NCBI GenBank assembly: GCA_963808625.1
Contig: CAWEHK010000038.1
Location: 1 to 64,000, forward strand
Direction of reading: 5' to 3'
Length of the DNA stretch: 64,000 bases
From: an uncultured delta proteobacterium
GTDB taxonomy: Bacteria > Desulfobacterota > Syntrophobacteria > Syntrophobacterales > Syntrophobacteraceae
In this document: one piece after another, positions 1-64,000 of the stretch
Numbering within the stretch: the stretch's first letter is position 1
Layout of the letters: each line of letters opens with the position of its first letter
Notes under the pieces: generated by a model
What the model was told of the DNA's origin: nothing
Database searches by the model: none
What the model saw: the letters and a program-made list of their open reading frames with translations, nothing else
Translations under genes and position numbers: made by a program

Positions 1-723
1 CAAACATTGTAGAGTTCGGTGAATTTACGCCCATCGTCGGGTGGCGTGTAGGCGTGAAACTCCTGATGGGCCTGCTTTCCAAGGTACGAGTGTCCACCAG
101 AAAAAGGGTGCGCTACCCCCAGCGAACTCGAGGTGAGATAGACCGAAGTGATCGCCGTAAAGGTCTTGCCAGCACAGGTAGCCATCTGCACCAGAGCGCG
201 GGTTTTGTTCCTGGCAGGGAGCTTTCCAGTCCGGTCACGGCCCTGACCTGGCAATCGCGCAGGTGGCGTGGGTAATTCCGGCATCTGTTCTGCAAATGCG
301 ACGACGGAGCGCATGGGCTGGCCGAGCCATTGGGCCAGAGTTTCAGGCCGATGGAAGTGAAAGAGTTCGCGGGAGCGCGGCGCTCGGTCATCCATCGGTG
401 AAGTGGATGACCTGGCCGGTGCTTTCATACAGGAAACGGTAAGGGCTAGGTCTTGACGCGCCACTTTAGCCCTGCTGCGGGAATATAGCTCGGTTTGTTC
501 TTCAAAAAAGTAAGGATGGTGTTATCCGGTTTGGCCTCTATCAGCCCCGCTGGTTCTCGGTTCTCAAAAAGCACATAATCTGCGGGCCTGTGTCGGTGGG
601 ATATTCGCGCACGGCAACGCCCAAACTGGCGCCAAGATTGATCTGCTTAAGATCCTGGACGATCCAGCCGGCCTGTTCGAGCTTCTGGTCGATTTGCAGC
701 CGTGCCTTGGCTTCAGGCGTCAT
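1..723 (-). CDS. hsdR: Type I restriction enzyme R subunit, N-terminal part (runs off window, frameshifted)
   Basis: From ATG at 723: MTPEAKARLQIDQKLEQAGWIVQD...AVREYPTDTGP, continuing after an indel as ADYVLFENREPAGLIEAK; typical EcoAI/EcoEI-type HsdR N-terminus. Confidence 0.75.
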
Positions 724-987
724 GTCTGGCCTTGCGAAGGCTATCCATGATCGGCCCGATGCCTTCAGCCTGAGTCTGGACCAGGTCAATGTCCTCAGAG
801 TAGCGGGCCGGCTGAAGATACAGTTTGTAGAGGCCGTGCCACCCCGAAACGCGAGGTTGTCCGCCAGGAACGGTCGAGAAAAAATCTCAATCAGTGCTCG
901 GCTGAGGATGAGATCCTGCTCGACCTGGGCATCCTGGGTCCAAGGTACCTGCTGTCGCCACTCTGTAATGTAGTCGCGGGGGATCAC
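714..987 (-). pseudogene. AbiEii-family nucleotidyltransferase toxin, truncated (~90 aa)
   Basis: MIPRDYITEWRQQVPW..QVEQDLILSRAL...LAFRGGTA then (shifted) LYKLYL..RYSEDIDLVQ; ends where hsdR begins. GTGA overlap with the upstream antitoxin stop. Confidence 0.75.
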
Positions 988-1763
988 AGCTCGGCCTCGA
1001 CTTCGGCATTCACCAGCAATTGCCAGCGCTGGTTCTTTTCAGCAGCGTCAACTGGCTGGGAGGGGACCAGCGGGGTCGTCACCAGCCGCTTCGTAGCAAT
1101 ATACCCGGCCAAGGCTCGGTCTCTCCGGCATCTCGACAAGGTCTAATAGATATCCCAGCCGTTGCGCCATGTGACCGGAGAAAGCTCTGCAATCTTGGCC
1201 AGCTCAGCAGGATCAAGCTTTTCCGCCAGCTCGGCAAGTATCGTGGCCACGTTGTCCAGGCCGCCGGCATGCCGGGGGTAACCGACCAAGTCAAATGCGG
1301 TCGTTTCCGGACTGGCGAGACGCAGCATGCCCCGTGGCGTGTTTATGGTGCTCGTCGGCATCTCTTTAACGTTCTTCCGGGCAATGAAATCCACGCGTAC
1401 CTTGCCGCACTCGAGGGGTGCCTTGTTCCTGGCCGTGACTACCTGAAATACCTGAGGGCGATGGTGGGCCGCGCCATGGTATTGGGCAGCGCTTAGCAGA
1501 CCGGCATAGTAGGCTTCGCCACGGTGCTCCATGAGTGAGGGGATGAACTGCTCCGCCGGCAGGCAGCCGAGAACACGGTACTCAGGCGGCACAATCACAT
1601 AGAATCCCCGGTAGGGCATGGCGATGTCACCCTTCTTGCGCAGCCGTTGGATGGCAGAGTGTACCGCCACATCAGACGAGCCGAGCAACTGTTTCGCCAC
1701 TGCCATCGTGAAGCAGTATTCTCCCCTCGCCGGGAGGTCGATGAGAATTTTCGAGACGGACAT
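984..1763 (-). CDS. AbiEi-family type IV antitoxin (one frameshift near 1165)
   Basis: RGFYVIVPPEY, YYAGLLSAAQYHGAAHHRPQVFQVVT, SPETTAFDLVGY motifs; GGAG RBS upstream. Confidence 0.85.
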
Positions 1764-2208
1764 TCCCAACTCTCCTACCGTTCAATATCACGCGGGCAAA
1801 GTATCAGTTTTCGACGAAATGCACGAGTGATTTGTGTCCCCAGGAAGTAACCTGTTGCGGGGGGAATTGTGAAGCGGCATTTCTAAGTACAGCACCGCAT
1901 AAGTAAGTGTCCGAATTCATTTTGTCGTAGCGGCGAGGGCCAGTGTCCGGGCAGTTTTTCCAGATTCCGGTTGCCACCGGAATGGTGTGCGAAGGATCAA
2001 GGTCACCTTATTTTAAGGACCCGCGCTAAGCCGGCATGCTACCGATCAGCGCTTCCTGCGCCACCGGCAAGAGGCCATTCTGATCAGGCATTTCATTTTG
2101 AAATCGTCAGGATGCTGCTGTCCTGAGTTCTGAAATCCGAGTGCCTGCCTGTTCCGGAACTCCTGCAAAATAACCTCTATTTATCAAATAGATACAGAAG
2201 CGTAGTGG

Positions 2209-2224
2209 TGGCATGGGGGATGCA
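2209..2224 (+). promoter_or_regulatory. Putative sigma-54 (-24/-12) promoter for kdp operon
   Basis: TGGCATGGGGGATGCA has GG-N10-GC spacing and is close to TGGCAC-N5-TTGCW; about 320 bp upstream of kdpF. Confidence 0.55.
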
Positions 2225-2423
2225 AAGTCATTCCTCGAAGGGTTTGTTGCGGGAATTGGTTCTCATCAAGAGTGGTGGAGGAGTTTCAGATGAACCTCGA
2301 AATTTGGCTGCCGGGAATGTTCTTCTTGGGCCTCGCAGGGATGGGACTGTGTTGCCTGTTCTTGAGGGCTTGCGGCAAGATATAGAAGGCAAGGGGGCGT
2401 CGAAAAATAAAAGGCCTTCTTCT

Positions 2424-2483
2424 ACCACAAAGAACACGAAGGACACGAAGTGGTTTCTTCGTGCTCTTCGTGTCCTTCGTGGT
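2424..2483. repeat. ACCAC(G/A)AAGAACACGAAG-family inverted repeat pair
   Basis: accacaaagaacacgaaggacacgaag ... cttcgtgctcttcgtgtccttcgtggt. Related copies near 12245, 13513-13590, 23297-23367, 26767, 47485, 48572 and 56661-56711. Confidence 0.8.
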
Positions 2484-2541
2484 CTAAAGAAGGGTTGAAA
2501 TGGCTGCAAGTCATTTTTGGATAGTTTCTAAGGGGATGCGA

Positions 2542-2625
2542 ATGATGATCTATTTGACCGCGGCGGTTGCGGTCTTTCTGTTCGTTTATCTGCTGGCGGC
2601 CCTGATCCGGCCGGAATGGTTCTGA
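2542..2625 (+). CDS. kdpF: K+-transporting ATPase subunit F
   Basis: Not in the ORF track. MMIYLTAAVAVFLFVYLLAALIRPEWF*, with the hallmark YL.YAL..PE.F-like C-terminus, directly before kdpA. Confidence 0.9.
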   Translation: MMIYLTAAVAVFLFVYLLAALIRPEWF

Positions 2626-2670
2626 TCCGGGGCAGCGATGGGCACTGCAATACTGAAAGGAGCGAAAGCA

Positions 2671-4507
2671 ATGTTTATTCAAACCTGGTTTCTTCCTTTT
2701 TCGCTTCTTGCCGCGGCGACCCTCATCGCCTTCCCCTTGAGTCGCTACCTGGCGTGGATCATGGACGGAAAATACCGGCCCTGTGCCGATTTTGGGCTGG
2801 TTCGAAAAGCGCCTGGACAGCGGCCCGCAGAACTGGAAGCAGTATGCCGGTTCGCTGCTCCTTTTCAACACCGTGCTGTTTGTCTACGGCTATGTGGTGC
2901 TGGCGCTCCAGCCATGGATGCCGCTGAATCCGGATGGCAAGGGGATGATTGCCCCGACCACCATCTTTCAAGCCGTGACCTCGTTCATGACCAACACGGA
3001 CCTCCAGCACTATTCCGGGGAACAGCATCTGTCGAATTTCAGCCAGATTTTCTTCGGCATCGCCATGCTGTTTATGTCGGCCGCAGTCGGGTTAAGTGCG
3101 CTGACCGCGATCATCCGGGCGCTGCGCAGCGATGCCTCGCTCGGCAACTTCTTCGTGGATATGTGGCGGGTGGTGGTCTACATGTTTGTGCCGCTCGCCT
3201 TTGTCATCGCTCTCATTTTTATGACGCAGGGCAGCCCGATGACGTTCCAAAGCTCTTATCAGGTCTCGACCCTCGAGCCTGCGGCCATGGGAACCACGGA
3301 CAAGGGCGAGGCGAAGCCGCAGACCATCGTGGTCGGGCCGGTGGCGGCCTTGGAATCCATCAAGATGCTCGGGACCAACGGGGGCGGGTTCCACGGTATG
3401 AACTCCGCTCATCCCTTTGAAAATCCCACGGATCTGTCGAACTTCCTCAACACCCTGTCCATGATGATTTTTCCGTTTGCGCTGGTGCTGATGTACGGCC
3501 GGATGCTCGGTCGGCTGCGGCATGCGCTGGTCATTTTTTCGGTCATGATGACTGTTGATGATCGGCTACCATCGTCTGGTCGATCGCCTTTGACACGCTA
3601 AAACCGAACCCGGGATTGACCGGCCCATCCCGTGGCCCGAACATATCGAAATTCCCAGCGCCACGGCACCGGGAGGGAAACGGGAGGTGACCCTTCCCGC
3701 CGTCGCCGGGCTTGCCGGTGGACCAGCATCTGGGCAATCTCGAGGGCAAGGAAATGCGCTTCGGGACTTCGGCCGGCGCGACGTATGCAGCGGTGACGAC
3801 GGACGTGACCTGCGGCGCGGTGAACGCTGAGGCCGACAGCCTCAACCCGCTGGCCGGCCTTGTCGCCGATGGTTGGCATGTGGCTGAACTGCATCTTCGG
3901 CGGCAAAGGCGTGGGGATGATCAACATGCTGCTGTACGTGATCATCGGGATTTTCATGGCCGGCATGATGGTGGGCCGGACGCCCGAGTATCTGGGCAAG
4001 AAAATCGGGGCCCGGGAGGTGAAGCTGGCGATCCTCGCCCTGCTGGTCCATCCGTTCATGATCCTTTTTCCCACCGGGCTTTTTGCGGCGACGAACTGGG
4101 GACTTCAGGCCGTCAGCAATCCCGGCGCCCACGGTTTTTCACAAATGCTGTACAAGTTCTCCTCGGCCTCCGCCAACAACGGCTCGGCTTTCGATGGACT
4201 GGCGGTTGTCTACGGTTTGGCGAGCAATCCGAACCCCGCGCCGACAGCCGATCCCATGGAACATCGCGGCGGGCCTGGTGATGCTCTTCAGCCGCTATCT
4301 GCCGATCATTGCGCCGATTGCCATGGCGGCGTCTCTCGGCGCGAAGAAATCGAGCCCGTTCGGCCTGGGGACGTTGCGCACCGACACCGTCACCTTTGGC
4401 GTGCTCTTGCTCGGGACGATCCTGATCATCGGGGCCCTGCTCTTCCTGCCGGTGGCCGCACTGGGGCCCGTGGCGGAGCATTTGGGCCCATCCCGTTCGG
4501 CGGCTGA
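2671..4507 (+). CDS. kdpA: K+-transporting ATPase subunit A (several frameshifts)
   Basis: SFMTNTDLQHYSGE, IKMLGTNGGGF, NSAHPFENP, GRTPEYLGKKI, SASANNGSAF, LPVAALGPVAEH. Confidence 0.95.
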
Positions 4508-4556
4508 CGGGGAAGTTGCTGACGATCGAATCACAAGTGCTCAACAGGAGTTTCCC

Positions 4557-6736
4557 ATGAATAAATGGAAGATGCTACAGAAGCCTTACTGGCCAGACAC
4601 CATTGAGGACTGCGCATGCCTCGACCGCCGCGGTCGCGCGCCGTATGAAACCGCGAGGACTGCTGGAGAAGGAAACAGCGAAAGCGGCGTTGAAGCAGGC
4701 GTTCGTCATGCTGCGGCCGGACATCCAATGGAAGAACCCGGTGATGTTCGTGGTCGAGGTCGGGGCGTTCCTGACCTTGTTGTTTATCGTGCAGGCGGCA
4801 TGGGGCGGACAGGCCAGCCAGGTGCCGATCACCTATTTCATCGCCCTCGATACATGGCTTTTCCTGACCGTGCTGTTCGCCAACTTTGCCACCGCCCTCG
4901 CCGAGGCCCGCGGCAAAGCCCAGGCCGATTCGCTCCGGCGGGCCCGTCACGACACGCTGGCCTATCGCCTGAACGAGCCGGCGGCATCGAAGAGGTTTCC
5001 TCGACGGCTCTGAAGCCGGGCGATCGTGGTGGTCGTGCAGGCGGGACAGACGATTCCCGGCGACGGCGAAATCATCGAAGGGGTCGCGTCCGTCGACGAA
5101 TCGGCGATCACCGGCGAGTCGGCGCCGGTCATTCGCGAAGCGGGCGGCGACCGCTCCGGCGTGACCGGCGGCACCGTCGTGCTTTCCGACCGGATCGTCG
5201 TTCGAGATCACCAGCGGCGCCGGGGAATCGTTTCTCGACGGATGATCGCCCTGGTCGAAGGGGCCATCCGCCAGCGAAGCCCGAACGAGATCGCGCTGAC
5301 CCTGGTGCTCTCGGCGTTCACGCTGGTCTTCCTGATTGTGGTGATTCCGCTCTGGCCGATGGCCTGCAACGCCGAGCAATACATGAAGGGCTACCTGGGC
5401 CTGCAGGAACCCTTGAAAAGCCTGGGCACCGACATGCCGACCCTGGTGGCCCTGCTGGTCTGCCTGATTCCGACCACGATCGGCGCTCTGCTGGCGGCCA
5501 TCGGCATCGCCGGCATGGACCGGGCGCTGCGGGCCAACATCATCGCCAAGAGCGGCAAGGCGGTGGAAGTGGCCGGCGACATCGACATGGTGCTGCTGGA
5601 CAAGACGGGCACGATCACCATCGGGAACCGGAACGCGACCACGTTTCTGCCCCATCGGCGAAGTACTCGGCCGCTGACGTGGGGCGCCTGGCCGCCCTGG
5701 CATCCGCCGCCGATGAGACGCCCGAAGGAAAGAGCATCGTGAAACTGTATCGAGAAGCAAAGCCGATGCCCCGGTCGAACGTGCCGCCGGACGCGCAATT
5801 TCGTGCCGTTCACCGCCCAGACGCGCATGAGCGGCATCGATCTTCCGGATGGACGGCGCATCCGCAAAGGGGCGCCCGATGCGATCATCAAATTCGTCGA
5901 GGATGAACCATGGCAGCGTGCCGGAGGAACTGAGCGCGCTGGTCGAGCAGCGTCGCCTCGGAAGGCGCGACCCCTCTGGTCGTGGCCGACGACGACCACA
6001 TCGCGGGCCTGGTGGTGCTCGAAGACATTCTGAAGCCGGGCATGCGCGAGCGCTTCGAGCGGCTGCGCAAGATGGGGCTGCGGACCGTCATGGTCACCGG
6101 AGACAACCCGCTGACGGCCGCGACCATCGCCGACCAGGCGGGCGTGGATGACTTTCTCGCCGAGGCCACGCCGGAAGCCAAACTCGCCTACATCCGCAAG
6201 GAACAGGCCGGCGGCAAGCTGGTGGCCATGATGGGCGACGGCACCAACGATGCCCCGGCCCTGGCCCAGGCCGACGTGGCGTGGCCATGAACTCCGGCAC
6301 GCAGGCGGCCAAGGAAGCGGGCAACATGGTCGATCTGGACAGCGACCCGACCAAGCTGATCGAAGTCGTGGAGATCGGCAAGCAACTGCTGATGACGCGG
6401 GGCTCGCTGACGACGTTCTCCATCGCCAACGACGTGGCCAAGTATTTTGCCATCGTTCCGGCGCTGTTTGCCGGCACGTTGCCGTGGCTGAAGGCGATCG
6501 ACATCATGCATCTGCATTCGCCGACCTCGGCGATCCTGTCGGCCGTGATCTTCAATGCGCTCATCATTCCGGCGCTGATCCCGATCGCGCTGAAGGGCGT
6601 GAAATACCGGCCGGTGGGCGCCGATGCCCTGCTGCGCCGGAATCTGCTGATCTGGGGACTGGGCGGCGTGATCGTGCCGTTTATCGGCATCAAGCTGATC
6701 GACCTCGCTCATGGCGGGTTTGCATCTGGTCAGTGA
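4557..6736 (+). CDS. kdpB: K+-transporting ATPase subunit B (several frameshifts; start uncertain)
   Basis: [64 protein letters not shown]. Confidence 0.95.
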
Positions 6737-6764
6737 TGGTTCGAGTCAACAAGGAGGCATAAAC

Positions 6765-7784
6765 ATGTTGCAAAATCTTTTGAAGAGCATCTTGTTGTTG
6801 TTGTTTGCCGTGGTCATTTGCTGCGTGGTCTATCCGCTGGCGTTATGGGCGATCGGCCAGGCCTTCTTTCCGTTTCAGGCCAACGGCAGTCTGCTGCAAA
6901 GGTCCGGACGGCAAACTGGTAGGCTCGCGACTCATTGCCCAGCCGTTTACCAAGGATGAATATTTTCAGCCACGTCCTTCGGCCGCGTCCTATGATGCGC
7001 TCCGCTTCGGCTTCGTCGTCCCTGGCAGCTTCCAATACGCGTTGCGCGACCGGGTTGCCCGCACGCTCGGGCCCGATGGTGAAATATCGAAGCGGCCCCA
7101 AAGCCGGACAACTCGTGGCGCCGGATATCGAAAGCTGGTTCCGGCAGGATCGGTTCCAGGGCGCCCCGCATATCGTGGCTCAGTGGGCCGACCTGCACAA
7201 CGCCCTGGCCCGGACCTGGGTGAAGGCGGACCCGCTTCACGGCGCGTACGTGGATGACTGGGCGAAATCGCATCCCGCCTTGGTCGCCCAGTTCATCAAG
7301 GACAATCCAGCGCACCCCCCGGCCGAAGGCTGAGGATCTGGCCGTCGCGTTCTTCGACGAACTTTTCCCGCGAGAACCCCGGCAGATTTCCTGCCACCTT
7401 CACCCGCACAGGAGTCGACGGCAAGACCGAAACAATGATGGAACCGTTCCAGGACGGCCCTGACATTCACTCGATCTTCTTTGATATGTGGCGGCAGGAC
7501 CATCCTGAGGCCGACCTCGAGGATGTCCCCGGCGACTTGGTCACCACTTCTGCTTCCGGGCTCGATCCTCATATCACGCTTGAGAATGCCGAGTACCAGC
7601 TCGATCGGGTCGCTGCCAAATGGGCTGCCGCCTTGAAGCGCGACCCGGCCGCCGTCCGCGACGAGATCGAGCGAGATATTGCAGCAGAATGCCTCGGCGC
7701 CGCTCGGAGGGCTTGCCGGCGAAAAGTTTGTCAACGTGCTCGAGGTCAATCTCGAACTTCGACCGGCGATACGGAGCGCCATAG
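6765..7784 (+). CDS. kdpC: K+-transporting ATPase subunit C, long form (frameshifted)
   Basis: [65 protein letters not shown]. Confidence 0.9.
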
Positions 7785-7900
7785 CCGCTCAACAGCCCTC
7801 GATGAACCTTTCCACCACCTGGCAGGCTTCCTATAATGGCCACTCCTCATCAACAAGATTGGCAAGGAGGCGCAAGATGCAATTGATATGCGGAGCTGGA

Positions 7901-8010
7901 TTGACTTCTGTCCTCTGTCTTCTGACTCCTTCTCCTATCTTCTGACTCCTGTCTTTTGTCATTTCTGTCTTGGACTGTCGTCTACTGTCTCAGCTGACTC
8001 ATTTTGACTC
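7901..8010. repeat. Degenerate heptamer-like pyrimidine-rich repeat tract (TTCTGAC/TCCTGTC type)
   Basis: ttctgactcct occurs twice, with related units, in the intergenic region. Confidence 0.5.
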
Positions 8011-8046
8011 CTCATCCATTGCCAAGCCCATGGAGACGTCACGCCA

Positions 8047-9876
8047 ATGAATTTAAAGACCAAGTTGATCATCGCGTTTTGCGGTTTGCTCTTGATTCCT
8101 GTGATCGTGGGCACTCTGAGCGTGCGCACGGTCACCGAGTCGAGCACCGCTATCGATCGGATATTCCGGGAGAATTATGACACCGTCGTGGCCTGCTATC
8201 GGATGAAGAGAAGCCATCAACGGCTTGATCGCATCGCCCAGGTTTCCCTTTGGCAAGAGATATCCGGAGCTGAGCCGCGAAGCTCAGCTTGCAGTCGATG
8301 AATTCGAAAAGAACCTCAAATTTCAGCAAGGCAATGTGACCGTTGTCGGCGAAGCAGGAGGCAACTGACAAACCTGACGGGGCTCTGGGCAAGTTACCTG
8401 CAGGAGTATCAGGAATTCCTGCAAAGCCGATGCTGAAACGGGTCGCAGTAGGTTTATCGCGACAGACTCCTGCCCCGGTCGCAGGAGGTTCGTGATGCCG
8501 CTCAGAAAATCATCGACTGAATCTGAACAATATGGTTTCCGTGGATGGCCAGGCACGTCTGCGTGCGGTTGAGACCAGGCGCACGATGGTGTTCCTGGTG
8601 CTGTCCGGGGTGGTTATTGCCGTGATCTTCATTGCCGTCATTTTGCCCGCAATTTTGCGCCCCATTGCCGGGCTGACCAGGTCGGTCGGCGCGATCCGCG
8701 AAGGCAACCTCGACCTGGTGGTGAAGGTCCATTCCCGCGACGAACTCGGGCAACTTGCTGGGGCGGTTAATGAAATGGCGCTGAGCTTACGTGAGTACCG
8801 GCGAAGTGACCGTTCCCGCTTTTTGCGGACGCAGCGCTCCACGCTGCTTGCTCTTGAACAGCTTGTCCAATGCCGTGGCGATCTGCAATCAGAGCGGAGA
8901 GATCGAACTGGCCAATGAAGCCGCTCAAAACCTGTTCGGCCTGAAACCGGAGCGCCCGTCTCGGCATCAGGAAATGCCGCCATGATCGAGCTTTTCACAC
9001 GGGCCTGCCGTCGATCTGCGTCCGCTAAGACCCAAGAGTTATGCCGATGCCATCCAGATTTTCCGCGATGGTGAGGAGCACTTCTTTTTTCCCGAAGCGA
9101 TTCCTATTCTTGACGAACAGCGGGAGCTGGTCGGGGTAACCCTGGTGCTGTCGGATGTCACGGATATCCGGCGGTTGCGCGACATGAAAAGAGGCTTGAT
9201 TGCGACGGTCTCCCATGAATTGAAGACCCCGCTCACCTCCGTTCGGCTGGCGATCCATGCACTCCTGAGTGAAAAGGTTGGGCCGCTCACCTTCAAGCAG
9301 TCGGAACTGCTGGCCGCTGCCCGGAATGACAGTGATCGACTGCACCGCATGATCGAAAACCTCCTCGACATGAGCCGCATGGAAGCGGGCCGTGCCGCCA
9401 TCCAGAAGCGGCCGGTGACTTCGGAACAGCTCCTTCTCCCGGCATCGGACGAATTTCGGACGGCCTTCGCGGACCGTGGCGTACACCTCAAGATTGACAT
9501 TTCTCCGGATGCGCCTCCCGTGCTTGCCGATCCCATCCGCATGCAGCATGTTTTCACCAACCTTCTCAACAATGCCCTCAGACACACGCCGCCTGGCGGT
9601 GTGGTTACCATTTCCGCGCGCCGCGAAGGGGAAGAAGTGTGCTTCGTTGTCGAAGATACCGGACCTGGGATTCCTGAGGAATATCTTCCCCACGTTTTCG
9701 AGGAATTCTTCCGGGTGCCGGGCCAGGACCAGCAGCATGACACCGGATTGGGACTCGCCATTGTGAAAGACATCGTCGGGTTGCATGGTGGGACGATTGA
9801 GGCGCAAAGTGAAGCGGGAAAAGGGGCGAAGTTCATCTTTACGTTGCCGGCCGCCGAACCGGGGGAAAGCCAATGA
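8047..9876 (+). CDS. Membrane sensor histidine kinase (periplasmic helical domain, HAMP, PAS-like, HisKA, HATPase; frameshifted)
   Basis: N-terminal TM; HAMP (DLVVKVHSRDELGQLAGAVNEMA); H-box VSHELKTPLTS; N-box NLLNNALRHT; DTGPGI; GLGLAIVK. Confidence 0.85.
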
Positions 9877-11012
9877 TCGAAGACCGTGCGCTCAGCTTTC
9901 TCCAACTGATCCGGCGCGCCCAGCGCGGCAAGCTGAAGATCTACCTCGGCTACGGGCCCGGTGTGGGGAAGACCTGGCAGATGCTCCTCGAAGGGCAGCG
10001 GCTCAAGCAGGAGGGAATCGACGTCGTGGTGGGGCTGCTCGAAACCCACGGGCGGGCTGATACGGCCGGGCTGGCGGAGGGCCTCGAGGTGGTCCCCCGG
10101 CGACAGGTTCAGTATCGCGGCATTACGCTCGAGGAGATGGATCTGGAAGCCGTGCTGGCGCGCCGGCCGGAGGTGGCCCTGGTGGACGAACTGGCGCACA
10201 CCAATGTTCCCGGCAGCGACAATACAAAGCGCTATCAGGACGTGCAGGAGCTGCTTTCAGCCGGCATTCATGTCATCAGCACCCTTAACGTGCAGCACCT
10301 CGAGAGCCTCTACGACACGGTTGAATCCCTCATCGGGGTCAAGGTCCACGAACGATTGCCTGATTCCGTGCTGGCCGAGGCCGATGAGATCGTAAATGTC
10401 GACCTGGCAACGGAAGACTTGCAGCGGCGTCTGCGCGAAGGGAAGATTTATGGTCGCGAGCGGATTCCGACCGCCCTGGAGAATTTTTTTCAACGCTCCC
10501 ATCTCGATGCACTCCGCGAGTTGACGCTGCGCGAACTCGCCTCGCAGATCGATATCAAGCGCCGTGGCCTGCCCGAAGCGGAACATGATACGGCGCCGGA
10601 CCAGGTGATGGTCTGTCTGAGTTCGCGGGGCCCCAACAGCGCCGCGCTCCTGCGCTACGGTTCGCGCCTTGCGGGGCGTCTCAACCGCAACTGGTATGCC
10701 GTTTACGTCCAGACGCCGCGCGAGGAACCAACCGTAATCGACGCCGCCACCCAGCGGTATCTCTCGGAAACCCTGACCCTGGCCAACAGCCTGGGGGCCC
10801 TGGTCTTCCCCTACAAGGGCGAAGACATTGTGGAAACAATCCTTCATTTCGCACGGGAATACCGGGTGGGACACATTGTCATCGGCCGCCCCGGTCCCCT
10901 TCCTCTCTGGAAACGCCTGCTGGGTCGCAAAACCCTGGTCGAGAGACTGATTCTGGAAGCGCGCGGGCTCACCGTCGTCGTGGTCGATCCGACCGCGGAT
11001 AACCGATCGTGA
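9873..11012 (+). CDS. kdpD: Stand-alone KdpD N-terminal sensor domain + universal stress protein domain
   Basis: GKLKIYLGYGPGVGKTWQML, LVDELAHTN, STLNVQHLESL, LRELTLRE, then a USP domain. No TM or kinase domain. ATGA overlap with the upstream kinase. Confidence 0.9.
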   Translation: MIEDRALSFLQLIRRAQRGKLKIYLGYGPGVGKTWQMLLEGQRLKQEGIDVVVGLLETHGRADTAGLAEGLEVVPRRQVQYRGITLEEMDLEAVLARRPEVALVDELAHTNVPGSDNTKRYQDVQELLSAGIHVISTLNVQHLESLYDTVESLIGVKVHERLPDSVLAEADEIVNVDLATEDLQRRLREGKIYGRERIPTALENFFQRSHLDALRELTLRELASQIDIKRRGLPEAEHDTAPDQVMVCLSSRGPNSAALLRYGSRLAGRLNRNWYAVYVQTPREEPTVIDAATQRYLSETLTLANSLGALVFPYKGEDIVETILHFAREYRVGHIVIGRPGPLPLWKRLLGRKTLVERLILEARGLTVVVVDPTADNRS

Positions 11013-11102
11013 CGCCCTGCCCGCAAATCACCACTTGTTGGCACAAATAGGGGCGAGACGGTTGGAGATATCAGCGATCAGAATTTGCCCATCATGCTCT
11101 GC

Positions 11103-12144
11103 TCACTGCGAAAAGCGATCGAACAAAGCTACTCTCGCCCTCTCGATCGCTCTGAGCACTTTAACCACCTGCACTTTAATGCCTAATTCGGCAAGGATGG
11201 GTGCGAGTGTTTCCTGAACTTCTTTCTTGGAGACCTGGACTTGTTGTGGCAGCGAATCACTCTTTTCAAGAAGTTTGCAAAAAGAGTCCCGGAACCCTGA
11301 GATGGGTGCAGCATGGGTAAGAAGCGAGGTGCCGAGCACATAACCTGAATTGTGTTCGGCAAAGAGCGCGATATGGGGGAAGAAGGGTCTGCCTTTTCCT
11401 TCTCGCACGGGCATTGGCGCAAAAGAGAGATCGGCTTCCCAGATTCTGCCGGGCTGAGGACTTTTCGTCTGGAGTCGCTGCAGGAGCAGTTTGTCTATCG
11501 GGATCGCTCCTTCTTCCTTCGGGACCTTCTTTTGGAGAGGGGCCGGTTTCATGTACGCCGTTGCCCAGGCCAGCCGGTCACCCTCAGTGCGTGGGACGCG
11601 GACCGGAAGCTGCCCTTTCTGGGTTGGTGTGAGGATGCGCTCGTCATCCTTCACCAGCAGGGCAACTTCCGATTGCCTGTTGGAGGGCGGTCCTGAGGAA
11701 TTGTGCTTCGCCTTTACCGAGATACCAGGGATAATAGCCCGGCACGTGGCTCCTGAAGGTCGGCCAGGCATTGCGCCCGCGAAATTTCAGGCCAAGCTGC
11801 TTGATCACCTTCAAATCCTGCGGGTCAAGCATCTGCCTGTCCTCAAAAGAGGCTACCAGACAGTCTTGGGTGAAGAGCGTATCGGCTCTTGCAACTTTCC
11901 CCGATTGAATGGCGCGATAGCCCTCCAGACCCTCCTCGCCCAAATAAACGCCGAGGCCAAAGAACTCACCGAGGTTGCCCATAACGCAGCAGTACCCAAT
12001 TTCTTCATTTGCCGGATTTTGCACGCCGAAAACCTGATCATCAACCATCCAGGTCCAGGCTTCTATTTTCTTGAACTCGACCGCGGCGGCGTACAGCTCT
12101 CTCCATTCCTGCAAAGTCGGCGTCGATTCGTCTATCATTCGCAT
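11103..12144 (-). CDS. Conserved hypothetical protein (one frameshift near 11680)
   Basis: Two protein-like ORF halves (WRELYAAAVEFKKIEAWTWM...GYCCVMG; WEADLSFAPMPVRE..RPFFPHIAL); GGAGG upstream. Confidence 0.7.
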
Positions 12145-12351
12145 CTACTTCCTCCTGCCTCTTCTTCCTTGCGGTTCCTGTTGAAGGTGCTCATACATCT
12201 CTTGACCAAGTCAGCTTCAGACCATAATGAGAGCAAGAAACGATTTCTTCGTGTGTCTTTGCAGTCCTTCGTGTGCCTTCGTGGACACGTTGGGGTCGAA
12301 GGGTTTCCGGTTGCTCTTGGTCGGTCCCTGATTGTCCGGAAACGGTTGTCG

Positions 12352-12957
12352 CTACAATTTCGGATCGGCTCCCTCGGTTGGCAGCCTGCTCGCTTCCTCC
12401 AACCAGAGGTTGCTGAGCTCAATCTCGATATCCTGAAACGGTTCGGCCCGGACCTTGTCATCTTCAGCATACAAGCCGGCCACCACCCAGGTGCCCGATT
12501 CGAGCCGGAAAACTTCCAGGGTCCTGGCTGCAGGATCAATAAGCCAGAAATATCCTACTCCGTGTTTCCCATAGAGGGGCATCTTCCTGATCTTATCCAC
12601 ACGGATGGTGCTGGGTGAGAGCACCTCACAGACCCAATCCGGAGGAACAGCAATCCAATTGGTCTCTTCATCCGTGGGAAATCGTTCCTTTCTCCATCCT
12701 GCCAGATCAGGAACCATAATATTTTGTCCGAGCTTGATTTCCGGCTCATAAAGAATGATCCATCCACCGGGTCCGCCACCGCGTCCGAACTGGTATGGCG
12801 GCATTACCTCAGCCCCCAGCACTGAGCCCGCATACACATGTTTCCTGGATGGTCGCGGGGTGACGATCAACTCCCCGTCAATGATTTCTCCGGTCATGTT
12901 CTCAGGAACACTGTACAGGTCGTCGTATGTCGCCTGCTTTCTTGCCAGCTCCGCCAT
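12352..12957 (-). CDS. Uma2/DUF820-family endonuclease
   Basis: GEIIDGELIVTPRP, PDLAGWR, PDWVCEVLSPST, YFWLIDP. Confidence 0.9.
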   Translation of the reverse strand: MAELARKQATYDDLYSVPENMTGEIIDGELIVTPRPSRKHVYAGSVLGAEVMPPYQFGRGGGPGGWIILYEPEIKLGQNIMVPDLAGWRKERFPTDEETNWIAVPPDWVCEVLSPSTIRVDKIRKMPLYGKHGVGYFWLIDPAARTLEVFRLESGTWVVAGLYAEDDKVRAEPFQDIEIELSNLWLEEASRLPTEGADPKL

Positions 12958-13042
12958 GTCGAGCCTCCTTCAACTTTCTTGCCGCTTCTCTCTGACATTC
13001 TATCAGGATCCGGAGAGAGTCAACAACCTTCAACTGCGCATC

Positions 13043-13259
13043 CGAATCAAAACCAAAGGAGGGCGGGTCTTTCAACTTCGTACCCGCAGGGCGGGCACCC
13101 AGGTGGTGGTCAACCTCCGAATCAAAACCAAGGGAGGGCGGGTTTTCCAACCCGCCAGGTGGCTTTTGTCCATACCAGGTTCGTCACTTCCTCCGCAATG
13201 AACCAGCCCGCCAGGTGGTCTCCAGAGTCATCTGCGGCGGGTTGGAAAACCTGCCCTCC
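13043..13259. repeat. REP-like cluster GGAGGGCGGGTTTTCCAACCCGCC (two direct, one inverted copy)
   Basis: cgaatcaaaaccaa(a/g)ggagggcggg occurs twice; inverted ggcgggttggaaaacctgccctcc at ~13236-13259. Confidence 0.75.
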
Positions 13260-13397
13260 GTTAATGACGCAGGGCCTTGCCAGCCGGTAAATTCCAAGAG
13301 TTATCAAAGACTTCATTTATTGACGATATAAATGATGTGTGCTATCCGGGTATAATTGCAGTCGCCGAAGACTCTTAACTATGGGTGAAATCAATAC

Positions 13398-13502
13398 TTG
13401 ATGGTCTCGTAAAAAGTCCGTTTTGCCAAAATCGAACCTAGTAATTTCCATGCGTTACGATGGCTTAAGGTGCCATTTTTCGACTTTTTACGAATTCATC
13501 AA
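13398..13502. mobile_element. MITE-like element with terminal inverted repeats
   Basis: ttgatggtctcgtaaaaagtc ... gactttttacgaattcatcaa (near-perfect 21-bp inverted repeat). Confidence 0.6.
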
Positions 13503-13655
13503 TGCTTACTTCACCACGAAATACACGAAATATCCGAAAACTCAGCAGGTCAGCAGTGATATATTTCGTGTTTTTCGAGTGTTTCGTGGTTTGAAATGGG
13601 CTCAGAACGAGAGCATGTAATTTCTGGACGGATCTTTAGTCGAAAGGATTTACCT

Positions 13656-16600
13656 ATGGCCAAAGGGCGGCAAGCGAAACCCCAGGACAAAGAACCTGAG
13701 ACTTCCGTTATTGAACAGAGCGTCCGGATCATCACCGTGTTTGTCTCCTCCCCATCCGATACTTCGGCCGAGCGCGCGGTGTTGGAAGAAGTCTGCAAGT
13801 CAATCAACGACACCGACGGGCAGACCGGCGGGTTCCGCTTGGAGCTGTTCCGCTGGGAGCATGACGTGGCGCCAAAGGTCGGCCCCGGGCCGCAACCCGT
13901 TGTCGACGAGCAGACTCCGATCTACAACATCTACCTGGGGATCATGGCTACCCGCTTCGGGACGCCGACGGGTCGTTACGGCAGCGGCACGGAGAAGGAG
14001 TTTCGAGACGCCCTGGAGAGTTGGAAAGAGGCCGGCTCGCCGTGGATCATGTTCTATTTTGACGCCTCTCCAAAACTGACCGGCGATCCAGAACAGGCGA
14101 AACAGTTCGTGCGGGTCTGTAGATTTCGAGCTGAATTGGAGAAGCAGGGGATCTTGGCAACCTACTCGGAAGTGCGCGGCAGTGCCGCCGGATTCTTCGA
14201 GCAAGTCTCGATCCACCTGCGACAGATTGCGCAGCGCCTGCTACAGCAACAGGAACCCGAGCCGGGCCGCAAGCGCAAGAAAACGTGGCGATCAAAACCC
14301 ATCATTCCGCCTGCATACATCTCCTGGCTCCTCGGCTAGTGCGGTGAAGTGGACCTTATGGGGCTGCAGGTCAAACATGGGGCGGGTGTGCGGTTGAACC
14401 AGGTGTACACGCCGCTGGTCACCGCGATGCGACCTGACTGGCAGGGTGCTCCTCGCCGGAAGCGCGAGGAGAGAGCCTTGGTGGAAGGTCGCGAACCCGG
14501 CCGGTTGCTGCTGGATCTGCTGGCTGAGCAGTCGCTGTATGTTTCCGGCGATCCGGGTTCGGGGAAATCCACCTTTTGCCGGTGGGTGACCTGGCTCACG
14601 TGCAACGGCGCCATGCCATCCGTGGATGTGCCGCCGCCGGAACAATACCAGGAGAAATTTCCCGACCCTTTGCGCGGGCGGCTGCCGGTGCTGGTGCGGC
14701 TGCGGGACTTCTGGCCGCATCTCCCGGCTTCCGGTGCGCCGTCAATAGGTCTTGCGGGCCTGGAGCGCGCCCTGGAAAGATGGCTGTCCGAGGAAAAGCC
14801 TCCCGGCCTGGAATGGGTCAACCTGAAGGCTCACCTGGAAAACGGCTCGGCGATGCTGATGCTGGACGGCGTCGATGAAGTCCCGACCGAGCGCAGGGCG
14901 GGTGACGGCGATTGGTATCCGCGCGAAATGCTGCTCGAGGTGCTGGCCGAGGCGATCAAGCGGTGGACCAAAGCGGCAACCGGGTGCTGGTGACCAGCCG
15001 TCCCTACGGCGTGGACGCGAGCCGGCAACAGCGGCTCGGCCTCCTCCATGCTCCCATCCAGGGATTGGACCCGGAGCTGCAGAAGCTCCTGGTGCGCCGC
15101 TGGTTTGTGCGCCTCGACGAAAGCCCGGAGCGCGGCCTGGAAAAAGCCGACGCCATGATCGCTCACCTCCATCGGCGAACGCGCTCTGGATGAACTTGCC
15201 GCCAACCCGCTCCTGCTGACGGCGATGTGCATCATCTACGAGGAAGGCAAACGCCTGCCGGAGGACAAGTACGAGCTCTACAACCGCATCGTGGATACCG
15301 TCCTCCATAAACGCTACCCGGCGGTGAAGGAATCCGTGAGCCAGGTCCGCGGGCGCCTGGCCGCAATTGCCCTGGGCATGCATACCGGTGAAGGTCTGGG
15401 GCAGCAGCGCACCAACCCGGAAGCATCCGCCTCCGATCACGAAATCGACCTGCTGCTTGCAGAAGTACCGCCAGATCGATGGGTCAACGGATGAGGGGCT
15501 CCGGGATACGGTCCATGCGCGGGAGGACCTGCTCTCGAGGTCGGGCCTGCTGGTGCCGCGGGGTGACGGGCGGGCGTCGTTCTATCATCTGTCGTTTCAG
15601 GAGTTCATGGCGGCCGAACGCCTGGTCCTCGAACTTTCGAGAGCCACGGTTGTTCCAGCAGGAGTGTGAGGGCGACGGCTTTCCCAGTCTCCTCCTGGAG
15701 CGGGGGCAGGTTTCAGGCTGGCGGAACACCCTATCGTTTCTGTTCGGCTGCCTCGTGACCAAGTTCAGTCCGGATGTGGGGGCTGGACTCCTCCAGGCCG
15801 TCGTCAACCGCATGGAGATTCCCGAAGTGGACGTTTCCCAACGGGGGCAGACGGGTGGTTTCTGGAACCTGGCAATCGTCCTCGGCGACTGCCTGGAAAT
15901 TCTCGTCGGACGCAAATCAGCGGTGCCGCCGGAATTGCGCGAGTTTTTCCAGGATGTGGTGATGCGCGCCATCGAGCAGGAAATCGCGGTTAAAGATCGG
16001 CATACGCTGGCGGTGGCGTTGGGGCGCTTGGGGGATCCCCGCATTGTCAAGGATTTGCGGGTGCACGGCCATCCCGATGAGCACCCGGGTTACGTGAAGA
16101 TTCCGGCGGGAGATTACTATTACGGTGATGACAAGGAGCGGATTCACATCGATGAGCCGTTCTGGCTGTCGCGCTATCCGGTGACCAATTCGCAGTATGC
16201 GGTGTTCATGGACGAAAAGGGCTATGAAAGGCGCGAATTCTGGTCCGAAGGCGGGTGGCGTTGGCGCGAAAAAGAAAGAGTTCTGGAGCCGAGGTTTTGG
16301 CGTCATCCTGCCTTCAATGCTTCCAACCAGCCGGTGGTCGGGGTCTCGTGGTGGGAAGCGGAGGCTTTTACCAAATGGACCGGGGGAAAACTGCCCACCG
16401 AACGGCAATGGGAGGCGGCGGCGCGGGGTCCGCAGGGCTATGTTTATCCTTGGGGCGATGAGTGGGAGGATGGACTATGCAACAGCATGGAGGCTGGGCT
16501 GGGGGGCACTTCGGCAGTGGGCATATTCCCTCGGGATCGGTCGATGCCGTTCGGGGTGGAAGATATGGCGGGGAATGTGTGGGAGTGGTGTGCAGATGAG

Positions 16601-16856
16601 GTGGCCACGGTCCGGGTGATCCGGGGCGGCAGCTGGGGCTGCTCCGCCAGGGGCTGCCGGGCGGCGGACCGGACGCGGGAACGGGCCGTCCGACCGGGAC
16701 TACGATCTCGGCTTTCGTGTGGCCCCAGTTCCGTCTGGCGGGCAGGCAGGTTCCAGCAAGCCAGAGCGAACGGAGCCTGGAGTGGAGGCCGAGGGGGCGG
16801 AAGTGCGGAGCCCGCCCCCTCGCGCCGGAACGGAAGGCGGAGTGAGCGACAGGTAG
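13656..16856 (+). CDS. DGR target 1: DUF4062 - NACHT/STAND NTPase - FGE-sulfatase-like CLec domain (in-frame TAG at 14337 and indels)
   Basis: VFVSSPSD..AER, YLGIMATRFGTPT..SGTEKEF (DUF4062); GDPGSGKST Walker A and LMLDGVDEV Walker B; NPLLLTAMC; FYHLSFQEF; YPVTNSQY, LPTERQWEAAARG, DMAGNVWEWC, RVIRGGSW. Confidence 0.9.
16603..16734 (+). repeat. DGR variable repeat VR1
   Basis: Aligns to TR 18668-18798. By hand count about 12 substitutions fall at TR adenines (e.g. AAC>GGC, AAC>TGC, AGG>GGG, AAT>GAT), plus a 1-nt insertion near 16673. Confidence 0.95.
16790..16822 (+). promoter_or_regulatory. GC-rich hairpin downstream of VR1/IMH
   Basis: cgagggggcgg-aagtgcggagc-ccgccccctcg, 11-bp stem; same stem follows VR2. 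Confidence 0.75.
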
Positions 16857-16926
16857 AGGTGGAGATTGGTGGAGCAATGGCATAGTGTTTAGAGCCGAAG
16901 TTTGCACTCGTATGTCGGGCTGTTTT

Positions 16927-17016
16927 GGTGGGCACAAAAAGACTTGCCCACCCTACGATTTTGCGGAACCTTGGGCTGAGTGCAGTAGGGTGGGCACAGC
17001 TTCATCGTTCCCACCA
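16927..17016. repeat. GTAG-type REP pair (GTAGGGTGGGCAC family)
   Basis: ggtgggcacaaaaagacttgcccaccctac ... gtagggtgggcacagc...cccacc; same family near 26607-26692, 29629-29660 and 62740-62790. Confidence 0.75.
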
Positions 17017-17186
17017 AAGCTGGGTGATTATCTCCAGTACAATGAACCAGGGGGCCTCAGATCGTCATTCCCGCATGCTCCTGGCGGGAATCCAGGGCTT
17101 CGAGAAAGGTCGATGCCCCCACGGTTTGTGAGAAGTTGCGGTGTGGTCTTTTAACATATTGATATCATAAATAAATAAGCGATATC

Positions 17187-17678
17187 GTGGCCTTCAAATT
17201 CTTCATAATTCCAGTCCAGGGGTGGGAACATGCCGAGGACGAGCTGAACGCGTTCCTGCGCAACCACAAGGTCCTGGCCGTGGACCGGCGGTGGGTGGAC
17301 CAGGGGGCTAATTCGTTCTGGTCGTTCTGCGTGGATTACCTGGAGCGGGGTGCCGCTGGCGGGCCAGGCTCCCGTCAGCAGAAGGAACGCGAGAAGGTTG
17401 ATTACCGGGAGGTCCTGAGCCCCGAAGACTTCGCGATCTTCGCCAGGCTGCGCGAACTGCGGAAAGAAATCGCCCAGGCGGAAGCGGTTCCGGTTTACAC
17501 TATCTTTACCAACGAACAGTTGGCGCAAATGGTGCAATCGAAAGTGGCTACGAAAGCTGCCCTCGAGGGCATGGCCGGCGTTGGGGACGCGCGGATCGAG
17601 AAATACGGAGCCCGCATTCTGGCATTTTTGCAGCAGGAGTGGAAAGAAACGGGTGAAGCGGGCGGGAAATCTGTTTGA
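17187..17678 (+). CDS. HRDC-domain protein, DGR accessory factor
   Basis: FARLRELRKEIAQAEAVPVYTIFTNEQLAQMV...MAGVGDARIEKYG is an HRDC signature; overlaps the RT start. Confidence 0.88.
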   Translation: MAFKFFIIPVQGWEHAEDELNAFLRNHKVLAVDRRWVDQGANSFWSFCVDYLERGAAGGPGSRQQKEREKVDYREVLSPEDFAIFARLRELRKEIAQAEAVPVYTIFTNEQLAQMVQSKVATKAALEGMAGVGDARIEKYGARILAFLQQEWKETGEAGGKSV

Positions 17679-18668
17679 GCGAGTCATCGCTCGCGACAAC
17701 CTGCGCCTGGCCGTCGCCAGGGCGTTGCGTGGCAAACGGGACCGCGTGGAAGCCCGCCGCTTTGTCGCCCGCCTCGATGATCACCTCGAAAGCATGGCCC
17801 GGGAGCTTTCGGAAGGCCTGTTTCCGGTCGGAAGGTTTTCCCAGTTCGTCATTCACGATCCCAAAGAACGCATCATCACGGCGCCTTGCTTCGCCGAACG
17901 GGTCCTGCACCATGCCGTCATGAACGTCTGCGAGCCCAAGTTTGAACAGTGGCTCATCGATGACACCTACGCCTGCCGCGTCGGCCGCGGCCAAAGCGCG
18001 GCGCTTGTCCCGAGCACAAGAATTTGCACGGCGTTTTCCCTTCTTCCTGAAGATCGACGTCCGCAAGTACTTCGACAGCATCTCCCACGAGACCCTGCTG
18101 TCCCGGCTGCGGTTGCTCTTCAAAGATCGTCGGCTGCTGGACCTCTTCGAGCGGATCGTCCACAGTTTTCGCGGGAACCTTGGGCGGGGACTCCCCATTG
18201 GCAGCCTGACCTCGCAGCACCTGGCCAATTTCTACCTGGGCTGGTTCGACCGCTATGCCAAGGAGACCCTGCGCCTCAAGGGCTACGTCCGCTATATGGA
18301 TGATATGGCGCTTTGGGCCGATTCGGCTGCCACCCTCAAGACCGCCCTCGCCCTTGCCCGCGAACATCTTTGGGCGCAGCTCAGGCTGGAGCTCAAGGAT
18401 TATCCTTACATCAATCGCACGGAACACGGCATGAACTTTCTGGGATGCCGCGTTTTCTCGGACCGAATCACCCTGAATCGAGCGAGTCGCGTGCGCTTCA
18501 GGCGCAAGCTGGCGCCGGCTCGAGCAAGCGTTCCTGAGAGGTGAGATCGATGAGACCGAACTTCAGCGGCGAACGACCTCGCTTGTGGCTTTCACGCGAT
18601 CCGGCGGCGTAAAATCTTGGCATTTCCGGCGCGCAGTGCTACAAAAACTCCCGGTGAGCGACCTTTAG
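17653..18668 (+). CDS. DGR reverse transcriptase (two apparent frameshifts)
   Basis: GTG start MKRAGNLFE; DPKERIITAPCFAERVLHHAV; LKIDVRKYFDSISH; GLPIGSLTSQHLANFYL; YVRYMDD; NFLG; C-terminus ...LQKLPVSDL-TAG at 18666-18668. Confidence 0.95.
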
Positions 18669-18798
18669 GCCACGGACCGGGTGATCCGGGGCGGCAGCTG
18701 GAACAACTCCGCCAGGAACTGCCGTGCGGCGAACCGGAACAGGCACGAGCCGTCCTACCGGAGCGACAATCTCGGCTTCCGCGTGGCCCCAGCTCCGT
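18668..18798 (+). ncRNA. DGR template repeat (TR)
   Basis: AAC-rich copy of the VRs (tgg aac aac tcc gcc agg aac tgc cgt gcg gcg aac cgg aac agg...), outside any target gene and immediately 3' of RT. Confidence 0.93.
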
Positions 18799-18991
18799 GC
18801 ACAAGGTGGATTCGATTTCCATGTCAGCGCGGGTTCGAATGGTAAAGTCAAGCTCCGCGCGCAGGGTGGATGCCCAGCCGGACGGAACCGGCCGCTTTCC
18901 TGCCCCGCTTGGGCGGGCGAAATTAATGTCTGAGCCGTCCCCGTGCTGGTAGCGACCGTGAGCAGCGAGCCGCGAACGCTCGGGGCGGCCT
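18799..18991 (+). ncRNA. Putative structured 3' part of DGR RNA (spacer)
   Basis: Stem-forming segments gccccgc-ttgg-gcgggc and gccgtccccg...cggggcggc followed by ttt; position typical of the priming spacer. Confidence 0.5.
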
Positions 18992-19069
18992 TTCAATTCC
19001 AATGGTGAGATTAAGCAAACCTGTCAGGTTGAAATGTAGCAAACTCATCAGTTCCTGAAGGCAGCAGAG

Positions 19070-19919
19070 ATGAAGACACAACTCCTGAAGGAATGGCTCA
19101 AGGCCAAACATGTGGGGCAGGCTTTCCAGCCTGCCATTCACTGGCCGGAGTTCAGGTCCTTTACTAAGGAAGATCTGGGTGCGGTTGGTTTGTACCAAAG
19201 GAGGTTGCCTCACTGGGAATTGCAGGGTTCCACTTACTTTATCACTTTCAGAGTCCATGAGGGCCTGGGGAGGCCTTTGATCGGCAGCCTGAAAGATCCA
19301 GCCGACCTCCCTCAATTTCCTGCTCAGTCCAGCAAGCTGGAGAGCCAGACTATTACCCCTCAATATGATGATCAGGTTGGCAGGCTGGAAAGCCTGCTCC
19401 ACATAAGCCCGGAGTCCACAGTGTGGGGCAGGCTTTCCAGCCTGCCATCGGCCCAACTATCTTCTGAGGAACTATCCTGCTAACCAGCCATCCCATAACC
19501 AGCCATCCCATAACGAGCCATCTCATATCCAGACATCCTCCATACCGGCAACCATAGTTGAGGAAGCCTTATGGTTTGGCTACAAGAAAGGTATCTTCTG
19601 GATGCTTATGTCATCATGCCCGGACCACGTTCATCTGCTGCTCAGACCCTTGACCAATTGGAGACTTGCCAAAATCCTCAAGGGAATCAAAGGATTCACG
19701 GCAAGGGAGATCAACAGGGTCCTTGGTCGAAAGGGTCCCTTTTGGCAGGAGGAAAGTTTTGACCATTTGGTAAGGAATGATGGGGATTGGCTGGACAAGT
19801 TCGACTATATCCACAAGAATCCAGTGACTGCTGGACTGGTGGAGAGGCCGGAGGATTATCCTTTCAGCAGCTTGTGGCCATGCACAGCAAAGGCAGGCTG
19901 GAGAGTTTACAGCAGATAG
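19070..19919 (+). mobile_element. REP-associated tyrosine transposase (RAYT, Y1 HUH), disrupted
   Basis: RRLPHWELQGSTYFITFR; AYVIMP-DHVHLL (HUH); KGFTAREIN; FWQEESFDHLVR; YIHKNPV.AGLV..PEDYPFSS. Confidence 0.88.
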
Positions 19920-20019
19920 GAAAAGCAGGCTGGAAAGGCTGCTCTACATAAGGGAGTAGCTTTATCGCAGTGCAGGCCAAGATTGTTTACGGCATTGTGT
20001 CTGGAAAGCCTGCCCCACA
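19111..20019. repeat. REP family TGTGGGGCAGGCTTTCCAGCCTGCC, copies in and after the RAYT
   Basis: Copies at ~19111, 19379-19403 (inverted), 19422-19446, 19925-19948 and 20001-20019. Confidence 0.85.
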
Positions 20020-20059
20020 TTCGGGAGTAGCTTTTCGGAAGGGTATTAGGAGGGACCGC

Positions 20060-23000
20060 ATGGTAAAGCCGCCGAAACAGTTCGAGTCATCCGCATCTTT
20101 GTGTCCTCACCGGGGGATGTGGCGGAAGAGCGCGAGGTGCTGGACGAAGTGGTCGCGCGCATCAACCGGACCGATGGTCAAGCCGGGGGTTCGGCTTGAG
20201 GTGTGGAAATGGGAGACACACGTTGTTCCCCAAATCGGCCCGAAACCCCAGGGGGTGGTCGACAACCAGACGCCTGCTCACTATGACATCTACCTGGGCA
20301 TCATGAAGCACCGCTTCGGCACGCCGACGGAGCGATATGGCTCGGGCACCGAGAAGGAGTTCAATGACGCGCTGGAGCGCTGGGGAAAGGAGGGCTCTCC
20401 CTGGGTGCTTTTCTATTTCACTAAGGAAAAGGTGAACCATCATGAGCTGGATGACGGCCAGTACGAACAGTACTGCGGAAGGTTCGCATCAATTCCGCAA
20501 GAAGATTGGAGGAAATGGGGCTTCATGCGGCTTACGAGGGAGTCCGGGGATCGAACGAGGGGTTCTTTGAAAAGGTCGAGGAACATCTGCGGAAGCATCC
20601 TGCAATTGCTGGCGCCTCTTGGGCCCCAGGACGAAGACAAGCCTGTCGCCGATCCCACGGCCTACCTGCGCGATCTCCTCACGAAGACGGAATACATCGA
20701 CATCCGCGGCCTGCAGGTCGGGCAGGAGCGGGCTCATCGATTTCCCATTGAAGAGCTGTACATTTCGCTCACCACGACGCAGGCAGCGAGCCTGACGGCG
20801 ACCAGCCGATGAAAGGCGGGCGCAAAAGGGCGGACCATGGCCCGGAAATGGAACGTGCCCTTCCGCGAAACCCAGGCTTTGCCGCTGCACGAGGCGCTGC
20901 GCCATGAGCGGCTGGTCATAGTTGGCGATCCGGGTGCCGGGAAGACCACCTTCCTGCGCCGGGTTGCGCATGCCCTCTGCCAGACCGAGTTGGGCGACGC
21001 GCCCGATGCGGCCCTGGCCCGTGTCGGGATCAGCGAACGGACGTTTCCCATCCTGGTGCGGCTGAACGAATTGGATGAGCATATCTCGCGCCACCGAAAT
21101 GATCCGGCGGCTCCGACGGGGGAGGTCGCCGGCCTGGCTGCCGCATTACCTGGCGAAGACCAGCCTGGACAACAGACTGGGGGCTCGATGATGCCTTTTT
21201 CCGCCAGCAGCTGGAAGACGGCGGTTGCACCGTGCTGCTGGATGGCCTGGACGAGGCGGCGGATCGTGTTGCCCGCCAGCGACTCTCGCGGTTGATCGAG
21301 AACGTCGGCCCGGACCTATCGCGGTTGCCGCATGGTCGTGACCAGCCGGCCTGCGGGTTATACGGGGGAGGCGATCCTGCCCGATGTCGGGCATGGTCGG
21401 AGGAGCCTCGCCGGCTGGCGAGTTCGCCCGGTTTTCGCCCACGCTCGCATCGACCCGCTGTCCGACCAGGCGGTGGAGACCTTCCTTTCCCGTTGGTGCG
21501 AGGCGCTTTACGGTGAGAGCCCCGAGGCAGCGAAGCGACCACTGCTCGGAGTTGCTTTCGGCACTGAAGGCGCGGCCGGACATCCGCCGCATGGCGCGCA
21601 ATCCGGTGATGTTGACGGCCCTTGCGGTGGTGCACTGGAATGAACGCCGGCTGCCGGAGCAACGGGCCGATCTTTACGAATCGATCATCCGCTGGCTGTC
21701 GCGCTCCCGCGAGCAAAAGCCGGGACGCGAGAAGGCGGAGCGCGCCGTGGTTCTGCTGCAGGAACTGGCGCTGGCCATGCAGGACCATCCCGAAGGCATG
21801 CGCACGGAGGTCTCCAAACGCTGGGCGGCGGAAGCGATTGCCGGCGAATGGACGTCCGGAAAAGTTGACAAAGATGCCATCGCCGTTGCCGAAGCGTTCC
21901 TGGAAGCCGAGGAGCTGGACAGCGGCATTATCGTGGGCCGAGGAGAGAATGTGCGCTTCTGGCACCGAACTTTTCAGGAATTCCTGGCGGCCCGCGCCAT
22001 TGCGGCGCGCCCCGAAGCCGAAGCAGCAGGAGCTGCTGTGGAAATTGCGGCAAGACGCCTGCCCAGGCTCTACCTGCCGGAATGGCGGGAGGTCATCCTG
22101 CTGCTGGCCGGGATTCTTCACCAGCGGGGGCGGGCGACGGTTGATTATCTGGTGAAGACGATGATCAGATCGCGCAGGAGGTGAATGCTACACTGGCTGA
22201 ACAGGCGCGCTGTGCGGGTTTGATCGGCGCCATGCTGAGTGACCTGGCGCCGGTGGGGTATAGCCTCAGGACCACCAATACGAGGAGTTGCTGCATCGGG
22301 TCATGGGCATCTTCGACCGGGAGCGGTCGCAGAGCGTGCCCATCGAAACCCGCATCGAGGCGGCCGACGCTTTGGGGCAGGCGGGCGATACGCGGCTGGA
22401 TTTTCGGCCATCGTGACTACTGGGTGACGATTCCTGCGGGCGAGTTCTGGATGGGGGCGCAGGCCAGTGATCCGAAAGGTCGAAACTACGACTCTGAAGC
22501 ATACGAGGACGAAGCTCCGGTGCACAGGGTGCATTTGGATACCTATCGCATCGCCCGTTATCCGATTACGGTGGGGCAGTATCGGAAGTTTCTTGAGGAT
22601 GATGGATACAAAGAGGAGGATTGGTGGCAGGCGGGTGGATTCGGGAAGTTCTCCGAGCCAGAGAAGTGGGAAGATCAGTTGCAGTATCCCTCGCGCCCGG
22701 TGGTTTCGGTGAGTTGGTATGAAGCGGCGGCGTTTTGCCGGTGGGCCGGTTGCCGGTTGCTCACGGAAGCGGAATGGGAGCGGGCGGCGCGGGGGAGCGA
22801 CGGACGGAGATATCCCTGGGGAAATGAGGATGCTGACCCATCTCGCCTTAATTACAGCGATAGCGACATCGGTCATCCGACGCCGGTCGGCATTTATCCG
22901 CTCGGAAGCACGCCGGAAGGCATTTGCGATCTTGCCGGGAACATCTGGGAATGGTGTGCAGATTGGTATGGGGGTTATCCTGCTGAACGAGTAGCTAACC

Positions 23001-23219
23001 CATCTGGGACCTCAAAAGGCCTCGTACCGGGTGATCCGGGGCGGCAGCTGGTACGATGTCGCCAGGTACTGCCGGGCGGCGGTCCGGCACAGGGACGTGC
23101 CGTCCTACCGGGGCAACTATCTCGGCTTTCGCGTGGCCCCAGTTCCGTCTGGCGGGCAGGCAGGTTCAGGCAGGCCAGAGCGAACGGAGCCTGGAGTGCA
23201 GGCCGAGGGGGCGGAATAG
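20060..23219 (+). CDS. DGR target 2: DUF4062 - NACHT/STAND NTPase - FGE-sulfatase-like CLec domain (frameshifted)
   Basis: YDIYLGIMKHRFGTPTERYGSGTEKEF; GDPGAGKTT; LLDGLDE; NPVMLTALA; FWHRTFQEF; LLTEAEWERAARG; DLAGNIWEWC; RGGSWYDVARYCRAAVRHRDVPSYRGNYLGFRVA. Confidence 0.9.
23018..23148 (+). repeat. DGR variable repeat VR2
   Basis: Gap-free 131-bp alignment to TR; about 10 substitutions at TR adenines (AAC>TAC twice, AAC>GTC, AAC>CAC, GAG>GTG, AAT>TAT). Confidence 0.95.
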
Positions 23220-23236
23220 CGGAGCCCGCCCCCTCG
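23204..23236 (+). promoter_or_regulatory. GC-rich hairpin downstream of VR2/IMH
   Basis: cgagggggcgg-aatagcggagc-ccgccccctcg; the target-2 stop codon lies in the loop. Confidence 0.75.
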
Positions 23237-23448
23237 CGCCGGAACGGAAGGCGGAGTGAGCGGTAGGGAGTTGTCCAAAGATAAGACGCCTGCTTTTACC
23301 ACGAAGAGCACGAAGACCACGAAGGACAGGAAGTGATTTCTTCGTGGTCTTCGTGTCCTTCGTGGTTTGAAACAGGGTCGAAATAAGAGCACGTTATTTT
23401 TGGACAAGCCCTAATACTACAACGATATTTTAGGAAAGGTTCAAACTG

Positions 23449-23516
23449 TGTGGGGCAGGCTTTCCAGCCTGCCATGCCGAACTGGCTAAAAGGCAGGCTG
23501 GAAAGCCTGCCCCACA
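23449..23516. repeat. REP doublet (REPIN) of the RAYT-associated family
   Basis: tgtggggcaggctttccagcctgcc ... ggcaggctggaaagcctgccccaca. Confidence 0.85.
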
Positions 23517-23561
23517 CGGCTTGGAGCTTCAACAAAGTACCATTGGAGTACAAAGCAGCTG

Positions 23562-25607
23562 TCAGGACGCTTTGGAAAATTCCGGCAATTGCACGCGCAG
23601 GAGGTCTTCACGGGGATTCAGGCGGTCGATCTTGACCTTGACCATCTCGCCCGGGCGCACCTGGTTCCGTTCGGAGAGGGGGGCGTTGGTTTCCAGGAGG
23701 TAGTCGGCGATGAGGAGATGGGCGAAGCGGCCGTTGGTCGTCAGCACCAGGGCGTTCAGGGTCTGCATGTCTTCCTGTTCGAGGTACTTGAGGAGCCAGT
23801 AGCGCGTCCATTTGCGCTGCACCAGGAAGATCTTGGCCTGGGTGACTCCCAGGGTGGTAATCAGCCGGCGCAGTTCGTCCTCGCTGTAGAGCGCGCTGCC
23901 GGAGACAAGGGCGTGCTTGAGTTGGCGCTGCACGACCAGGTCGGCATAGCGGCGGATCGGTGAGGTAATCGTCGTGTATTCCGGCATCCCCAGGCTGCAG
24001 TGGGGGACGGGGCCGGTTTCCAGTTCCGCGCGGGCAAAAAGCCGCCGCTGCCGAAAGATGCGGAAGAGCTCGTGCTCGCTCTGGGTGAAATCGGTCTCCG
24101 GCTTGCACTCGGCCTGGCCGCGGAAAATCGCGGGGATCTGCTGTCGCGCCAGGTACGATGCCGCCAGGCCATTGGCCGCAATCATCCATTCGGAGACCAT
24201 GATCTGGCTGGGGGTTTCCTTTTCATAGCGGGAAACCTGGATCATTCCGGCCGCGTTCACGTAAACCTGGATCTCCGGAAGGGGGAGGATCACGGCCCCG
24301 CGAGCCAGCCGCTGGGCCCGCAGTTGCTCGGCCAGGGCGTGCAGAATGCGGAGCGCTTCGTCCTCCCGGCACTGCTCGTTCACTTCATGGTAAGTCATCT
24401 GCCGGTGCACGTTCACGACGCTGGCGCAAATCTCCTGATGATGGATCGCCCCGTCATCATCCAGATGCATGATAAAGCTCAGGGCCAGGCGGTCTTCGCC
24501 GGCGTGGAGGCTGAAAAGACCTTCGGAAAGCGAAGGCGGGAACATGGTAATCCGCCCGTCGGGAAGATAGATGGAGCTCACCCTGGCCTCGGCCTCGCTG
24601 TCCAGATCGTCGCCGCCGGCGACAAATTCAGCAACATCGGCGATGTGAACGCCGACCTCGTAGAGTCCGTTCTCCAGGATGCGCAGGCTGAGGGCATCAT
24701 CGAAATCCCGGCTTAGAGCGCTGTCAACGGTGAGGATGGGGAGCTCCCGAAGGTCCCGGCGGCGGCTCGGGTCCCAGAGGGAGCTGATCTTCGAGGCGGC
24801 CAGGCGATCGGCCGCGACCGTGATCCGCTCCGGGAAATCCACGGGAAGGCCCTGTTCGTGGAGATAGAGGTTCTCGTTCTCATGCCAGATTCCCAACCGG
24901 ACCAGCAGGCGAAAGGCGGACTGCGTCTGCTGGGGGATCTCGGCCCTTTTCAAGAGTTCCTTCACAAAGGGAAAAGCGGGCGATTCCTGACCGTGCAGGC
25001 AAAAACTCTTGACGCTCTCGATCAGCTTTTCTTCCAGGCCGCCAAGGGCAGGGCGGGGTTTACGGTTCCAGATGGCCTTCAGCCATGCTGAACCCTCTTC
25101 GAGCTGAACTTCTCGTTCTCTTTCCCGTTCCATCTCGAGGCGGCGCTGATCGATCTTTTCCTGGGAGTTGGCGAAGAACGTACCATCCTTGAACTGAAAG
25201 AAGAGGCGTTCCTGAAGCAGCACCCGCTGCATCGCGGCAACATGATGGTCGGTGAGGGCCTCGGCGAAGACAAACCCGGCCAGGTCGCGGGCGCTGAAGC
25301 CTTCCTCCTCGCCTTCGATGAGCGACCAGAGCTCCTCGACATTGACCGCGGCCATGAGATGTCTTCGCAGCGCGGCAAGGCTGTTGAGGCTTCGCACCAG
25401 TTCGTCCCTGGTCAGTTGCACATTGAGGAGCTGGCTTCCGGAATGAAGGATGCGGCTCGACGCCAGGTTGATCTCACGATTCTGTTGGGTGAGCACATTC
25501 AACCGTTGATTCTTGGATGCCAGGCAGACACCGCAGATGATTTCTTTCGCTTCAAAGAATTCGAGCACCGTTCCCGGTAGAATTTCCTGGGACTCCTGCT
25601 GGCTCAT
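23562..25607 (-). CDS. RNB-domain exoribonuclease (RNase II/R family)
   Basis: TVDSALSRDFDDALS, VHIADV, SSIYLPD, TSPIRRYADLVVQRQL. Confidence 0.92.
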   Translation of the reverse strand: MSQQESQEILPGTVLEFFEAKEIICGVCLASKNQRLNVLTQQNREINLASSRILHSGSQLLNVQLTRDELVRSLNSLAALRRHLMAAVNVEELWSLIEGEEEGFSARDLAGFVFAEALTDHHVAAMQRVLLQERLFFQFKDGTFFANSQEKIDQRRLEMEREREREVQLEEGSAWLKAIWNRKPRPALGGLEEKLIESVKSFCLHGQESPAFPFVKELLKRAEIPQQTQSAFRLLVRLGIWHENENLYLHEQGLPVDFPERITVAADRLAASKISSLWDPSRRRDLRELPILTVDSALSRDFDDALSLRILENGLYEVGVHIADVAEFVAGGDDLDSEAEARVSSIYLPDGRITMFPPSLSEGLFSLHAGEDRLALSFIMHLDDDGAIHHQEICASVVNVHRQMTYHEVNEQCREDEALRILHALAEQLRAQRLARGAVILPLPEIQVYVNAAGMIQVSRYEKETPSQIMVSEWMIAANGLAASYLARQQIPAIFRGQAECKPETDFTQSEHELFRIFRQRRLFARAELETGPVPHCSLGMPEYTTITSPIRRYADLVVQRQLKHALVSGSALYSEDELRRLITTLGVTQAKIFLVQRKWTRYWLLKYLEQEDMQTLNALVLTTNGRFAHLLIADYLLETNAPLSERNQVRPGEMVKVKIDRLNPREDLLRVQLPEFSKAS

Positions 25608-26590
25608 GATCGCTCTCCCGCCTTCGCCACTCTTTTAACCTCCATAAGGTACGATTCGATTCCTGCGGTGATTCCTTTTACCAGGTCCTGCTGAAATTGT
25701 CTGTCGTTCAAACGGCACTCGTCGTTCGGATTGGTGATAAAGGCGGTCTCGATCAGCACGCCGGGCATTTCCGCTCCCAGCAATACGTGAAAGGGGGCCT
25801 GCTTGACGCCCAGATCACGCACTTTATGGCCTTTTACTTTGAGTTTGGCAACCATGTTCCGCTGCACCTGCCGCGCCAGGGCCGCCGATTCTTTGACCTT
25901 GGTGGTGAGCATGAGCTTTTGGAGCAGAAGCCGGAGATCGCTCAGCGTCTTCTTCGAGGGGGCATTTTCGAGAGCGGCCACGCGGGCGGATTCCTGGTCT
26001 TTGGCAAAGTTCAACGAGTAGGTTTCGATGCCGCTGAGGCTTGGGTCCACATGGGCATTGGCATGGATCGAAAGGAAGAGGTCGGCCCTGGCCGCATTGG
26101 CGATCCTCGTGCGTTCATCGAGTGACAGGTACTGGTCGCGCGTGCGGGTGAGGATGACCTGGCAGCCGAGTTTGGCTTCGAGATTTTCTTTCAGCGCCCT
26201 GGCAATGGTCAGCGTGATGTCCTTTTCGGCAACCTGATGGCAACTCATCGCGCCCCGGTCTTTGCCCCCATGCCCGGGATCGATGACGATGCGATTGACG
26301 CCGAGGGCCAGTTGTTTCGCCAGGCTGGGGAGCGCGGCGTGCGTGGCTCTTAGCTGTTGGCTCTTGGCTCTTGGCGTAGTGGCTCGGTGACCGGGGTGGC
26401 AGGGTTGCTGGCTGTTAGCTCTTGGCTGTTGGCTCTTGGCTGTTGGCGTAGTGGTGGCGGTGACCGGGGTGGTAGGGGGCTGGTTTGCCGGGGCGGCAGC
26501 GGCGAGCGGCGAGGAGATCGCGAGGTTCATCAATAACAGGAGCAGCAGATAGAAAAAGCGATGGCCAAGAGGGCTGGGACACTTGGGCAA
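25604..26590 (-). CDS. N-acetylmuramoyl-L-alanine amidase (Amidase_3; start uncertain)
   Basis: IVIDPGHGGKD, EKDITL, LTRTRD, FLSIHANA, LIETAFITNP; signal-like N-terminus. Confidence 0.9.
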   Translation of the reverse strand: MPKCPSPLGHRFFYLLLLLLMNLAISSPLAAAAPANQPPTTPVTATTTPTAKSQQPRANSQQPCHPGHRATTPRAKSQQLRATHAALPSLAKQLALGVNRIVIDPGHGGKDRGAMSCHQVAEKDITLTIARALKENLEAKLGCQVILTRTRDQYLSLDERTRIANAARADLFLSIHANAHVDPSLSGIETYSLNFAKDQESARVAALENAPSKKTLSDLRLLLQKLMLTTKVKESAALARQVQRNMVAKLKVKGHKVRDLGVKQAPFHVLLGAEMPGVLIETAFITNPNDECRLNDRQFQQDLVKGITAGIESYLMEVKRVAKAGERS

Positions 26591-26818
26591 GAATTCGTGG
26601 AGCGTTGGTGGGCACGATAAAGCTGTGCTCACCCTACAATGGTTTGGAGCTCTTAGACAGAATGTAGGGTGGGCACGTCTTTTTGTGCCCACCGAAACCG
26701 TGCAGGGACTTACGCCAACGTGCACTGGTCCCGCGATTACCTGGTGTCATTTTGAGCGTGTTTCGAACCATGAAGGACGCGAAAAGCACGAAGGAAGGAT
26801 AGTTCTTGTTCATTTTCG

Positions 26819-29502
26819 TCATCGCCGGCTTTCCCCATGAGCCGGGGCCGGACCTGGTTGGGCCGGTTCTTTGCCTCCCCGCTGGAGTTGCTCTTTTAGC
26901 GCATGGAGCATTTGGAGGGCGGCCACCGGTGTCAGGTGGTCGATATCGAGCGCGAGGATGCGGTCCTGCAGCCATTCCGACGGAAGGTCTGAAAAGGCTG
27001 AGTTGGAGTCCCGGCTCCCGGTCACGAACGGATCGCACCCGCTTTTTCGCCACCGTGGGCTGGGCGAGAAAAGTGGTCTCACCCTTCTCCAGTTGCACCA
27101 GGATTTCCCTTGCCCGCTCGATGACCTCCTGGGGCAGTCCCGCCAGCTTCGCCACCTGGATGCCATAGCTCCGGTTGGTTCCTCCCGGGATCAGCTTATG
27201 GAAGAAGAGGATCTCATTTTGCCATTCCTTGATGGCGACGTTGAAATTCTTCACGCGGGGCCGGGTGCGGGCCAGGTCCGTCAGTTCGTGATAGTGGGTG
27301 GCGAAGAGCGTCTTCACGCCGACGCCCTGAGGTCGTGCAGGTATTCGGCGACGGCCCAGGCGATGCTCAGCCCGTCGAAGGTGCTGGTGCCGCGGCCGAT
27401 CTCATCCAGGATGATCAGGCTGCGGGGCGTGGCCTGATGGAGGATGTTGGCGCTCTCCTGCATTTCCACCAGGAAGGTGGAGCGGCCGCGGGCGAGGTCA
27501 TCCGCCGCGCCCACCCTGGTGAAGATCCGGTCGACCAGGCCGAGGCGAGCCTCGGATGCGGGCACGAAGCTGCCGATCTGGGCGAGCAGCACGATGAGCG
27601 CAGCCTGCCGGAGGATGGTCGACTTTCCGGCCATGTTGGGCCCGGTGATGATCAGCACCTGCTGGGTTTCCTGATCCAAATCCAGGTCATTGGGAACAAA
27701 CGAGCCGGCCGGCAGGAAATGTTCGATCACCGGGTGCCTGCCGTCCCGAATGACAATGGCGTCACCCTGGTTGATGCGGGGCCGGCAGTAGTCGTTTCGG
27801 GCCGCAACCTCGGCCAGGCCGGCGAGGCAATCCAGCTCGGCGACCCGTTCGGCCATGGCCTGGACGCGCTTGCTGTGGGCGCCGAGGGTGCGGCGCAGTT
27901 CCTCGAACAGGTGCTGCTCCAATTCCAGCCGCTTTTCATCCGCTTCCAGCACCTGCGTCTCGAAGGTCTTGAGCTCTTCGGTGAAGAATCGCTCGGCATT
28001 GACCAGGGTCTGTTTGCGGAAATAGTCCGCGGGCGCCGCTCCCAGGTTGGCTTTCGAGATCTCGATGTAGTAGCCGAAAACCTTGTTGTAGCGGACCTTG
28101 AGCGACGAGATCCCGGTCCGCTGCCGCTCCTGGGTTTCATAGCCGGCCATCCAGCTCCGGGCATCGCGGCTCAAACTGACATAATGATCCAGCTCGGCGT
28201 TGACCCCGGGGCAGATCACCCCGCCGGCGTTGAAGGTGAGCGGAGGCGGATCGGTCAGGGTCGCTTCGAGCAGCTCGGCCACATCGGTCAAATTATCCCA
28301 GGAGGCCGCCAACTCCAGCAGCTGCTTCGCGGTGCAGCCGTGCAGGGTTTCTTTGATGCCGGGCAAAACCTGGAGGGACTTCTTCAGGGCGACGAGGTCG
28401 CGAGGGGTGGCCAGGCCGGCGCTGTTCCTGCCGTTGAGACGCTCGATGTCGTTCACCTTCTCGAGGCTGAGTGCGGATTTGGGTCCGGAAACCGGCCCGT
28501 TCCACCAGTTCGGCAACGGCCTGCTGACGGTTGAGGATCCCGCTCAGATCGAGCAACGGATAGCGCAGCCATTGCTGGAGCTTGCGGCCTCCCATGGGGG
28601 TGCGGGTCTGGTCCACAATCGCCAGGAGGGAGCCTTTGCGCCCCTGAAAGCTGGTGGATTGGAAGATTTCGAGGTTGCGCACGGTGGCTTCATCGAGGAC
28701 CATGTAATCGGAGCGACTGTAGGGAAGCAGTTTCTTGAGGTGGCTGCAGGAGCCGAGAAGGTTCGCCTGCAAATAAGCGAGGATGGCCCCGGCTGCGCGA
28801 ATGCCGGAATCCATAAGGTGCACGCCGAAGCCCTCCAGCGAATGGACCTCGAAATGCCGGGTGAGCCGCTCTTCGGCATGGCGCCGGTCGAAGTCGTCGG
28901 CGATTCAGATAAGTCAAGGTGAGCTCAACGTGCGAGCGCAGCCGGTCGCTCCAGGAATGGTCCTCGTCCTGCGGCAGCAGCACTTCTTTCGGGGAAACGC
29001 GCAGCAGTTCCTCGCGCAGCGTTTCCTCGGAATCCAGCTCGACGAGCCTGAATTCGGCGGTGGAAATGTCGAGATAGGCCAGCCCGAAAGCGTGGTCGCG
29101 ACTTCCCCGGGAAACCGCGGCGAGATAGTTGGGCTGGTTGGACAGCAGGTTCTGGCTGTCCAGAATGAGACCCGGCGTGATGACCCGGGTCACTTCCCGC
29201 CGCACCAGGCCCTTGGCGTGTCTCGGGTCCTCGACCTGGTCGCAGATCGCCACTTTTTTGCCGGCCGCCACCAGTTTGGCAAGGTAGCCTTCGGCCGCGT
29301 GGTAGGGCACCCCGCACATGGGAATGGGGTTGTCGGCCTGCTTGTCGCGCGAGGTGAGCGCGATCTCCAGAATGCCGGCAGCAGCGACGGCGTCGTCCAG
29401 GAACATTTCATAGAAGTCCCCCATCCGATAGAGCAGCAGGGCGTCGGGATACTGCGCCTTGATCTCCAGGTACTGCTGCATCATGGGGGTCGGTTTGTAC
29501 AT
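26819..29502 (-). CDS. mutS: DNA mismatch repair protein MutS (frameshifted)
   Basis: [68 protein letters not shown]. Confidence 0.97.
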
Positions 29503-29504
29503 GA

Positions 29505-29560
29505 TCAGTGCTCAGTGGTCAGTGGTCAGAGGACAGAAGTGGCTAGTGGCTAGTGGCTGG
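29505..29560. repeat. Heptamer tandem repeats (CAGTGGT/TAGTGGC)
   Basis: cagtgct cagtggt cagtggt cagagga ... tagtggc tagtggc. Confidence 0.7.
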
Positions 29561-29855
29561 TACACATGGAGCATAAGTTCGTGATGTTAGGGTGAGACAA
29601 AGGCTGCCCACCTGCGGTCTGGGAACACTGTAGGGTGGGCACTGCTTCACCGTGCCCACCGGAACTGGCTCCATTTCGGCCCACGTCACCGGTGACTGTG
29701 GCTGGTTGCATTCCATAGCACCTTCCAAGCTCACTTGCCATTGTTGCTTTCCTCTGGCGCCCTGTCATCACCATGGCAGCCACACGGGTTGACATGGCTC
29801 ATTTTCATCGTTCGGGTGAAGATTACCTTGAAAATCGGATTTTGTCAGGGTTGAA

Positions 29856-30139
29856 TTGATGGTTGATGGTGGATAGTTGATGGTTGATAGTTGATGGTTG
29901 ATAGTTGATGGTTGATGGGGATGTTGATCGGTGACTGGTTATGAGCTCCAAGCCATGAATGGAGGGGATTAACAGTCTTTCCTTTCGGGAATGGTATATA
30001 TTGCCCTGGGGTTCGACTCCAAAAGGCCGAGACCAAGCATCGAAAACCAACAGCCACGAACCATGAACCATGAGCCATTTTGTCCATCAACCATCAACCA
30101 TCAACCATCAACCATCAACTATCAACCATCAACCATCAA
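29856..30139. repeat. Inverted heptamer arrays (TTGATGG)n ... (CCATCAA)n
   Basis: Array at 29856-29918 and its reverse complement at 30083-30139, in the divergent mutS/uvrA intergenic region. Confidence 0.85.
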
Positions 30140-30162
30140 CATCTCTAAAAGGAGCCAATCGT

Positions 30163-36513
<6,351 letters not shown>

Positions 36514-36732
36514 TTTGAGGGTTTCGACACAGCCCATTAAAACGCTTTCCAGGTTCAACAGAAATCCAATGCTTGGCATCACAGCGGTTTGCACGCATAA
36601 CGGAAATCAGGCAGCCAGAGACGACCGGGACGGGCAGGGAGCGTGATCTATGTGGGTTTTGGGAGGTGAATTGTTGTGACGAATAAGTGATCGTGATCCA
36701 GTGATGGAAACGAATCTGGCATTAAACGGCGT

Positions 36733-37168
36733 CTAAAGAGAAAGGACGAACCTGTTTGTGTAACCTTCGTAAATTAAGATTCCATTGGCCAGCAGGTCCC
36801 TGCCAATCAAGCAATCTATATTCTAAACCTGCCAGTGGAGCTTCCATTGCGTTGACCAAGCCATTGACATACTGATGCTGCGGAAATATCACCGACACAT
36901 CGTAAACATTGCAGGAATGCCTGGCGCATGACGGTGTTGAGATTTCGGTGATGCCCCTGGGCTGCAGATTAAGTTCCTGCGCGATCCCCGTTTTGAGAAC
37001 CGTCCCACTGGCGCCTGTATCGATAAGGGCTGCGCACTGACGAACAGGAGGAAGATCCTTTCCTTACGATTGTAGAGCGTCAAGAACCGGCTTGGATGCA
37101 GTAATGAGGACATTGCTGATCGGACCGCTGTTCCTCAAATCGGGGAGATTTGTGCTGAGGCAAGGCAA
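36733..37168 (-). pseudogene. Retropepsin-like aspartyl protease (internal TAA at 37064-37066, one frameshift)
   Basis: Not in the ORF track. Manual translation gives CAALIDTGASGTVLKTGIAQELNL and later CLIGRDLL, the D[TS]GA and LxGRD motifs. Confidence 0.75.
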
Positions 37169-37204
37169 CCCACATCTACTCCATGAAGAAAGAAGTTCCC
37201 CTTT

Positions 37205-37414
37205 TCAAAGTGGCTGATTCCTTATAACCAGAAAAGGAACGTCTCCAAATTTCCTAATTCCCTGGCGCAGGGCGTCTTCGTAAGCCAAACAAATGTCAAA
37301 AACCTCATCATCCTTAATCACCACAAATTCCTCAGCATTTCCTTGCGCGATCAAAGGGTCCTTAATCTTCTTATATTTTGACATTTGAATTCCGAGTCGA
37401 TGGTGACTCCACAC
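37205..37414 (-). CDS. Small hypothetical protein upstream of the aspartyl protease (possibly decayed)
   Basis: EFVVIKDDEVFDICLAYEDALRQGIRKFGDVPFLV resembles small partners often found with such proteases. Confidence 0.5.
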   Translation of the reverse strand: MWSHHRLGIQMSKYKKIKDPLIAQGNAEEFVVIKDDEVFDICLAYEDALRQGIRKFGDVPFLVIRNQPL

Positions 37415-37700
37415 AGGACCAGTTTGCTTTTAAACCGGGGCAAAAACCCTCTTTCAAGCCCTCCACGAACAACAACCCTTCCATCGAGCTCACTTTGAGT
37501 CGATCTGCGCATCATCCCCACCTCGACGGTGTCACACCGTGGTGGTGGCTGCTTCAATTACCAAGGAATCGGCACACAAATGGGCAGAAAATGAGCCAAG
37601 ATGCACCTTGACAGGATCGAAGACACATGCTATCCGAAATGCGCCAGAAAGCAATTTCCTGTCATCTCTTCAATCTATCATTGGGTGCAAGGGGGCCATC

Positions 37701-39647
37701 ATGAAATCCATGTTTCATTTTCAAAAACCCAATAAGAAAAGTCCCTCATGGAAGAGAGGCTTGGCGCTGGTGTCTGGGACCATGCTGGCGTTAACTCTAG
37801 TGAGCGCTCTGTCCACTATGGCTCACAATTCCGCATGGGCGAACTCATCAAATGACTGTACGATTTACCGCGAGGTCTTCCCTATTCTCAACACCGGAGG
37901 GACCACCCCCAAGGACATCGTCTTCATCCAGAAATGGTACGGGGAGCAACATGGCAGCGCCATTGTCGACGCCGCCAGTCAGGATCTCCAGCGATTGGAT
38001 AACGGGCTGGCGCCGGAAATGCAGCCGGTCGATTCGAACCCCGTCGGGAATCTGGTCCCGAACACGGGCGGCGCCTTCTACTCGCCAAGCGCGGTTGCGG
38101 GCATCTACATTTTTACGGATGAGTTCAGTGCGGACGTCTCGACGCTGCGCAGGGTGCGTTTCGACTCCCGCAACAACGGTTGTTCGACCTTCGTGCAGCA
38201 GAACTCAACAAGCTGCCAGAAGGTCTATTACGACTCACCGACCAACTCGCAGCTCAACTTTGACCCCGCGGCGCAATCCGCCATGCATGTCGCGTTGCGG
38301 ATCGGCACCACGTGGTACATCGCCGAGCAGGTCCTGGAGCAGTCCGCTTACAACCCTGCCACCACCCCTGGAGGCGACCCAAAGGACCCGATCTGGCAAA
38401 CCCATACCTTTGATTTCGCAGGAAAGACGTTCTTGATCGCCAACAGCTACGACGAGGCCCCTGGCGGTGAGTGCGAGAGCACGGTCCCCAACTGCCTGCC
38501 ACGCGAGAACGGACCGTCCGGACAGACTCTCCCGTTGAGCGGCACAGTCAACGGCATCGGCATCTGGATCGAGAAGAACCAACCGGCACCGAGGCTCCCG
38601 AGCGGAACCTCCGCGACGCTGCGCATTGACAATTTCGAGGTCCGCTCTGACGTTTGTGACGACGGCAATCCTTGCACCGCCGACAGCTGCAACCCAACGA
38701 CGGGTGAATGTGTGTACACACCGGTCAACGTGGATGACAACAACGCCTGCACCACGGACGCCTGCGATCCGGCGACCGGTAATATCAGCCACACCCCCAT
38801 CAACTGCGACGACAACAACGCGTGTACCGCCGACAGCTGCAACCCAACGACGGGTGAATGTGTGTACACACCGGTCAACGTGGATGACAACAACGCCTGC
38901 ACCACGGACGCCTGCGATCCGGCGACCGGCATCAGCCACACCCCCGTCAACTGCGACGACAACAACGCGTGTACCAACGACAGTTGCGATCCAGCGACGG
39001 GCTGCACGCACACACCGGTCAACGTGGATGACAACAACGTCTGCACCACGGACGCCTGCGATCCGGCGACCGGCATCAGCCACACCCCCGTCACTTGCGA
39101 CGACAAAAACGCGTGTACAACGGACAGTTGTGATGCGGTGTTGGGATGCGTGTACACCCCGATCTCCTGCACCGACGGAAACGCCTGTACGAACGACACG
39201 TGCGATCCTGCGTCGGGCTGCGTGTACACGCCGGTGTCCTTGATCTGCGACATCACGGCACCCGAAAAGGTGGACTTCGGCTCCACGGGGAACGTGGCAT
39301 CCACGACACCCGGGTATGCCCAATACCAGTGGGTGATCTACGTGGATGATTTGAGCAACCCGGATCCGTCTCTCATCACGGCGGGACAGAACACCCAGCA
39401 GATCACCTTCAGCGCGCCGGCATCGTTCACGGTCCTCAAGATCGGCGTAGTGGCGACAACAGACCAGGGATGTCAGTGTATCAATGATCCGGGCGTCTCA
39501 GGCGACCCGAAAGAAGGGCATGACGTGTACCCCAATCAGGCTATTCCTGTGCCGACCCTTTCCGAGCGAGGTGTGATCCTTTTCCTGCTGCTCCTGGGAG
39601 TGACGGCAATTGTGACACTGCGTCGGAGAGGTCATGTTGAACGCTAA
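37701..39647 (+). CDS. Secreted Cys-rich repeat protein with IPTL-CTERM-like sorting signal
   Basis: Signal peptide; eight ~24-aa (C/V)DDNNACTxDxCDPxxGxxxTP repeats; C-terminal IPVPTLSERGVILFLLLLGVTAIVTLRRR. Confidence 0.85.
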   Translation: MKSMFHFQKPNKKSPSWKRGLALVSGTMLALTLVSALSTMAHNSAWANSSNDCTIYREVFPILNTGGTTPKDIVFIQKWYGEQHGSAIVDAASQDLQRLDNGLAPEMQPVDSNPVGNLVPNTGGAFYSPSAVAGIYIFTDEFSADVSTLRRVRFDSRNNGCSTFVQQNSTSCQKVYYDSPTNSQLNFDPAAQSAMHVALRIGTTWYIAEQVLEQSAYNPATTPGGDPKDPIWQTHTFDFAGKTFLIANSYDEAPGGECESTVPNCLPRENGPSGQTLPLSGTVNGIGIWIEKNQPAPRLPSGTSATLRIDNFEVRSDVCDDGNPCTADSCNPTTGECVYTPVNVDDNNACTTDACDPATGNISHTPINCDDNNACTADSCNPTTGECVYTPVNVDDNNACTTDACDPATGISHTPVNCDDNNACTNDSCDPATGCTHTPVNVDDNNVCTTDACDPATGISHTPVTCDDKNACTTDSCDAVLGCVYTPISCTDGNACTNDTCDPASGCVYTPVSLICDITAPEKVDFGSTGNVASTTPGYAQYQWVIYVDDLSNPDPSLITAGQNTQQITFSAPASFTVLKIGVVATTDQGCQCINDPGVSGDPKEGHDVYPNQAIPVPTLSERGVILFLLLLGVTAIVTLRRRGHVER

Positions 39648-39891
39648 ACTTTGATCGCCTTGACAGGCCATTTCAAGAGGCAGAGTCTAAAAGACTCTGC
39701 CTCTTTTGCTTTTTCAGCTTGCCCGGCCTTGTATCCATCCGGCCGGGACCTTATCGCCCCCAACCTGAAAAAGCAGCTCCAACTCCCGGAATGAGGAAGG
39801 ATTCCCGTTTTTTCCTGAACGCCTTTCTCACCTCCATTTCGGGACGAAGCCGGCAGATCTCGATTAAGCCCCAAGAACCCATCGGGTTGTT

Positions 39892-40194
39892 TCAGGATTC
39901 ACGGCGCCGTGTGGCATGAGGCTCAAGGGTCAGATCGAGTGCGCGGCAGCAGCGGCCGGTGTCCGAAATCTGAATTTCCACGTGGCCCTCTTCCATCCTG
40001 CTGATAATGCCAAGACGTTTCTCGGTCATCCCCTGCATGGCGTGACTCTGTTGCAACTGCTCCACAACGTCGCCGATCAGGTCGTTAACGTTGGCGGGCT
40101 CTCGATAGGGTCTCCCCGAGGTTTTCAGTTCGATCGGGTTTTTTACCATCTTCTCCAGTCCAGCGATTTCCGTGATGATGATCCGTAGGTACAT
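39892..40194 (-). pseudogene. Decayed histidine kinase ATPase-domain fragment
   Basis: EPANVNDLI...HAMQGM..KRLGI..VEIQISDTG; internally deleted. Confidence 0.5.
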
Positions 40195-40261
40195 CCTGTT
40201 GGGGTCGCCTTCCCCAAGGTTCTCGTTGGCATCTAACTCATCGGTGTCACAAGAAGGAATT

Positions 40262-41908
<1,647 letters not shown>

Positions 41909-42490
41909 TTTGAGGTCACCAACACAACCCGTCAAAACGCTTGGGCTTGAAGTGTATCCCCTCTGTTGCCCTTGATGCGACCATGAAATGAAGATCATCA
42001 GTTTGAGCAGCTACCAACTCATGGTGCGGGTTCTCAAGGAACAATGCGTGGTGGAGGAAGACCCGGAAGCCGGCACCAAGAAGGTTTCGGTAAAGCCCAA
42101 CAAGGAAGTATCCTCGTTCAGTTTTGTCCATTCTGAACCGTCTCACTTTTTGCGAAACCATCAAATACTAAAATCGCTCCGGCTATTTAGATGAAGCATC
42201 TTCGGTGACCGCGTTTGAACAGAAAAGTGTCAGGCCCGGAAATGGGAAATCGGAAGATACAAGAATGAACAGAAATGTCTCAGAAAATACGGCAGGCCGT
42301 AGAGCCGAAAGTGTCACCTGTGCCCTTTGTCTGGTGGGCAGTCTTCAGACGGCAGATATTTTGTTCATGTGGCAGGTAATTTGCTTCTCAAAAATTCTTA
42401 AGACAGATACGATTGGGAACTCAAGAAGACCTTGGCCGCAAAAGGCGCCGGCCCCAGGGCGACAATTGGCTGGCATTCAGGGGGCAGAGG

Positions 42491-43705
42491 ATGGCTGAAT
42501 CCGAGAAACAAATCGAGAAGGCGCTGCAGGAGCAACTGCATTTCCTGCAAACCCTTATTGACACAATACCTAATCCCATTTTCTACAAAGATACCAAAGG
42601 GCAGTTCCTCGGCTGTAACAAGGCATTTGAATTGCGCATGGGTCTTTCAAAGGGGCAGATTATCGGCAAGACCAGCCATGACCTCTTTCCCGAAGACCTG
42701 GCCGAGGACTATCAACAGATGGATACCGCGCTTCTGGAGAACCCCGGTGAGCAGGTCCATGAAACTACTCTTCACTATGCGGACGGTGATATTCGCGATG
42801 TGCTCATCAATAAGGGGACTTTCGCCAATGCCGATGGTGTCGTCGCAGGACTGGTTGGTGTAACGGTCGACATCACAGAACGCAAGAAAGCCGAGATGGC
42901 CCTCCAGAAGGCTTATGACGAGCTTGAACGGCGCGTCGAGCAGCGCACGGTGGAATTGGCCAGGTCCAACAAAGAACTCAAGGTGGAAATTGTTGAACGA
43001 TTACAGGCTGAGGAAGCACTGCGGCAGAGCGCCGAGGACCTAAAACGGTTTGCCTATTCAGTGATTCACGATCTCAAGAGTCCTGCCATTGGTGTGCACG
43101 GGTTTGCAAACCTCCTCTACAGGCATTATCAGGATTCACTTGACAACAAGGGGAAGGGCTATTGCACTCAGATCCTTAAGGCGGCAAAGCATCTCACCGC
43201 CCTTGTCGAGGCCATCAACGTCTACATCGCCACCAAGGAAGCACCTTTGAAGATCGAGATAGTAGACATGAGTGCCATTTGCCGCGAAGTGAAGGAGGAG
43301 TTTTCTCTGCGGTTGAGCGAGCTCAAGGTGAATTGGGTTGAGGCCGGGGCAATGCCTGAAATTCGGGCCGATCGGTTATCAATGATCCGCATTTTTAGAA
43401 ACCTTGTGGACAATGCACTAAAATATGGAGGCAAGTCCCTGTCGCAGGTCAGAATCGGTCATGAAGGTACTGAGAAGTTCCACGTTTTTTCAGTCAGCGA
43501 CGACGGCGTTGGGATAAGTTGGGAAAACGCCGAAAAACTCTTTAAGTTCTTTGAACGTGGCAAATCATCCACAGGGGTCCAGGGGGCCGGACTGGGTCTT
43601 GCCATCGTCAAAGAAACCGCCGAACGCCATCGGGGTAAGGTAACGGTAGAACCAGCACCACAAGGCGGAACGAACTTCCGAGTCACTATCGCCAAGGATT
43701 TGTGA
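42491..43705 (+). CDS. PAS-domain sensor histidine kinase
   Basis: LIDTIPNPIFYKD..CNKAF, DITERKKAE, HDLKSP, NLVDNALKY, DDGVGI, GLGLAIVK. Confidence 0.92.
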   Translation: MAESEKQIEKALQEQLHFLQTLIDTIPNPIFYKDTKGQFLGCNKAFELRMGLSKGQIIGKTSHDLFPEDLAEDYQQMDTALLENPGEQVHETTLHYADGDIRDVLINKGTFANADGVVAGLVGVTVDITERKKAEMALQKAYDELERRVEQRTVELARSNKELKVEIVERLQAEEALRQSAEDLKRFAYSVIHDLKSPAIGVHGFANLLYRHYQDSLDNKGKGYCTQILKAAKHLTALVEAINVYIATKEAPLKIEIVDMSAICREVKEEFSLRLSELKVNWVEAGAMPEIRADRLSMIRIFRNLVDNALKYGGKSLSQVRIGHEGTEKFHVFSVSDDGVGISWENAEKLFKFFERGKSSTGVQGAGLGLAIVKETAERHRGKVTVEPAPQGGTNFRVTIAKDL

Positions 43706-43811
43706 CCTCAGTCCATGACGCTGATGAAGTGCTCGACAGGTGCGATGTGGTTGCCGAAACGGTCAGCAGGGTTTTGGGCAGGTTATCACCAATGTGTCAG
43801 TGGATCGCGCT

Positions 43812-43902
43812 GCATAACATTCAGGGTAACTGACGGCAGGCCGAAGCACTGCCGTCCATCGCTGGGCGGTACCCGCCGTCCAGTTGGCCCTGAGCTTCAA
43901 GC
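43812..43902 (-). other. attC-like imperfect palindrome
   Basis: gcataac-attcagggtaactgacggc ... gccgtccagttggccctga; arms pair with two extrahelical bases; one core site is degenerate. Confidence 0.35.
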
Positions 43903-44159
43903 CTTCCATTTTCTGCCGACGTTTCTATGAAGCCTCAAATCAGCGCACTCTGCTTCTTGTTCGTGTTCCTCTGCGCCCGATCCTCCTCTGTCATGTATTC
44001 GTGTGGAGCATCTTCGTGTCAAGAGTGTAGGTGTGGCCCCGTTTGCTCCTCTTATCTCGGCGTGAGGCAACGACAGCATCAATCGCGCACGCCCAGGGAG
44101 CTCTGACCGGAACACGCGACGCATTCCCCGTGCGTCGCCTGGATGCATTGGTCAGCCAC

Positions 44160-44378
44160 TCATGCGACCTGATAAATGACGGGTCGATAGCGAGGTCCTG
44201 GGATTGGCTTTCTGTGCTCGCGTGCCGCCTCAAGCCATGCCTTTTTTGCGATCAGTACTTCCCGCAGTGCTTCTTCAGGGGTTGAGCCAAAAGCTGAACA
44301 ATGTTTCAAATCTGGTATATCTGCAATATACCCCTCATCCTCTTCACTATAGAATACGTTAATGTGATAATCACTCAT
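44160..44378 (-). CDS. HicB-family antitoxin
   Basis: YHINVFYSEEDEGYIADIPDLKHCSAFGSTPEEAL. Confidence 0.88.
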   Translation of the reverse strand: MSDYHINVFYSEEDEGYIADIPDLKHCSAFGSTPEEALREVLIAKKAWLEAAREHRKPIPGPRYRPVIYQVA

Positions 44379-44628
44379 TCCTCATCCTCCAGTTGGAGAT
44401 TGTATCGTTCAATGATCTGCAGCAGTTGCTTAACCTGATATGGTTTGGCTTTCCCTTCAACATCTTGGAGGTTCACCAGTTCTGACACTTCCGGGTGTAC
44501 GTAGATATGATGGTCGCCGGTGATGCGTGATAATTGAACCCAAATGCCTTGGCACAGGCCGATGCCTCAGAGAACCGGATGTTTTTCGAGCCGGAAAGCA
44601 ATTTTTGCAGCAATTTGCGTTTCTTCAT
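44375..44628 (-). CDS. HicA-family toxin (frameshifted)
   Basis: MKKRKLLQKLLSGSKNIRFSE..FGF then (shifted) RITGDHHIYVHPEVSELVNLQDVEGKAKPYQVKQLL; ATGA overlap with hicB. Confidence 0.85.
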
Positions 44629-44726
44629 CGGTGACCCTCCGAGATTGGTTTTCAGCATCCGACCCCGTCCGAAACAACGCCACCGGATGATCTCGGCATG
44701 GTTGCGTGTCCGCGTGCGTGCCCTCG

Positions 44727-44966
44727 TTATGCGACATTCCGGAGCTTGTTGGCGAAGTCTCGGCCTGAAGTTGACGGAGGAAGCGTCTTCCCATCCTCCC
44801 TGTAAAGCGCAATTGCCTCGCCCACGATTCGACACAGTTCTGCGAAAACTTGCATTTCGTCGTTTCCATGGCATCCCCCATAAAGCAATCCTGGTGAGCT
44901 GCCCACATAGCACTGATTCTCCTCTGACCACTCGACGATCTTCACGTATCTGGCACGGTCTTTCAT
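44727..44966 (-). CDS. HicB-like antitoxin (short)
   Basis: YVKIVEWSEENQCYVGSSPGL..GCHG...EAIALYREDGKTLP. Confidence 0.75.
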   Translation of the reverse strand: MKDRARYVKIVEWSEENQCYVGSSPGLLYGGCHGNDEMQVFAELCRIVGEAIALYREDGKTLPPSTSGRDFANKLRNVA

Positions 44967-45160
44967 TTTGTGGATTCCCCTATCGCAAGCTTAACAGCTC
45001 GAACTTGGCAGTATTTTGCATCTTCACCCGGCCGCCTGGAAATGGCAACTGGCCCTCTCACCTTTGGGTGGACAAAGTTCCGATGGCGGCCCTTGCCTCC
45101 TCGGTCCACAACGCCTGCCCGTTCAAGCTCGGCAATGAGTTCTCTCACTTTGGGTGGCAT
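44963..45160 (-). CDS. HicA-family toxin
   Basis: MPPKVRELIAELERAG..RGGKGRHRNFVHP...DAKYCQ. Confidence 0.82.
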   Translation of the reverse strand: MPPKVRELIAELERAGVVDRGGKGRHRNFVHPKVRGPVAISRRPGEDAKYCQVRAVKLAIGESTK

Positions 45161-45276
45161 TCGCTGGTCCTTTGTCTCTCCACCACATGATAGATGGGCT
45201 GCATCTCTCTTGGTGAGGTGGTTTCATTCCGGTTCTATAAGTTTGGGAGATTTATTGTATCCAATCGCGTGATGAC

Positions 45277-45388
45277 GGGGTCACACCTACACTTTTGACA
45301 TAGCGCCAGGAATTGAACTCGGGTCCCCGTGATTACTGTGTTTTGCCGCTCGTACTGCGTGCTGTGTCAAGAATGTAGGTGTGACCCC
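45277..45388. repeat. Inverted repeat pair GGGGTCACACCTACACTTTTGACA
   Basis: Copies at 45277-45300 and 45365-45388 (inverted); a third copy at 44017-44040. Confidence 0.8.
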
Positions 45389-45643
45389 TGCCCCCACTAT
45401 GACGTAGAGATTGGCAGCGGAGGTTGACCCGTGCATCAAGGCGAGGCGCGGGGAGCATGTTGAGCATTCCGGCCATAGATGATTATTGGGCGGGCGCGGC
45501 TTTCATTAGCCGTGCCCGCCCATCCCTCATGGGATACCTGGGGAGCAGGAACGCTGAACGGTTACGATGGACCTAACCCTACCCCGGAGAAGGGGATGGC
45601 TCAGCGGAGCATTGCTCAAGACATCATAAGCTGACCCGGTGCA

Positions 45644-47008
45644 TTACTCACCCTGATAGGGCAGACGCGTAATCTTGGGTGGCACATAGGTTCCTTTTAG
45701 CGCGGCGCCCTCGGGACCGTAGATGCGAAGCATGACATTGAACGGTCCATCCGGCACGGGAAGCCAGTTCGCTCTGGGTGCTTTCTTCGGCGCATTTGCT
45801 CGAAGGTATACCGTTAAACCTCCATCAGCATCCTTGACAAGTCCCGGTGTATAGGCAGCCACAACATATTTAAATGCTGAATTCTCCACTAACTCAATGT
45901 CTTCAGGAGTATAGGCAGTTATTGACCAGAATCGCGTGGCTTTAGGAATTTGATCTTTAGTAAAGTGAATTCTGTAGCTATAGGCGCCACCATCGAGCGG
46001 AACACTTTGCCCATCCATGAACGCATGGGCGTAATAGGCCGTCTTTCGCTCGTTACCGTACTGAATGTACTCGGTAAGCGCTGCGCGATCAAGGTAGCTC
46101 TTGCCCCAATGGCCAACATTGCTAAAGTGAATCCAGTTATTTTTATCTCGATGGGACAGCCAGCGATCGATCAGGGCCGCATGGGCCGCTCTCGCGCCTT
46201 CGGTAATATGAACAAGAGCCCGCCCGTTCCCTTCCGCGGTTTTCTTGGCAGCATCAAACCGCTGATTAAACTCCGCAATAAGTTTTTTATCCGACGTGGT
46301 CAGGGGTTCCGTCGTTGGTGCTGCCATCGCCGTCTGGAGAGTTTCCAGAAAGCTTTCCGTCGCAAACTCGATGGCCTCATCGGCCATTCGTTTCATGGGT
46401 TGACTGAAGAAGTACAAAGGCACAACAGAAGCCTTTCCTCCCGTAGGATCACTTTGCCAGTCGGCAAGACTCTGCAGTTGCAGATTAGCCCTGAAGTCTT
46501 CCGCTGCCTGAATCTGGTCGTCGCCTTGCGGTGAATATTTGTCGGCTCTAATAAAGATGATTGATGAGTTATAAGGAAACTGAATCTTGGTCGCCTCAGC
46601 AGGAAGCTCACCGCTGTAGCCAGGTCCGACCAACGCGTAGACGCCGCCTGACGAAGAAGGAGCCAGGTCGGTATGGAAGATATCTCCAAAAACATCCAGT
46701 TGAGCTATCGAGTAAATATTTGGATAAGCAGGGACCGTAAGAATGAGTGGCCCTTTCGAAAGGTCTAATCCGCCGCCGCAGTAAATCGTATCGTCATTGA
46801 CCGCCACAATCCGCTTGAATTCCGGACCCATTCCAAGTGGCCCAGCAAGCCTGTTGCCTCCTTTGGGGAACTGCATATAACTAAGCCAGCGAGGATAAAA
46901 CCGAACAGCATAGTCATACGCAACGTCGTAATCACTTCTTGCTGCGAGCAGAACATCCGGCGCACCCAGCAAAAGTAGAATGATTGAAAATACTGCGATA
47001 CGTTTCAT
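45644..47008 (-). CDS. Secreted DUF1254/DUF1214-family protein
   Basis: VAVNDDTIY..LDLSKGPLILTVP, FWSITAY, NWLPVPDGPFNVMLRIYGP; signal peptide. Confidence 0.85.
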   Translation of the reverse strand: MKRIAVFSIILLLLGAPDVLLAARSDYDVAYDYAVRFYPRWLSYMQFPKGGNRLAGPLGMGPEFKRIVAVNDDTIYCGGGLDLSKGPLILTVPAYPNIYSIAQLDVFGDIFHTDLAPSSSGGVYALVGPGYSGELPAEATKIQFPYNSSIIFIRADKYSPQGDDQIQAAEDFRANLQLQSLADWQSDPTGGKASVVPLYFFSQPMKRMADEAIEFATESFLETLQTAMAAPTTEPLTTSDKKLIAEFNQRFDAAKKTAEGNGRALVHITEGARAAHAALIDRWLSHRDKNNWIHFSNVGHWGKSYLDRAALTEYIQYGNERKTAYYAHAFMDGQSVPLDGGAYSYRIHFTKDQIPKATRFWSITAYTPEDIELVENSAFKYVVAAYTPGLVKDADGGLTVYLRANAPKKAPRANWLPVPDGPFNVMLRIYGPEGAALKGTYVPPKITRLPYQGE

Positions 47009-47626
47009 TGTCCTTTCTCCTTTGTGAATGTGTTGAGTTTACCCCATGCCCAATACCGATCTATATATCAGCAACGGCCAATCCCACCAGCCATATAACT
47101 GATTTCGGCTGCTAATACCCGATTGGTGCTCTGATGCACAAAGGACCCGGCTGCCCCACAAATTAAGGCTCCATTGTTCGGAATTGGTTGCAGTTCCAAG
47201 AAGGCGCGATAGCGTTCGAAAGCAATTCCTCCCATCATTGAAGCTCAGCGAGCAATCACATCATTGCTAATGATCGATTTCAATAATTGATTAATCTTTC
47301 TACCGGCTTTCGTCTACCCGTCCCTAGTGAGTTGGCATAGAATCGAATACGAAATGCCCCGATGTCAAGACCAAGAGACCATGGCAAAGGAGCCAAACTT
47401 CAACCTTAATGCCCTTGACACGATCGACCACACGTGCTAGCTCAAAAACCATAAAAAGACGATTTCCTAATGATCTTAGCTTAAGAAGAGCACAAAGGGC
47501 ACGAAGACAACGAGAACCTTTTCTCGGGGCCTGTGTGGTTCAAAGCCTTGGTTGGCAGACACGATCTGCACCCGCAGGTTGATCGCCGAAGAGCTGTGCC
47601 AGAAGGACAACCTTGTCAGAATGAGG

Positions 47627-48003
47627 TTATGCCGCGTCCTTGAGCGTTCTGTAAGGCTGGATCAGTACTTCTGCAGAAATACCCAAACCATCGTGAAGGT
47701 TTCTGATCATCTCCATAGTGAGTGGGCGTTTTCGATTCAAGACTTCGGAAACACGCGCGCGACTCCCAATAAAGGGCTCTAAGTCTCGGCGAGAGAGACC
47801 CCTGCTTTCCATATGATAGAGAATGGCTTCAATGGGATCAGGCAGGGGAATAGCGTAATGCTTTTCCTCATAGGCTTCCGTGAGGGTTGTCAGAACCTCA
47901 GACGATCCGCTTCCGTGGTACCGGGTTTCGCATCAAAGAGCCGCTCAATTTCTTTGAGTGCGGCCTCGTAATCGGCTTCCGTCCTTATTGGTTTGATCTT
48001 CAT
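47627..48003 (-). CDS. higA: HigA-family antitoxin (one frameshift)
   Basis: MKIKPIRTEADYEAALKEIERLFDA...YEEKHY..LPDPIEAI..MESRGLSRRDL..IGSRARVSEVLNRKRPLT. Confidence 0.88.
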
Positions 48004-48015
48004 GTCAGTGCCCTC

Positions 48016-48308
48016 CTAAACTTTCGCCGCATCTATTCTGTCGTACTCTTGGTGCGTGCCGACAAACCTGATGAACACAATGCCGTGCTCATAGCGTATT
48101 GCGACGACTAATCTATAGCTGTTGCCCTTAAGATTAAAAACCACCCTGTCATTTCCTACAAAACTGGCATTTCGAAAGACTGTCTTAATATCCGCTGGGT
48201 TTTTCCATTCGGCATGCTTGGCGTCATCATACCATGCCTGGAGCGGCTGTCGGACATCAGGATGCCGCTCCCAAAACTCTTTGAGTTTCTTTCGGATATG
48301 ATTCTCAT
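48016..48308 (-). CDS. higB: HigB-family toxin (one frameshift)
   Basis: MRIIS...EFWERHPD...AWY...NDRVVFNLKGNSYRLVV..IRFVGTHQEYD. Confidence 0.88.
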
Positions 48309-48375
48309 CAAAATAGTATATCCTGATCCCAAAAGCGGGAGCAAGCAGAAATCTCCACAGTTGCGTAGAAACTAT

Positions 48376-48569
48376 CTCAAAGCGGATACAGAGTAGACAT
48401 TCTCGTGGAGGAGATCCTTATCCTTGAGCCAAAATACGTGGCACAGATCAAAGATATTCATGAGGCACAGTTGCTCACATACATGAAACTGGCCGGGACA
48501 GGAACTGGTTTGCTCATCAACTTCAACGTCAGAAGGTTAAGAGATGGGATCAGACGTTTTGTTCTCTAG
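48376..48569 (+). pseudogene. GxxExxY-family (PD-(D/E)XK) protein, C-terminal remnant
   Basis: Manual translation GYRVDILVEEILILEPKYV..IHEAQLLTYMKLAG...GLLINFNVRRLRDGIRRFVL*; N-terminal half absent. Confidence 0.8.
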
Positions 48570-48778
48570 ATTCTTCGTGTCCTTCGTACTTTTCGTGTTC
48601 TTCGTGGTGGAAAACCTTAAGTTGACGGCTATGGGCTGACAAGAGTTTTGCTTCGCCTCGAAGCAAAGTATGTCAAGATGACAAGCAAACCCTGAGACGA
48701 CTGATGCCGCGTTACCTGGGTGCCTCCATCAATGATGAGAGTGGTTTTTGTGAAGACGACTGATATAAGGAGAGAGCG

Positions 48779-49236
48779 ATGCCTGTAAACGCAAAATTCG
48801 TTCATACGAACATCGTGGCTGAAGATTGGAAAAGGCTCGTCCGCTTCTACGAGGAAGTATTCGGATGCACTCCCGTTCCTCCGGAACGAGATCTTTCCGG
48901 GAAATGGCTTGAAGAGGCCACCGGGGTTCCGACGCTCATATCCGGGGCATGCACCTCAGGCTGCCGGGCCACGGTCCCGAGGGTCCAACCCTCGAGATTT
49001 TCCAGTACAACCGGGAGGAGGAAAGGCCTGGAACGGCCATCAATAGGCCGGGCCTTGCCCACCTTGCCTTTGCTGTGGACAACGTCGAATCAGCGCTGCA
49101 GGCTGTAAAGACGGCGGGAGGCGGGGCCATTGGGCCGATCGTGTCCTTGCCGATCCCGGGCGCCGGTACCGTTACAATCGTTTATGCAACAGATCCGGAA
49201 GGGAACATTATAGAACTGCAGAGGTGGTCGAAATAG
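48779..49236 (+). CDS. VOC/glyoxalase-family protein (one frameshift)
   Basis: FVHTNIVA..RFYEEVFG, LEIFQY, HLAFAVD, YATDPEGNIIELQ. Confidence 0.85.
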
Positions 49237-49348
49237 CCCATGCGGGGTAGCTGAATTCTTGGTGCTTGCGTAGAGAAGAGTCCACGCAAAAGCAAAAGGG
49301 TCCGCCCCGGAAGGGAACGGACCCCATAGGCTGCACAAACCGATTTGC

Positions 49349-50272
49349 TTAATCCTCCTTCGGCGTCATGAAATCGGGGCGGAGAAACTCGGGATCCGGG
49401 ATAAGTGTAGAAGCCCTTGCCGCTCTTCACGCCCAGTTCGCCCCGTTTCACCATCTCCAGAAGGGCCTCGGGCGGCTTGTCATGGGGAAGCTTGGACTCA
49501 TTGTAGTAGACCATCTCGATGTCGTAGATGACATCAAGGCCCACCTTATCCATGAGCGCGAAGGGGCCTTCCTTCATGCCGGTAAAGACGCGCCAGGCCC
49601 GGTCGCTGTCCCGGAAATCGACGAAGCCGTTGCCCCACATGTAAAGGACCTCGCGCTTGATGGCTCGCCAGACGCGGTTGAAGCAGAAACCCAGGATCTC
49701 CTTATTCACCTTGAGCGGGATGCAGTTGACCGAGATGATCCATTGCACGCCGGTCTTGAAGACCTCGGGCAGCGTCTTCGAGCCGCCCATGATGTCCACC
49801 ATGTTCACGCCCTGGAGCGGGAAGTAGAAGTGGATATTGAGGCAGCGCTCGGGGCGCCCGCTCGAGGCCTCCATCTTGGAGACCGGGATGGAGGAGCTGT
49901 TGGTGGCGATGATGCAGTCCTTCGGCGATTTCTCGCCCAGTTCCTTGAAGATCTTGTTCTTGAGCTCGACGTTCTCGAACACTGCCTCGATGATGAGCTG
50001 GGCGTCCGTCACGGCCTCGTCGATCGAGGCCACCTGTTTGACCGCCTTCTTGGCGGGCTCCCATTTTTCCCAGGGGATGAGCGGGGTGAACAACCCCTTT
50101 GGCCTTGAGGTCGTTCCAAATCTTCTGTATAGGTCTTCTCGAAAGCGCCGGCAACGGGATCGTATATCTTTGTCGTGTAACCCGGCATTGGCCGCCAGCA
50201 TGGCTATCTGGGCTCCCAGGATACCGGCGCCGATGACGGCGACGCTGATCCAGTGGTCTTGCCTGTCGCCAT
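49349..50272 (-). CDS. 3-hydroxyacyl-CoA dehydrogenase family protein (frameshifted)
   Basis: VIGAGILG, IEAVFENVELK, ATNSSS, GFCFNRVW, GPFALMDKVGLD, GELGVKSGKGFY. Confidence 0.9.
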
Positions 50273-50371
50273 TTTAATCTGGGGACATGACAGCCCCTGT
50301 CGACGTATTCATGTCAATATTGTAGTCAGGGAGTGGGGGTATATCCCTCTCCTTGACCAGGTAAAATCAGT

Positions 50372-51861
50372 TTATAGTTTGAAGACCGGCTTCCATCTGC
50401 TTAGGCAGGTTCTCGCCGGCAGCACCGTCGGTAAAAAAGGAGACCACGGTCGTGATGATAACCGCCCCGCCAATCGTGAAGAGATAATAGGGGAATGGGA
50501 AGCGGCAGATCTTGAAGTTCTCGATGATCGGCAAAGCGATATTGGCTATAACTGCAAAGGCCAGCGCGAGGATAATTGCCTCACGTGGAGCAGCGCCGCC
50601 AGAGGAGCCCCATGGTGAAGGTGGGTATCGTCACGGAGGCGAAGAAGCCCCAACCGAGGGTCCCGAGAATGGCCACGGCTCGGCCCCCCCAGTACCCGAA
50701 CCCGATGCAGAGGACCATCACGACGATCTGAAGGTAACGGCCGATAGACTATCTGATTGATCATGGGCGTATCTCGTGGCCTAAGGCCCCCGCAAGGTCG
50801 CGGGTGAGTGCGCCCGAGGCAAGCGAGATGAAGAAGCTCGCCGTCGAAACGATGGCCGCGAGCAGCGCCGCCATGATCAGGGCCTGCAGGACACCGTCCG
50901 TTTTGCTCACAAAGAGGAAAGCCGCCTTGTCCAGGTCCTTGATCGCCGGGACCTGGTCCGTTGCCACGATATAAACGGCCCCGTAGCCGACGAGGATCCA
51001 GACCAGTGAGGTCAACCCATAGGTCGTCCCGCCGAGGATCCCGGCGAGTCTTGAGGTCCTTGTGGGTCTTCACCGAGTACATCTTGGCCAGCATGGTTGG
51101 TTGGCCCATGACGCCGATGAAGAAGACAATGGCGAAAGTGATGACCAGCTGGAAAGGCATCGCTCCGGCGCCGTCGACAAACTTCGGCCCGAAGTAGGGA
51201 TTGTTCATGATGACCGAAAAATCACCGCCAGTCACCGAAAAAAAGGCAACCATGACGCCTATCACGCCGATGAGCATGACGAGTCCCTGGAAGGCGTCGG
51301 TCAGGATCGAGCCGGACATGCCGGAGACCAGCATGTAGGCCAGCGTACTGCCGAACATGATGGCCACGCCCCACTCCTCGGAAACACCCAGCATCTGGTT
51401 CATGAGCTTGGCGCCGCCCTTCACCTGTGAGGACAAATAGGCGATGGCGGCCAGACAGAGCCCCACGGCCAGGATGCCCCGGACGGCCTGGCTCTGGAAG
51501 CGGACGCGGGCGATATCGGGAAGGGTTGCCACATCGGTGACATCGGCCATGGCGCGCATGCGTTTGCCGATGACCCAGTAGCCGTAGGCAAATCCGGGAC
51601 CGCAGGCGATGGTCATCCAGATCGAGGTGAACCCGAATTTATAACCAGACCCGGACCGCCGATAAAGCCGAAGGCGCTCATGACGGCCGCCATGGAAGCC
51701 AGGCCGATAACGACGCCGCCAAAGGTTTTGGTGCCGCCGAAGAACCCTTCGGCCGTCTTGGCGTACCGGTTAGCGTACCACCCGATGCCGATGGAGACGA
51801 GCATGAAGGCAACCGTATACCCGATGATCAATGGCGATGGCTGTATTAATTGTTCGTCCAT
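50372..51861 (-). CDS. Sodium:solute symporter family protein (frameshifted)
   Basis: MSAFGFIGGPG, SILTDAFQG, AALLAAIVST; multiple TM segments. Confidence 0.85.
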
Positions 51862-51873
51862 GGTTTCCCTCCT

Positions 51874-52332
51874 TTAGTGCAGCTTTTCCTGACCGGCGAT
51901 TTCCTTCTGGAACGCTTCCCACTCTTCGTCGGGGACGGCTTTCGAGCCGAAGAGTTGCAAGTAGGCAAGCGTCGCGGTTACGAAGTTTCCGATCCAGAAG
52001 AACACCATGGCGCCGAAGAAGCCGGGGTGCATCCCCAGGATGAAGTCCATCTTCTGGCCCTTGGTCTTATAGACAATGGTAAAAGCGATGGCCTGGAAGA
52101 TACCGTTTATCACCACAGGCCAGATGAGCGTTGCGGTACTCATCTTCTCATTGACGACTGCACCCATGAGGTAATAGACGACGGTAAGGACAGCACCTGC
52201 CAAAAGCCCGAAATAAATGAGTTGGTCGTCCTTGGCAGGACCGCCGACCCAACTGGCGTAGATGACGAAACCCCAGCACAGGGCCGCGATCACCATCAGG
52301 ATGTCTCGCATTTTGTCAGTAATGGCAATCAT
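51874..52332 (-). CDS. Membrane protein co-transcribed with the symporter
   Basis: Four hydrophobic segments; AGGAGGGAGG RBS. Confidence 0.75.
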   Translation of the reverse strand: MIAITDKMRDILMVIAALCWGFVIYASWVGGPAKDDQLIYFGLLAGAVLTVVYYLMGAVVNEKMSTATLIWPVVINGIFQAIAFTIVYKTKGQKMDFILGMHPGFFGAMVFFWIGNFVTATLAYLQLFGSKAVPDEEWEAFQKEIAGQEKLH

Positions 52333-52897
52333 TGTCTAATCCTCCCTCCTTCTGGTTAACATTGAATGGAATATTGCTCTAAATATATCGCGACAGCTTC
52401 CTGTGCCTCACCCCCTTTCCTATCCGGTCGCTTAAGGACACTTCCAACACCGTTTGAGATGGCAGCTACTGCGTCGGCAACAAACGGCTCCCCCACATAT
52501 TGCAACATATTGTAATCATGAATATTTTCTGAAGGTGACCAGGCGTGGAGTCCCCCCTCATCGAGGTGGATTTCTTCTTGGAGCGTCTTGATGCCGGCCG
52601 ATCCCAAAGGCCTCTCCTCCTCTAAAATGGCGACTGAAGACTGGATTGCTGGTAAAAAGATGGACGATGATCGCACCGAGAAAGTCTCTTGTCAAGCTGT
52701 GAGTGGTGCTTGCTTGCCTGTTCTTGCTTTGAACAGGGGGGATCATTCATTGCTGTGCAAGTGCTTGATACTGTTTGGGTTTAACCATCAGAGAATGACT
52801 TGACGCTTGACCTTGAACACCGCTCCCCGAAAATCCCACTTGCCGGGAAGGAACAAGCGGGCTAGGATCGTTCAGCAAAAAACTGTGAGGAGATGTT

Positions 52898-53137
52898 ATG
52901 AAGCGTGCTGCGATCCTGATGGTCCCTCTTCTCTGCTTGAGCCTGGCTCTTGCCGGCTGCGGAAGGAGTGACACCCCCGAGCCTGCCGCCAAGAAGAGCG
53001 ACCGGAGCGAGTCGGACTTTTCGGCCACGGGCATGGTGAAGGAGATCGAGGAGATGCAAAAGGCGGGGGACAAGGGGAAGGCACCCGAACAGCCCCAGCC
53101 GGCCTCGGCTCCTGCACCGGAGGAACCCAAGAAATAA
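52898..53137 (+). CDS. Small lipoprotein
   Basis: Lipobox LAGC after a signal peptide; AGGAG RBS. Confidence 0.75.
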   Translation: MKRAAILMVPLLCLSLALAGCGRSDTPEPAAKKSDRSESDFSATGMVKEIEEMQKAGDKGKAPEQPQPASAPAPEEPKK

Positions 53138-53239
53138 GGCTCATCCGGCAGAGTTGCTCTCCCGCATCTTCCTAGTACACGCGGGTGCAAGTCTACACCC
53201 AGTTCTTCCCCCTCGATATGTATAGGCGCTCATTCAGCC

Positions 53240-53385
53240 GAATATCGAATATCGAACAAGGAACCGCAGAATGTCGAAGGATTGCAGAGAATCCAGCTTT
53301 GAAGATTTGTAACGGGCATTAAGACCGGACAGCAAAACCAAAAAAACTTCATCATTCGAAATTCCTTGTTCGACATTCGATGTTC
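53240..53385. repeat. Inverted-repeat (MITE-like) element
   Basis: gaatatcgaatatcgaacaaggaa ... ttccttgttcgacattcgatgttc. Confidence 0.7.
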
Positions 53386-53608
53386 ACTTCTTCAAGTGAA
53401 ACCAAGGTGGCTTCTTAATTTGTTGCGTAATATGGATGATGACGTGTGCCGCAATGAACCTGGGATTTCGGAATACACGGTCTCGCCGTCGGTGAAAGCC
53501 GGTCTCCCAAGATCGACAATGAAGAAGGGAAGGCTCACCAGCAGGACTCAAAAGAGGGACTATCGCACTCCCATTGGGGTGGGCTTTCTTTATCAGGCTT
53601 TCTGCCCA

Positions 53609-56446
53609 TTACGCTCCTTTGCCGGGAGTGGCGGGCAACGGGGCCATGGTCGACAGGATGGCCGGGAGCACAATGATGGCGGGCAGCAGGACACACAAAC
53701 TTCCCGCCCATGCCACGAAGCCGAGGCTGAAGATGCCCCGGTGGTGAGAGACCATGAGGGCGCCAAAGCCGATGGTTGTGGTCAGAGCGGCCAGGATCAC
53801 GCCCTTGCCGGTACTGAAGGGGAGGTGACCGGGGAGCATTCTCCCTTCCCGCCAACGGTAAATGATGATCACTCCATATTCCACTCCCGCACCCACCACG
53901 AGGGGCATAAAGATGCTGTTTGCCAGATTGAACTGGATCCCCGCCCATTCCATTATTCCCAAAGTCCAGAGGGAGCCCAGTGACAGCGGTACGAGCGCCA
54001 GCAGAGTGGGTTTCAGACTGCGGAAGCTCAACATCAGCAGGATAAGAATGGCGAAAATGGCATAGATGGAAGCCTTGATACAGGCGTTCTTGAAAGCGTC
54101 GGCAAAAACGTAGATGGACACGGGGTTCCCGATCACTTCCGGGTCGACGCTCTGAATGTCGTGAACGAAGCGGCTCAGGGTGTGCTCGGCAAAGATGGAC
54201 TCTCGTGGAAAGATGCGAAGCAAATAGGTGCCGTTCTGAAAAAACCAGCCCCTGACCAGCTCTGGTAGGTCCTCGACCCTCATCATCTTGGTGTGGGCGC
54301 CTCTGCTGAGCAGGTCCCACTTGTCCTGCAAATCTTCGGCAAAGGCCTTGCGGTATGGGATCAGCGCTTCTGCGGCGTCGGGTGAGGCGGCAAGAGACGT
54401 ATTGATGTCCTGAGCAAGGGCCCTTACGCGAGCCATCTGCTCGGCAAGGGGTTTTTCCGCTCCCCAGCGGGTGGCCTGATCATCCTGCATCTTGAAGCGG
54501 ATTCTTTCGAGCACATCGATATATTCCCGGGCAACGTTCCGGTCGTTCTCCAGGAAAGGGGCCCTCATCGGGGGAATGATGGCGGCCAGGGAATGGAGTA
54601 TGGGTATCTTTTCCTCCTGCTTTTCCGGCAGGAGCGAGAAGACCGTCTCGACCTCGGCCACCGACGGCAGCCTTTCAAGGGCCTCGGCCTTTGCCGTTGT
54701 TTCGGCGGGCGATGACGCAAAAGCGGCGGCAAACAATGGGGATCGCTTGGCATTTTCAAGGAGCGCTTTTTCCCAGATGACCGATTCGGCATTGGCGGCC
54801 TGCAGGCGCAGGGGGTTGGGATCAAAAGACACTTGGCTGCCACCCCAGACACTGAGAAGACAAAGAATGCCTGCCCCCGCAAGGACTAACCGGGCGTGCC
54901 TGGGCGTCAGGGCCAGCAAGTTTCTCTCATAGTGCCGCACAGAGGAAAGGGAGCGGGTTTTTGACTTCCCCGGCATGAGGACGGTCAACGCCGGCAGCAC
55001 CGTGAAAGTAGCCAGCAAAATGAACAGGATCCCCATCCCCGTGACGAGCCCCAGTTCCACGAGGCCTCTAAAACCGGTGAGAATCAATGGCAGAAAGGAC
55101 AGCGCCGCACTCAGGCCGGCGATCAGGATGCCATAACCCGAGCGTTCGCTGACCCGCAGTATCGCCGCCCGCACATCCCGACCGCTGTAACGTTCTTCCT
55201 CCTCGAGACGGGCGAGCCAATGGATGCCGTAATCGACCCCCAGGCCGCAAAGGATGGGTGCAAAGACGACGGAGAGGATATTCAGGTGGCCGATAACCAG
55301 CGTGATCCAACCGAAGGTCCAACAGAGCCCGATGATGAGGGCAAAGGTTTCGAAGAAGGGGCGCCGAAAGCTGCGAAAAAAGACCACCATGAGCAGCGCG
55401 ACACCCACGAGAGAGATCCACGTAGCCACTGCCATATCCGCCGAGACGGTGCCCACCTCGTCATTTCTCAGGGCCTCCTGGCCGGTCACCCCGGCTTCCA
55501 CCCCCGGGAAATCGGCGGCGGTCTCATGCAGAAGCGTTCGCAGCTGATTCAGGGACCCCTGCGTGCCGATGAAACCGCCACCCTTCGACTGGGGCGCAAC
55601 GAAAGCAATCAGGTAGCGCTTGTTTGCTTCCCAGAAATAGCCGGCCAGGTTAGGGTCCCAGGAAGTATCCTTGAAGAAGGAAGACCACGGAGACTTGAAG
55701 CCCGGCGAACCACGGAGGTGGTCCCGGATCCCTTCGAGGGTTACGGTGAGGAAGTCCAGGTCGAAGGGCTCTTTCCTGCTGTCGGCTTCCCCGGAAGGTG
55801 GCGGCTCGTCTAAAAAGCCGGTGAAAAGCTCCCCAACCATCCGCGAGGCCATTTCCTGGTTGATGAGCTTGAGAAAGCTCAGCAGGTCGGGCTCGCCGGC
55901 GAGTCCTTGAAGGAGCCGGTGATGCTCATTCATTCTGTTGCGCAGGTTCACCAGTTCCTGCCTGTCCAGGTAAAGCAGCTGCCAGGATTTGAATGACTCC
56001 GGGTCGACCCGGTAGACGATGTCGCGGAAGTGGGTCTCATCTTTCCTGACCCGCGAGGCAAGGGTTTCGATGAAGGAAACCGCCTGGTCGGGGGTGGGGG
56101 CCTGAATGACGACGGAGAAGCTCTCTCCGCCCCCCGTGCGAAAGGGGTCCAAGCGGTTGCTGAGGGCAATCAGAGGATGCTTTGCCGAGATCATTTCAAG
56201 CTGGTCGGTCAGCATCTCAAGCCTGGTGGCGGTCACGACAACCGAGGCCACGGCAACCGCAATCGCAATTGCCAGGACCAGGCGCGGCCACGCTAAGACC
56301 CATGATATCCAGCGCTGTAAAAGCCGTGAGGTTAAATTCATCTCGAAACCATACCCCTTCTCTGCCCGGCTGTATTTTTTCTCGTCAGGGCTTTCGTTCA
56401 TCCGAAGCGGGATTTCCTGGCGAGAAAAGCCGAACTTATATATCAC
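53609..56446 (-). CDS. MMPL/RND-family transporter (HpnN-like hopanoid transporter; start uncertain)
   Basis: Two repeats with GLGVDYGIH and GAGVEYGV; LAALTTTIGFGAL..SHHRGIFSLG. Confidence 0.85.
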   Translation of the reverse strand: MIYKFGFSRQEIPLRMNESPDEKKYSRAEKGYGFEMNLTSRLLQRWISWVLAWPRLVLAIAIAVAVASVVVTATRLEMLTDQLEMISAKHPLIALSNRLDPFRTGGGESFSVVIQAPTPDQAVSFIETLASRVRKDETHFRDIVYRVDPESFKSWQLLYLDRQELVNLRNRMNEHHRLLQGLAGEPDLLSFLKLINQEMASRMVGELFTGFLDEPPPSGEADSRKEPFDLDFLTVTLEGIRDHLRGSPGFKSPWSSFFKDTSWDPNLAGYFWEANKRYLIAFVAPQSKGGGFIGTQGSLNQLRTLLHETAADFPGVEAGVTGQEALRNDEVGTVSADMAVATWISLVGVALLMVVFFRSFRRPFFETFALIIGLCWTFGWITLVIGHLNILSVVFAPILCGLGVDYGIHWLARLEEEERYSGRDVRAAILRVSERSGYGILIAGLSAALSFLPLILTGFRGLVELGLVTGMGILFILLATFTVLPALTVLMPGKSKTRSLSSVRHYERNLLALTPRHARLVLAGAGILCLLSVWGGSQVSFDPNPLRLQAANAESVIWEKALLENAKRSPLFAAAFASSPAETTAKAEALERLPSVAEVETVFSLLPEKQEEKIPILHSLAAIIPPMRAPFLENDRNVAREYIDVLERIRFKMQDDQATRWGAEKPLAEQMARVRALAQDINTSLAASPDAAEALIPYRKAFAEDLQDKWDLLSRGAHTKMMRVEDLPELVRGWFFQNGTYLLRIFPRESIFAEHTLSRFVHDIQSVDPEVIGNPVSIYVFADAFKNACIKASIYAIFAILILLMLSFRSLKPTLLALVPLSLGSLWTLGIMEWAGIQFNLANSIFMPLVVGAGVEYGVIIIYRWREGRMLPGHLPFSTGKGVILAALTTTIGFGALMVSHHRGIFSLGFVAWAGSLCVLLPAIIVLPAILSTMAPLPATPGKGA

Positions 56447-56466
56447 ACTGTCAATCTTAACACAGA

Positions 56467-56618
56467 TCTAAGTACAGGCTTGCACAATAGGGTGACCATA
56501 TACCTGCCGCGTCAACCGGTGAAAACCGGAATCCAGAGAGATTGGCTGGATACCGGCTTCCGCCGGCCGGTATGACGAACTGACTTCGGACACTTATTCA
56601 TGCAGCGTTGTACTTAGA
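56467..56618. repeat. Nested palindromic element
   Basis: Outer IR tctaagtaca/tgtacttaga around ccggaatccag...ctggataccgg. Confidence 0.7.
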
Positions 56619-56860
56619 AACTGTCCAAAAAAAACTTGCACCCATCTCAACCCCTCTTTGAACCACGAAGAACACGAAGTTATTTCTTCGTGTTTTTCGT
56701 GTTCTTCGTGATAAAATAAGGCCTTATATTTTTGGACGCCCCCCAACGTTGAAGGCTTTGCCTGGTTATGCCCAAACTGAAGGCCTCACTGCAGAGAGAA
56801 CTATTGGTTAAAGGGCAGGGCGATAAAATCCACAGTTGAAAAAGACGAAAGGAGAAGACC

Positions 56861-57352
56861 ATGAGTACATTAGTCGTAATCAGTTACAATGACCTCCACA
56901 AGGCCGAAGAGGTCCGGCTCATGCTGTTGAAGATGCAGAAGGATTATCTCATCGATCTCGAAGATGCGGTGGTTGCAGTCAAGGATGACAAGGGCAAGAT
57001 CAAGCTTCATCAGATGGTCAACATGACGGCCGCCGGCGCCGCGTCCGGGGGCTTCTGGGGAACCCTGATCGGCCTGATTTTTTTGAATCCCCTCCTTGGC
57101 CTGGCGGTGGGCGCCACGGCCGGGGCGGTATCCGGCGCCCTGACCGATGTCGGCATCGATGACAAGTTCATGAAGGACCTGGCAGGAAGTCTCAATCCCG
57201 GCAGTTCCGTGCTGTTCGTCCTGGTCCGAAAAGCAACGCCCGATAAGGTGCTCGAGGAGCTCAAAGGAACCGGGGGGACTCTGCTCAGGACCTCACTTTC
57301 CCATGACGATGAAACGAAGCTTCAGGCGGCCCTGAACGCAGCCAAGCAATAG
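56861..57352 (+). CDS. DUF1269-family membrane protein
   Basis: IDLEDAVVAVKDDKGKIKL, GGFWGTLIGLIFLNP, DVGIDDKFMKDL. Confidence 0.88.
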   Translation: MSTLVVISYNDLHKAEEVRLMLLKMQKDYLIDLEDAVVAVKDDKGKIKLHQMVNMTAAGAASGGFWGTLIGLIFLNPLLGLAVGATAGAVSGALTDVGIDDKFMKDLAGSLNPGSSVLFVLVRKATPDKVLEELKGTGGTLLRTSLSHDDETKLQAALNAAKQ

Positions 57353-57455
57353 CCGAAGCGCCCGGCAGTCAATTCATGCATGCTGCAGGTGTTCATCATT
57401 ATCTGAGGGTCGGCGGCACGTGATACCCAGCGCTGGTCCTTTGGGGAGGAATGAA

Positions 57456-59940
57456 ATGAAGATAGAGGCAACTCGATTGACATTAATGGCATTAGTCGTT
57501 GCGGTTGTGCTGACAGCCCTGCCGGCCATGGCTCAGCAGCTCCAGGGCGCACCCGGCGCGCCCTCGACGCGCGAGTTCCCCGACTCGCGCGTCCTGCCGA
57601 TCCCGACCGCGCCCTTTCACCGGCACCATCATGCCGAACCTGATCGACAGCAAACCGGGATGGCCGTCGACCATCGCGCCGCCGGAAGGCGCGCCGAATG
57701 TGCTGCTGATCCTGATCGATGATGCGGGCTTCGGTTCGAACTCGGCCTTCGGCGGCGTCGTTCCCACGCCGACCCTCGACAAGCTGGCCCAGCGCGGTTT
57801 GCGCTACACCCAGATGCACAACACCGCGCTGTGTTCGCCGACCCGGGCGGCGCTGCTGACCGGCCGCAACCATCACGCCGTCGGCTTCGGCGACGTTGCC
57901 GAAGGTGCCATCGGCTACCCCGGCTACAACACCGTCACGGGGCCTGAGAGCGCGCATGTGGCGATGACGCTGAAGCAGAACGGCTACTCCACCGCCTGGT
58001 TCGGCAAGAACCACAACGTGCCGATCTGGGAGGCCACCCCGGCCGGGCCGTTCACCAACTGGCCGATCGGGCAGGGCTACGACTACTTCTACGGCTTTGT
58101 CGGCGGCGACACCAGCCAGTGGCAGCCGGGCAACCTGTTCCGCAACACCACCCCGATCCATCCCTACAACGGCAAGCCGGGCTGGAACCTGATCACCGCC
58201 ATGGCCGACGACGCCATCGAGTACATCAACACCCAGACCGCGACCAACCCGAAGCGGCCGTGGTTCATCCACTACGCGCCGGGCGCCACGCACGCGCCGC
58301 ACCATCCCACCAAGGAGTGGGTGGACAAGATCAGCGCGATGAAGCTGTTCGACGACGGCTGGGAAAAGGTGCGCGAGCGCATCTTCGAGAACCAGAAGAA
58401 GCTCGGCGTCATTCCTGCCAACGCGAAACTGCCCGCCTGGCCGGACATCCTGCCCAAGTGGGACTCGCTGACCGCCGACCAGAAGAAGCTCTATCTCCGC
58501 CAGATCGATGTCTGGGCCGCCTACATGGCCTACACCGACCACGAGATCGGCCGCATCATCGAGACGATCGAGAAGCTCGGCCAGTTCGACAACACCCTGA
58601 TCATCTTCGTCTGCGGCGACAACGGCATGAGCGCCGAGGGCTCGATGAACGGCACGCCGAACGAGGTCGCCTACTTCAACGGCTTCGCCTTCACCGTGGA
58701 GCAGATGCTGCCGCTGATCCCGGTCTGGGGCACCGACCTCACCTACAACCACTTCGCCGTGCCGTGGGCCTTTGCCATGGACACGCCCTACCGCTGGATC
58801 AAGCAGGTCGCCTCGCACCTGGGCGGCACGCGCACCGGCATGGTGGTGACCTGGCCGCAAGCGCATCAAGGACGCGGGCGGCATCCGCAACCAGTTCCAT
58901 CACGTCATCGACGTCGCGCCGACGATCCTGGAGGCCATCGGGATTCCGCAGCCGACCATGGTGAACGGCATCGCGCAGCGTCCCTACGACGGCGTCAGCA
59001 TGGTCTACACCTGGGACAAGGCCAACGCCAACGCCCCCTCGACGCGCAAGACCCAGTACTTCGAGATCTTCGGCAACCGCGCCATCTATCACGACGGCTG
59101 GATGGCCAACACGACGCCGGCGGTGACCCCGTGGGAAGGCGTCAAAGGCAAACCGCCGGTGGACGTGATGAACGGCTTCAAGTGGGAGCTCTACAACCTG
59201 AACGAAGACCCGACGCAGACCAACGACCTGGCGGCCAAGGAACCCGAGCGGCTGCGCATGATGCAGGAGCTCTGGATGATCGAGGCCACGCGCAACCAGG
59301 TCTTCCCGCTGAACGACTCGCAGCTTCCCATCCTCACCGCCGAGCGCCCGGGCCCGGCGGCGGGACGGACGCAGTTCGTCTACACCGCGCCCATGACCTC
59401 CACGCAGTTCGCCGTGGCGCCTTCGATCCTCAACCGCTCCTACCGCATCACCGCGGAGATCGAGGTGCCGCAGGGCGGGGCGAACGGCGTGCTGGTGACC
59501 CAGGGCGGCCGCTTCTCGGGCTACGGCCTGTATCTCAAGGACGGCAAGCCCACCTTCACCATGAACCTGCTCGACCTCGAGCGGCCGAAGTGGCAGGGCT
59601 CCGAGGCGCTGCCGCCCGGCAAGCACACCATCGTCTTCGACTGGAAGATGGAAGCCAAAGGGCCAGCCCCTCGCGCGCGGCGGCACCGGCACGCTCTCGG
59701 TGGACGGCAAGCAGGTGGCGCAGAAGTCGCTGCCCCAGAACCCAGCCGCTGATCTGGGCCTGGGACGAGACCTTCGACGTCGGCCTGGACACCGGCACGC
59801 CGGTGGACGACAAGGACTACCAGGTGCCGTTTGCCTTCACCGGCAAGCTGGGCAAGATCACCTTCGACCTCGGGGAGTCGAGCGTGTCGCCGGAGGCCAT
59901 CAAGCTGATGATGGAAGAACTGGCGAAGAAGCGGGATTGA
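57456..59940 (+). CDS. Arylsulfatase (Cys-type; frameshifted)
   Basis: PNVLLILIDD, LCSPTRAALLTGRN, GYSTAWFGKNH, DNG, WELYNL; signal peptide. Confidence 0.93.
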
Positions 59941-60211
59941 TGAACTGGCTTGAGCGAGCTCCCGGCACGGCGTCTCGCCGTGCCGGAGAGGCCCCGTGCA
60001 TCTGGCGGCCTGGGGAAGTCGAGCCACTGGCGTGAAGGGTGCGCTGGCCATCGAAGGGCCAGGCGAGGCGTCTCAGCTCAAAAAGAGGAATCGAGGGAGA
60101 ATTGCTTTGAGCGGAGGGAGTGGCGAGAACCGACCCTCTGATCAAACTGATGGCAGGGACGCGCTGGTCGAAGGTAGCTGGTTTGCCCCTTTTATGGGTA
60201 TGGAGATCACC

Positions 60212-62679
60212 ATGACGGAACTTCGAAAACGGTGGCGGTTGAAAGTGGTGGGGCTGCTCGGAGCCTTCATCGCGCTCATCTTGCTGCTCTCGGCCGCTCC
60301 CGGTGAGACCTCGGAGCGGTCGCCGCCGGCCCCGGAGAAGGGTGCTGATTCGCTATCCCCCGGGTCATCCCGGTGTCGAACATTGCTACGCACGCCACCC
60401 AGGTGTCGGATCTCCTGAGCACCCTGGAAACGAAGCTGGCCCCTGGCCCCGAAATCGAAGCGATACGCAGCCAACTCCCCGGACTCAGTGACCGCATCAA
60501 CCTGCTGTTTCAGGGAACCATGGAAACCCTCCAGGAGCAGCCTGCCCTCGCTGCACTTCAGACACAACGGCAGATCTGGGAAGCCATGACGCTTCATGCC
60601 CGCGACTGGCTGAAAGTCTTGACGAAAAGGTCCGTCGAACTCGGGGAAGCCCTGAGCCGGCTGACAGATCTGCATGGAACATGGACCAAGACCGATGATG
60701 CCGCGAACACCGCGAAAGCGCCGGATGCATTACTTGCCGAAACCGGTTCTGTGCTGGCGGCCATCCAGGAAGCGCAGCAGCGGTTCCAGGCGCAGCGTAG
60801 CGACGTCCTCAACCTGCAAACCCGCGTTGCCGAAGTCGTGAGCCGATGCCAAGATCTGTTGTCGCAGATTGATCGGGCTCAGAAGGCAGCGGTGGGTGGG
60901 ATCCTGGTACATGACGGCCGGCCGATCTGGAGCCCCCACCTATGGGCAGAGGCGCGGACCGCACTGTATCCCAGGTTCCACGCAATCCTCGGTACTTGCC
61001 GGGAGGACATTCAAGAGTACCTTTCCAATCCGTCTGCGGGAATGCCGCTGCATATTGCAATTTTCATCGCTCTGGTATTCCTTCTATGGGTGTCCCGGAG
61101 TCGCGTGGAACGGTGGGAAAAGGCAGGAGATTTCGTTACTCCAGCCGCTGGGGTGTTCGACCACCCAGTTAGTGCGGCGTTGGTCGTTACGGCTTTTGTC
61201 GCGACCGGACCGATTTCGCCAACACCGCAGACGATCAAGTCCCTGTTCCATATCGCGGCCCTGATCCCGATGATCGTCCTGGCGCAGCCGGTGATCGATC
61301 GGCGCACACATCCCGGCCTTTATGCCCTGGCGATCCTTTTCACCGTCGATGTCGGGAGGAGAACCTTTGAAGGGTTGCCGTTGATCGGGCAGGCGTTGTT
61401 GCTGTTGGAAACGGCTGCCGGAATCCTTACGATGGGTTGGTTCCTGACCCGTGGTCACCTGCGGCGCACGCAGGGGGCGGGGAATGGGTTGTCTCAATTT
61501 CAGGTGCTCCGGTTGGCGTCGTTGCTCGTGCTGCTCAGCCTCGCTGCCGGATTTGGTGCTGCTCTTTTCGGTTACTCGCGCCTGGCGAGCCTCATGGCTT
61601 CGCAAATTCTCGGCGGGTGCGCCCTGGCGCTGGCCTTTTGTGCCTATTTCCAGGTGGCCGCAGGGCTGATCGACGATCGGTCTTCGCGTTTGGCCGCTGC
61701 GACTTCTCCGCATGGTTCAGCACCACGTCGGTCTGATAGAGCATCGGATACGCCGCATCCTGATCTGGTGTTCGGTTGCCAGCTGGGGGCTGCGGTGGCT
61801 GAGCTATATGGGTCTCCTCCAGCCGGTGTTCTCCTTCAGCGGAGCCGTTTTGGCAGTGAATCTGGAGCGCGGCTCGGTTAATATCTCCCTTGGCGACGTC
61901 CTGGTGTTTCTTGTCACCGTGTGGGTGGCCTATGTGCTTTCGGCTTTTATCCGTTTCCTCCTCCAGGAGGACGTGTATCCCCGGATGCAAATTACCCCCG
62001 GCCTCTCTTACGCCGTCTCGAACCTGCTCCACTACGTGATTCTGGCTCTCGGAGTGATTGTGGCAATGGGGCTGATGGGGATCGATCTCTCCCGGGTGAT
62101 CGTCCTGGCCGGCGCCTTCGGTGTCGGCATCGGCTTCGGCCTCCAGAGCGTCGTAAACAACTTCGTTTCCGGCCTCATCCTGCTCTTTGAGCGGCCGATC
62201 CACGTGGGGGACATGGTCGAGATGGGCGACCTCCTTGGCGAGGTGCGTCGCATCGGCATCCGGGCCAGCACCGTGCGCACCCGGCGAGGGAGCCGATATC
62301 ATCGTGCCCAATGCGCAGCTCGTTACCGATAAGGTGACCAACTGGACCCTCAGCGACAAACTGCGGCGCATCGAGTTGCCGGTGGGCGTGAATTACGGCG
62401 TCTCTCCCAAAAAGGTGCTTGAAATTCTGGAAGCGGTGGCCCGTTCGGCCCCGCGGGTGCTGCAGCAATCCGCCGCCCCGGGCACTCCTCATGAGTTACG
62501 GCGACAGTTCCATCAACTTCGAACTGCGCGCCTGGACGGACGACCCCATAAACTGGCGTCAGGTCCGCAGCAACCTTGCCGTTGCCGTGCACGATGCGAT
62601 CATCGCGGCGGGCATGTCGTTTCCTTCCCCGCAACGTGAGGTGCGGGTGCTGGGCGATCCGGCACGGCCGCCGGAATAG
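60212..62679 (+). CDS. Large MscS-family mechanosensitive channel (frameshifted)
   Basis: Periplasmic coiled region and TMs; GAFGVGIGFGLQSVVNNFVSGLILLFERPIHVGD; IIVPN; YGDSSINFELR. Confidence 0.9.
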
Positions 62680-62729
62680 TAGGGACCGACCGAAGCTCGT
62701 GCGCCGGGTCCGGATCCAATCCCTGGGAA

Positions 62730-63105
62730 CTGTCCAAAAGGGTAGGCTGTGCCCACGCATGGAGCAGCATGTGGGCAGAGCCCACCCTTGGTACAAAATG
62801 GCAAACTTGTTTTTGGACGGTCACTTAGAGACTATCTCAAAACTGGCTTACCCCGTCACCCCGGCGGAAGCCGGGGTCCGGGAATTCCCAAGAAAAACTG
62901 GATTCCGGCTTTCGCCGGAATGACGATCAACGGCGCTTTGATCATTTTGAGATAGTATCCTTAGTACTACAACGTTACTTTGGTGACGGTCCAAGCGATG
63001 TGGGGCAGGCTTTCCAGCCTGCCAGGCCAAATTGGCCAAAAGGCAGGCTGGAAAGCCTGCCCCACAAATTGAGGCCCCAGGTGGAAACCTCGTTGTAGTA
63101 TTAGG
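62730..63105. repeat. Three adjacent nested repeat units, including a REPIN at 63000-63066
   Basis: ctgtccaaaa..ttttggacgg around a GTGGGCA pair; actatctcaaaa..ttttgagatagt around gtcaccccggcggaagccgg..ccggctttcgccggaatgac; tactacaacg..cgttgtagta around the RAYT-family REP doublet. Confidence 0.8.
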
Positions 63106-63149
63106 GAAGACAACCCTTCTGTTCGCGAATATTATGGACCGATAGCGGG

Positions 63150-63489
63150 CAGGTGTCAAGAACCCCCGGTCGCCCCGGTAGATGGTAACCAGGGAACCGC
63201 CTTGGAACTTCAGCCGGTAAATAAAATCGGTTGGTCCCCGGTTGTAGATCCGGGTCTCGAGATCGGGGAAGACGCCGGGAGGTGGCGGATACGAGAGGTT
63301 CGCCCCGATGCTTTCCTTGGCGGAAGGCGGGCCGCACTCGTCGAGCACACGGTAGTTGCTCTCGCCCACCTGAATGAGGTAACTCCCGCAGCGGAATGTG
63401 CTCTCCTCTTCATCGGCCCAGGCACCGCCGGGAAGGCACGCAAGGAAAGGGAGCGCGATCAGAACCGCCAACAACCTGATGGCCAGCAT
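63150..63489 (-). CDS. DUF2845-like secreted protein (3' end uncertain)
   Basis: Signal peptide, TFRCGSYLIQVGES..VLDECGPP, YNRGPTDFIYRLKFQGG; GGAGG RBS. Confidence 0.7.
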
Positions 63490-63892
63490 GGACACCTCCT
63501 CCTGGTTCTCTCGTTCAAATGGCAGGCAGGAAAAGCTATAACCGCTAAGGTTCAACTGTTTACTTTTCCACCGCAGAGAGCACAGAGTTCGCAGAGAGAA
63601 TCATTGGCTTTCTCCGCGGTCTCGGCGGTTGATTGCCTGGCTTGGCGAAGTGAGTGATGGCTCACATCCGAAACGAGTATAAAGAGCAACCGTGGAAATT
63701 TGAAGAGAAATAATGAGTCTCCAATACCATTGTCAAGGAAAAGCAAAGCTTGGCCACGAACCGTTACCATCGCCGGAGCGGTGCGCTCACCATCCGGTAC
63801 AAAACATTTTCAATTACCAACAACCTGGGATAAATAGGAACTGGAATACCAGGTGGGTGTGCTGTTCTTAAGTTTTGGATGAAGGGTTAGAT

Positions 63893-64000
63893 ATGGCCTC
63901 ATCAACCTTGGTCGCCTGCCCCGAATGCGACCTCCTGCAGCGCGTGCCGGTGCTGGCACCGGGTGTGGCGGCGAACTGTCCGCGTTGTGGCAACCTGTTG
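63893..64000 (+). CDS. pqiA: Paraquat-inducible protein A, N-terminus (runs off window)
   Basis: MASSTLVACPECDLLQRVPVLAPGVAANCPRCGNLL with twin CxxC motifs. Confidence 0.75.
   Translation, partial: MASSTLVACPECDLLQRVPVLAPGVAANCPRCGNLL

Follow-up and report, generated by a model that had tools for sequence, protein, structure and literature searches.

A probable HRDC-type diversity-generating retroelement with five paralogous targets and an apparently altered template repeat in a Syntrophobacteraceae-like genome

The window, a 64,000-nucleotide stretch of DNA, carries what is very probably a chromosomal HRDC-type (Avd-less) diversity-generating retroelement (DGR) serving five paralogous targets. 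Judging from sequence comparison, none of the five variable repeats (VRs) was last written from the template repeat (TR) in its present form. Invariance of the TR is a standard feature of DGRs, but the TR of this element, as read from one consensus assembly, has changed at six sites. It is conceivable, though rather unlikely, that this natural DGR rewrote its own TR by a mutagenised cDNA that homed back and fixed the six formerly variable sites, and that its five NLR-like receptors, armed with NADase domains, preserve a record of the earlier template. If so, DGR programmes could erode or be re-set by self-homing, and many of the non-adenine TR/VR differences seen in surveys could date from past changes of the template. 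The DUF4062-NACHT-lectin targets would in that case represent a directly testable hypermutating bacterial immune receptor.

Layout and genomic setting

The cassette lies on the + strand in the order target 1–HRDC–RT–TR–target 2, and the affinity of the host, assigned at the family level from the names of homologues, is Syntrophobacteraceae-like. All parts named by an earlier sequence-only reading were recovered on this strand and at the same positions; in the frame of the VRs, the target 3' ends lie at 16856 and 23219 instead of 16885 and 23262-23266. Target gene 1 (13656-16856; Pfam searches on its pieces) encodes a DUF4062/TIR-like domain, a NACHT-type STAND NTPase and an FGE/C-type-lectin domain with a C-terminal VR1 (16603-16734), which aligns to the TR with one extra base near 16674. 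An 11-bp GC-rich inverted repeat 3' of VR1 (16790-16822) is a hairpin or cruciform candidate according to DNA folding. The HRDC accessory gene (17187-17678; PF00570, 65 bits) is intact, without frame break relative to genome G097, and overlaps the start of the RT gene (17653-18668). The TR (18668-18798), delimited by VR alignment and adenine bias, starts at the RT stop and is non-coding. At its 3' end we found a 60-nt insertion (18798-18857) with a 7-bp exact (21-nt imperfect) direct repeat at its borders, and a structured RNA tail, or spacer (18851-18992), supported by a covariance model. Target gene 2 (20060-23219) has the same DUF4062–NACHT–FGE/C-type-lectin order with a C-terminal VR2 (23018-23148, by alignment to the TR), and DNA folding again indicated an 11-bp GC-rich inverted repeat 3' of it (23204-23236).

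A broken gene for a REP-associated tyrosine transposase (RAYT) with REP-like repeats (19070-19919; NF047646, 76 bits, cut-off 80) had been counted as a component of the element. In G097, where the whole cassette is orthologous and the targets are intact at 1,000 aa, the TR tail runs directly into target 2 and the RAYT is absent, which marks the gene as a passenger and later insertion outside the DGR. The distribution was patchy (7 of 80 family genomes), and in genome G007 approximately 9 kb of the cassette have been lost from the corresponding site. Among related loci, HRDC was encoded upstream of the RT in 98 of the 99 with room for it, a TR-like motif was present in 91 of 113, and a VR-like motif occurred upstream in 60 of the 69 with room.

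A prophage setting was rejected on account of the neighbouring genes (kdp, RNase II, amidase, mutS and uvrA). The window contained no tRNA genes, a search against Rfam gave nothing near a gathering score, and a promoter scan yielded 3 sites with 2.6 expected. The same genome, represented by a single consensus assembly that is 85% complete and forms our sequence basis, encodes a second DGR with Avd, a gene absent from the present cassette. It further contains a third VR family, six VRs in all, for which the assembly shows neither TR nor RT.

Reverse transcriptase

The RT of about 339 aa shows the motifs LPIGSLTSQ and YMDD, as reported by the sequence-only reading. The RT phylogeny proposed there as a check, calculated here as a quick ML tree that included 20 other RTs (all 6 of those tested pass the group II cut-off, and no retron RT was in the tree), placed it with TR/VR-linked RTs and one Avd-linked RT and apart from group II intron RTs (SH-aLRT 99). 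Its neighbours were HRDC-linked DGR RTs, mostly of Planctomycetota. That the RT belongs to a group II intron or a retron, with the repeats being ordinary paralogue homology, is extremely improbable: a group II model is the top NCBIfam match by name, but far under its cut-off, the intact RT orthologue reached 96.5 against a cut-off of 300 for TIGR04416 and 50 against 235 for retron St85, and the non-coding AAC-rich copy shows adenine bias. Identity as a group II intron RT was refuted by the TIGR04416 score together with the lack of grouping with intron RTs. We take 8UB7 to be the BPP-1 RT.

Template and variable repeats

As had been proposed, the TR aligns with VR1 and VR2, and mismatches were enriched at adenines in both. 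Changes affected 14 of the 24 TR adenines in VR1 and 10 in VR2, against 8 and 9 of the 107 other bases (Fisher p 1e-7 and 2e-4, respectively). Earlier hand counts of 12 and 10 adenine changes came close to these values; the non-adenine changes had gone unmentioned. Of the TR adenines, 23/24 lie at codon positions 1-2. The earlier reading that one RT and TR diversify the flanking paralogues is supported, but the VRs number five instead of two, with three more on contigs C37, C12 and C33. Across all five, 14, 10, 17, 13 and 19 of 24 adenines differed (p <=2e-4 in each).

At position 18793 the TR has C and all five VRs have T, a family-wide boundary difference (IMH/IMH* asymmetry) of a type that is also the commonest non-adenine difference among relatives. 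GC-rich hairpins follow each of the five VRs (z -1.8 to -2.7) but not the TR (z +0.5). Non-adenine differences, 8 and 9 here, are unusually numerous for the family, in which 54 of 63 related pairs have two or fewer; for the second DGR of this assembly the counts are 2 and 0 of 92. Since the VRs on C12 and C33 retained 9 and 16 such differences after candidate sites were set aside, these two might be old or no longer targeted. At non-adenine sites the TR resembles VR1, VR2 and the C37 VR much more than it does any related TR (best 103/120).

Changes in the template and their possible causes

Six former TR adenines (18675, 18709, 18744, 18756, 18763 and 18765) are now other bases. All six are A in the orthologous TR of G097 and variable in the element's own VRs, and four fall within a 22-nt patch. 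Four of the present bases, C, T, G and G, stand where 86, 83, 84 and 74 of 88 related TRs have A. VRs differed from the TR at 51% of sites with A only in G097, at 63% of TR adenines and at 7% elsewhere. An unbiased test for erosion gave a modest signal, with change at 4 of 24 conserved adenines versus 1 of 54 conserved non-adenines (p 0.03), the latter being under coding constraint. None of the five VRs carries the new TR bases together. Because six adenines were lost while the VRs still vary there and none carries the new bases together, the template was presumably overwritten after the last fixed homing events. The lost adenines recorded in five VRs would make the history of a template readable and explain some non-adenine differences more simply.

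This overwriting would have come about by self-homing, VR-to-TR conversion or a template swap. Self-homing of mutagenised cDNA is the single likeliest cause, although we give it somewhat less than an even chance. A literature search returned no match for DGR self-targeting of the template repeat, and among the matches listed there was no mention of TR diversification or adenine loss.

A less likely alternative is that ordinary homologous recombination patched the TR from a VR whose donor allele has since gone. Such gene conversion would leave an identical A-to-N pattern, the relatives include TR::VR chimeras (L053 and L150), two of the four 3' TR changes are common to VR2, and RT-independent TR-VR recombination is described as rare but real in the available portions of PMC12875486 and 10.1101/2025.03.24.644984. 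However, the four bases occur together in none of the present VRs and the C at 18744 in no VR at all, and the TR retains its boundary base and downstream tail, which the chimeras do not. Less probable again is that a sister DGR supplied the TR along with the initial part of the 60-nt insertion, or that the VRs were served by another TR that is absent from the assembly or belongs to another strain. The insertion does start with a diverged copy of the first 21 nt of the tail, silent third-position differences set the TR apart from the VRs, a G097-type TR accounts for a 5' stretch that VR2 keeps, and the third VR family is without TR or RT in the assembly. Against this, BLAST revealed no second TR, the genome gave one RNA-tail match (150 of 2,094 candidates scored), and non-adenine sites link the TR to VR1, VR2 and the VR on C37. 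Artefacts of consensus building or polishing are an improbable source of the TR changes or of the insertion: the assembly is error-rich, its housekeeping genes carrying roughly one frameshift per kb, but the errors observed are single-base indels. Four substitutions within 22 nt, each at position 1 or 2 of a former AAC codon, would be unexpected, and the TR of the second DGR is clean.

RNA tail and proposed mechanism

The covariance model of the RNA tail, built from 29 relatives with the window excluded, scored 106 bits at 18847-19006, with compensatory change in 21 of 28 pairs. Its offset was 160 here versus 100-101 in all 13 relatives compared, and the 60-nt insertion was absent from 19 of 19 aligned relatives as well as from G097. 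Searches for its origin gave no match above 14 nt in the own genome; in 125 related loci no match exceeded 13 nt, and 80 family genomes gave none. Plasmid matches were only at chance level, and viral contigs held no exact match to either of two short patterns. A match to Gordonia phage Keelan (82% over 52 nt, E 2e-5) was discarded as a source, as it had no protein-level support and was probably due to chance. CRISPR-type off-target integration was rejected as well; cas1 is present in the genome, but the array period is 70-72 nt and not 60. Displaced priming, in which the insertion would shift the primer helix to the second repeat copy and thereby freeze the VRs, was given up as the principal explanation: in constrained folding the TR-adjacent copy was preferred by 1.1-2.6 kcal/mol in three of three folding windows. 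Because folding favours the TR-adjacent helix, the insertion may simply loop out.

We propose that a transcript would span the RT 3' end, the TR and the structured tail, that the RT would copy it with adenine errors, and that the cDNA would replace the 3' VR in five paralogues, two flanking and three remote. The repeats, adenine bias, boundary base, post-VR hairpins and conserved RNA tail of this scheme are observed features. By analogy with the Bordetella phage DGR we infer base pairing between UCCG, at the end of the TR, and CGGA of the tail, where A18886, in the candidate primer strand 18883-18886, would prime and C18793 would be the first base copied. From the conserved tail a specific priming site can be predicted for HRDC-type DGRs. 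Reconstitution studies that we located deal, in their accessible portions, with the Avd-type BPP-1 element throughout.

Target proteins

Target 1 is colinear with intact homologues of 1,000-1,100 aa at 50-66% identity. The intact orthologue of target 1 in G097 contains NACHT and FGE-sulfatase domains above cut-off, and that of target 2 additionally DUF4062. PF03781 (FGE) scored 145 and 173 bits on the targets, with the VR at the C-terminus of the domain, and PDB sequence matches of this lectin-fold domain were FGE-fold proteins and, weakly, Treponema TvpA (2y3c, E 4e-4). DUF4062 reached 23.1 bits on target 1, just under the cut-off of 24.7, and passed in the target 2 orthologue (29.2) and the C37 paralogue (36.1). 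A model of the N-terminal domain matched TIR and deoxyribosyltransferase (NDT) folds at Z 10-11, with other flavodoxin-like folds tying within 1 Z, and the domain also matched the PADLOC candidate system PDC-S60 (E 5e-34). The SGTExE motif and residues E113 and E115 were invariant in 7/7 aligned homologues, and E115-F116 might correspond to the published DUF4062 E-Y motif.

This architecture suggests that the targets are probably single-chain NLR-like sensors combining a variable lectin fold, a NACHT switch and a putative DUF4062 TIR-like NADase. We lean slightly towards a role in abortive-infection defence. DUF4062 is described as an anti-phage NADase in other proteins (10.64898/2026.05.01.722283, available sections), and lectin-fold NACHT proteins are, in the sections at hand of PMC10907252, without an experimentally tested member. 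The targets could instead be signalling or surface proteins and not defence executioners, which we hold to be unlikely. Such a role has been argued for cyanobacterial DGR targets (cited in the accessible text of PMC10907252), and the target architecture has no experimental precedent; the combination of NACHT with DUF4062 and its conserved glutamate motif, the PDC-S60 match and the patchy distribution speak against it. Our literature search gave no match joining DGR with DUF4062. The target here bears a domain with anti-phage NADase activity in other proteins, and the intact G097 cassette makes the idea of a hypermutating antigen sensor, a candidate role for cellular DGR targets, testable through an NAD+ read-out.

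State of the element

The sequence-only reading had called the element complete; neither completeness nor current activity finds support in view of a stop codon in target 1, an excess of frame breaks in target 2, and a present TR that was the last writer of none of the five VRs. Frame breaks occur in the RT near 18010 and 18515 and perhaps at 18666; target 1 has about five and an in-frame TAG at 14337-14339, where G007 has CAG, and target 2 has 15-18 and no in-frame stop. In 23.9 kb of 27 housekeeping genes we counted 24 frameshifts with the same +1 bias. The breaks in the RT (2) and target 1 (5) fit this background rate, while target 2 showed 15 versus 3.2 expected. Small mobile repeats and the nonsense codon suggest that the element may be starting to decay. 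That it is already a dead fossil, with real frame breaks and pseudogenes for RT and targets, seems doubtful. The TAG, the excess in target 2, the present TR being reflected in no VR and the loss of cassette sequence in G007 would agree with it, but RT and target 1 fit the frameshift rate of the housekeeping genes, target 2 has no in-frame stop, and HRDC and RNA tail are intact.

Comparison with known systems

As far as the available parts of Doré 2024 (PMC10907252) show, the element extends the published class of two-target NACHT–lectin DGRs. Clade 5D DGR 3 and DGR 6 of Thiohalocapsa PB-PSB1 likewise have two targets with a central NACHT and a single C-terminal FGE/CLec VR, and further points in common are the presence of several DGRs in one genome, targets at remote sites, degenerate loci and MITE or transposon damage. 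Different are the DUF4062 effector, the HRDC accessory gene and the Syntrophobacteraceae-like host. DUF4062 and HRDC were absent from the searched supplement of that paper (all but one file), and HRDC from its main text. The TR is stated there to remain unaltered, whereas it has lost adenines here.

In the accessible text of Wu et al. 2018 (PMC5758913), HRDC was found in 14 of 372 DGRs (architecture C) and two targets in 50 of 372, and non-adenine differences, present in 23%, were ascribed to non-canonical mutagenesis. The present element shares HRDC, two targets, non-adenine differences and indels beside AAC with architecture C, and remote targets with non-phage DGRs. It differs in that TR change would explain most non-adenine differences and in a cassette without Avd. 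According to the sections of PMC3240598 and 10.1101/2023.10.23.563531 that were at hand, the BPP-1 DGR is similar in RT motifs, VR 3' boundary difference, downstream GC hairpin, structured spacer 3' of the TR and a four-pair TR:spacer helix at the position of the template:primer duplex. By contrast, our element is cellular, HRDC replaces Avd, the TR lies downstream of the RT, the five targets are large multidomain proteins, and the hairpin loop has 11 nt versus 4 in BPP-1.

The Swarozyc and Evangelion proteins, in the available portions of 10.64898/2026.05.01.722283 and 10.64898/2026.06.25.731849, join a DUF4062/TIR-like core with a conserved glutamate motif to a variable sensor, an arrangement that the present targets probably share, and DUF4062 lies beside NACHT as in TEP1/NWD1. 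The sensor here is instead a DGR-diversified FGE/CLec domain behind NACHT; these portions mention FGE in neither paper, DGRs not in the former and retroelements not in the latter. Finally, in the accessible part of 10.1101/2025.03.24.644984, cDNA of the engineered DGRec system overwrites its own TR locus, as may have happened here. That process is driven by added recombineering proteins, whereas the present case would be a natural, fixed event read from sequence.

The retroelement and its targets

The sequence-only reading had placed the repeats, the RT motifs, the HRDC gene and the RAYT remnant correctly. Compared with the 131-nt template repeat (TR, 18668-18798), the variable repeat of target 1 (VR1, 16603-16734) was changed at 14/24 adenines and 8/107 of the remaining bases, plus 1 extra base (Fisher p 1e-7), and that of target 2 (VR2, 23018-23148) at 10/24 adenines and 9/107 other bases (Fisher p 2e-4), close to the earlier hand counts of about 12 and 10 adenines. 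Codon positions 1-2 hold 23 of the 24 TR adenines. This pattern far exceeds chance and is the signature of diversity-generating retroelements (DGRs) described by Wu et al. (PMC5758913); in kind and in mode of action the locus is a DGR. The two targets first recognised became five, as a BLAST search of the genome with the TR found three further full-length VRs on contigs C37 (17/24 adenines and 6/105 other bases changed), C12 (13/24 and 16/107) and C33 (19/24 and 22/107).

All five target genes matched intact homologues (1,000-1,100 aa) colinearly; the Pfam architecture of these homologues is DUF4062 - NACHT - FGE-sulfatase. The N-terminal domain was modelled from a 7-sequence alignment (mean pLDDT 71). 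The model scored alike against TIR domains and nucleoside deoxyribosyltransferases (best Z 10.9, rmsd 3.5, 138 aligned), and an SGTExE motif was invariant in 7 of 7 aligned homologues. DUF4062 has been shown to be a TIR-like NADase acting in abortive infection (Osinski et al., 10.64898/2026.05.01.722283), and the Evangelion preprint (10.64898/2026.06.25.731849) describes an acidic motif holding a putative catalytic glutamate. We infer that the targets are probably sensor-switch-effector proteins composed of a variable lectin fold, NACHT and a putative NADase. According to Doré et al. (PMC10907252), lectin-bearing STAND proteins are experimentally untested. Searches of the literature, with preprints covered by their main texts, yielded no DGR target with DUF4062 as its effector.

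Immediately 3' of the remote C12 target (L002) lies a DUF4062 - HATPase_c_4 gene (2595-4277, minus strand). Further remnants in the genome (C13:8226-7140, C50:164819-164715, C17:17860-18380) are, in order, a target-1 paralogue that is truncated and interrupted by an in-frame stop, a post-VR hairpin segment standing alone, and a homologue of the N-terminal domain at greater distance.

Reverse transcriptase and related loci

With an X set at each of its two breaks, the RT reads as 339 aa. A quick maximum likelihood tree (68 rows, 66 distinct, none a retron RT; support by SH-aLRT only) grouped it with RTs mostly from Planctomycetota and the genome's own Avd-linked RT. A branch with support 99 separated these from 20 RTs of host relatives, of which all six tested passed the group II intron cut-off; the phylogeny proposed as a check thus set the RT apart from group II intron-type RTs. 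Retron models scored it far under cut-off. Its best PDB match was 8ub7 (E 1.5e-16), which we take to be the BPP-1 RT, followed by group II RTs at 1e-6.

Among 125 related loci with an RT (80 of 86 metagenome matches kept; near-duplicates counted throughout), HRDC preceded the RT in 98 of the 99 with room, a TR-like motif lay downstream in 91/113 and a VR-like motif upstream in 60/69. A Pirellulaceae cassette (L045) carried homologues of both targets in swapped order around HRDC-RT-TR.

Cis elements and RNA tail

Position 18793 is C in the TR and T in all five VRs, and this change was also the commonest non-adenine difference among related TR-VR pairs. A GC-rich hairpin follows each of the five VRs and is absent after the TR; in BPP-1 the hairpin after the VR is required (PMC3240598). 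A conserved RNA lies 3' of the TR, with 92% of cells pairing across 29 relatives. Compensatory change in 21 of 28 pairs exceeded every one of 500 shuffles and every slid control, in a structure derived from the same alignment and with a shuffle test inflated by relatedness. An RNA model built without the window scored it at 106 bits. In the first helix, UCCG of the TR end pairs with CGGA of the tail; the template:primer duplex of BPP-1 likewise has four pairs between TR end and spacer (10.1101/2023.10.23.563531). By analogy with BPP-1, A18886 is predicted to prime and the boundary base C18793 to be the first copied.

In the window alone, 60 extra bases with a 7-bp repeat at both bounds separate TR and tail; their source was sought and not found. 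A shift of priming by this insertion was set aside as the main account: folding gave the usual helix next to the TR an advantage of 1.1-2.6 kcal/mol, and the insertion may therefore be tolerated.

A changed template

Related TR-VR pairs showed a median of 1 non-adenine difference, with at most 2 in 54 of 63 (ungapped pairs with more than 25 such differences omitted); VR1 and VR2 carry 8 and 9. Positions 18744, 18756, 18763 and 18765 are A in 86, 83, 84 and 74 of 88 in-register related TRs (97 in total), and C, T, G and G in the window. Ten sites are A in the TR of G097, a genome of another genus of the same family, and non-A here; at six of these the five VRs vary as they do at genuine TR adenines, and each of the six is still A in at least one VR. 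With these six and 18708 excluded, VR1, VR2 and the C37 VR differ from the TR at just 3-4 sites, each of them either the boundary base or a synonymous third position, and the C12 and C33 VRs still hold 9 and 16 non-adenine differences. A test for erosion of TR adenines by consensus only gave a modest signal, 4/24 conserved A against 1/54 conserved non-A (p 0.03). No VR holds all four new 3' bases, which argues that the TR changed after the last fixed homing into any of the five. Its coding capacity is about 4e17 peptides in the G097 version and 3e13 here.

The change is not unique to this locus, since 6 of 69 distinct related TRs had lost at least 4 conserved adenines; two of these are TR::VR chimeras and two have VRs matching the changed TR. 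L053 and L150 (also L105 and L148) are TR::VR chimeras, VR-like in the 3' half of the TR and in its flank. Self-homing, VR-to-TR conversion and a swap from a sister element all fit the TR change. Self-overwriting of the TR has been shown in engineered DGRec (10.1101/2025.03.24.644984); no natural case was found in the literature, where coverage of subscription papers was thin.

Frame breaks

Against genome G006, 27 housekeeping genes (23.9 kb) contained 24 frameshifts, 20 of them +1 and 8 in rpoB alone; two stops in one N-terminal extension were judged a misalignment. At this rate 1.0 breaks would be expected in the RT and 3.1 in target 1; the 2 and 5 observed are compatible with it, and the RT is therefore probably intact in the cell. 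Target 2 had 15 breaks against 3.2 expected (p 1e-6; 18 with the G097 query) and no in-frame stop. In target 1, an in-frame TAG at 14337, CAG in the congeneric G007, cuts the N-terminal domain off from the rest.

In G097 (L184, contig C8), both VRs, near 8,714 and 13,790, carried frameshifting indels, the rest of the targets and the RT being open; indels also occurred in VR1 and the C37 and C33 VRs. Possible causes are slippage where AAC is repeated and a consensus drawn from a mixed population.

Genomic setting

The window begins contig C38 of a 4.8 Mb genome (54 contigs, 85% complete). The element is chromosomal, its neighbours being housekeeping genes; named homologues of the adjacent RNase II were mostly from Syntrophobacteraceae (54-63% identity), which makes this the probable family of the host. 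In G002 (same genus) the flanks are joined directly without the cassette, and in G007 a target 1 stub is fused to the repeat preceding RNase II, with about 9 kb lost. The target N-terminal domain was present in 7 of 80 family genomes. G097 encodes the whole cassette in the same gene order (69-77% nucleotide identity); its targets and RT are intact, and no insertion follows the TR. The RAYT had been counted as part of the element; the orthologous cassette lacks it, and the copy in the window is therefore regarded as a passenger.

Immediately upstream of the cassette (11103-12957, minus strand) are DUF6930, DUF7309 and a Uma2-family nuclease gene. REP/MITE-like palindromes of several families (16922-17110, 19107-19448, 23298-23551, 62959-63066) have core motifs with 53 to 172 exact copies genome-wide, and the G007 deletion ends at one of them. 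Several uvrA-like genes (30070-41908) include a duplication spaced 5.4 kb (91-93% identity), with heptamer tandem repeats between genes; a 702-aa protein (37539-39647) has eight Dictyostelium CTDC-type cysteine repeats (PF00526).

A second DGR and a third VR family in the genome

A second, different DGR (L004; C43, about 87,000-100,500) has Avd (NF033474 above cut-off), an AAC-rich TR near 94,800, an unbroken 378-aa RT and two NACHT-FGE targets. A metallophosphoesterase domain stands before one of these targets, and a DDE transposase sits within the element. Its VRs were changed at 15 and 16 of 28 adenines and at 2 and 0 of 92 other bases. A third family comprises six VR-like ends (C43:62517, 58019 and 143939; C30:8600; C37:140748; C50:60946). 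Its 29 variable columns fall exclusively at codon positions 1-2, and neither TR nor RT was found for it in the 85% complete assembly. Two members, both DUF4062-NACHT-FGE genes, lie on either side of an HRDC remnant, an arrangement that deletion of RT and TR would leave. The three systems total 13 VR-bearing genes.

Comparison with known systems

In clade 5D, Doré et al. (PMC10907252) described DGRs that have two NACHT-lectin targets, templates acting in trans and damage by MITEs; this locus resembles them in target architecture. HRDC-type, two-target and remote-target DGRs were listed by Wu et al. (PMC5758913), and the wider setting was given by Kaur et al. (PMC7159879) and Roux et al. (PMC8144416). 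What sets the locus above a routine DGR is a putative NADase effector open to testing and a template whose history can be read; the element as such extends a known kind.

Follow-up and report, generated by a model that had tools for sequence, protein, structure and literature searches.

An HRDC-type diversity-generating retroelement flanked by two predicted NLR-like receptor genes in a Syntrophobacteraceae-like bacterium

Results

The 64,000-nucleotide stretch of DNA analysed (the window) carries an HRDC-RT-TR diversity-generating retroelement (DGR) flanked by two target genes, and it is probable that this is an HRDC-type DGR whose targets are cytoplasmic NLR-like defence receptors, acting by the full mechanism set out in the Discussion. 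An earlier note, made from the sequence alone, had proposed immune-like receptors diversified by the reverse transcriptase (RT), and this reading is supported by the adenine bias of both variable repeats (VR1 and VR2), by the gapless alignment to the TvpA VR and by the predicted fold of an intact homologue. The architecture and its interpretation are already in print (DrHyd+NACHT+FGS, Kaur 2021; STAND-CLec DGRs, Doré 2024); new here are three further genes that match the template repeat (TR), a second DGR, and signs of adenine loss from the TR. All features below lie on the forward strand.

Target genes

Target 1 (13656..16856, ~1,060 codons, broken as assembled) is laid out as DUF4062/NIR, NACHT, helical region and FGE/CLec, starting at ATG 13656 with an RBS-like AAAGGA upstream, and ending at a terminal TAG (16854-16856). 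It is colinear with the intact homologue P0001 (734 identities in 1,040 columns). The DUF4062/NIR TIR-like domain (13716..14255) contains the motif SGTEKEF (13983-14003) and a predicted catalytic Glu115 (codon 13998-14000). The NACHT/STAND module (14529..15630) contains Walker A GDPGSGKST (14547-14573), Walker B LDGVDE (14862-14879), sensor-1 VTSRP (14990-15004), GxP-like NPLLLT (15204-15221), and winged-helix HLSFQEF (15586-15606). An FGE-subtype C-type-lectin (CLec) domain (16085..16734; PF03781 E 2.3e-42) ends in VR1 (16603..16734), which has the IMH at its 3' end and one surplus base near 16674, and is followed by a 3' cis element (16735..16850) with a 10-bp GC hairpin (16790-16799 / 16813-16822).

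Target 2 (20060..23219) is a divergent paralogue of the same DUF4062/NIR-NACHT-FGE/CLec layout, with 625 identities in 1,065 columns to P0081, a motif set identical to that of target 1, and an FGE-sulfatase match at E 1.6e-50. VR2 with its IMH (23018..23148) matches the TvpA C-terminus without gaps (E 7.8e-6), and the 3' cis element (23149..23263; repeat D7, 91% identity) contains the hairpin 23204-23213 / 23227-23236. RAYT (REP-associated tyrosine transposase) fragments (NF047646 E 2.3e-21, below cut-off) and REP-like palindromes (repeat family D13) are inserted between the TR and target 2 (19070..19919).

The N-terminal DUF4062-like domain, the NACHT-type P-loop motifs (GDPGxGK[ST]T, LDGxDE, NPxxLT, HxxFQEF) and the C-terminal FGE-type domain with its VR, all named in the earlier note, were thus found in both targets. 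The profile check that it suggested gave a strong FGE result; the DUF4062 match in the window fell just under its cut-off, and the window NACHT fragments alone scored below theirs. The lack of an evident transmembrane segment was also borne out, the maximum 19-residue hydropathy window being 1.41 in target 1 and 1.29 in target 2, with none above 1.6.

DGR cassette

The cassette comprises an intact HRDC-domain DGR accessory gene (17187..17678; PF00570 E 4.5e-18), a DGR reverse transcriptase (17653..18668; RVT_1 E 2.7e-10; YMDD 18293-18304), broken as assembled by +1 frameshifts inside the gene at two places, around 18004 and around 18512, and a TR with IMH* (18668..18798), which holds six AAY codons and starts at the RT stop. 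The RT shares 198 identities in 308 columns with the intact RT of locus L149. Relative to the TR, VR1 is changed at 13 of 24 adenines and 8 of 107 other bases (Fisher p 8e-7), and VR2 at 10 of 24 and 9 of 107 (Fisher p 2e-4). The C/T difference between IMH and IMH* at 18793 occurs in all five VRs, and L149 differs at the same place.

Three further genes elsewhere in the assembly match the TR, and in the preferred reading the cassette has diversified at least these as well, though it may be slow or dormant now. Control DGRs, including a second DGR of the same assembly on contig C43, had 0-1 non-adenine TR-VR differences outside the IMH end, and because the C43 DGR is clean, substitution error was ruled out as the source of the non-adenine mismatches in VR1 and VR2. 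Judged by sequence, the TR and VRs have drifted apart. The C43 DGR is the only one here with an Avd-like gene, and an HRDC-only remnant also lies on C43.

The 3' cis element is common to five targets plus one orphan copy, and is absent 3' of the TR. Its hairpin is paired in 95% of cells, with one compensatory change, and covariation in it was not above shuffles (158/500). The fold z was -2.2 for the element versus +0.5 after the TR, the TR region folded no better than shuffles (z +2.1), and Rfam gave no match within the window.

Frame breaks

As assembled, neither target is one open frame. Target 1 has five frameshifts (near 14970, 15173, 15456, 15640 and 16676) and one in-frame TAG (14337..14339), a nonsense change or base-call error directly 3' of the NIR domain and its linker. 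In target 2, comparison with P0081 shows 13 frameshifts, ~4 per kb. Assembly error is likely because rpoB of this assembly is equally broken (9 frameshifts in 1,375 codons) and target 1 retains 122 of 122 conserved columns (homologue median 119). In the organism itself each target is probably one open frame, with most breaks being long-read assembly errors. The TAG at 14337 is left unexplained by this reading: none of five control stops inspected was a true in-gene stop, and the TAG has no counterpart there. Of the 61 frameshifts in control genes, 43 were +1, as in the targets. Counting against assembly error, these 61 were spread over 103 kb, a genome-wide rate of only 0.59 per kb, and 61 of 89 genes were unbroken. 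The paralogues on C37 and C12 have 9 frameshifts each, and that on C13 is TAG-bearing and truncated.

These data also bear on a reading that we consider rather unlikely, namely that the locus, of the same ancestry, is a decaying relic with an inactive DGR and with one or both targets true pseudogenes, for which toxicity of self-reactive variants would be a possible cause. The TAG, the transposase between TR and target 2, the non-adenine TR-VR drift, the broken C13 paralogue, the HRDC-only remnant and the 13 frameshifts of target 2 all point that way, but the conserved columns of target 1 are complete, the window targets together have 18 frameshifts versus one stop, mostly +1 like the assembly-wide spectrum, and the Kdp kinase gene in the window is also broken (8 frameshifts in 623 columns).

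Homologues and distribution

Intact homologues are single ~1,000-aa proteins with a TIR-like + NLR + TvpA-like fold, and separate genes were rejected as the family rule; the fusion of three domains in one protein, as claimed earlier, stands for these homologues, but not for the window as assembled. NACHT and FGE occur together in 115 of 120 listed homologues, 51 of these also with DUF4062 (counts made by eye, from a search that covered longer proteins only), which together with the P0001 fold bears out the effector-STAND-CLec architecture. An intact, adenine-clean cassette copy was found in a planctomycete, and at 8 of the 9 planctomycete loci the HRDC homologue sits directly 5' of an RT. L149/L036, from an independent genome, has the order HRDC-RT-TR-target and, once the IMH base is set aside, differs at adenines only.

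Among 40 relatives, no full-length target was found (NIR-region fragments in 2, remaining matches being short FGE proteins), and the RT was matched in 2, one with an Avd-like neighbour. Among viral contigs, 34 loci match parts of the target, none over the whole length, and none matches the HRDC gene. A metagenome scan of 67 loci gave five with NIR or near-full-length close matches (L037-L039, L042, L055), and six with an RT in the fetched DNA, in every case adjoining a NACHT-FGE gene of more distant kinship. At L037 the TR is clean, but no RT lies nearby. These counts are no frequency estimate because most contigs are short. The deltaproteobacterial host named earlier is right, since most of the named homologues of the adjacent RNase II come from Syntrophobacteraceae, with Desulfoferrobacter and Desulfacinum among the genera named, and dsrA passes its cut-off.

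N-terminal domain and output

Residues 28-119 of target 1 match DUF4062 (PF13271) at E 8.5e-5 and 23.1 bits vs the 24.7 cut-off, which the close homologues P0003 and P0008 exceed (27.7 and 27.1 bits). The AlphaFold model of the NIR domain (pLDDT 93.5) aligned to TIR folds at Z 10-11 (VIA-align), and places the conserved Glu on the helix that follows strand three; Foldseek on the N-domain ranked small-GTPase and flavodoxin folds above TIR and was not decisive. The predicted catalytic Glu is present in 83 of the 92 rows of the homologue alignment having a residue there, and Glu115 would correspond to PsAvs2 E108 by position rather than by alignment. The domain matches the PADLOC candidate PDC-S60 (E 3e-34). 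SIR2-like (6) or TIR (4) domains stand beside NACHT-FGE in 10 of the 120 listed homologues, mostly replacing DUF4062, and other NADases therefore fill the effector slot. NAD+ destruction is the likely output, because DUF4062 was shown to be an antiphage NADase in other systems (10.64898/2026.05.01.722283, 10.64898/2026.09.04.749371).

A diversified intracellular signalling receptor that is not phage-directed, senses host or partner molecules and uses NIR for an ADP-ribose-type signal or as a scaffold appears decidedly unlikely. CLec-tipped STANDs have no known defence phenotype, a scan of flanking genes (Kdp, DUF7309/DUF6930, Uma2, RNase II) recognised no known defence gene, and the accessible part of PMC10907252 cites a proposal that cyanobacterial DGR targets act in signalling. 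Against this, every characterised DUF4062 system in the three 2026 preprints depletes NAD+ in antiphage defence, the targets are patchily distributed, as seen in the 40 relatives, and SIR2 or TIR can take the place of DUF4062 in the effector slot.

NACHT module

The NACHT of P0001 scored 31.5 bits vs the 26.7 cut-off. The P0001 model (pLDDT 91.2) matches TIR, NLRC4/NLRP3/NOD2 and TvpA/Mtd/TaqVP, and the NACHT region of the homologue model aligned to NLRC4 at Z 18.3 over 436 residues. It is very unlikely that target 1 is truly divided at the TAG, giving a separate NIR protein of 227 aa and a NACHT-CLec sensor that starts anew at GTG 14349, whether these work as two genes or are joined by read-through. 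In the model the stop directly follows the NIR domain and a flexible linker, and an in-frame GTG lies 9 bases after it, but all aligned close homologues (from the search of longer proteins) and paralogues have a sense codon at that site, and the stop falls inside the first helix of the modelled NACHT module.

CLec domain

The CLec of the homologue model aligned to TvpA (2y3c) at Z 24.1 and rmsd 2.1 over 196 residues. The VR aligns to the TvpA VR without gaps, the C-terminal VR being in register with the TvpA/Mtd VR. The high-entropy columns are the TR codons whose first or second base is A (mean 3.3 vs 1.3 bits; 94 homologues, 15 vs 22 codons, p 3e-6). By analogy with TvpA and TaqVP, the variable CLec residues would be exposed on the binding face, the variable residues of TvpA being described as solvent-exposed in the accessible part of 10.1101/432187.

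The best sequence and fold matches of the C-terminal domain are EgtB, OvsA and FGE, and source names for homologues are SUMF1/EgtB/PvdO, but a formylglycine-generating or EgtB-like enzyme is scarcely credible and was rejected, as the FGE catalytic cysteines or metal site, which we take to lie in the C-terminal loop segment, coincide with the hypervariable VR, 48 of 88 rows retain the one Cys of that region, and NCBIfam scores are far below cut-offs.

Template repeat

Seven TR bases are non-adenine here, although 4 or more of the 7 independent HRDC-DGR templates have adenine there. The five VRs differ from the TR at these bases in 19 of 34 comparisons, as often as at true adenines (61 of 99), against 28 of 345 at the remaining positions. 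This pattern hints that adenines were lost from the TR after the VRs had been written. That the template itself is being rewritten, by mutagenised cDNA homing back onto the TR as the proposed route, is a doubtful idea; it would be simpler if an ageing TR had gathered ordinary point mutations, if the TR had been replaced, or if the consensus mixed several strains. No report of TR self-mutagenesis was found in the literature searched. If the template were being rewritten in this way, the "invariant" template would ratchet toward lower diversity, progressively freezing a genome-wide NADase-armed NLR repertoire, and TR rewriting would be a built-in brake on self-reactive receptors.

Discussion

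In the preferred reading, NLR-like defence receptors, the RT would copy TR RNA with errors at adenines (the signature is seen in the VRs; the mechanism follows known DGRs), and the cDNA would replace the VR at the target 3' end, guided, as in known DGRs, by the IMH and downstream hairpin. This would randomise ~15 residues, mapped by homology, on a CLec binding face exposed as in TvpA/TaqVP. When a foreign molecule binds, which would most probably be a phage protein, the NACHT switch would be released and the receptor would oligomerise, as in NLRs and Avs, and clustering would let DUF4062/NIR hydrolyse NAD+ and arrest the infected cell, as in PsAvs2 and Swarozyc.

DGR-diversified CLec domains on NLR-like proteins have been reported before in some bacteria, as the earlier note stated. 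The accessible part of Kaur 2021 (PMC8195603) describes 'DrHyd+NACHT+FGS' STAND NTPase-FGS conflict systems with DGRs, of the same three-domain architecture, with DrHyd rows bearing DUF4062 deflines; DrHyd+NACHT occurs there 24 times, once in Desulfuromonadales; it likewise proposes RT-diversified invader sensing, with several copies per genome. The accessory there is four-helix (Avd), whereas it is HRDC here; 'HRDC' gave 0 matches in 12 supplementary files searched, and, unlike here, no TR/VR analysis was seen in that part. Doré 2024 (PMC10907252), in its accessible part, describes DGRs of clade 5D that serve a pair of STAND-CLec targets (DGR 3 and 6 of Thiohalocapsa), sharing with this locus two targets, a central NACHT and a single CLec, as well as remote targets, degenerate loci, transposon/MITE insertions and predicted antigen sensors; their hosts are mostly multicellular. 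STAND-CLec proteins are uncharacterised according to that part. DUF4062, HRDC and Syntroph- gave 0 matches in its main text, and DUF4062-NACHT-FGE may be listed in its datasets.

Kibby et al. (10.1101/2022.07.19.500537), in the part accessible, define a bacterial NACHT 'FGS antigen-receptor type', likewise NACHT plus an FGS sensor with DGR diversification proposed, place DrHyd among NAD+-targeting effectors, and report NACHT proteins encoded by 24% of deltaproteobacteria; no test of an FGS-type member was found in that part. The NIR/DUF4062 NADase systems PsAvs2, Swarozyc, Vulcan, Vesta and Evangelion (10.64898/2026.09.04.749371, 10.64898/2026.05.01.722283, 10.64898/2026.06.25.731849) share the TIR-like fold with a conserved Glu, and PsAvs2 has its NIR fused to a STAND NTPase, but their sensors are TPR, HEAT or auxiliary domains rather than FGE/CLec; FGE, sulfatase and retroelement gave 0 matches in the main texts of these three preprints. 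HRDC-type DGRs account for 14 of 372 DGRs, and non-A-to-N differences occur in 23% of DGRs (Wu et al. 2018, PMC5758913, accessible part). Treponema denticola TvpA and HRDC-type DGRs in that source share the HRDC accessory, FGE-type CLec, remote targets, and an IMH with a GC-rich inverted repeat; TvpA is a surface lipoprotein, whereas here the CLec tips a predicted cytoplasmic 1,000-residue NTPase. In the literature searched, with most subscription papers outside its scope, we found no experimental test of a DGR-diversified STAND-CLec, nor a ligand or phage phenotype for any STAND-CLec protein.

An antibody-like, pre-diversified intracellular receptor repertoire in bacteria has been proposed in the literature, and a DGR-diversified CLec with a DUF4062 head makes the family a good test case: one gene would suffice, NAD+ loss would be an easy readout, a Glu mutant the control, and a VR library could be screened against phage proteins. 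The window locus, being broken as assembled, is a poor reagent, and the intact L149 cassette is better. With the present locus the system now includes a sulfate reducer resembling Syntrophobacteraceae, whose receptor set is unusually large and is absent in full-length form from the 40 relatives.

Cassette layout and template-directed variation

Target 1 (13656–16856) is followed on the plus strand by an HRDC gene (17187–17678), a reverse transcriptase (RT) gene (17653–18668, YMDD at 18293), the template repeat (TR; 18668–18798, six Asn codons on translation), RAYT transposase fragments with REP-like palindromes (19070–19919), and target 2 (20060–23219). Two variable repeats lie on the same strand, VR1 (16603–16734) in target 1 and VR2 (23018–23148) in target 2. 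Of the 24 TR adenines, 13 are changed in VR1 and 10 in VR2; of the 107 other bases, 8 and 9 are changed (Fisher p = 8e-7 and 2e-4, respectively). The cassette and its adenine-directed variation are established. An element of ~115 nt with a 10-bp GC hairpin lies 3' of both VRs and is absent 3' of TR; it is kept as DNA, with stop codons at varying places, and is therefore probably a cis signal. Covariation alone is no proof of the hairpin, since the observed level is matched by 158 of 500 shuffles. An orphan copy, 91% identical and without a VR in front, lies on contig C50 of the host assembly (164715–164819, L163).

The REP-like palindromes and RAYT fragments are spread through the window (19070–19963, 23409–23555, 62959–63066). 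Directly upstream of target 1, and divergent from it, the minus strand carries a Uma2 putative endonuclease and a DUF7309/DUF6930 protein in two overlapping frames (11103–12957). Several UvrA-like genes with common repeats D3, D5, D8 and D9 (30070–36513 and 40172–41908) include 7-bp tandem spacers in their region (31002–31179 and 33457–33610), and a long ORF at 37539–39647 contains 72–75-nt repeats coding for Cys/Asp-rich units.

The non-adenine TR–VR mismatches of the cassette are non-random. Seven TR bases are non-adenine where at least four of seven independent templates have adenine, and five VRs differ from TR at these bases in 19 of 34 cases, compared with 61 of 99 for true adenines and 28 of 345 for other bases, the p-value overstating the contrast since these VRs are related to one another. 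Because the seven ex-adenine bases vary like true adenines, the VRs were written by a more A-rich template, and this drift argues against recent overwriting of the targets by the present cassette. Non-A-to-N differences are reported in 23% of DGRs (Wu et al., PMC5758913), so those seen here are not unheard of. Over the core of 32 codons, the present TR could encode about 4e11 different proteins (7e11 to 2e18 for other templates).

Domains and folds

Pfam searches of the target fragments recognised the NACHT Walker A region, FGE-sulfatase (E = 2e-42), and DUF4062 slightly below the cut-off (E = 8.5e-5). Using the N-terminal 445 codons as query against longer proteins only, 192 of 7,999 candidates matched; among the 120 matches listed, 115 carry NACHT and FGE, 51 of them also DUF4062 (counted by eye), and SIR2-like and TIR domains occur in 6 and 4. 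For the window's N-domain, an AlphaFold model built on a 79-row alignment (pLDDT 93.5) was compared by VIA-align: the top eight matches were TIR domains (Z 10.0–11.0), with deoxyribosyltransferases and MilB ranking little below. Foldseek gave an ambiguous fold assignment. From the 120 listed matches, 94 were chosen for an alignment; in it, Glu115 (motif SGTxxE), which sits in the helix following strand three, is retained in 83 of 92 rows. Both targets also have this residue.

Target 1 can be aligned over its full length to the intact homologue P0001, sharing 734 identities in 1,040 columns; the corresponding end-to-end alignment for target 2 is with P0081 (625 in 1,065). In the full-length model of P0001 (pLDDT 91.2), the middle part matches NLRC4 (Z 18.3, 436 residues), NLRP3 and NOD2, and the C-terminal part EgtB/FGE, Mtd, TaqVP and TvpA (Z 24.1, rmsd 2.1). 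VR2 gives a gap-free alignment with the TvpA C-terminus. Variable columns of the family are the TR codons with A at position 1 or 2 (3.3 versus 1.3 bits, p = 3e-6), and by analogy with published work (10.1101/432187) the variable residues would be solvent-exposed. Domain order, intact motifs and folds are established, and adenine-biased VRs, Pfam, homologues and model matches bear out the earlier note's proposal of a DGR with NLR-like DUF4062–NACHT–FGE targets. Hydropathy found no membrane segment in the targets, as that note had held.

Recurrence in other genomes

Targets of this architecture, with the DUF4062 (NIR) head, accompanied by an HRDC–RT–TR cassette form a recurring system. In a Pirellulaceae MAG (G042), locus L149 combines HRDC, RT and TR with an open NIR–NACHT–FGE frame of 1,047 codons, whose VR is changed at 12 of 26 TR adenines and at one other base, an IMH C/T as in the window; a remote target in the same genome is changed at 15 of 26 adenines and only that IMH C/T base. 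A second clean TR/VR pair on a NIR–NACHT–FGE gene, at L037, is changed at 11 of 26 adenines and 0 of 105 others. There (L037:12914–13470) the TR follows an intact gene; neither an RT nor an accessory gene lies within 10 kb, and the pair is therefore probably served in trans. HRDC homologues occur in 8 of 401 planctomycete genomes, and at 8 of the 9 loci an RT gene comes immediately after. In two planctomycete homologues (L035:648–4842; L036:8058–11744, also in G042), NIR and NACHT are separated by an insertion, which in L035 looks CHAT-like by eye; a truncated HRDC start lies 3' of the L035 target.

The host is Syntrophobacteraceae-like and carries dsrA, confirming the deltaproteobacterial assignment. 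No full-length target was found among 40 relatives of the host, which suggests recent gain by horizontal transfer.

Related genes in the host assembly

DUF4062–NACHT–FGE paralogues on contigs C37 (68329–71482), C12 (43441–46576) and C33 (94400–97552) have VRs differing from the window TR at 16 of 23, 13 of 24 and 18 of 24 adenines, and at 6, 16 and 21 other bases, respectively, and all three have the 3' element; a C13 paralogue (7122–8205) carries a TAG and is truncated, ending after Walker A. A second DGR (C43:89576–99900, minus strand, L165) pairs an Avd-like gene and an unbroken RT with a TR that has 12 AAY codons; its two NACHT–FGE targets differ from TR almost only at adenines. One target has an apparent metallophosphoesterase head, and the locus also contains an IS transposase-like ORF. 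Another group of FGE-tipped genes, the third in the assembly, shares mutually similar VR-like ends (C43:57909–65384, L164; C37:140636–143537; C50:60839–63719; C30:7950–8728; C43:143721–144719). Between two of them, both DUF4062–NACHT–FGE genes on C43, lies an HRDC-only remnant, and C37 has a further gene of that architecture; no TR or RT matching the group was found in the assembly (85% complete). Further DUF4062-like NACHT genes at C17:17890–19711 and C21:57826–59781 have C-terminal parts that gave no alignment to FGE.

Mechanism and alternatives

The DUF4062 domains of PsAvs2 and Swarozyc are reported to deplete NAD+ in a Glu-dependent manner (10.64898/2026.09.04.749371; 10.64898/2026.05.01.722283; also Evangelion). 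The receptors would be cytoplasmic, the diversified CLec face would bind ligand, NACHT would then oligomerise, and, by analogy with PsAvs2 and Swarozyc, the clustered NIR heads would hydrolyse NAD+, leading to abortive infection; this mechanism as a whole is favoured with moderate confidence.

That the window copy is a relic is unlikely. The assembled sequence interrupts target 1 by a TAG at 14337 and five frameshifts, target 2 by thirteen frameshifts, and RT by two. Assembly error is favoured by the 9 frameshifts in rpoB, 2 in a 479-codon part of rpoC, 1 in each of two ribosomal protein genes and 8 in the Kdp kinase gene inside the window, by the share of +1 shifts (43 of 61 in controls, 4 of 5 in target 1), and by retention in target 1 of all 122 columns of at least 90% conservation. 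Against it, 89 control genes average 0.59 frameshifts per kb (61 unbroken), compared with 1.6–4 per kb for targets and paralogues; the TAG is not typical noise, since all five stops inspected, out of nine in the controls, fell outside true coding sequence.

A role in signalling other than defence is less probable again, and a true split of target 1 is very improbable.

Relation to published systems

The locus is real, the earlier reading is correct, and the architecture belongs to an already published kind. The DGR-associated STAND-FGS proteins of Kaur et al. 2021 (PMC8195603) have TIR, DRHyd or calcineurin heads, and adaptive-like invader sensing is proposed for them; supplementary file 1 of that paper includes DrHyd+NACHT+FGS entries, one from a deltaproteobacterium, with DrHyd rows tied to DUF4062 deflines. 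Kibby et al. name the class of FGS antigen receptors. Doré et al. 2024 (PMC10907252) describe two-target STAND-CLec DGRs with remote targets and degenerate loci, and state that STAND-CLec proteins were uncharacterised. A 2026 survey (10.64898/2026.01.04.697583) counts FGE sensors among defence-associated STANDs, with no test of them in the passages covered. A literature search found no work that connects NADase activity of NIR domains with DGR targets, or the DUF4062–NACHT–FGE architecture with an HRDC cassette; preprint supplements and the Doré et al. datasets may do so. What is added to published work is a defined NADase output, predicted here, together with the HRDC cassette, the host, the repertoire size and a drifting template.

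Follow-up and report, generated by a model that had tools for sequence, protein, structure and literature searches.

Adenine losses in the template repeat of a natural chromosomal DGR suggest that the template was overwritten

The window, that is, the whole stretch of 64,000 nucleotides that was analysed (positions 1 to 64,000 of contig CAWEHK010000038.1 in assembly GCA_963808625.1, from an uncultured delta proteobacterium of the Syntrophobacteraceae), carries a cellular, chromosomal DGR composed of an HRDC gene, a reverse transcriptase (RT), a template repeat (TR) and two NACHT/FGE-lectin targets (Table 1). The genome assembly comprises 4.8 Mb in 54 contigs and is 84.6% complete. The RT matches PF00078, and its homologues at 60-74% identity adjoin TR/VR pairs. 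The TR is 83-86% identical to VR1 and VR2. The FGE-sulfatase domains of the two targets scored 3e-42 and 1.6e-50; the NACHT matches were weak and lay on frameshifted pieces. Three further VRs of this TR's family were found elsewhere in the assembly, namely a close copy, VR3, on contig C37 and two that have diverged more, on C12 and C33. The IS200-like remnant contains palindromic repeats at 19107 and 19418, which occur again at 13128, 23445 and 62995.

Table 1. Features of the DGR locus (positions in the window)
Feature	Position	Strand	Remarks
Target gene 1	13596..16745	+	In frameshifted pieces; DUF4062-like head and NACHT (both below cut-off), FGE-sulfatase/C-lectin domain with VR1
VR1	16603..16734	+	Located at the 3' end of target 1; mismatched at 4 ex-adenine TR sites; 1-nt insertion
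Inverted repeat 3' of VR1	16790..16822	+	11 bp; predicted target hairpin; none downstream of TR
HRDC-domain accessory gene	17187..17678	+	PF00570, 4.5e-18
DGR reverse transcriptase	17653..18667	+	YMDD; two +1 frameshifts, near 18004 and 18515
TR	18668..18798	+	Begins directly after RT stop; 5/11 core AAC codons altered at adenine
Tract with four of the five adenine losses	18744..18767	+	Codons CAC, TAC, AGC, GAC
IMH*-type hexamer, copy 1	18792..18797	+	Native TR end, contiguous with VR-matching sequence; TR-type C, VRs have T
60-nt insertion relative to homologues	18798..18857	+	Repeats TR end and spacer start; terminates in second IMH*-type hexamer (18852-18857)
Conserved spacer RNA region	18858..18995	+	Contains, at 18883-18888, a hexamer exactly complementary to the VR IMH hexamer
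IS200-like (Y1 transposase) gene	19070-19919		In pieces; between spacer and target 2
Target gene 2	19970..23219	+	In frameshifted pieces; paralogous head, NACHT (below cut-off), FGE-sulfatase/C-lectin domain with VR2
VR2	23018..23148	+	Located at the 3' end of target 2; mismatched at 5 ex-adenine TR sites
Inverted repeat 3' of VR2	23204..23236	+	11 bp

By target layout, rather than by RT tree, the locus appears to match clade 5D. In the STAND NTPase (NACHT/nSTAND1)-CLec DGRs of that clade, such as DGR 3 and DGR 6 of Thiohalocapsa PB-PSB1, paralogous targets with NACHT and FGE-type lectin domains likewise flank the RT and TR, and remote targets and degenerate loci occur in the same genome (PMC10907252, cited, like the other publications compared here, from the accessible part of its text). 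According to that text a TR remains unaltered, whereas the one in the window lacks five core adenines and is followed by a duplicated spacer start. The position of the HRDC gene next to the RT is shared with the HRDC-containing DGRs, Architecture C of Wu et al. (PMC5758913). In that study, non-A differences between TR and VR, present in 86 of 372 DGRs, were ascribed to RT infidelity, integration errors or independent mutation rather than to a loss of TR adenines; those of the window fall on ex-adenine sites. As in the DGR of Bordetella phage BPP-1, the TR is followed by a spacer with a primer segment, here a predicted one, favouring IMH over IMH*, and a hairpin lies 3' of the VR (PMC3240598, PMC5703328, bioRxiv 10.1101/2023.10.23.563531). 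The BPP-1 DGR has Avd, a phage tail-fibre target, an invariant TR and a single IMH*, whereas the window DGR has HRDC and a duplicated IMH*.

Indel noise is high in this assembly, with single-base frameshifts found four times in about 2.6 kb of mutS (26850-29520, minus strand, about 8 kb from the DGR) and twice in the RT, and with 1-nt indels in VR1, VR3 and VR5. Since this is so, the RT is likely intact and its two frameshifts assembly noise. Substitution noise is low: private changes affect 61 of 1,630 mutS sites (3.7%, vs 4.4-8.2% in four relatives), and 82 of 82 family-invariant RT residues are intact. The codon-positioned substitutions discussed below are unlike the indel noise, as had been remarked before. 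A broken mutS as the cause of leaky recombination was unsupported, since the mutS frameshifts resemble assembly noise. A second, complete-looking DGR lies at C43:95600-93500 (minus strand), with an Avd-like gene (assigned by eye), a TR 5' of the RT and two VRs; this AAC-rich TR shows 0 and 1 non-A mismatches to its two VRs and so obeys the adenine rule.

Homologous TRs were taken from 158 loci of related RTs (the best 80 plus 78 of larger match sets), which gave 141 TR candidates, 138 of them in register and 124 distinct. An earlier note on this DNA had listed six TR codons as lacking an A while the copies vary there, and had derived all of them from an ancestral AAC. The bases and coordinates of the six triplets were all right (the alignment of VR1 needs a 1-nt gap near 16679), as were the three adenines described as lost from the TR and retained in a VR (18744 and 18763 in VR1, 18765 in VR2); a fourth is retained in the remote VR on contig C37. 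The varying position is indeed non-A in the TR, although one A is left in five of the six codons. The ancestral AAC stands for five codons (18675, 18744, 18756, 18762 and 18765), which are AAC in 100, 115, 105, 111 and 106, respectively, of the 124 TRs from the best 80 + 78 RT matches and in the TR of the closest RT relative among the loci sampled (73% identity). It is less well supported for codon 18708 (TCC), which is AAC in just 49 of the 124 homologous TRs and GAC in that closest relative. Because VR1 (TCC) and VR3 (TCT) agree with the TR at 18708, this codon, which looks like an older state and a weaker case, was set aside. In all, the TR departs from AAC at the first or second position of 5 of its 11 core codons (18675, 18744, 18756, 18763 and 18765). 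Ordinary non-A differences, overlooked before, were found at 18725 (T vs G in VR1-3; A in 4 of 124 homologous TRs) and 18779 (C vs T in VR1 and VR2), with single third-position changes besides.

We defined as ex-A those TR positions that are non-A in the window but for which 50% or more of the homologous TRs have an A, so that what was once adenine is established without use of the window's own VRs. Nine positions fall in this class. VR1-3 vary at 7 of the 9, compared with 5 of the 77 other non-A TR positions (Fisher test; P = 5e-6); with codon 18708 left out, the values are 5 of 7 and 4 of 76 (P = 8e-5). Mismatches facing an A of the present TR number 13 of 20 in VR1 and 9 of 17 in VR2, rising to 17 of 20 and 14 of 17 once family-A positions count as A. 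Clustering of the losses within 18744-18767 was not significant (P = 0.09). This analysis confirmed that the departure from the adenine rule, in a DGR of known kind, is real and statistically strong.

The number of altered core codons in the 124 homologous TRs (best 80 + 78 RT matches) was 0 in 59, 1 in 48, 2 in 8, 3 in 4, 4 in 3 and 7 in 2. The two TRs with seven (L175 and L135) were dropped as VR/TR chimeras because their 3' ends are VR-type. In the 122 retained from these matches the maximum was four, vs five in the window TR, and 63 lack one or more core adenines. In 60 related genomes there was no near copy of the window TR. Seven same-genus genomes held no close relative of the window DGR, one of the seven having an RT match (E ≤ 1e-30) at 33% identity, and the ancestral TR was therefore reconstructed from RT relatives at 40-73% identity; an RT at E ≤ 1e-60 was present in 3 of 400 genomes of the phylum, at 45-46% identity. 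In the core codons of the family as a whole, adenine loss did not exceed third-position change (75 and 42 vs 116). Pairs of sister TRs (10 independent pairs, RT nucleotide identity ≥78%) accumulated 5 core-A and 59 third-position changes, whereas the window TR differs from its own VRs by 5 core-A and 2 third-position changes (P = 4e-4 against the sister pairs, with the same trend at lower cut-offs). On the least favourable count, in which all third-position VR differences are charged to the TR, the ratio is 5 to 5 (P = 0.003). Since the sister-pair ratio differs and the family has no general excess of adenine loss, the window TR is an outlier, and ordinary TR divergence was rejected as its explanation.

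At the five codons, VR1-3 differ from the new base of the TR in 9 of 13 scorable cells. This is close to the 9.7 expected of VRs templated by an all-A TR under the VR spectrum of the family, so VR1-3 predate the adenine losses of the TR. Mismatches to the TR occur at 4 of 9 ex-A and 3 of 77 other sites in VR1, at 5 of 9 and 3 of 77 in VR2, and at 2 of 9 (with two more sites deleted) and 2 of 75 in VR3. Among 104 homologous TR/VR pairs, from which those with more than 20% non-A mismatch were left out as non-cognate, 73 had no non-A mismatch at all, and mismatches fell on 13 of 378 ex-A sites vs 83 of 7,697 others. Partly eroded TRs normally keep serving as templates: in five genomes, drawn from the 15 retained TRs with at least two altered codons, 15 of 16 cognate VRs (no more than six other mismatches) carry the non-A bases of their TR. 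For this reason, either the window TR eroded recently or homing to its VRs has stopped. The progressive fixation of target residues that the earlier note had foreseen is thus seen in those five genomes, but in the window the VRs do not track the eroded TR. A later stage of erosion is represented by L055:10999-11135, a TR altered at four core codons and matched exactly by the VR next to it, with one lost A still kept by a remote VR (L188). No donor VR was found among the five assembled ones: the TR's CAC and AGC codons are in none of them and TAC is shared by VR2 only; four of the five new TR codons have no match in any assembled VR at the same position.

The direction of homing may be read from the ends of the repeats. 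IMH and IMH* differ by one base in the window, T in all five VRs and C in the TR. Across 62 loci, a hexamer of the spacer, in most cases 18-36 nt past the end of the TR, complements the VR end perfectly 41 times and the TR end 0 times (permutation control: mean 9.3, maximum 19; the related loci are not independent). It covaries with the VR IMH hexamer, for example in L023, L073, L099 and L108, a covariation that lends family-wide sequence support to primer-IMH pairing as the putative direction signal; by analogy with BPP-1, hexamer 18883-18888 is predicted to be the primer segment. For BPP-1, an RNA primer has been proposed to pair better with IMH than with IMH* (PMC5703328), and a template-primer duplex has been described (bioRxiv 10.1101/2023.10.23.563531). 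A conserved helix beside the primer was unsupported (21 of 35 loci vs a permutation mean of 21.3). The inverted repeats 3' of VR1 and VR2 had z scores of -2.5 and -2.6, and a VR-type 11-bp hairpin is absent downstream of the TR. Because the IMH*-type base is kept and this hairpin is missing, the TR has not been turned into a regular target, and any homing onto it would be a leak. An occasional leak is plausible, since in this family the spacer primer separates VR from TR by 1-2 hexamer bases plus the downstream hairpin. In 2004, Doulatov et al. reportedly made the BPP-1 TR variable by swapping the IMH into it.

Directly behind the TR, the 60-nt insertion matches the TR end and spacer start at 19 of 23 nt with a 60-nt offset; the best value among 110 homologous loci was 14 of 23, and none of these 110 TR loci has the duplication. 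Through the insertion, the native IMH* lies 85 nt instead of 25 nt from the primer hexamer, and the 25-nt distance is now that of the second IMH* copy. No match to its source was found in the genome, the homologous loci, viral contigs or Rfam, and a new target hairpin was ruled out (z = 0.29). RNA folding of a short segment favoured IMH* copy 1 (0.75), but the duplex was poorly predicted in most of 8 homologue controls, and the result was therefore not used to choose between the copies. The most eroded TR is the only one with the duplication, a single case that suggests a link between the two. The insertion could have stalled VR homing, could have redirected cDNA onto the TR, or could be tolerated. 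A bolder and rather improbable scheme is that, with the second IMH* at the normal 25-nt primer distance, reverse transcription starts 60 nt too far downstream and yields cDNA colinear with the TR locus and with no VR, giving a self-targeting DGR with frozen VRs and a template that burns its own adenines. If true, an insertion this small would turn retrohoming around and give a bacterial immune-sensor diversifier a natural off-switch.

Overwriting of the TR at its adenines is well supported and fits these data best. We place slightly on the probable side the explanation that mutagenized cDNA went into the DNA of the TR rather than into a VR and so overwrote the five core adenines. The template of this cDNA would have been RNA of the TR itself or of an unassembled, nearly identical TR, and the cDNA would have entered as one or two recent patches after the last rewrite of VR1-3. 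The next round of homing would then fix bases at five codons and shrink the sensor repertoire, resembling the homologues whose VRs follow a partly eroded TR. With 5 of 27 adenines lost, a single RT pass at 30% error, the rate given in the DGRec preprint (bioRxiv 10.1101/2025.03.24.644984), is a fitting source (binomial probability 0.08), and a full-length VR donor at 58% is excluded (3e-5). Against cDNA overwriting stand the T vs G difference at 18725, which adenine loss does not explain unless the site was once A, the reliance on a single assembly and, for the ancestral TR, on RT relatives of no more than 73% identity, the lack of a RecT family match in the assembly, the IMH*-type base and lack of a VR-type hairpin at the TR, and losses that are not significantly clustered. 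A fusion of TR and VR by deletion was ruled out by the TR-type 3' end and spacer that the TR keeps. The earlier proposal that cDNA homed back onto the TR is in line with this result, but it had left aside VR-to-TR gene conversion, which gives the same signature.

Such a conversion, the main rival, would have acted at the DNA level and copied a short tract of about 18744-18767 from an unassembled or lost VR into the TR, with 18675 as a separate event. The tract is VR-like, TAC, GAC and AGC being among the commonest VR codons; RT-independent TR-VR recombination is mentioned in the accessible part of the DGRec preprint; and junctions of a TR/VR crossover type, perhaps misassemblies, occur in 4 of 141 homologous loci from the best 80 + 78 RT matches (L087, L117, L135 and L175). 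A donor could also be hidden by the incompleteness of the assembly, but none of the five assembled VRs fits, and a double crossover keeping the TR-type 3' end would be needed in addition to the second event. The probability of 4 losses among 11 is 0.22 at the cDNA rate vs 0.09 at the VR rate, a weak preference. Taken together, we regard conversion as unlikely. The other suggestion of the earlier note, a second master TR acting in trans, found no support in the 84.6%-complete assembly, where blastn (word size 7), a motif scan and an AAC-density scan returned no second copy of the TR, where a spacer search gave no second spacer, its pattern matches staying at control level, and where the RT family search returned no second cognate RT (a group II intron-like RT on C36, an unrelated RT on C54 and the different DGR on C43). 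A pristine TR outside the assembly, with a local TR disabled by the insertion and decaying by ordinary mutation, would suit the all-A template that VR1-3 fit. Trans activity has been published (PMC10907252), the assembly lacks 15% of the genome, the six copies of a second VR family are without an assembled TR, and the L057 genome holds five further TR-like copies of the window TR's family (L208-L213), some partly eroded. Yet neutral decay should spread over all bases, and 5 of 27 A vs at most 2 of 81 non-A positions were lost (P = 0.01), while the local spacer motifs are intact; we consider this version quite improbable. A second TR explains the VRs and not the adenine-specific loss in the local TR; if cDNA of the second TR had homed onto the local one, that loss would be accounted for too, but by the mechanism proposed above acting in trans.

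The remaining candidates fare worse. An artefact of error-prone long-read assembly, through base-call errors or mixed reads at the repeat, would draw on the frameshift noise of mutS, the RT and the VRs, but the low substitution noise, the 0 and 1 non-A mismatches between the AAC-rich TR of the second DGR in the same assembly and its VRs, and the four new TR codons that match no assembled VR make it very unlikely. Slightly less credible than the artefact is a TR swapped in from a gradually eroded sister DGR with the 60-nt insertion as junction scar: the duplicated spacer start does differ from the second copy at 4 of 23 nt and two non-A differences are common to several VRs, but a sister TR with 5 core-A differences should show many third-position ones (5 to 59) where 2 were seen, and the sequence 5' of the second copy does not match VR ends. 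Least probable of all are TR point mutations selected for fixing well-adapted target residues. Theory predicts such adenine loss in stable environments (bioRxiv 10.64898/2026.02.18.706561), and the VRs of the five genomes with partly eroded TRs follow them in 15 of 16 cases, but in the window the VRs do not carry the TR's new bases (9 of 13 mismatched), so that no such benefit has been delivered.

cDNA overwriting of the TR has a counterpart in engineered systems. In DGRec and related E. coli DGRs, cDNA overwrites the TR and erases its adenines (bioRxiv 10.1101/2025.03.24.644984, 10.64898/2026.07.21.739853), and the accessible text of the latter preprint sets this self-overwriting against natural DGRs. 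The premise that a TR is normally invariant holds for natural DGRs as published and not for engineered ones, where self-mutagenesis is reported. The changes in the window TR fit the adenine-only pattern of DGRec, and an RT-dependent route would be the corresponding cause here. DGRec-type systems need RecT and suppressed mismatch repair, whereas this DGR is a natural locus in an 84.6%-complete assembly without a RecT family match (PF03837). No report of TR overwriting in a natural DGR was found in the accessible literature; a term look-up in the accessible texts of PMC12875486, PMC8144416 and bioRxiv 10.1101/2024.11.15.621889 did not find it either. Current theory, as far as its accessible text goes, models TR adenine loss by point mutation only (bioRxiv 10.64898/2026.02.18.706561). 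It is the one-way rule from TR to VR that allows DGRs to diversify without limit. If the window DGR, a natural chromosomal one, has been caught shortly after a rewrite of its template, with VRs that record the older one, then the rule can fail, and a way in which templates lose adenines suggests itself. Rare overwriting could be a route of template evolution and DGR death, since 63 of 122 homologous TRs (best 80 + 78 RT matches), about half, lack one or more core adenines and VRs follow the new base in five genomes. With its one-base IMH/IMH* difference and its natural IMH* duplication, the locus offers a direct test of homing direction.

Several further features were observed. The second VR family lies at C43:143930, 62508 and 58010, C30:8609, C37:140739 and C50:60937; neither a TR nor a cognate RT for it was found in the assembly, which has only an HRDC remnant at C43:61383. 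The RT on C54 (90523-91912), unrelated to the DGR RT, is near a contig end in a frameshifted long gene. At L087:5863-8666, a 2.8-kb duplication opens with a copy that is VR-like in its 5' half, which follows target-gene sequence, and TR in its 3' half and flank, either a VR/TR crossover or a misassembly. At L117:1951-2090, L135:1258-1400 and L175:2390-2655, the sequence after the RT is TR in its 5' part and changes to VR type in its 3' part and flank; these are reciprocal TR/VR junctions or short-read chimeras. Elsewhere in the window, 7-nt tandem-repeat arrays (29856-30140, 31002-31179 and 33457-33610), some of them inverted pairs, surround genes with ABC-ATPase motifs (UvrA-like, by eye), and repeats of 72-75 nt at 38655-39225 encode cysteine-rich units.
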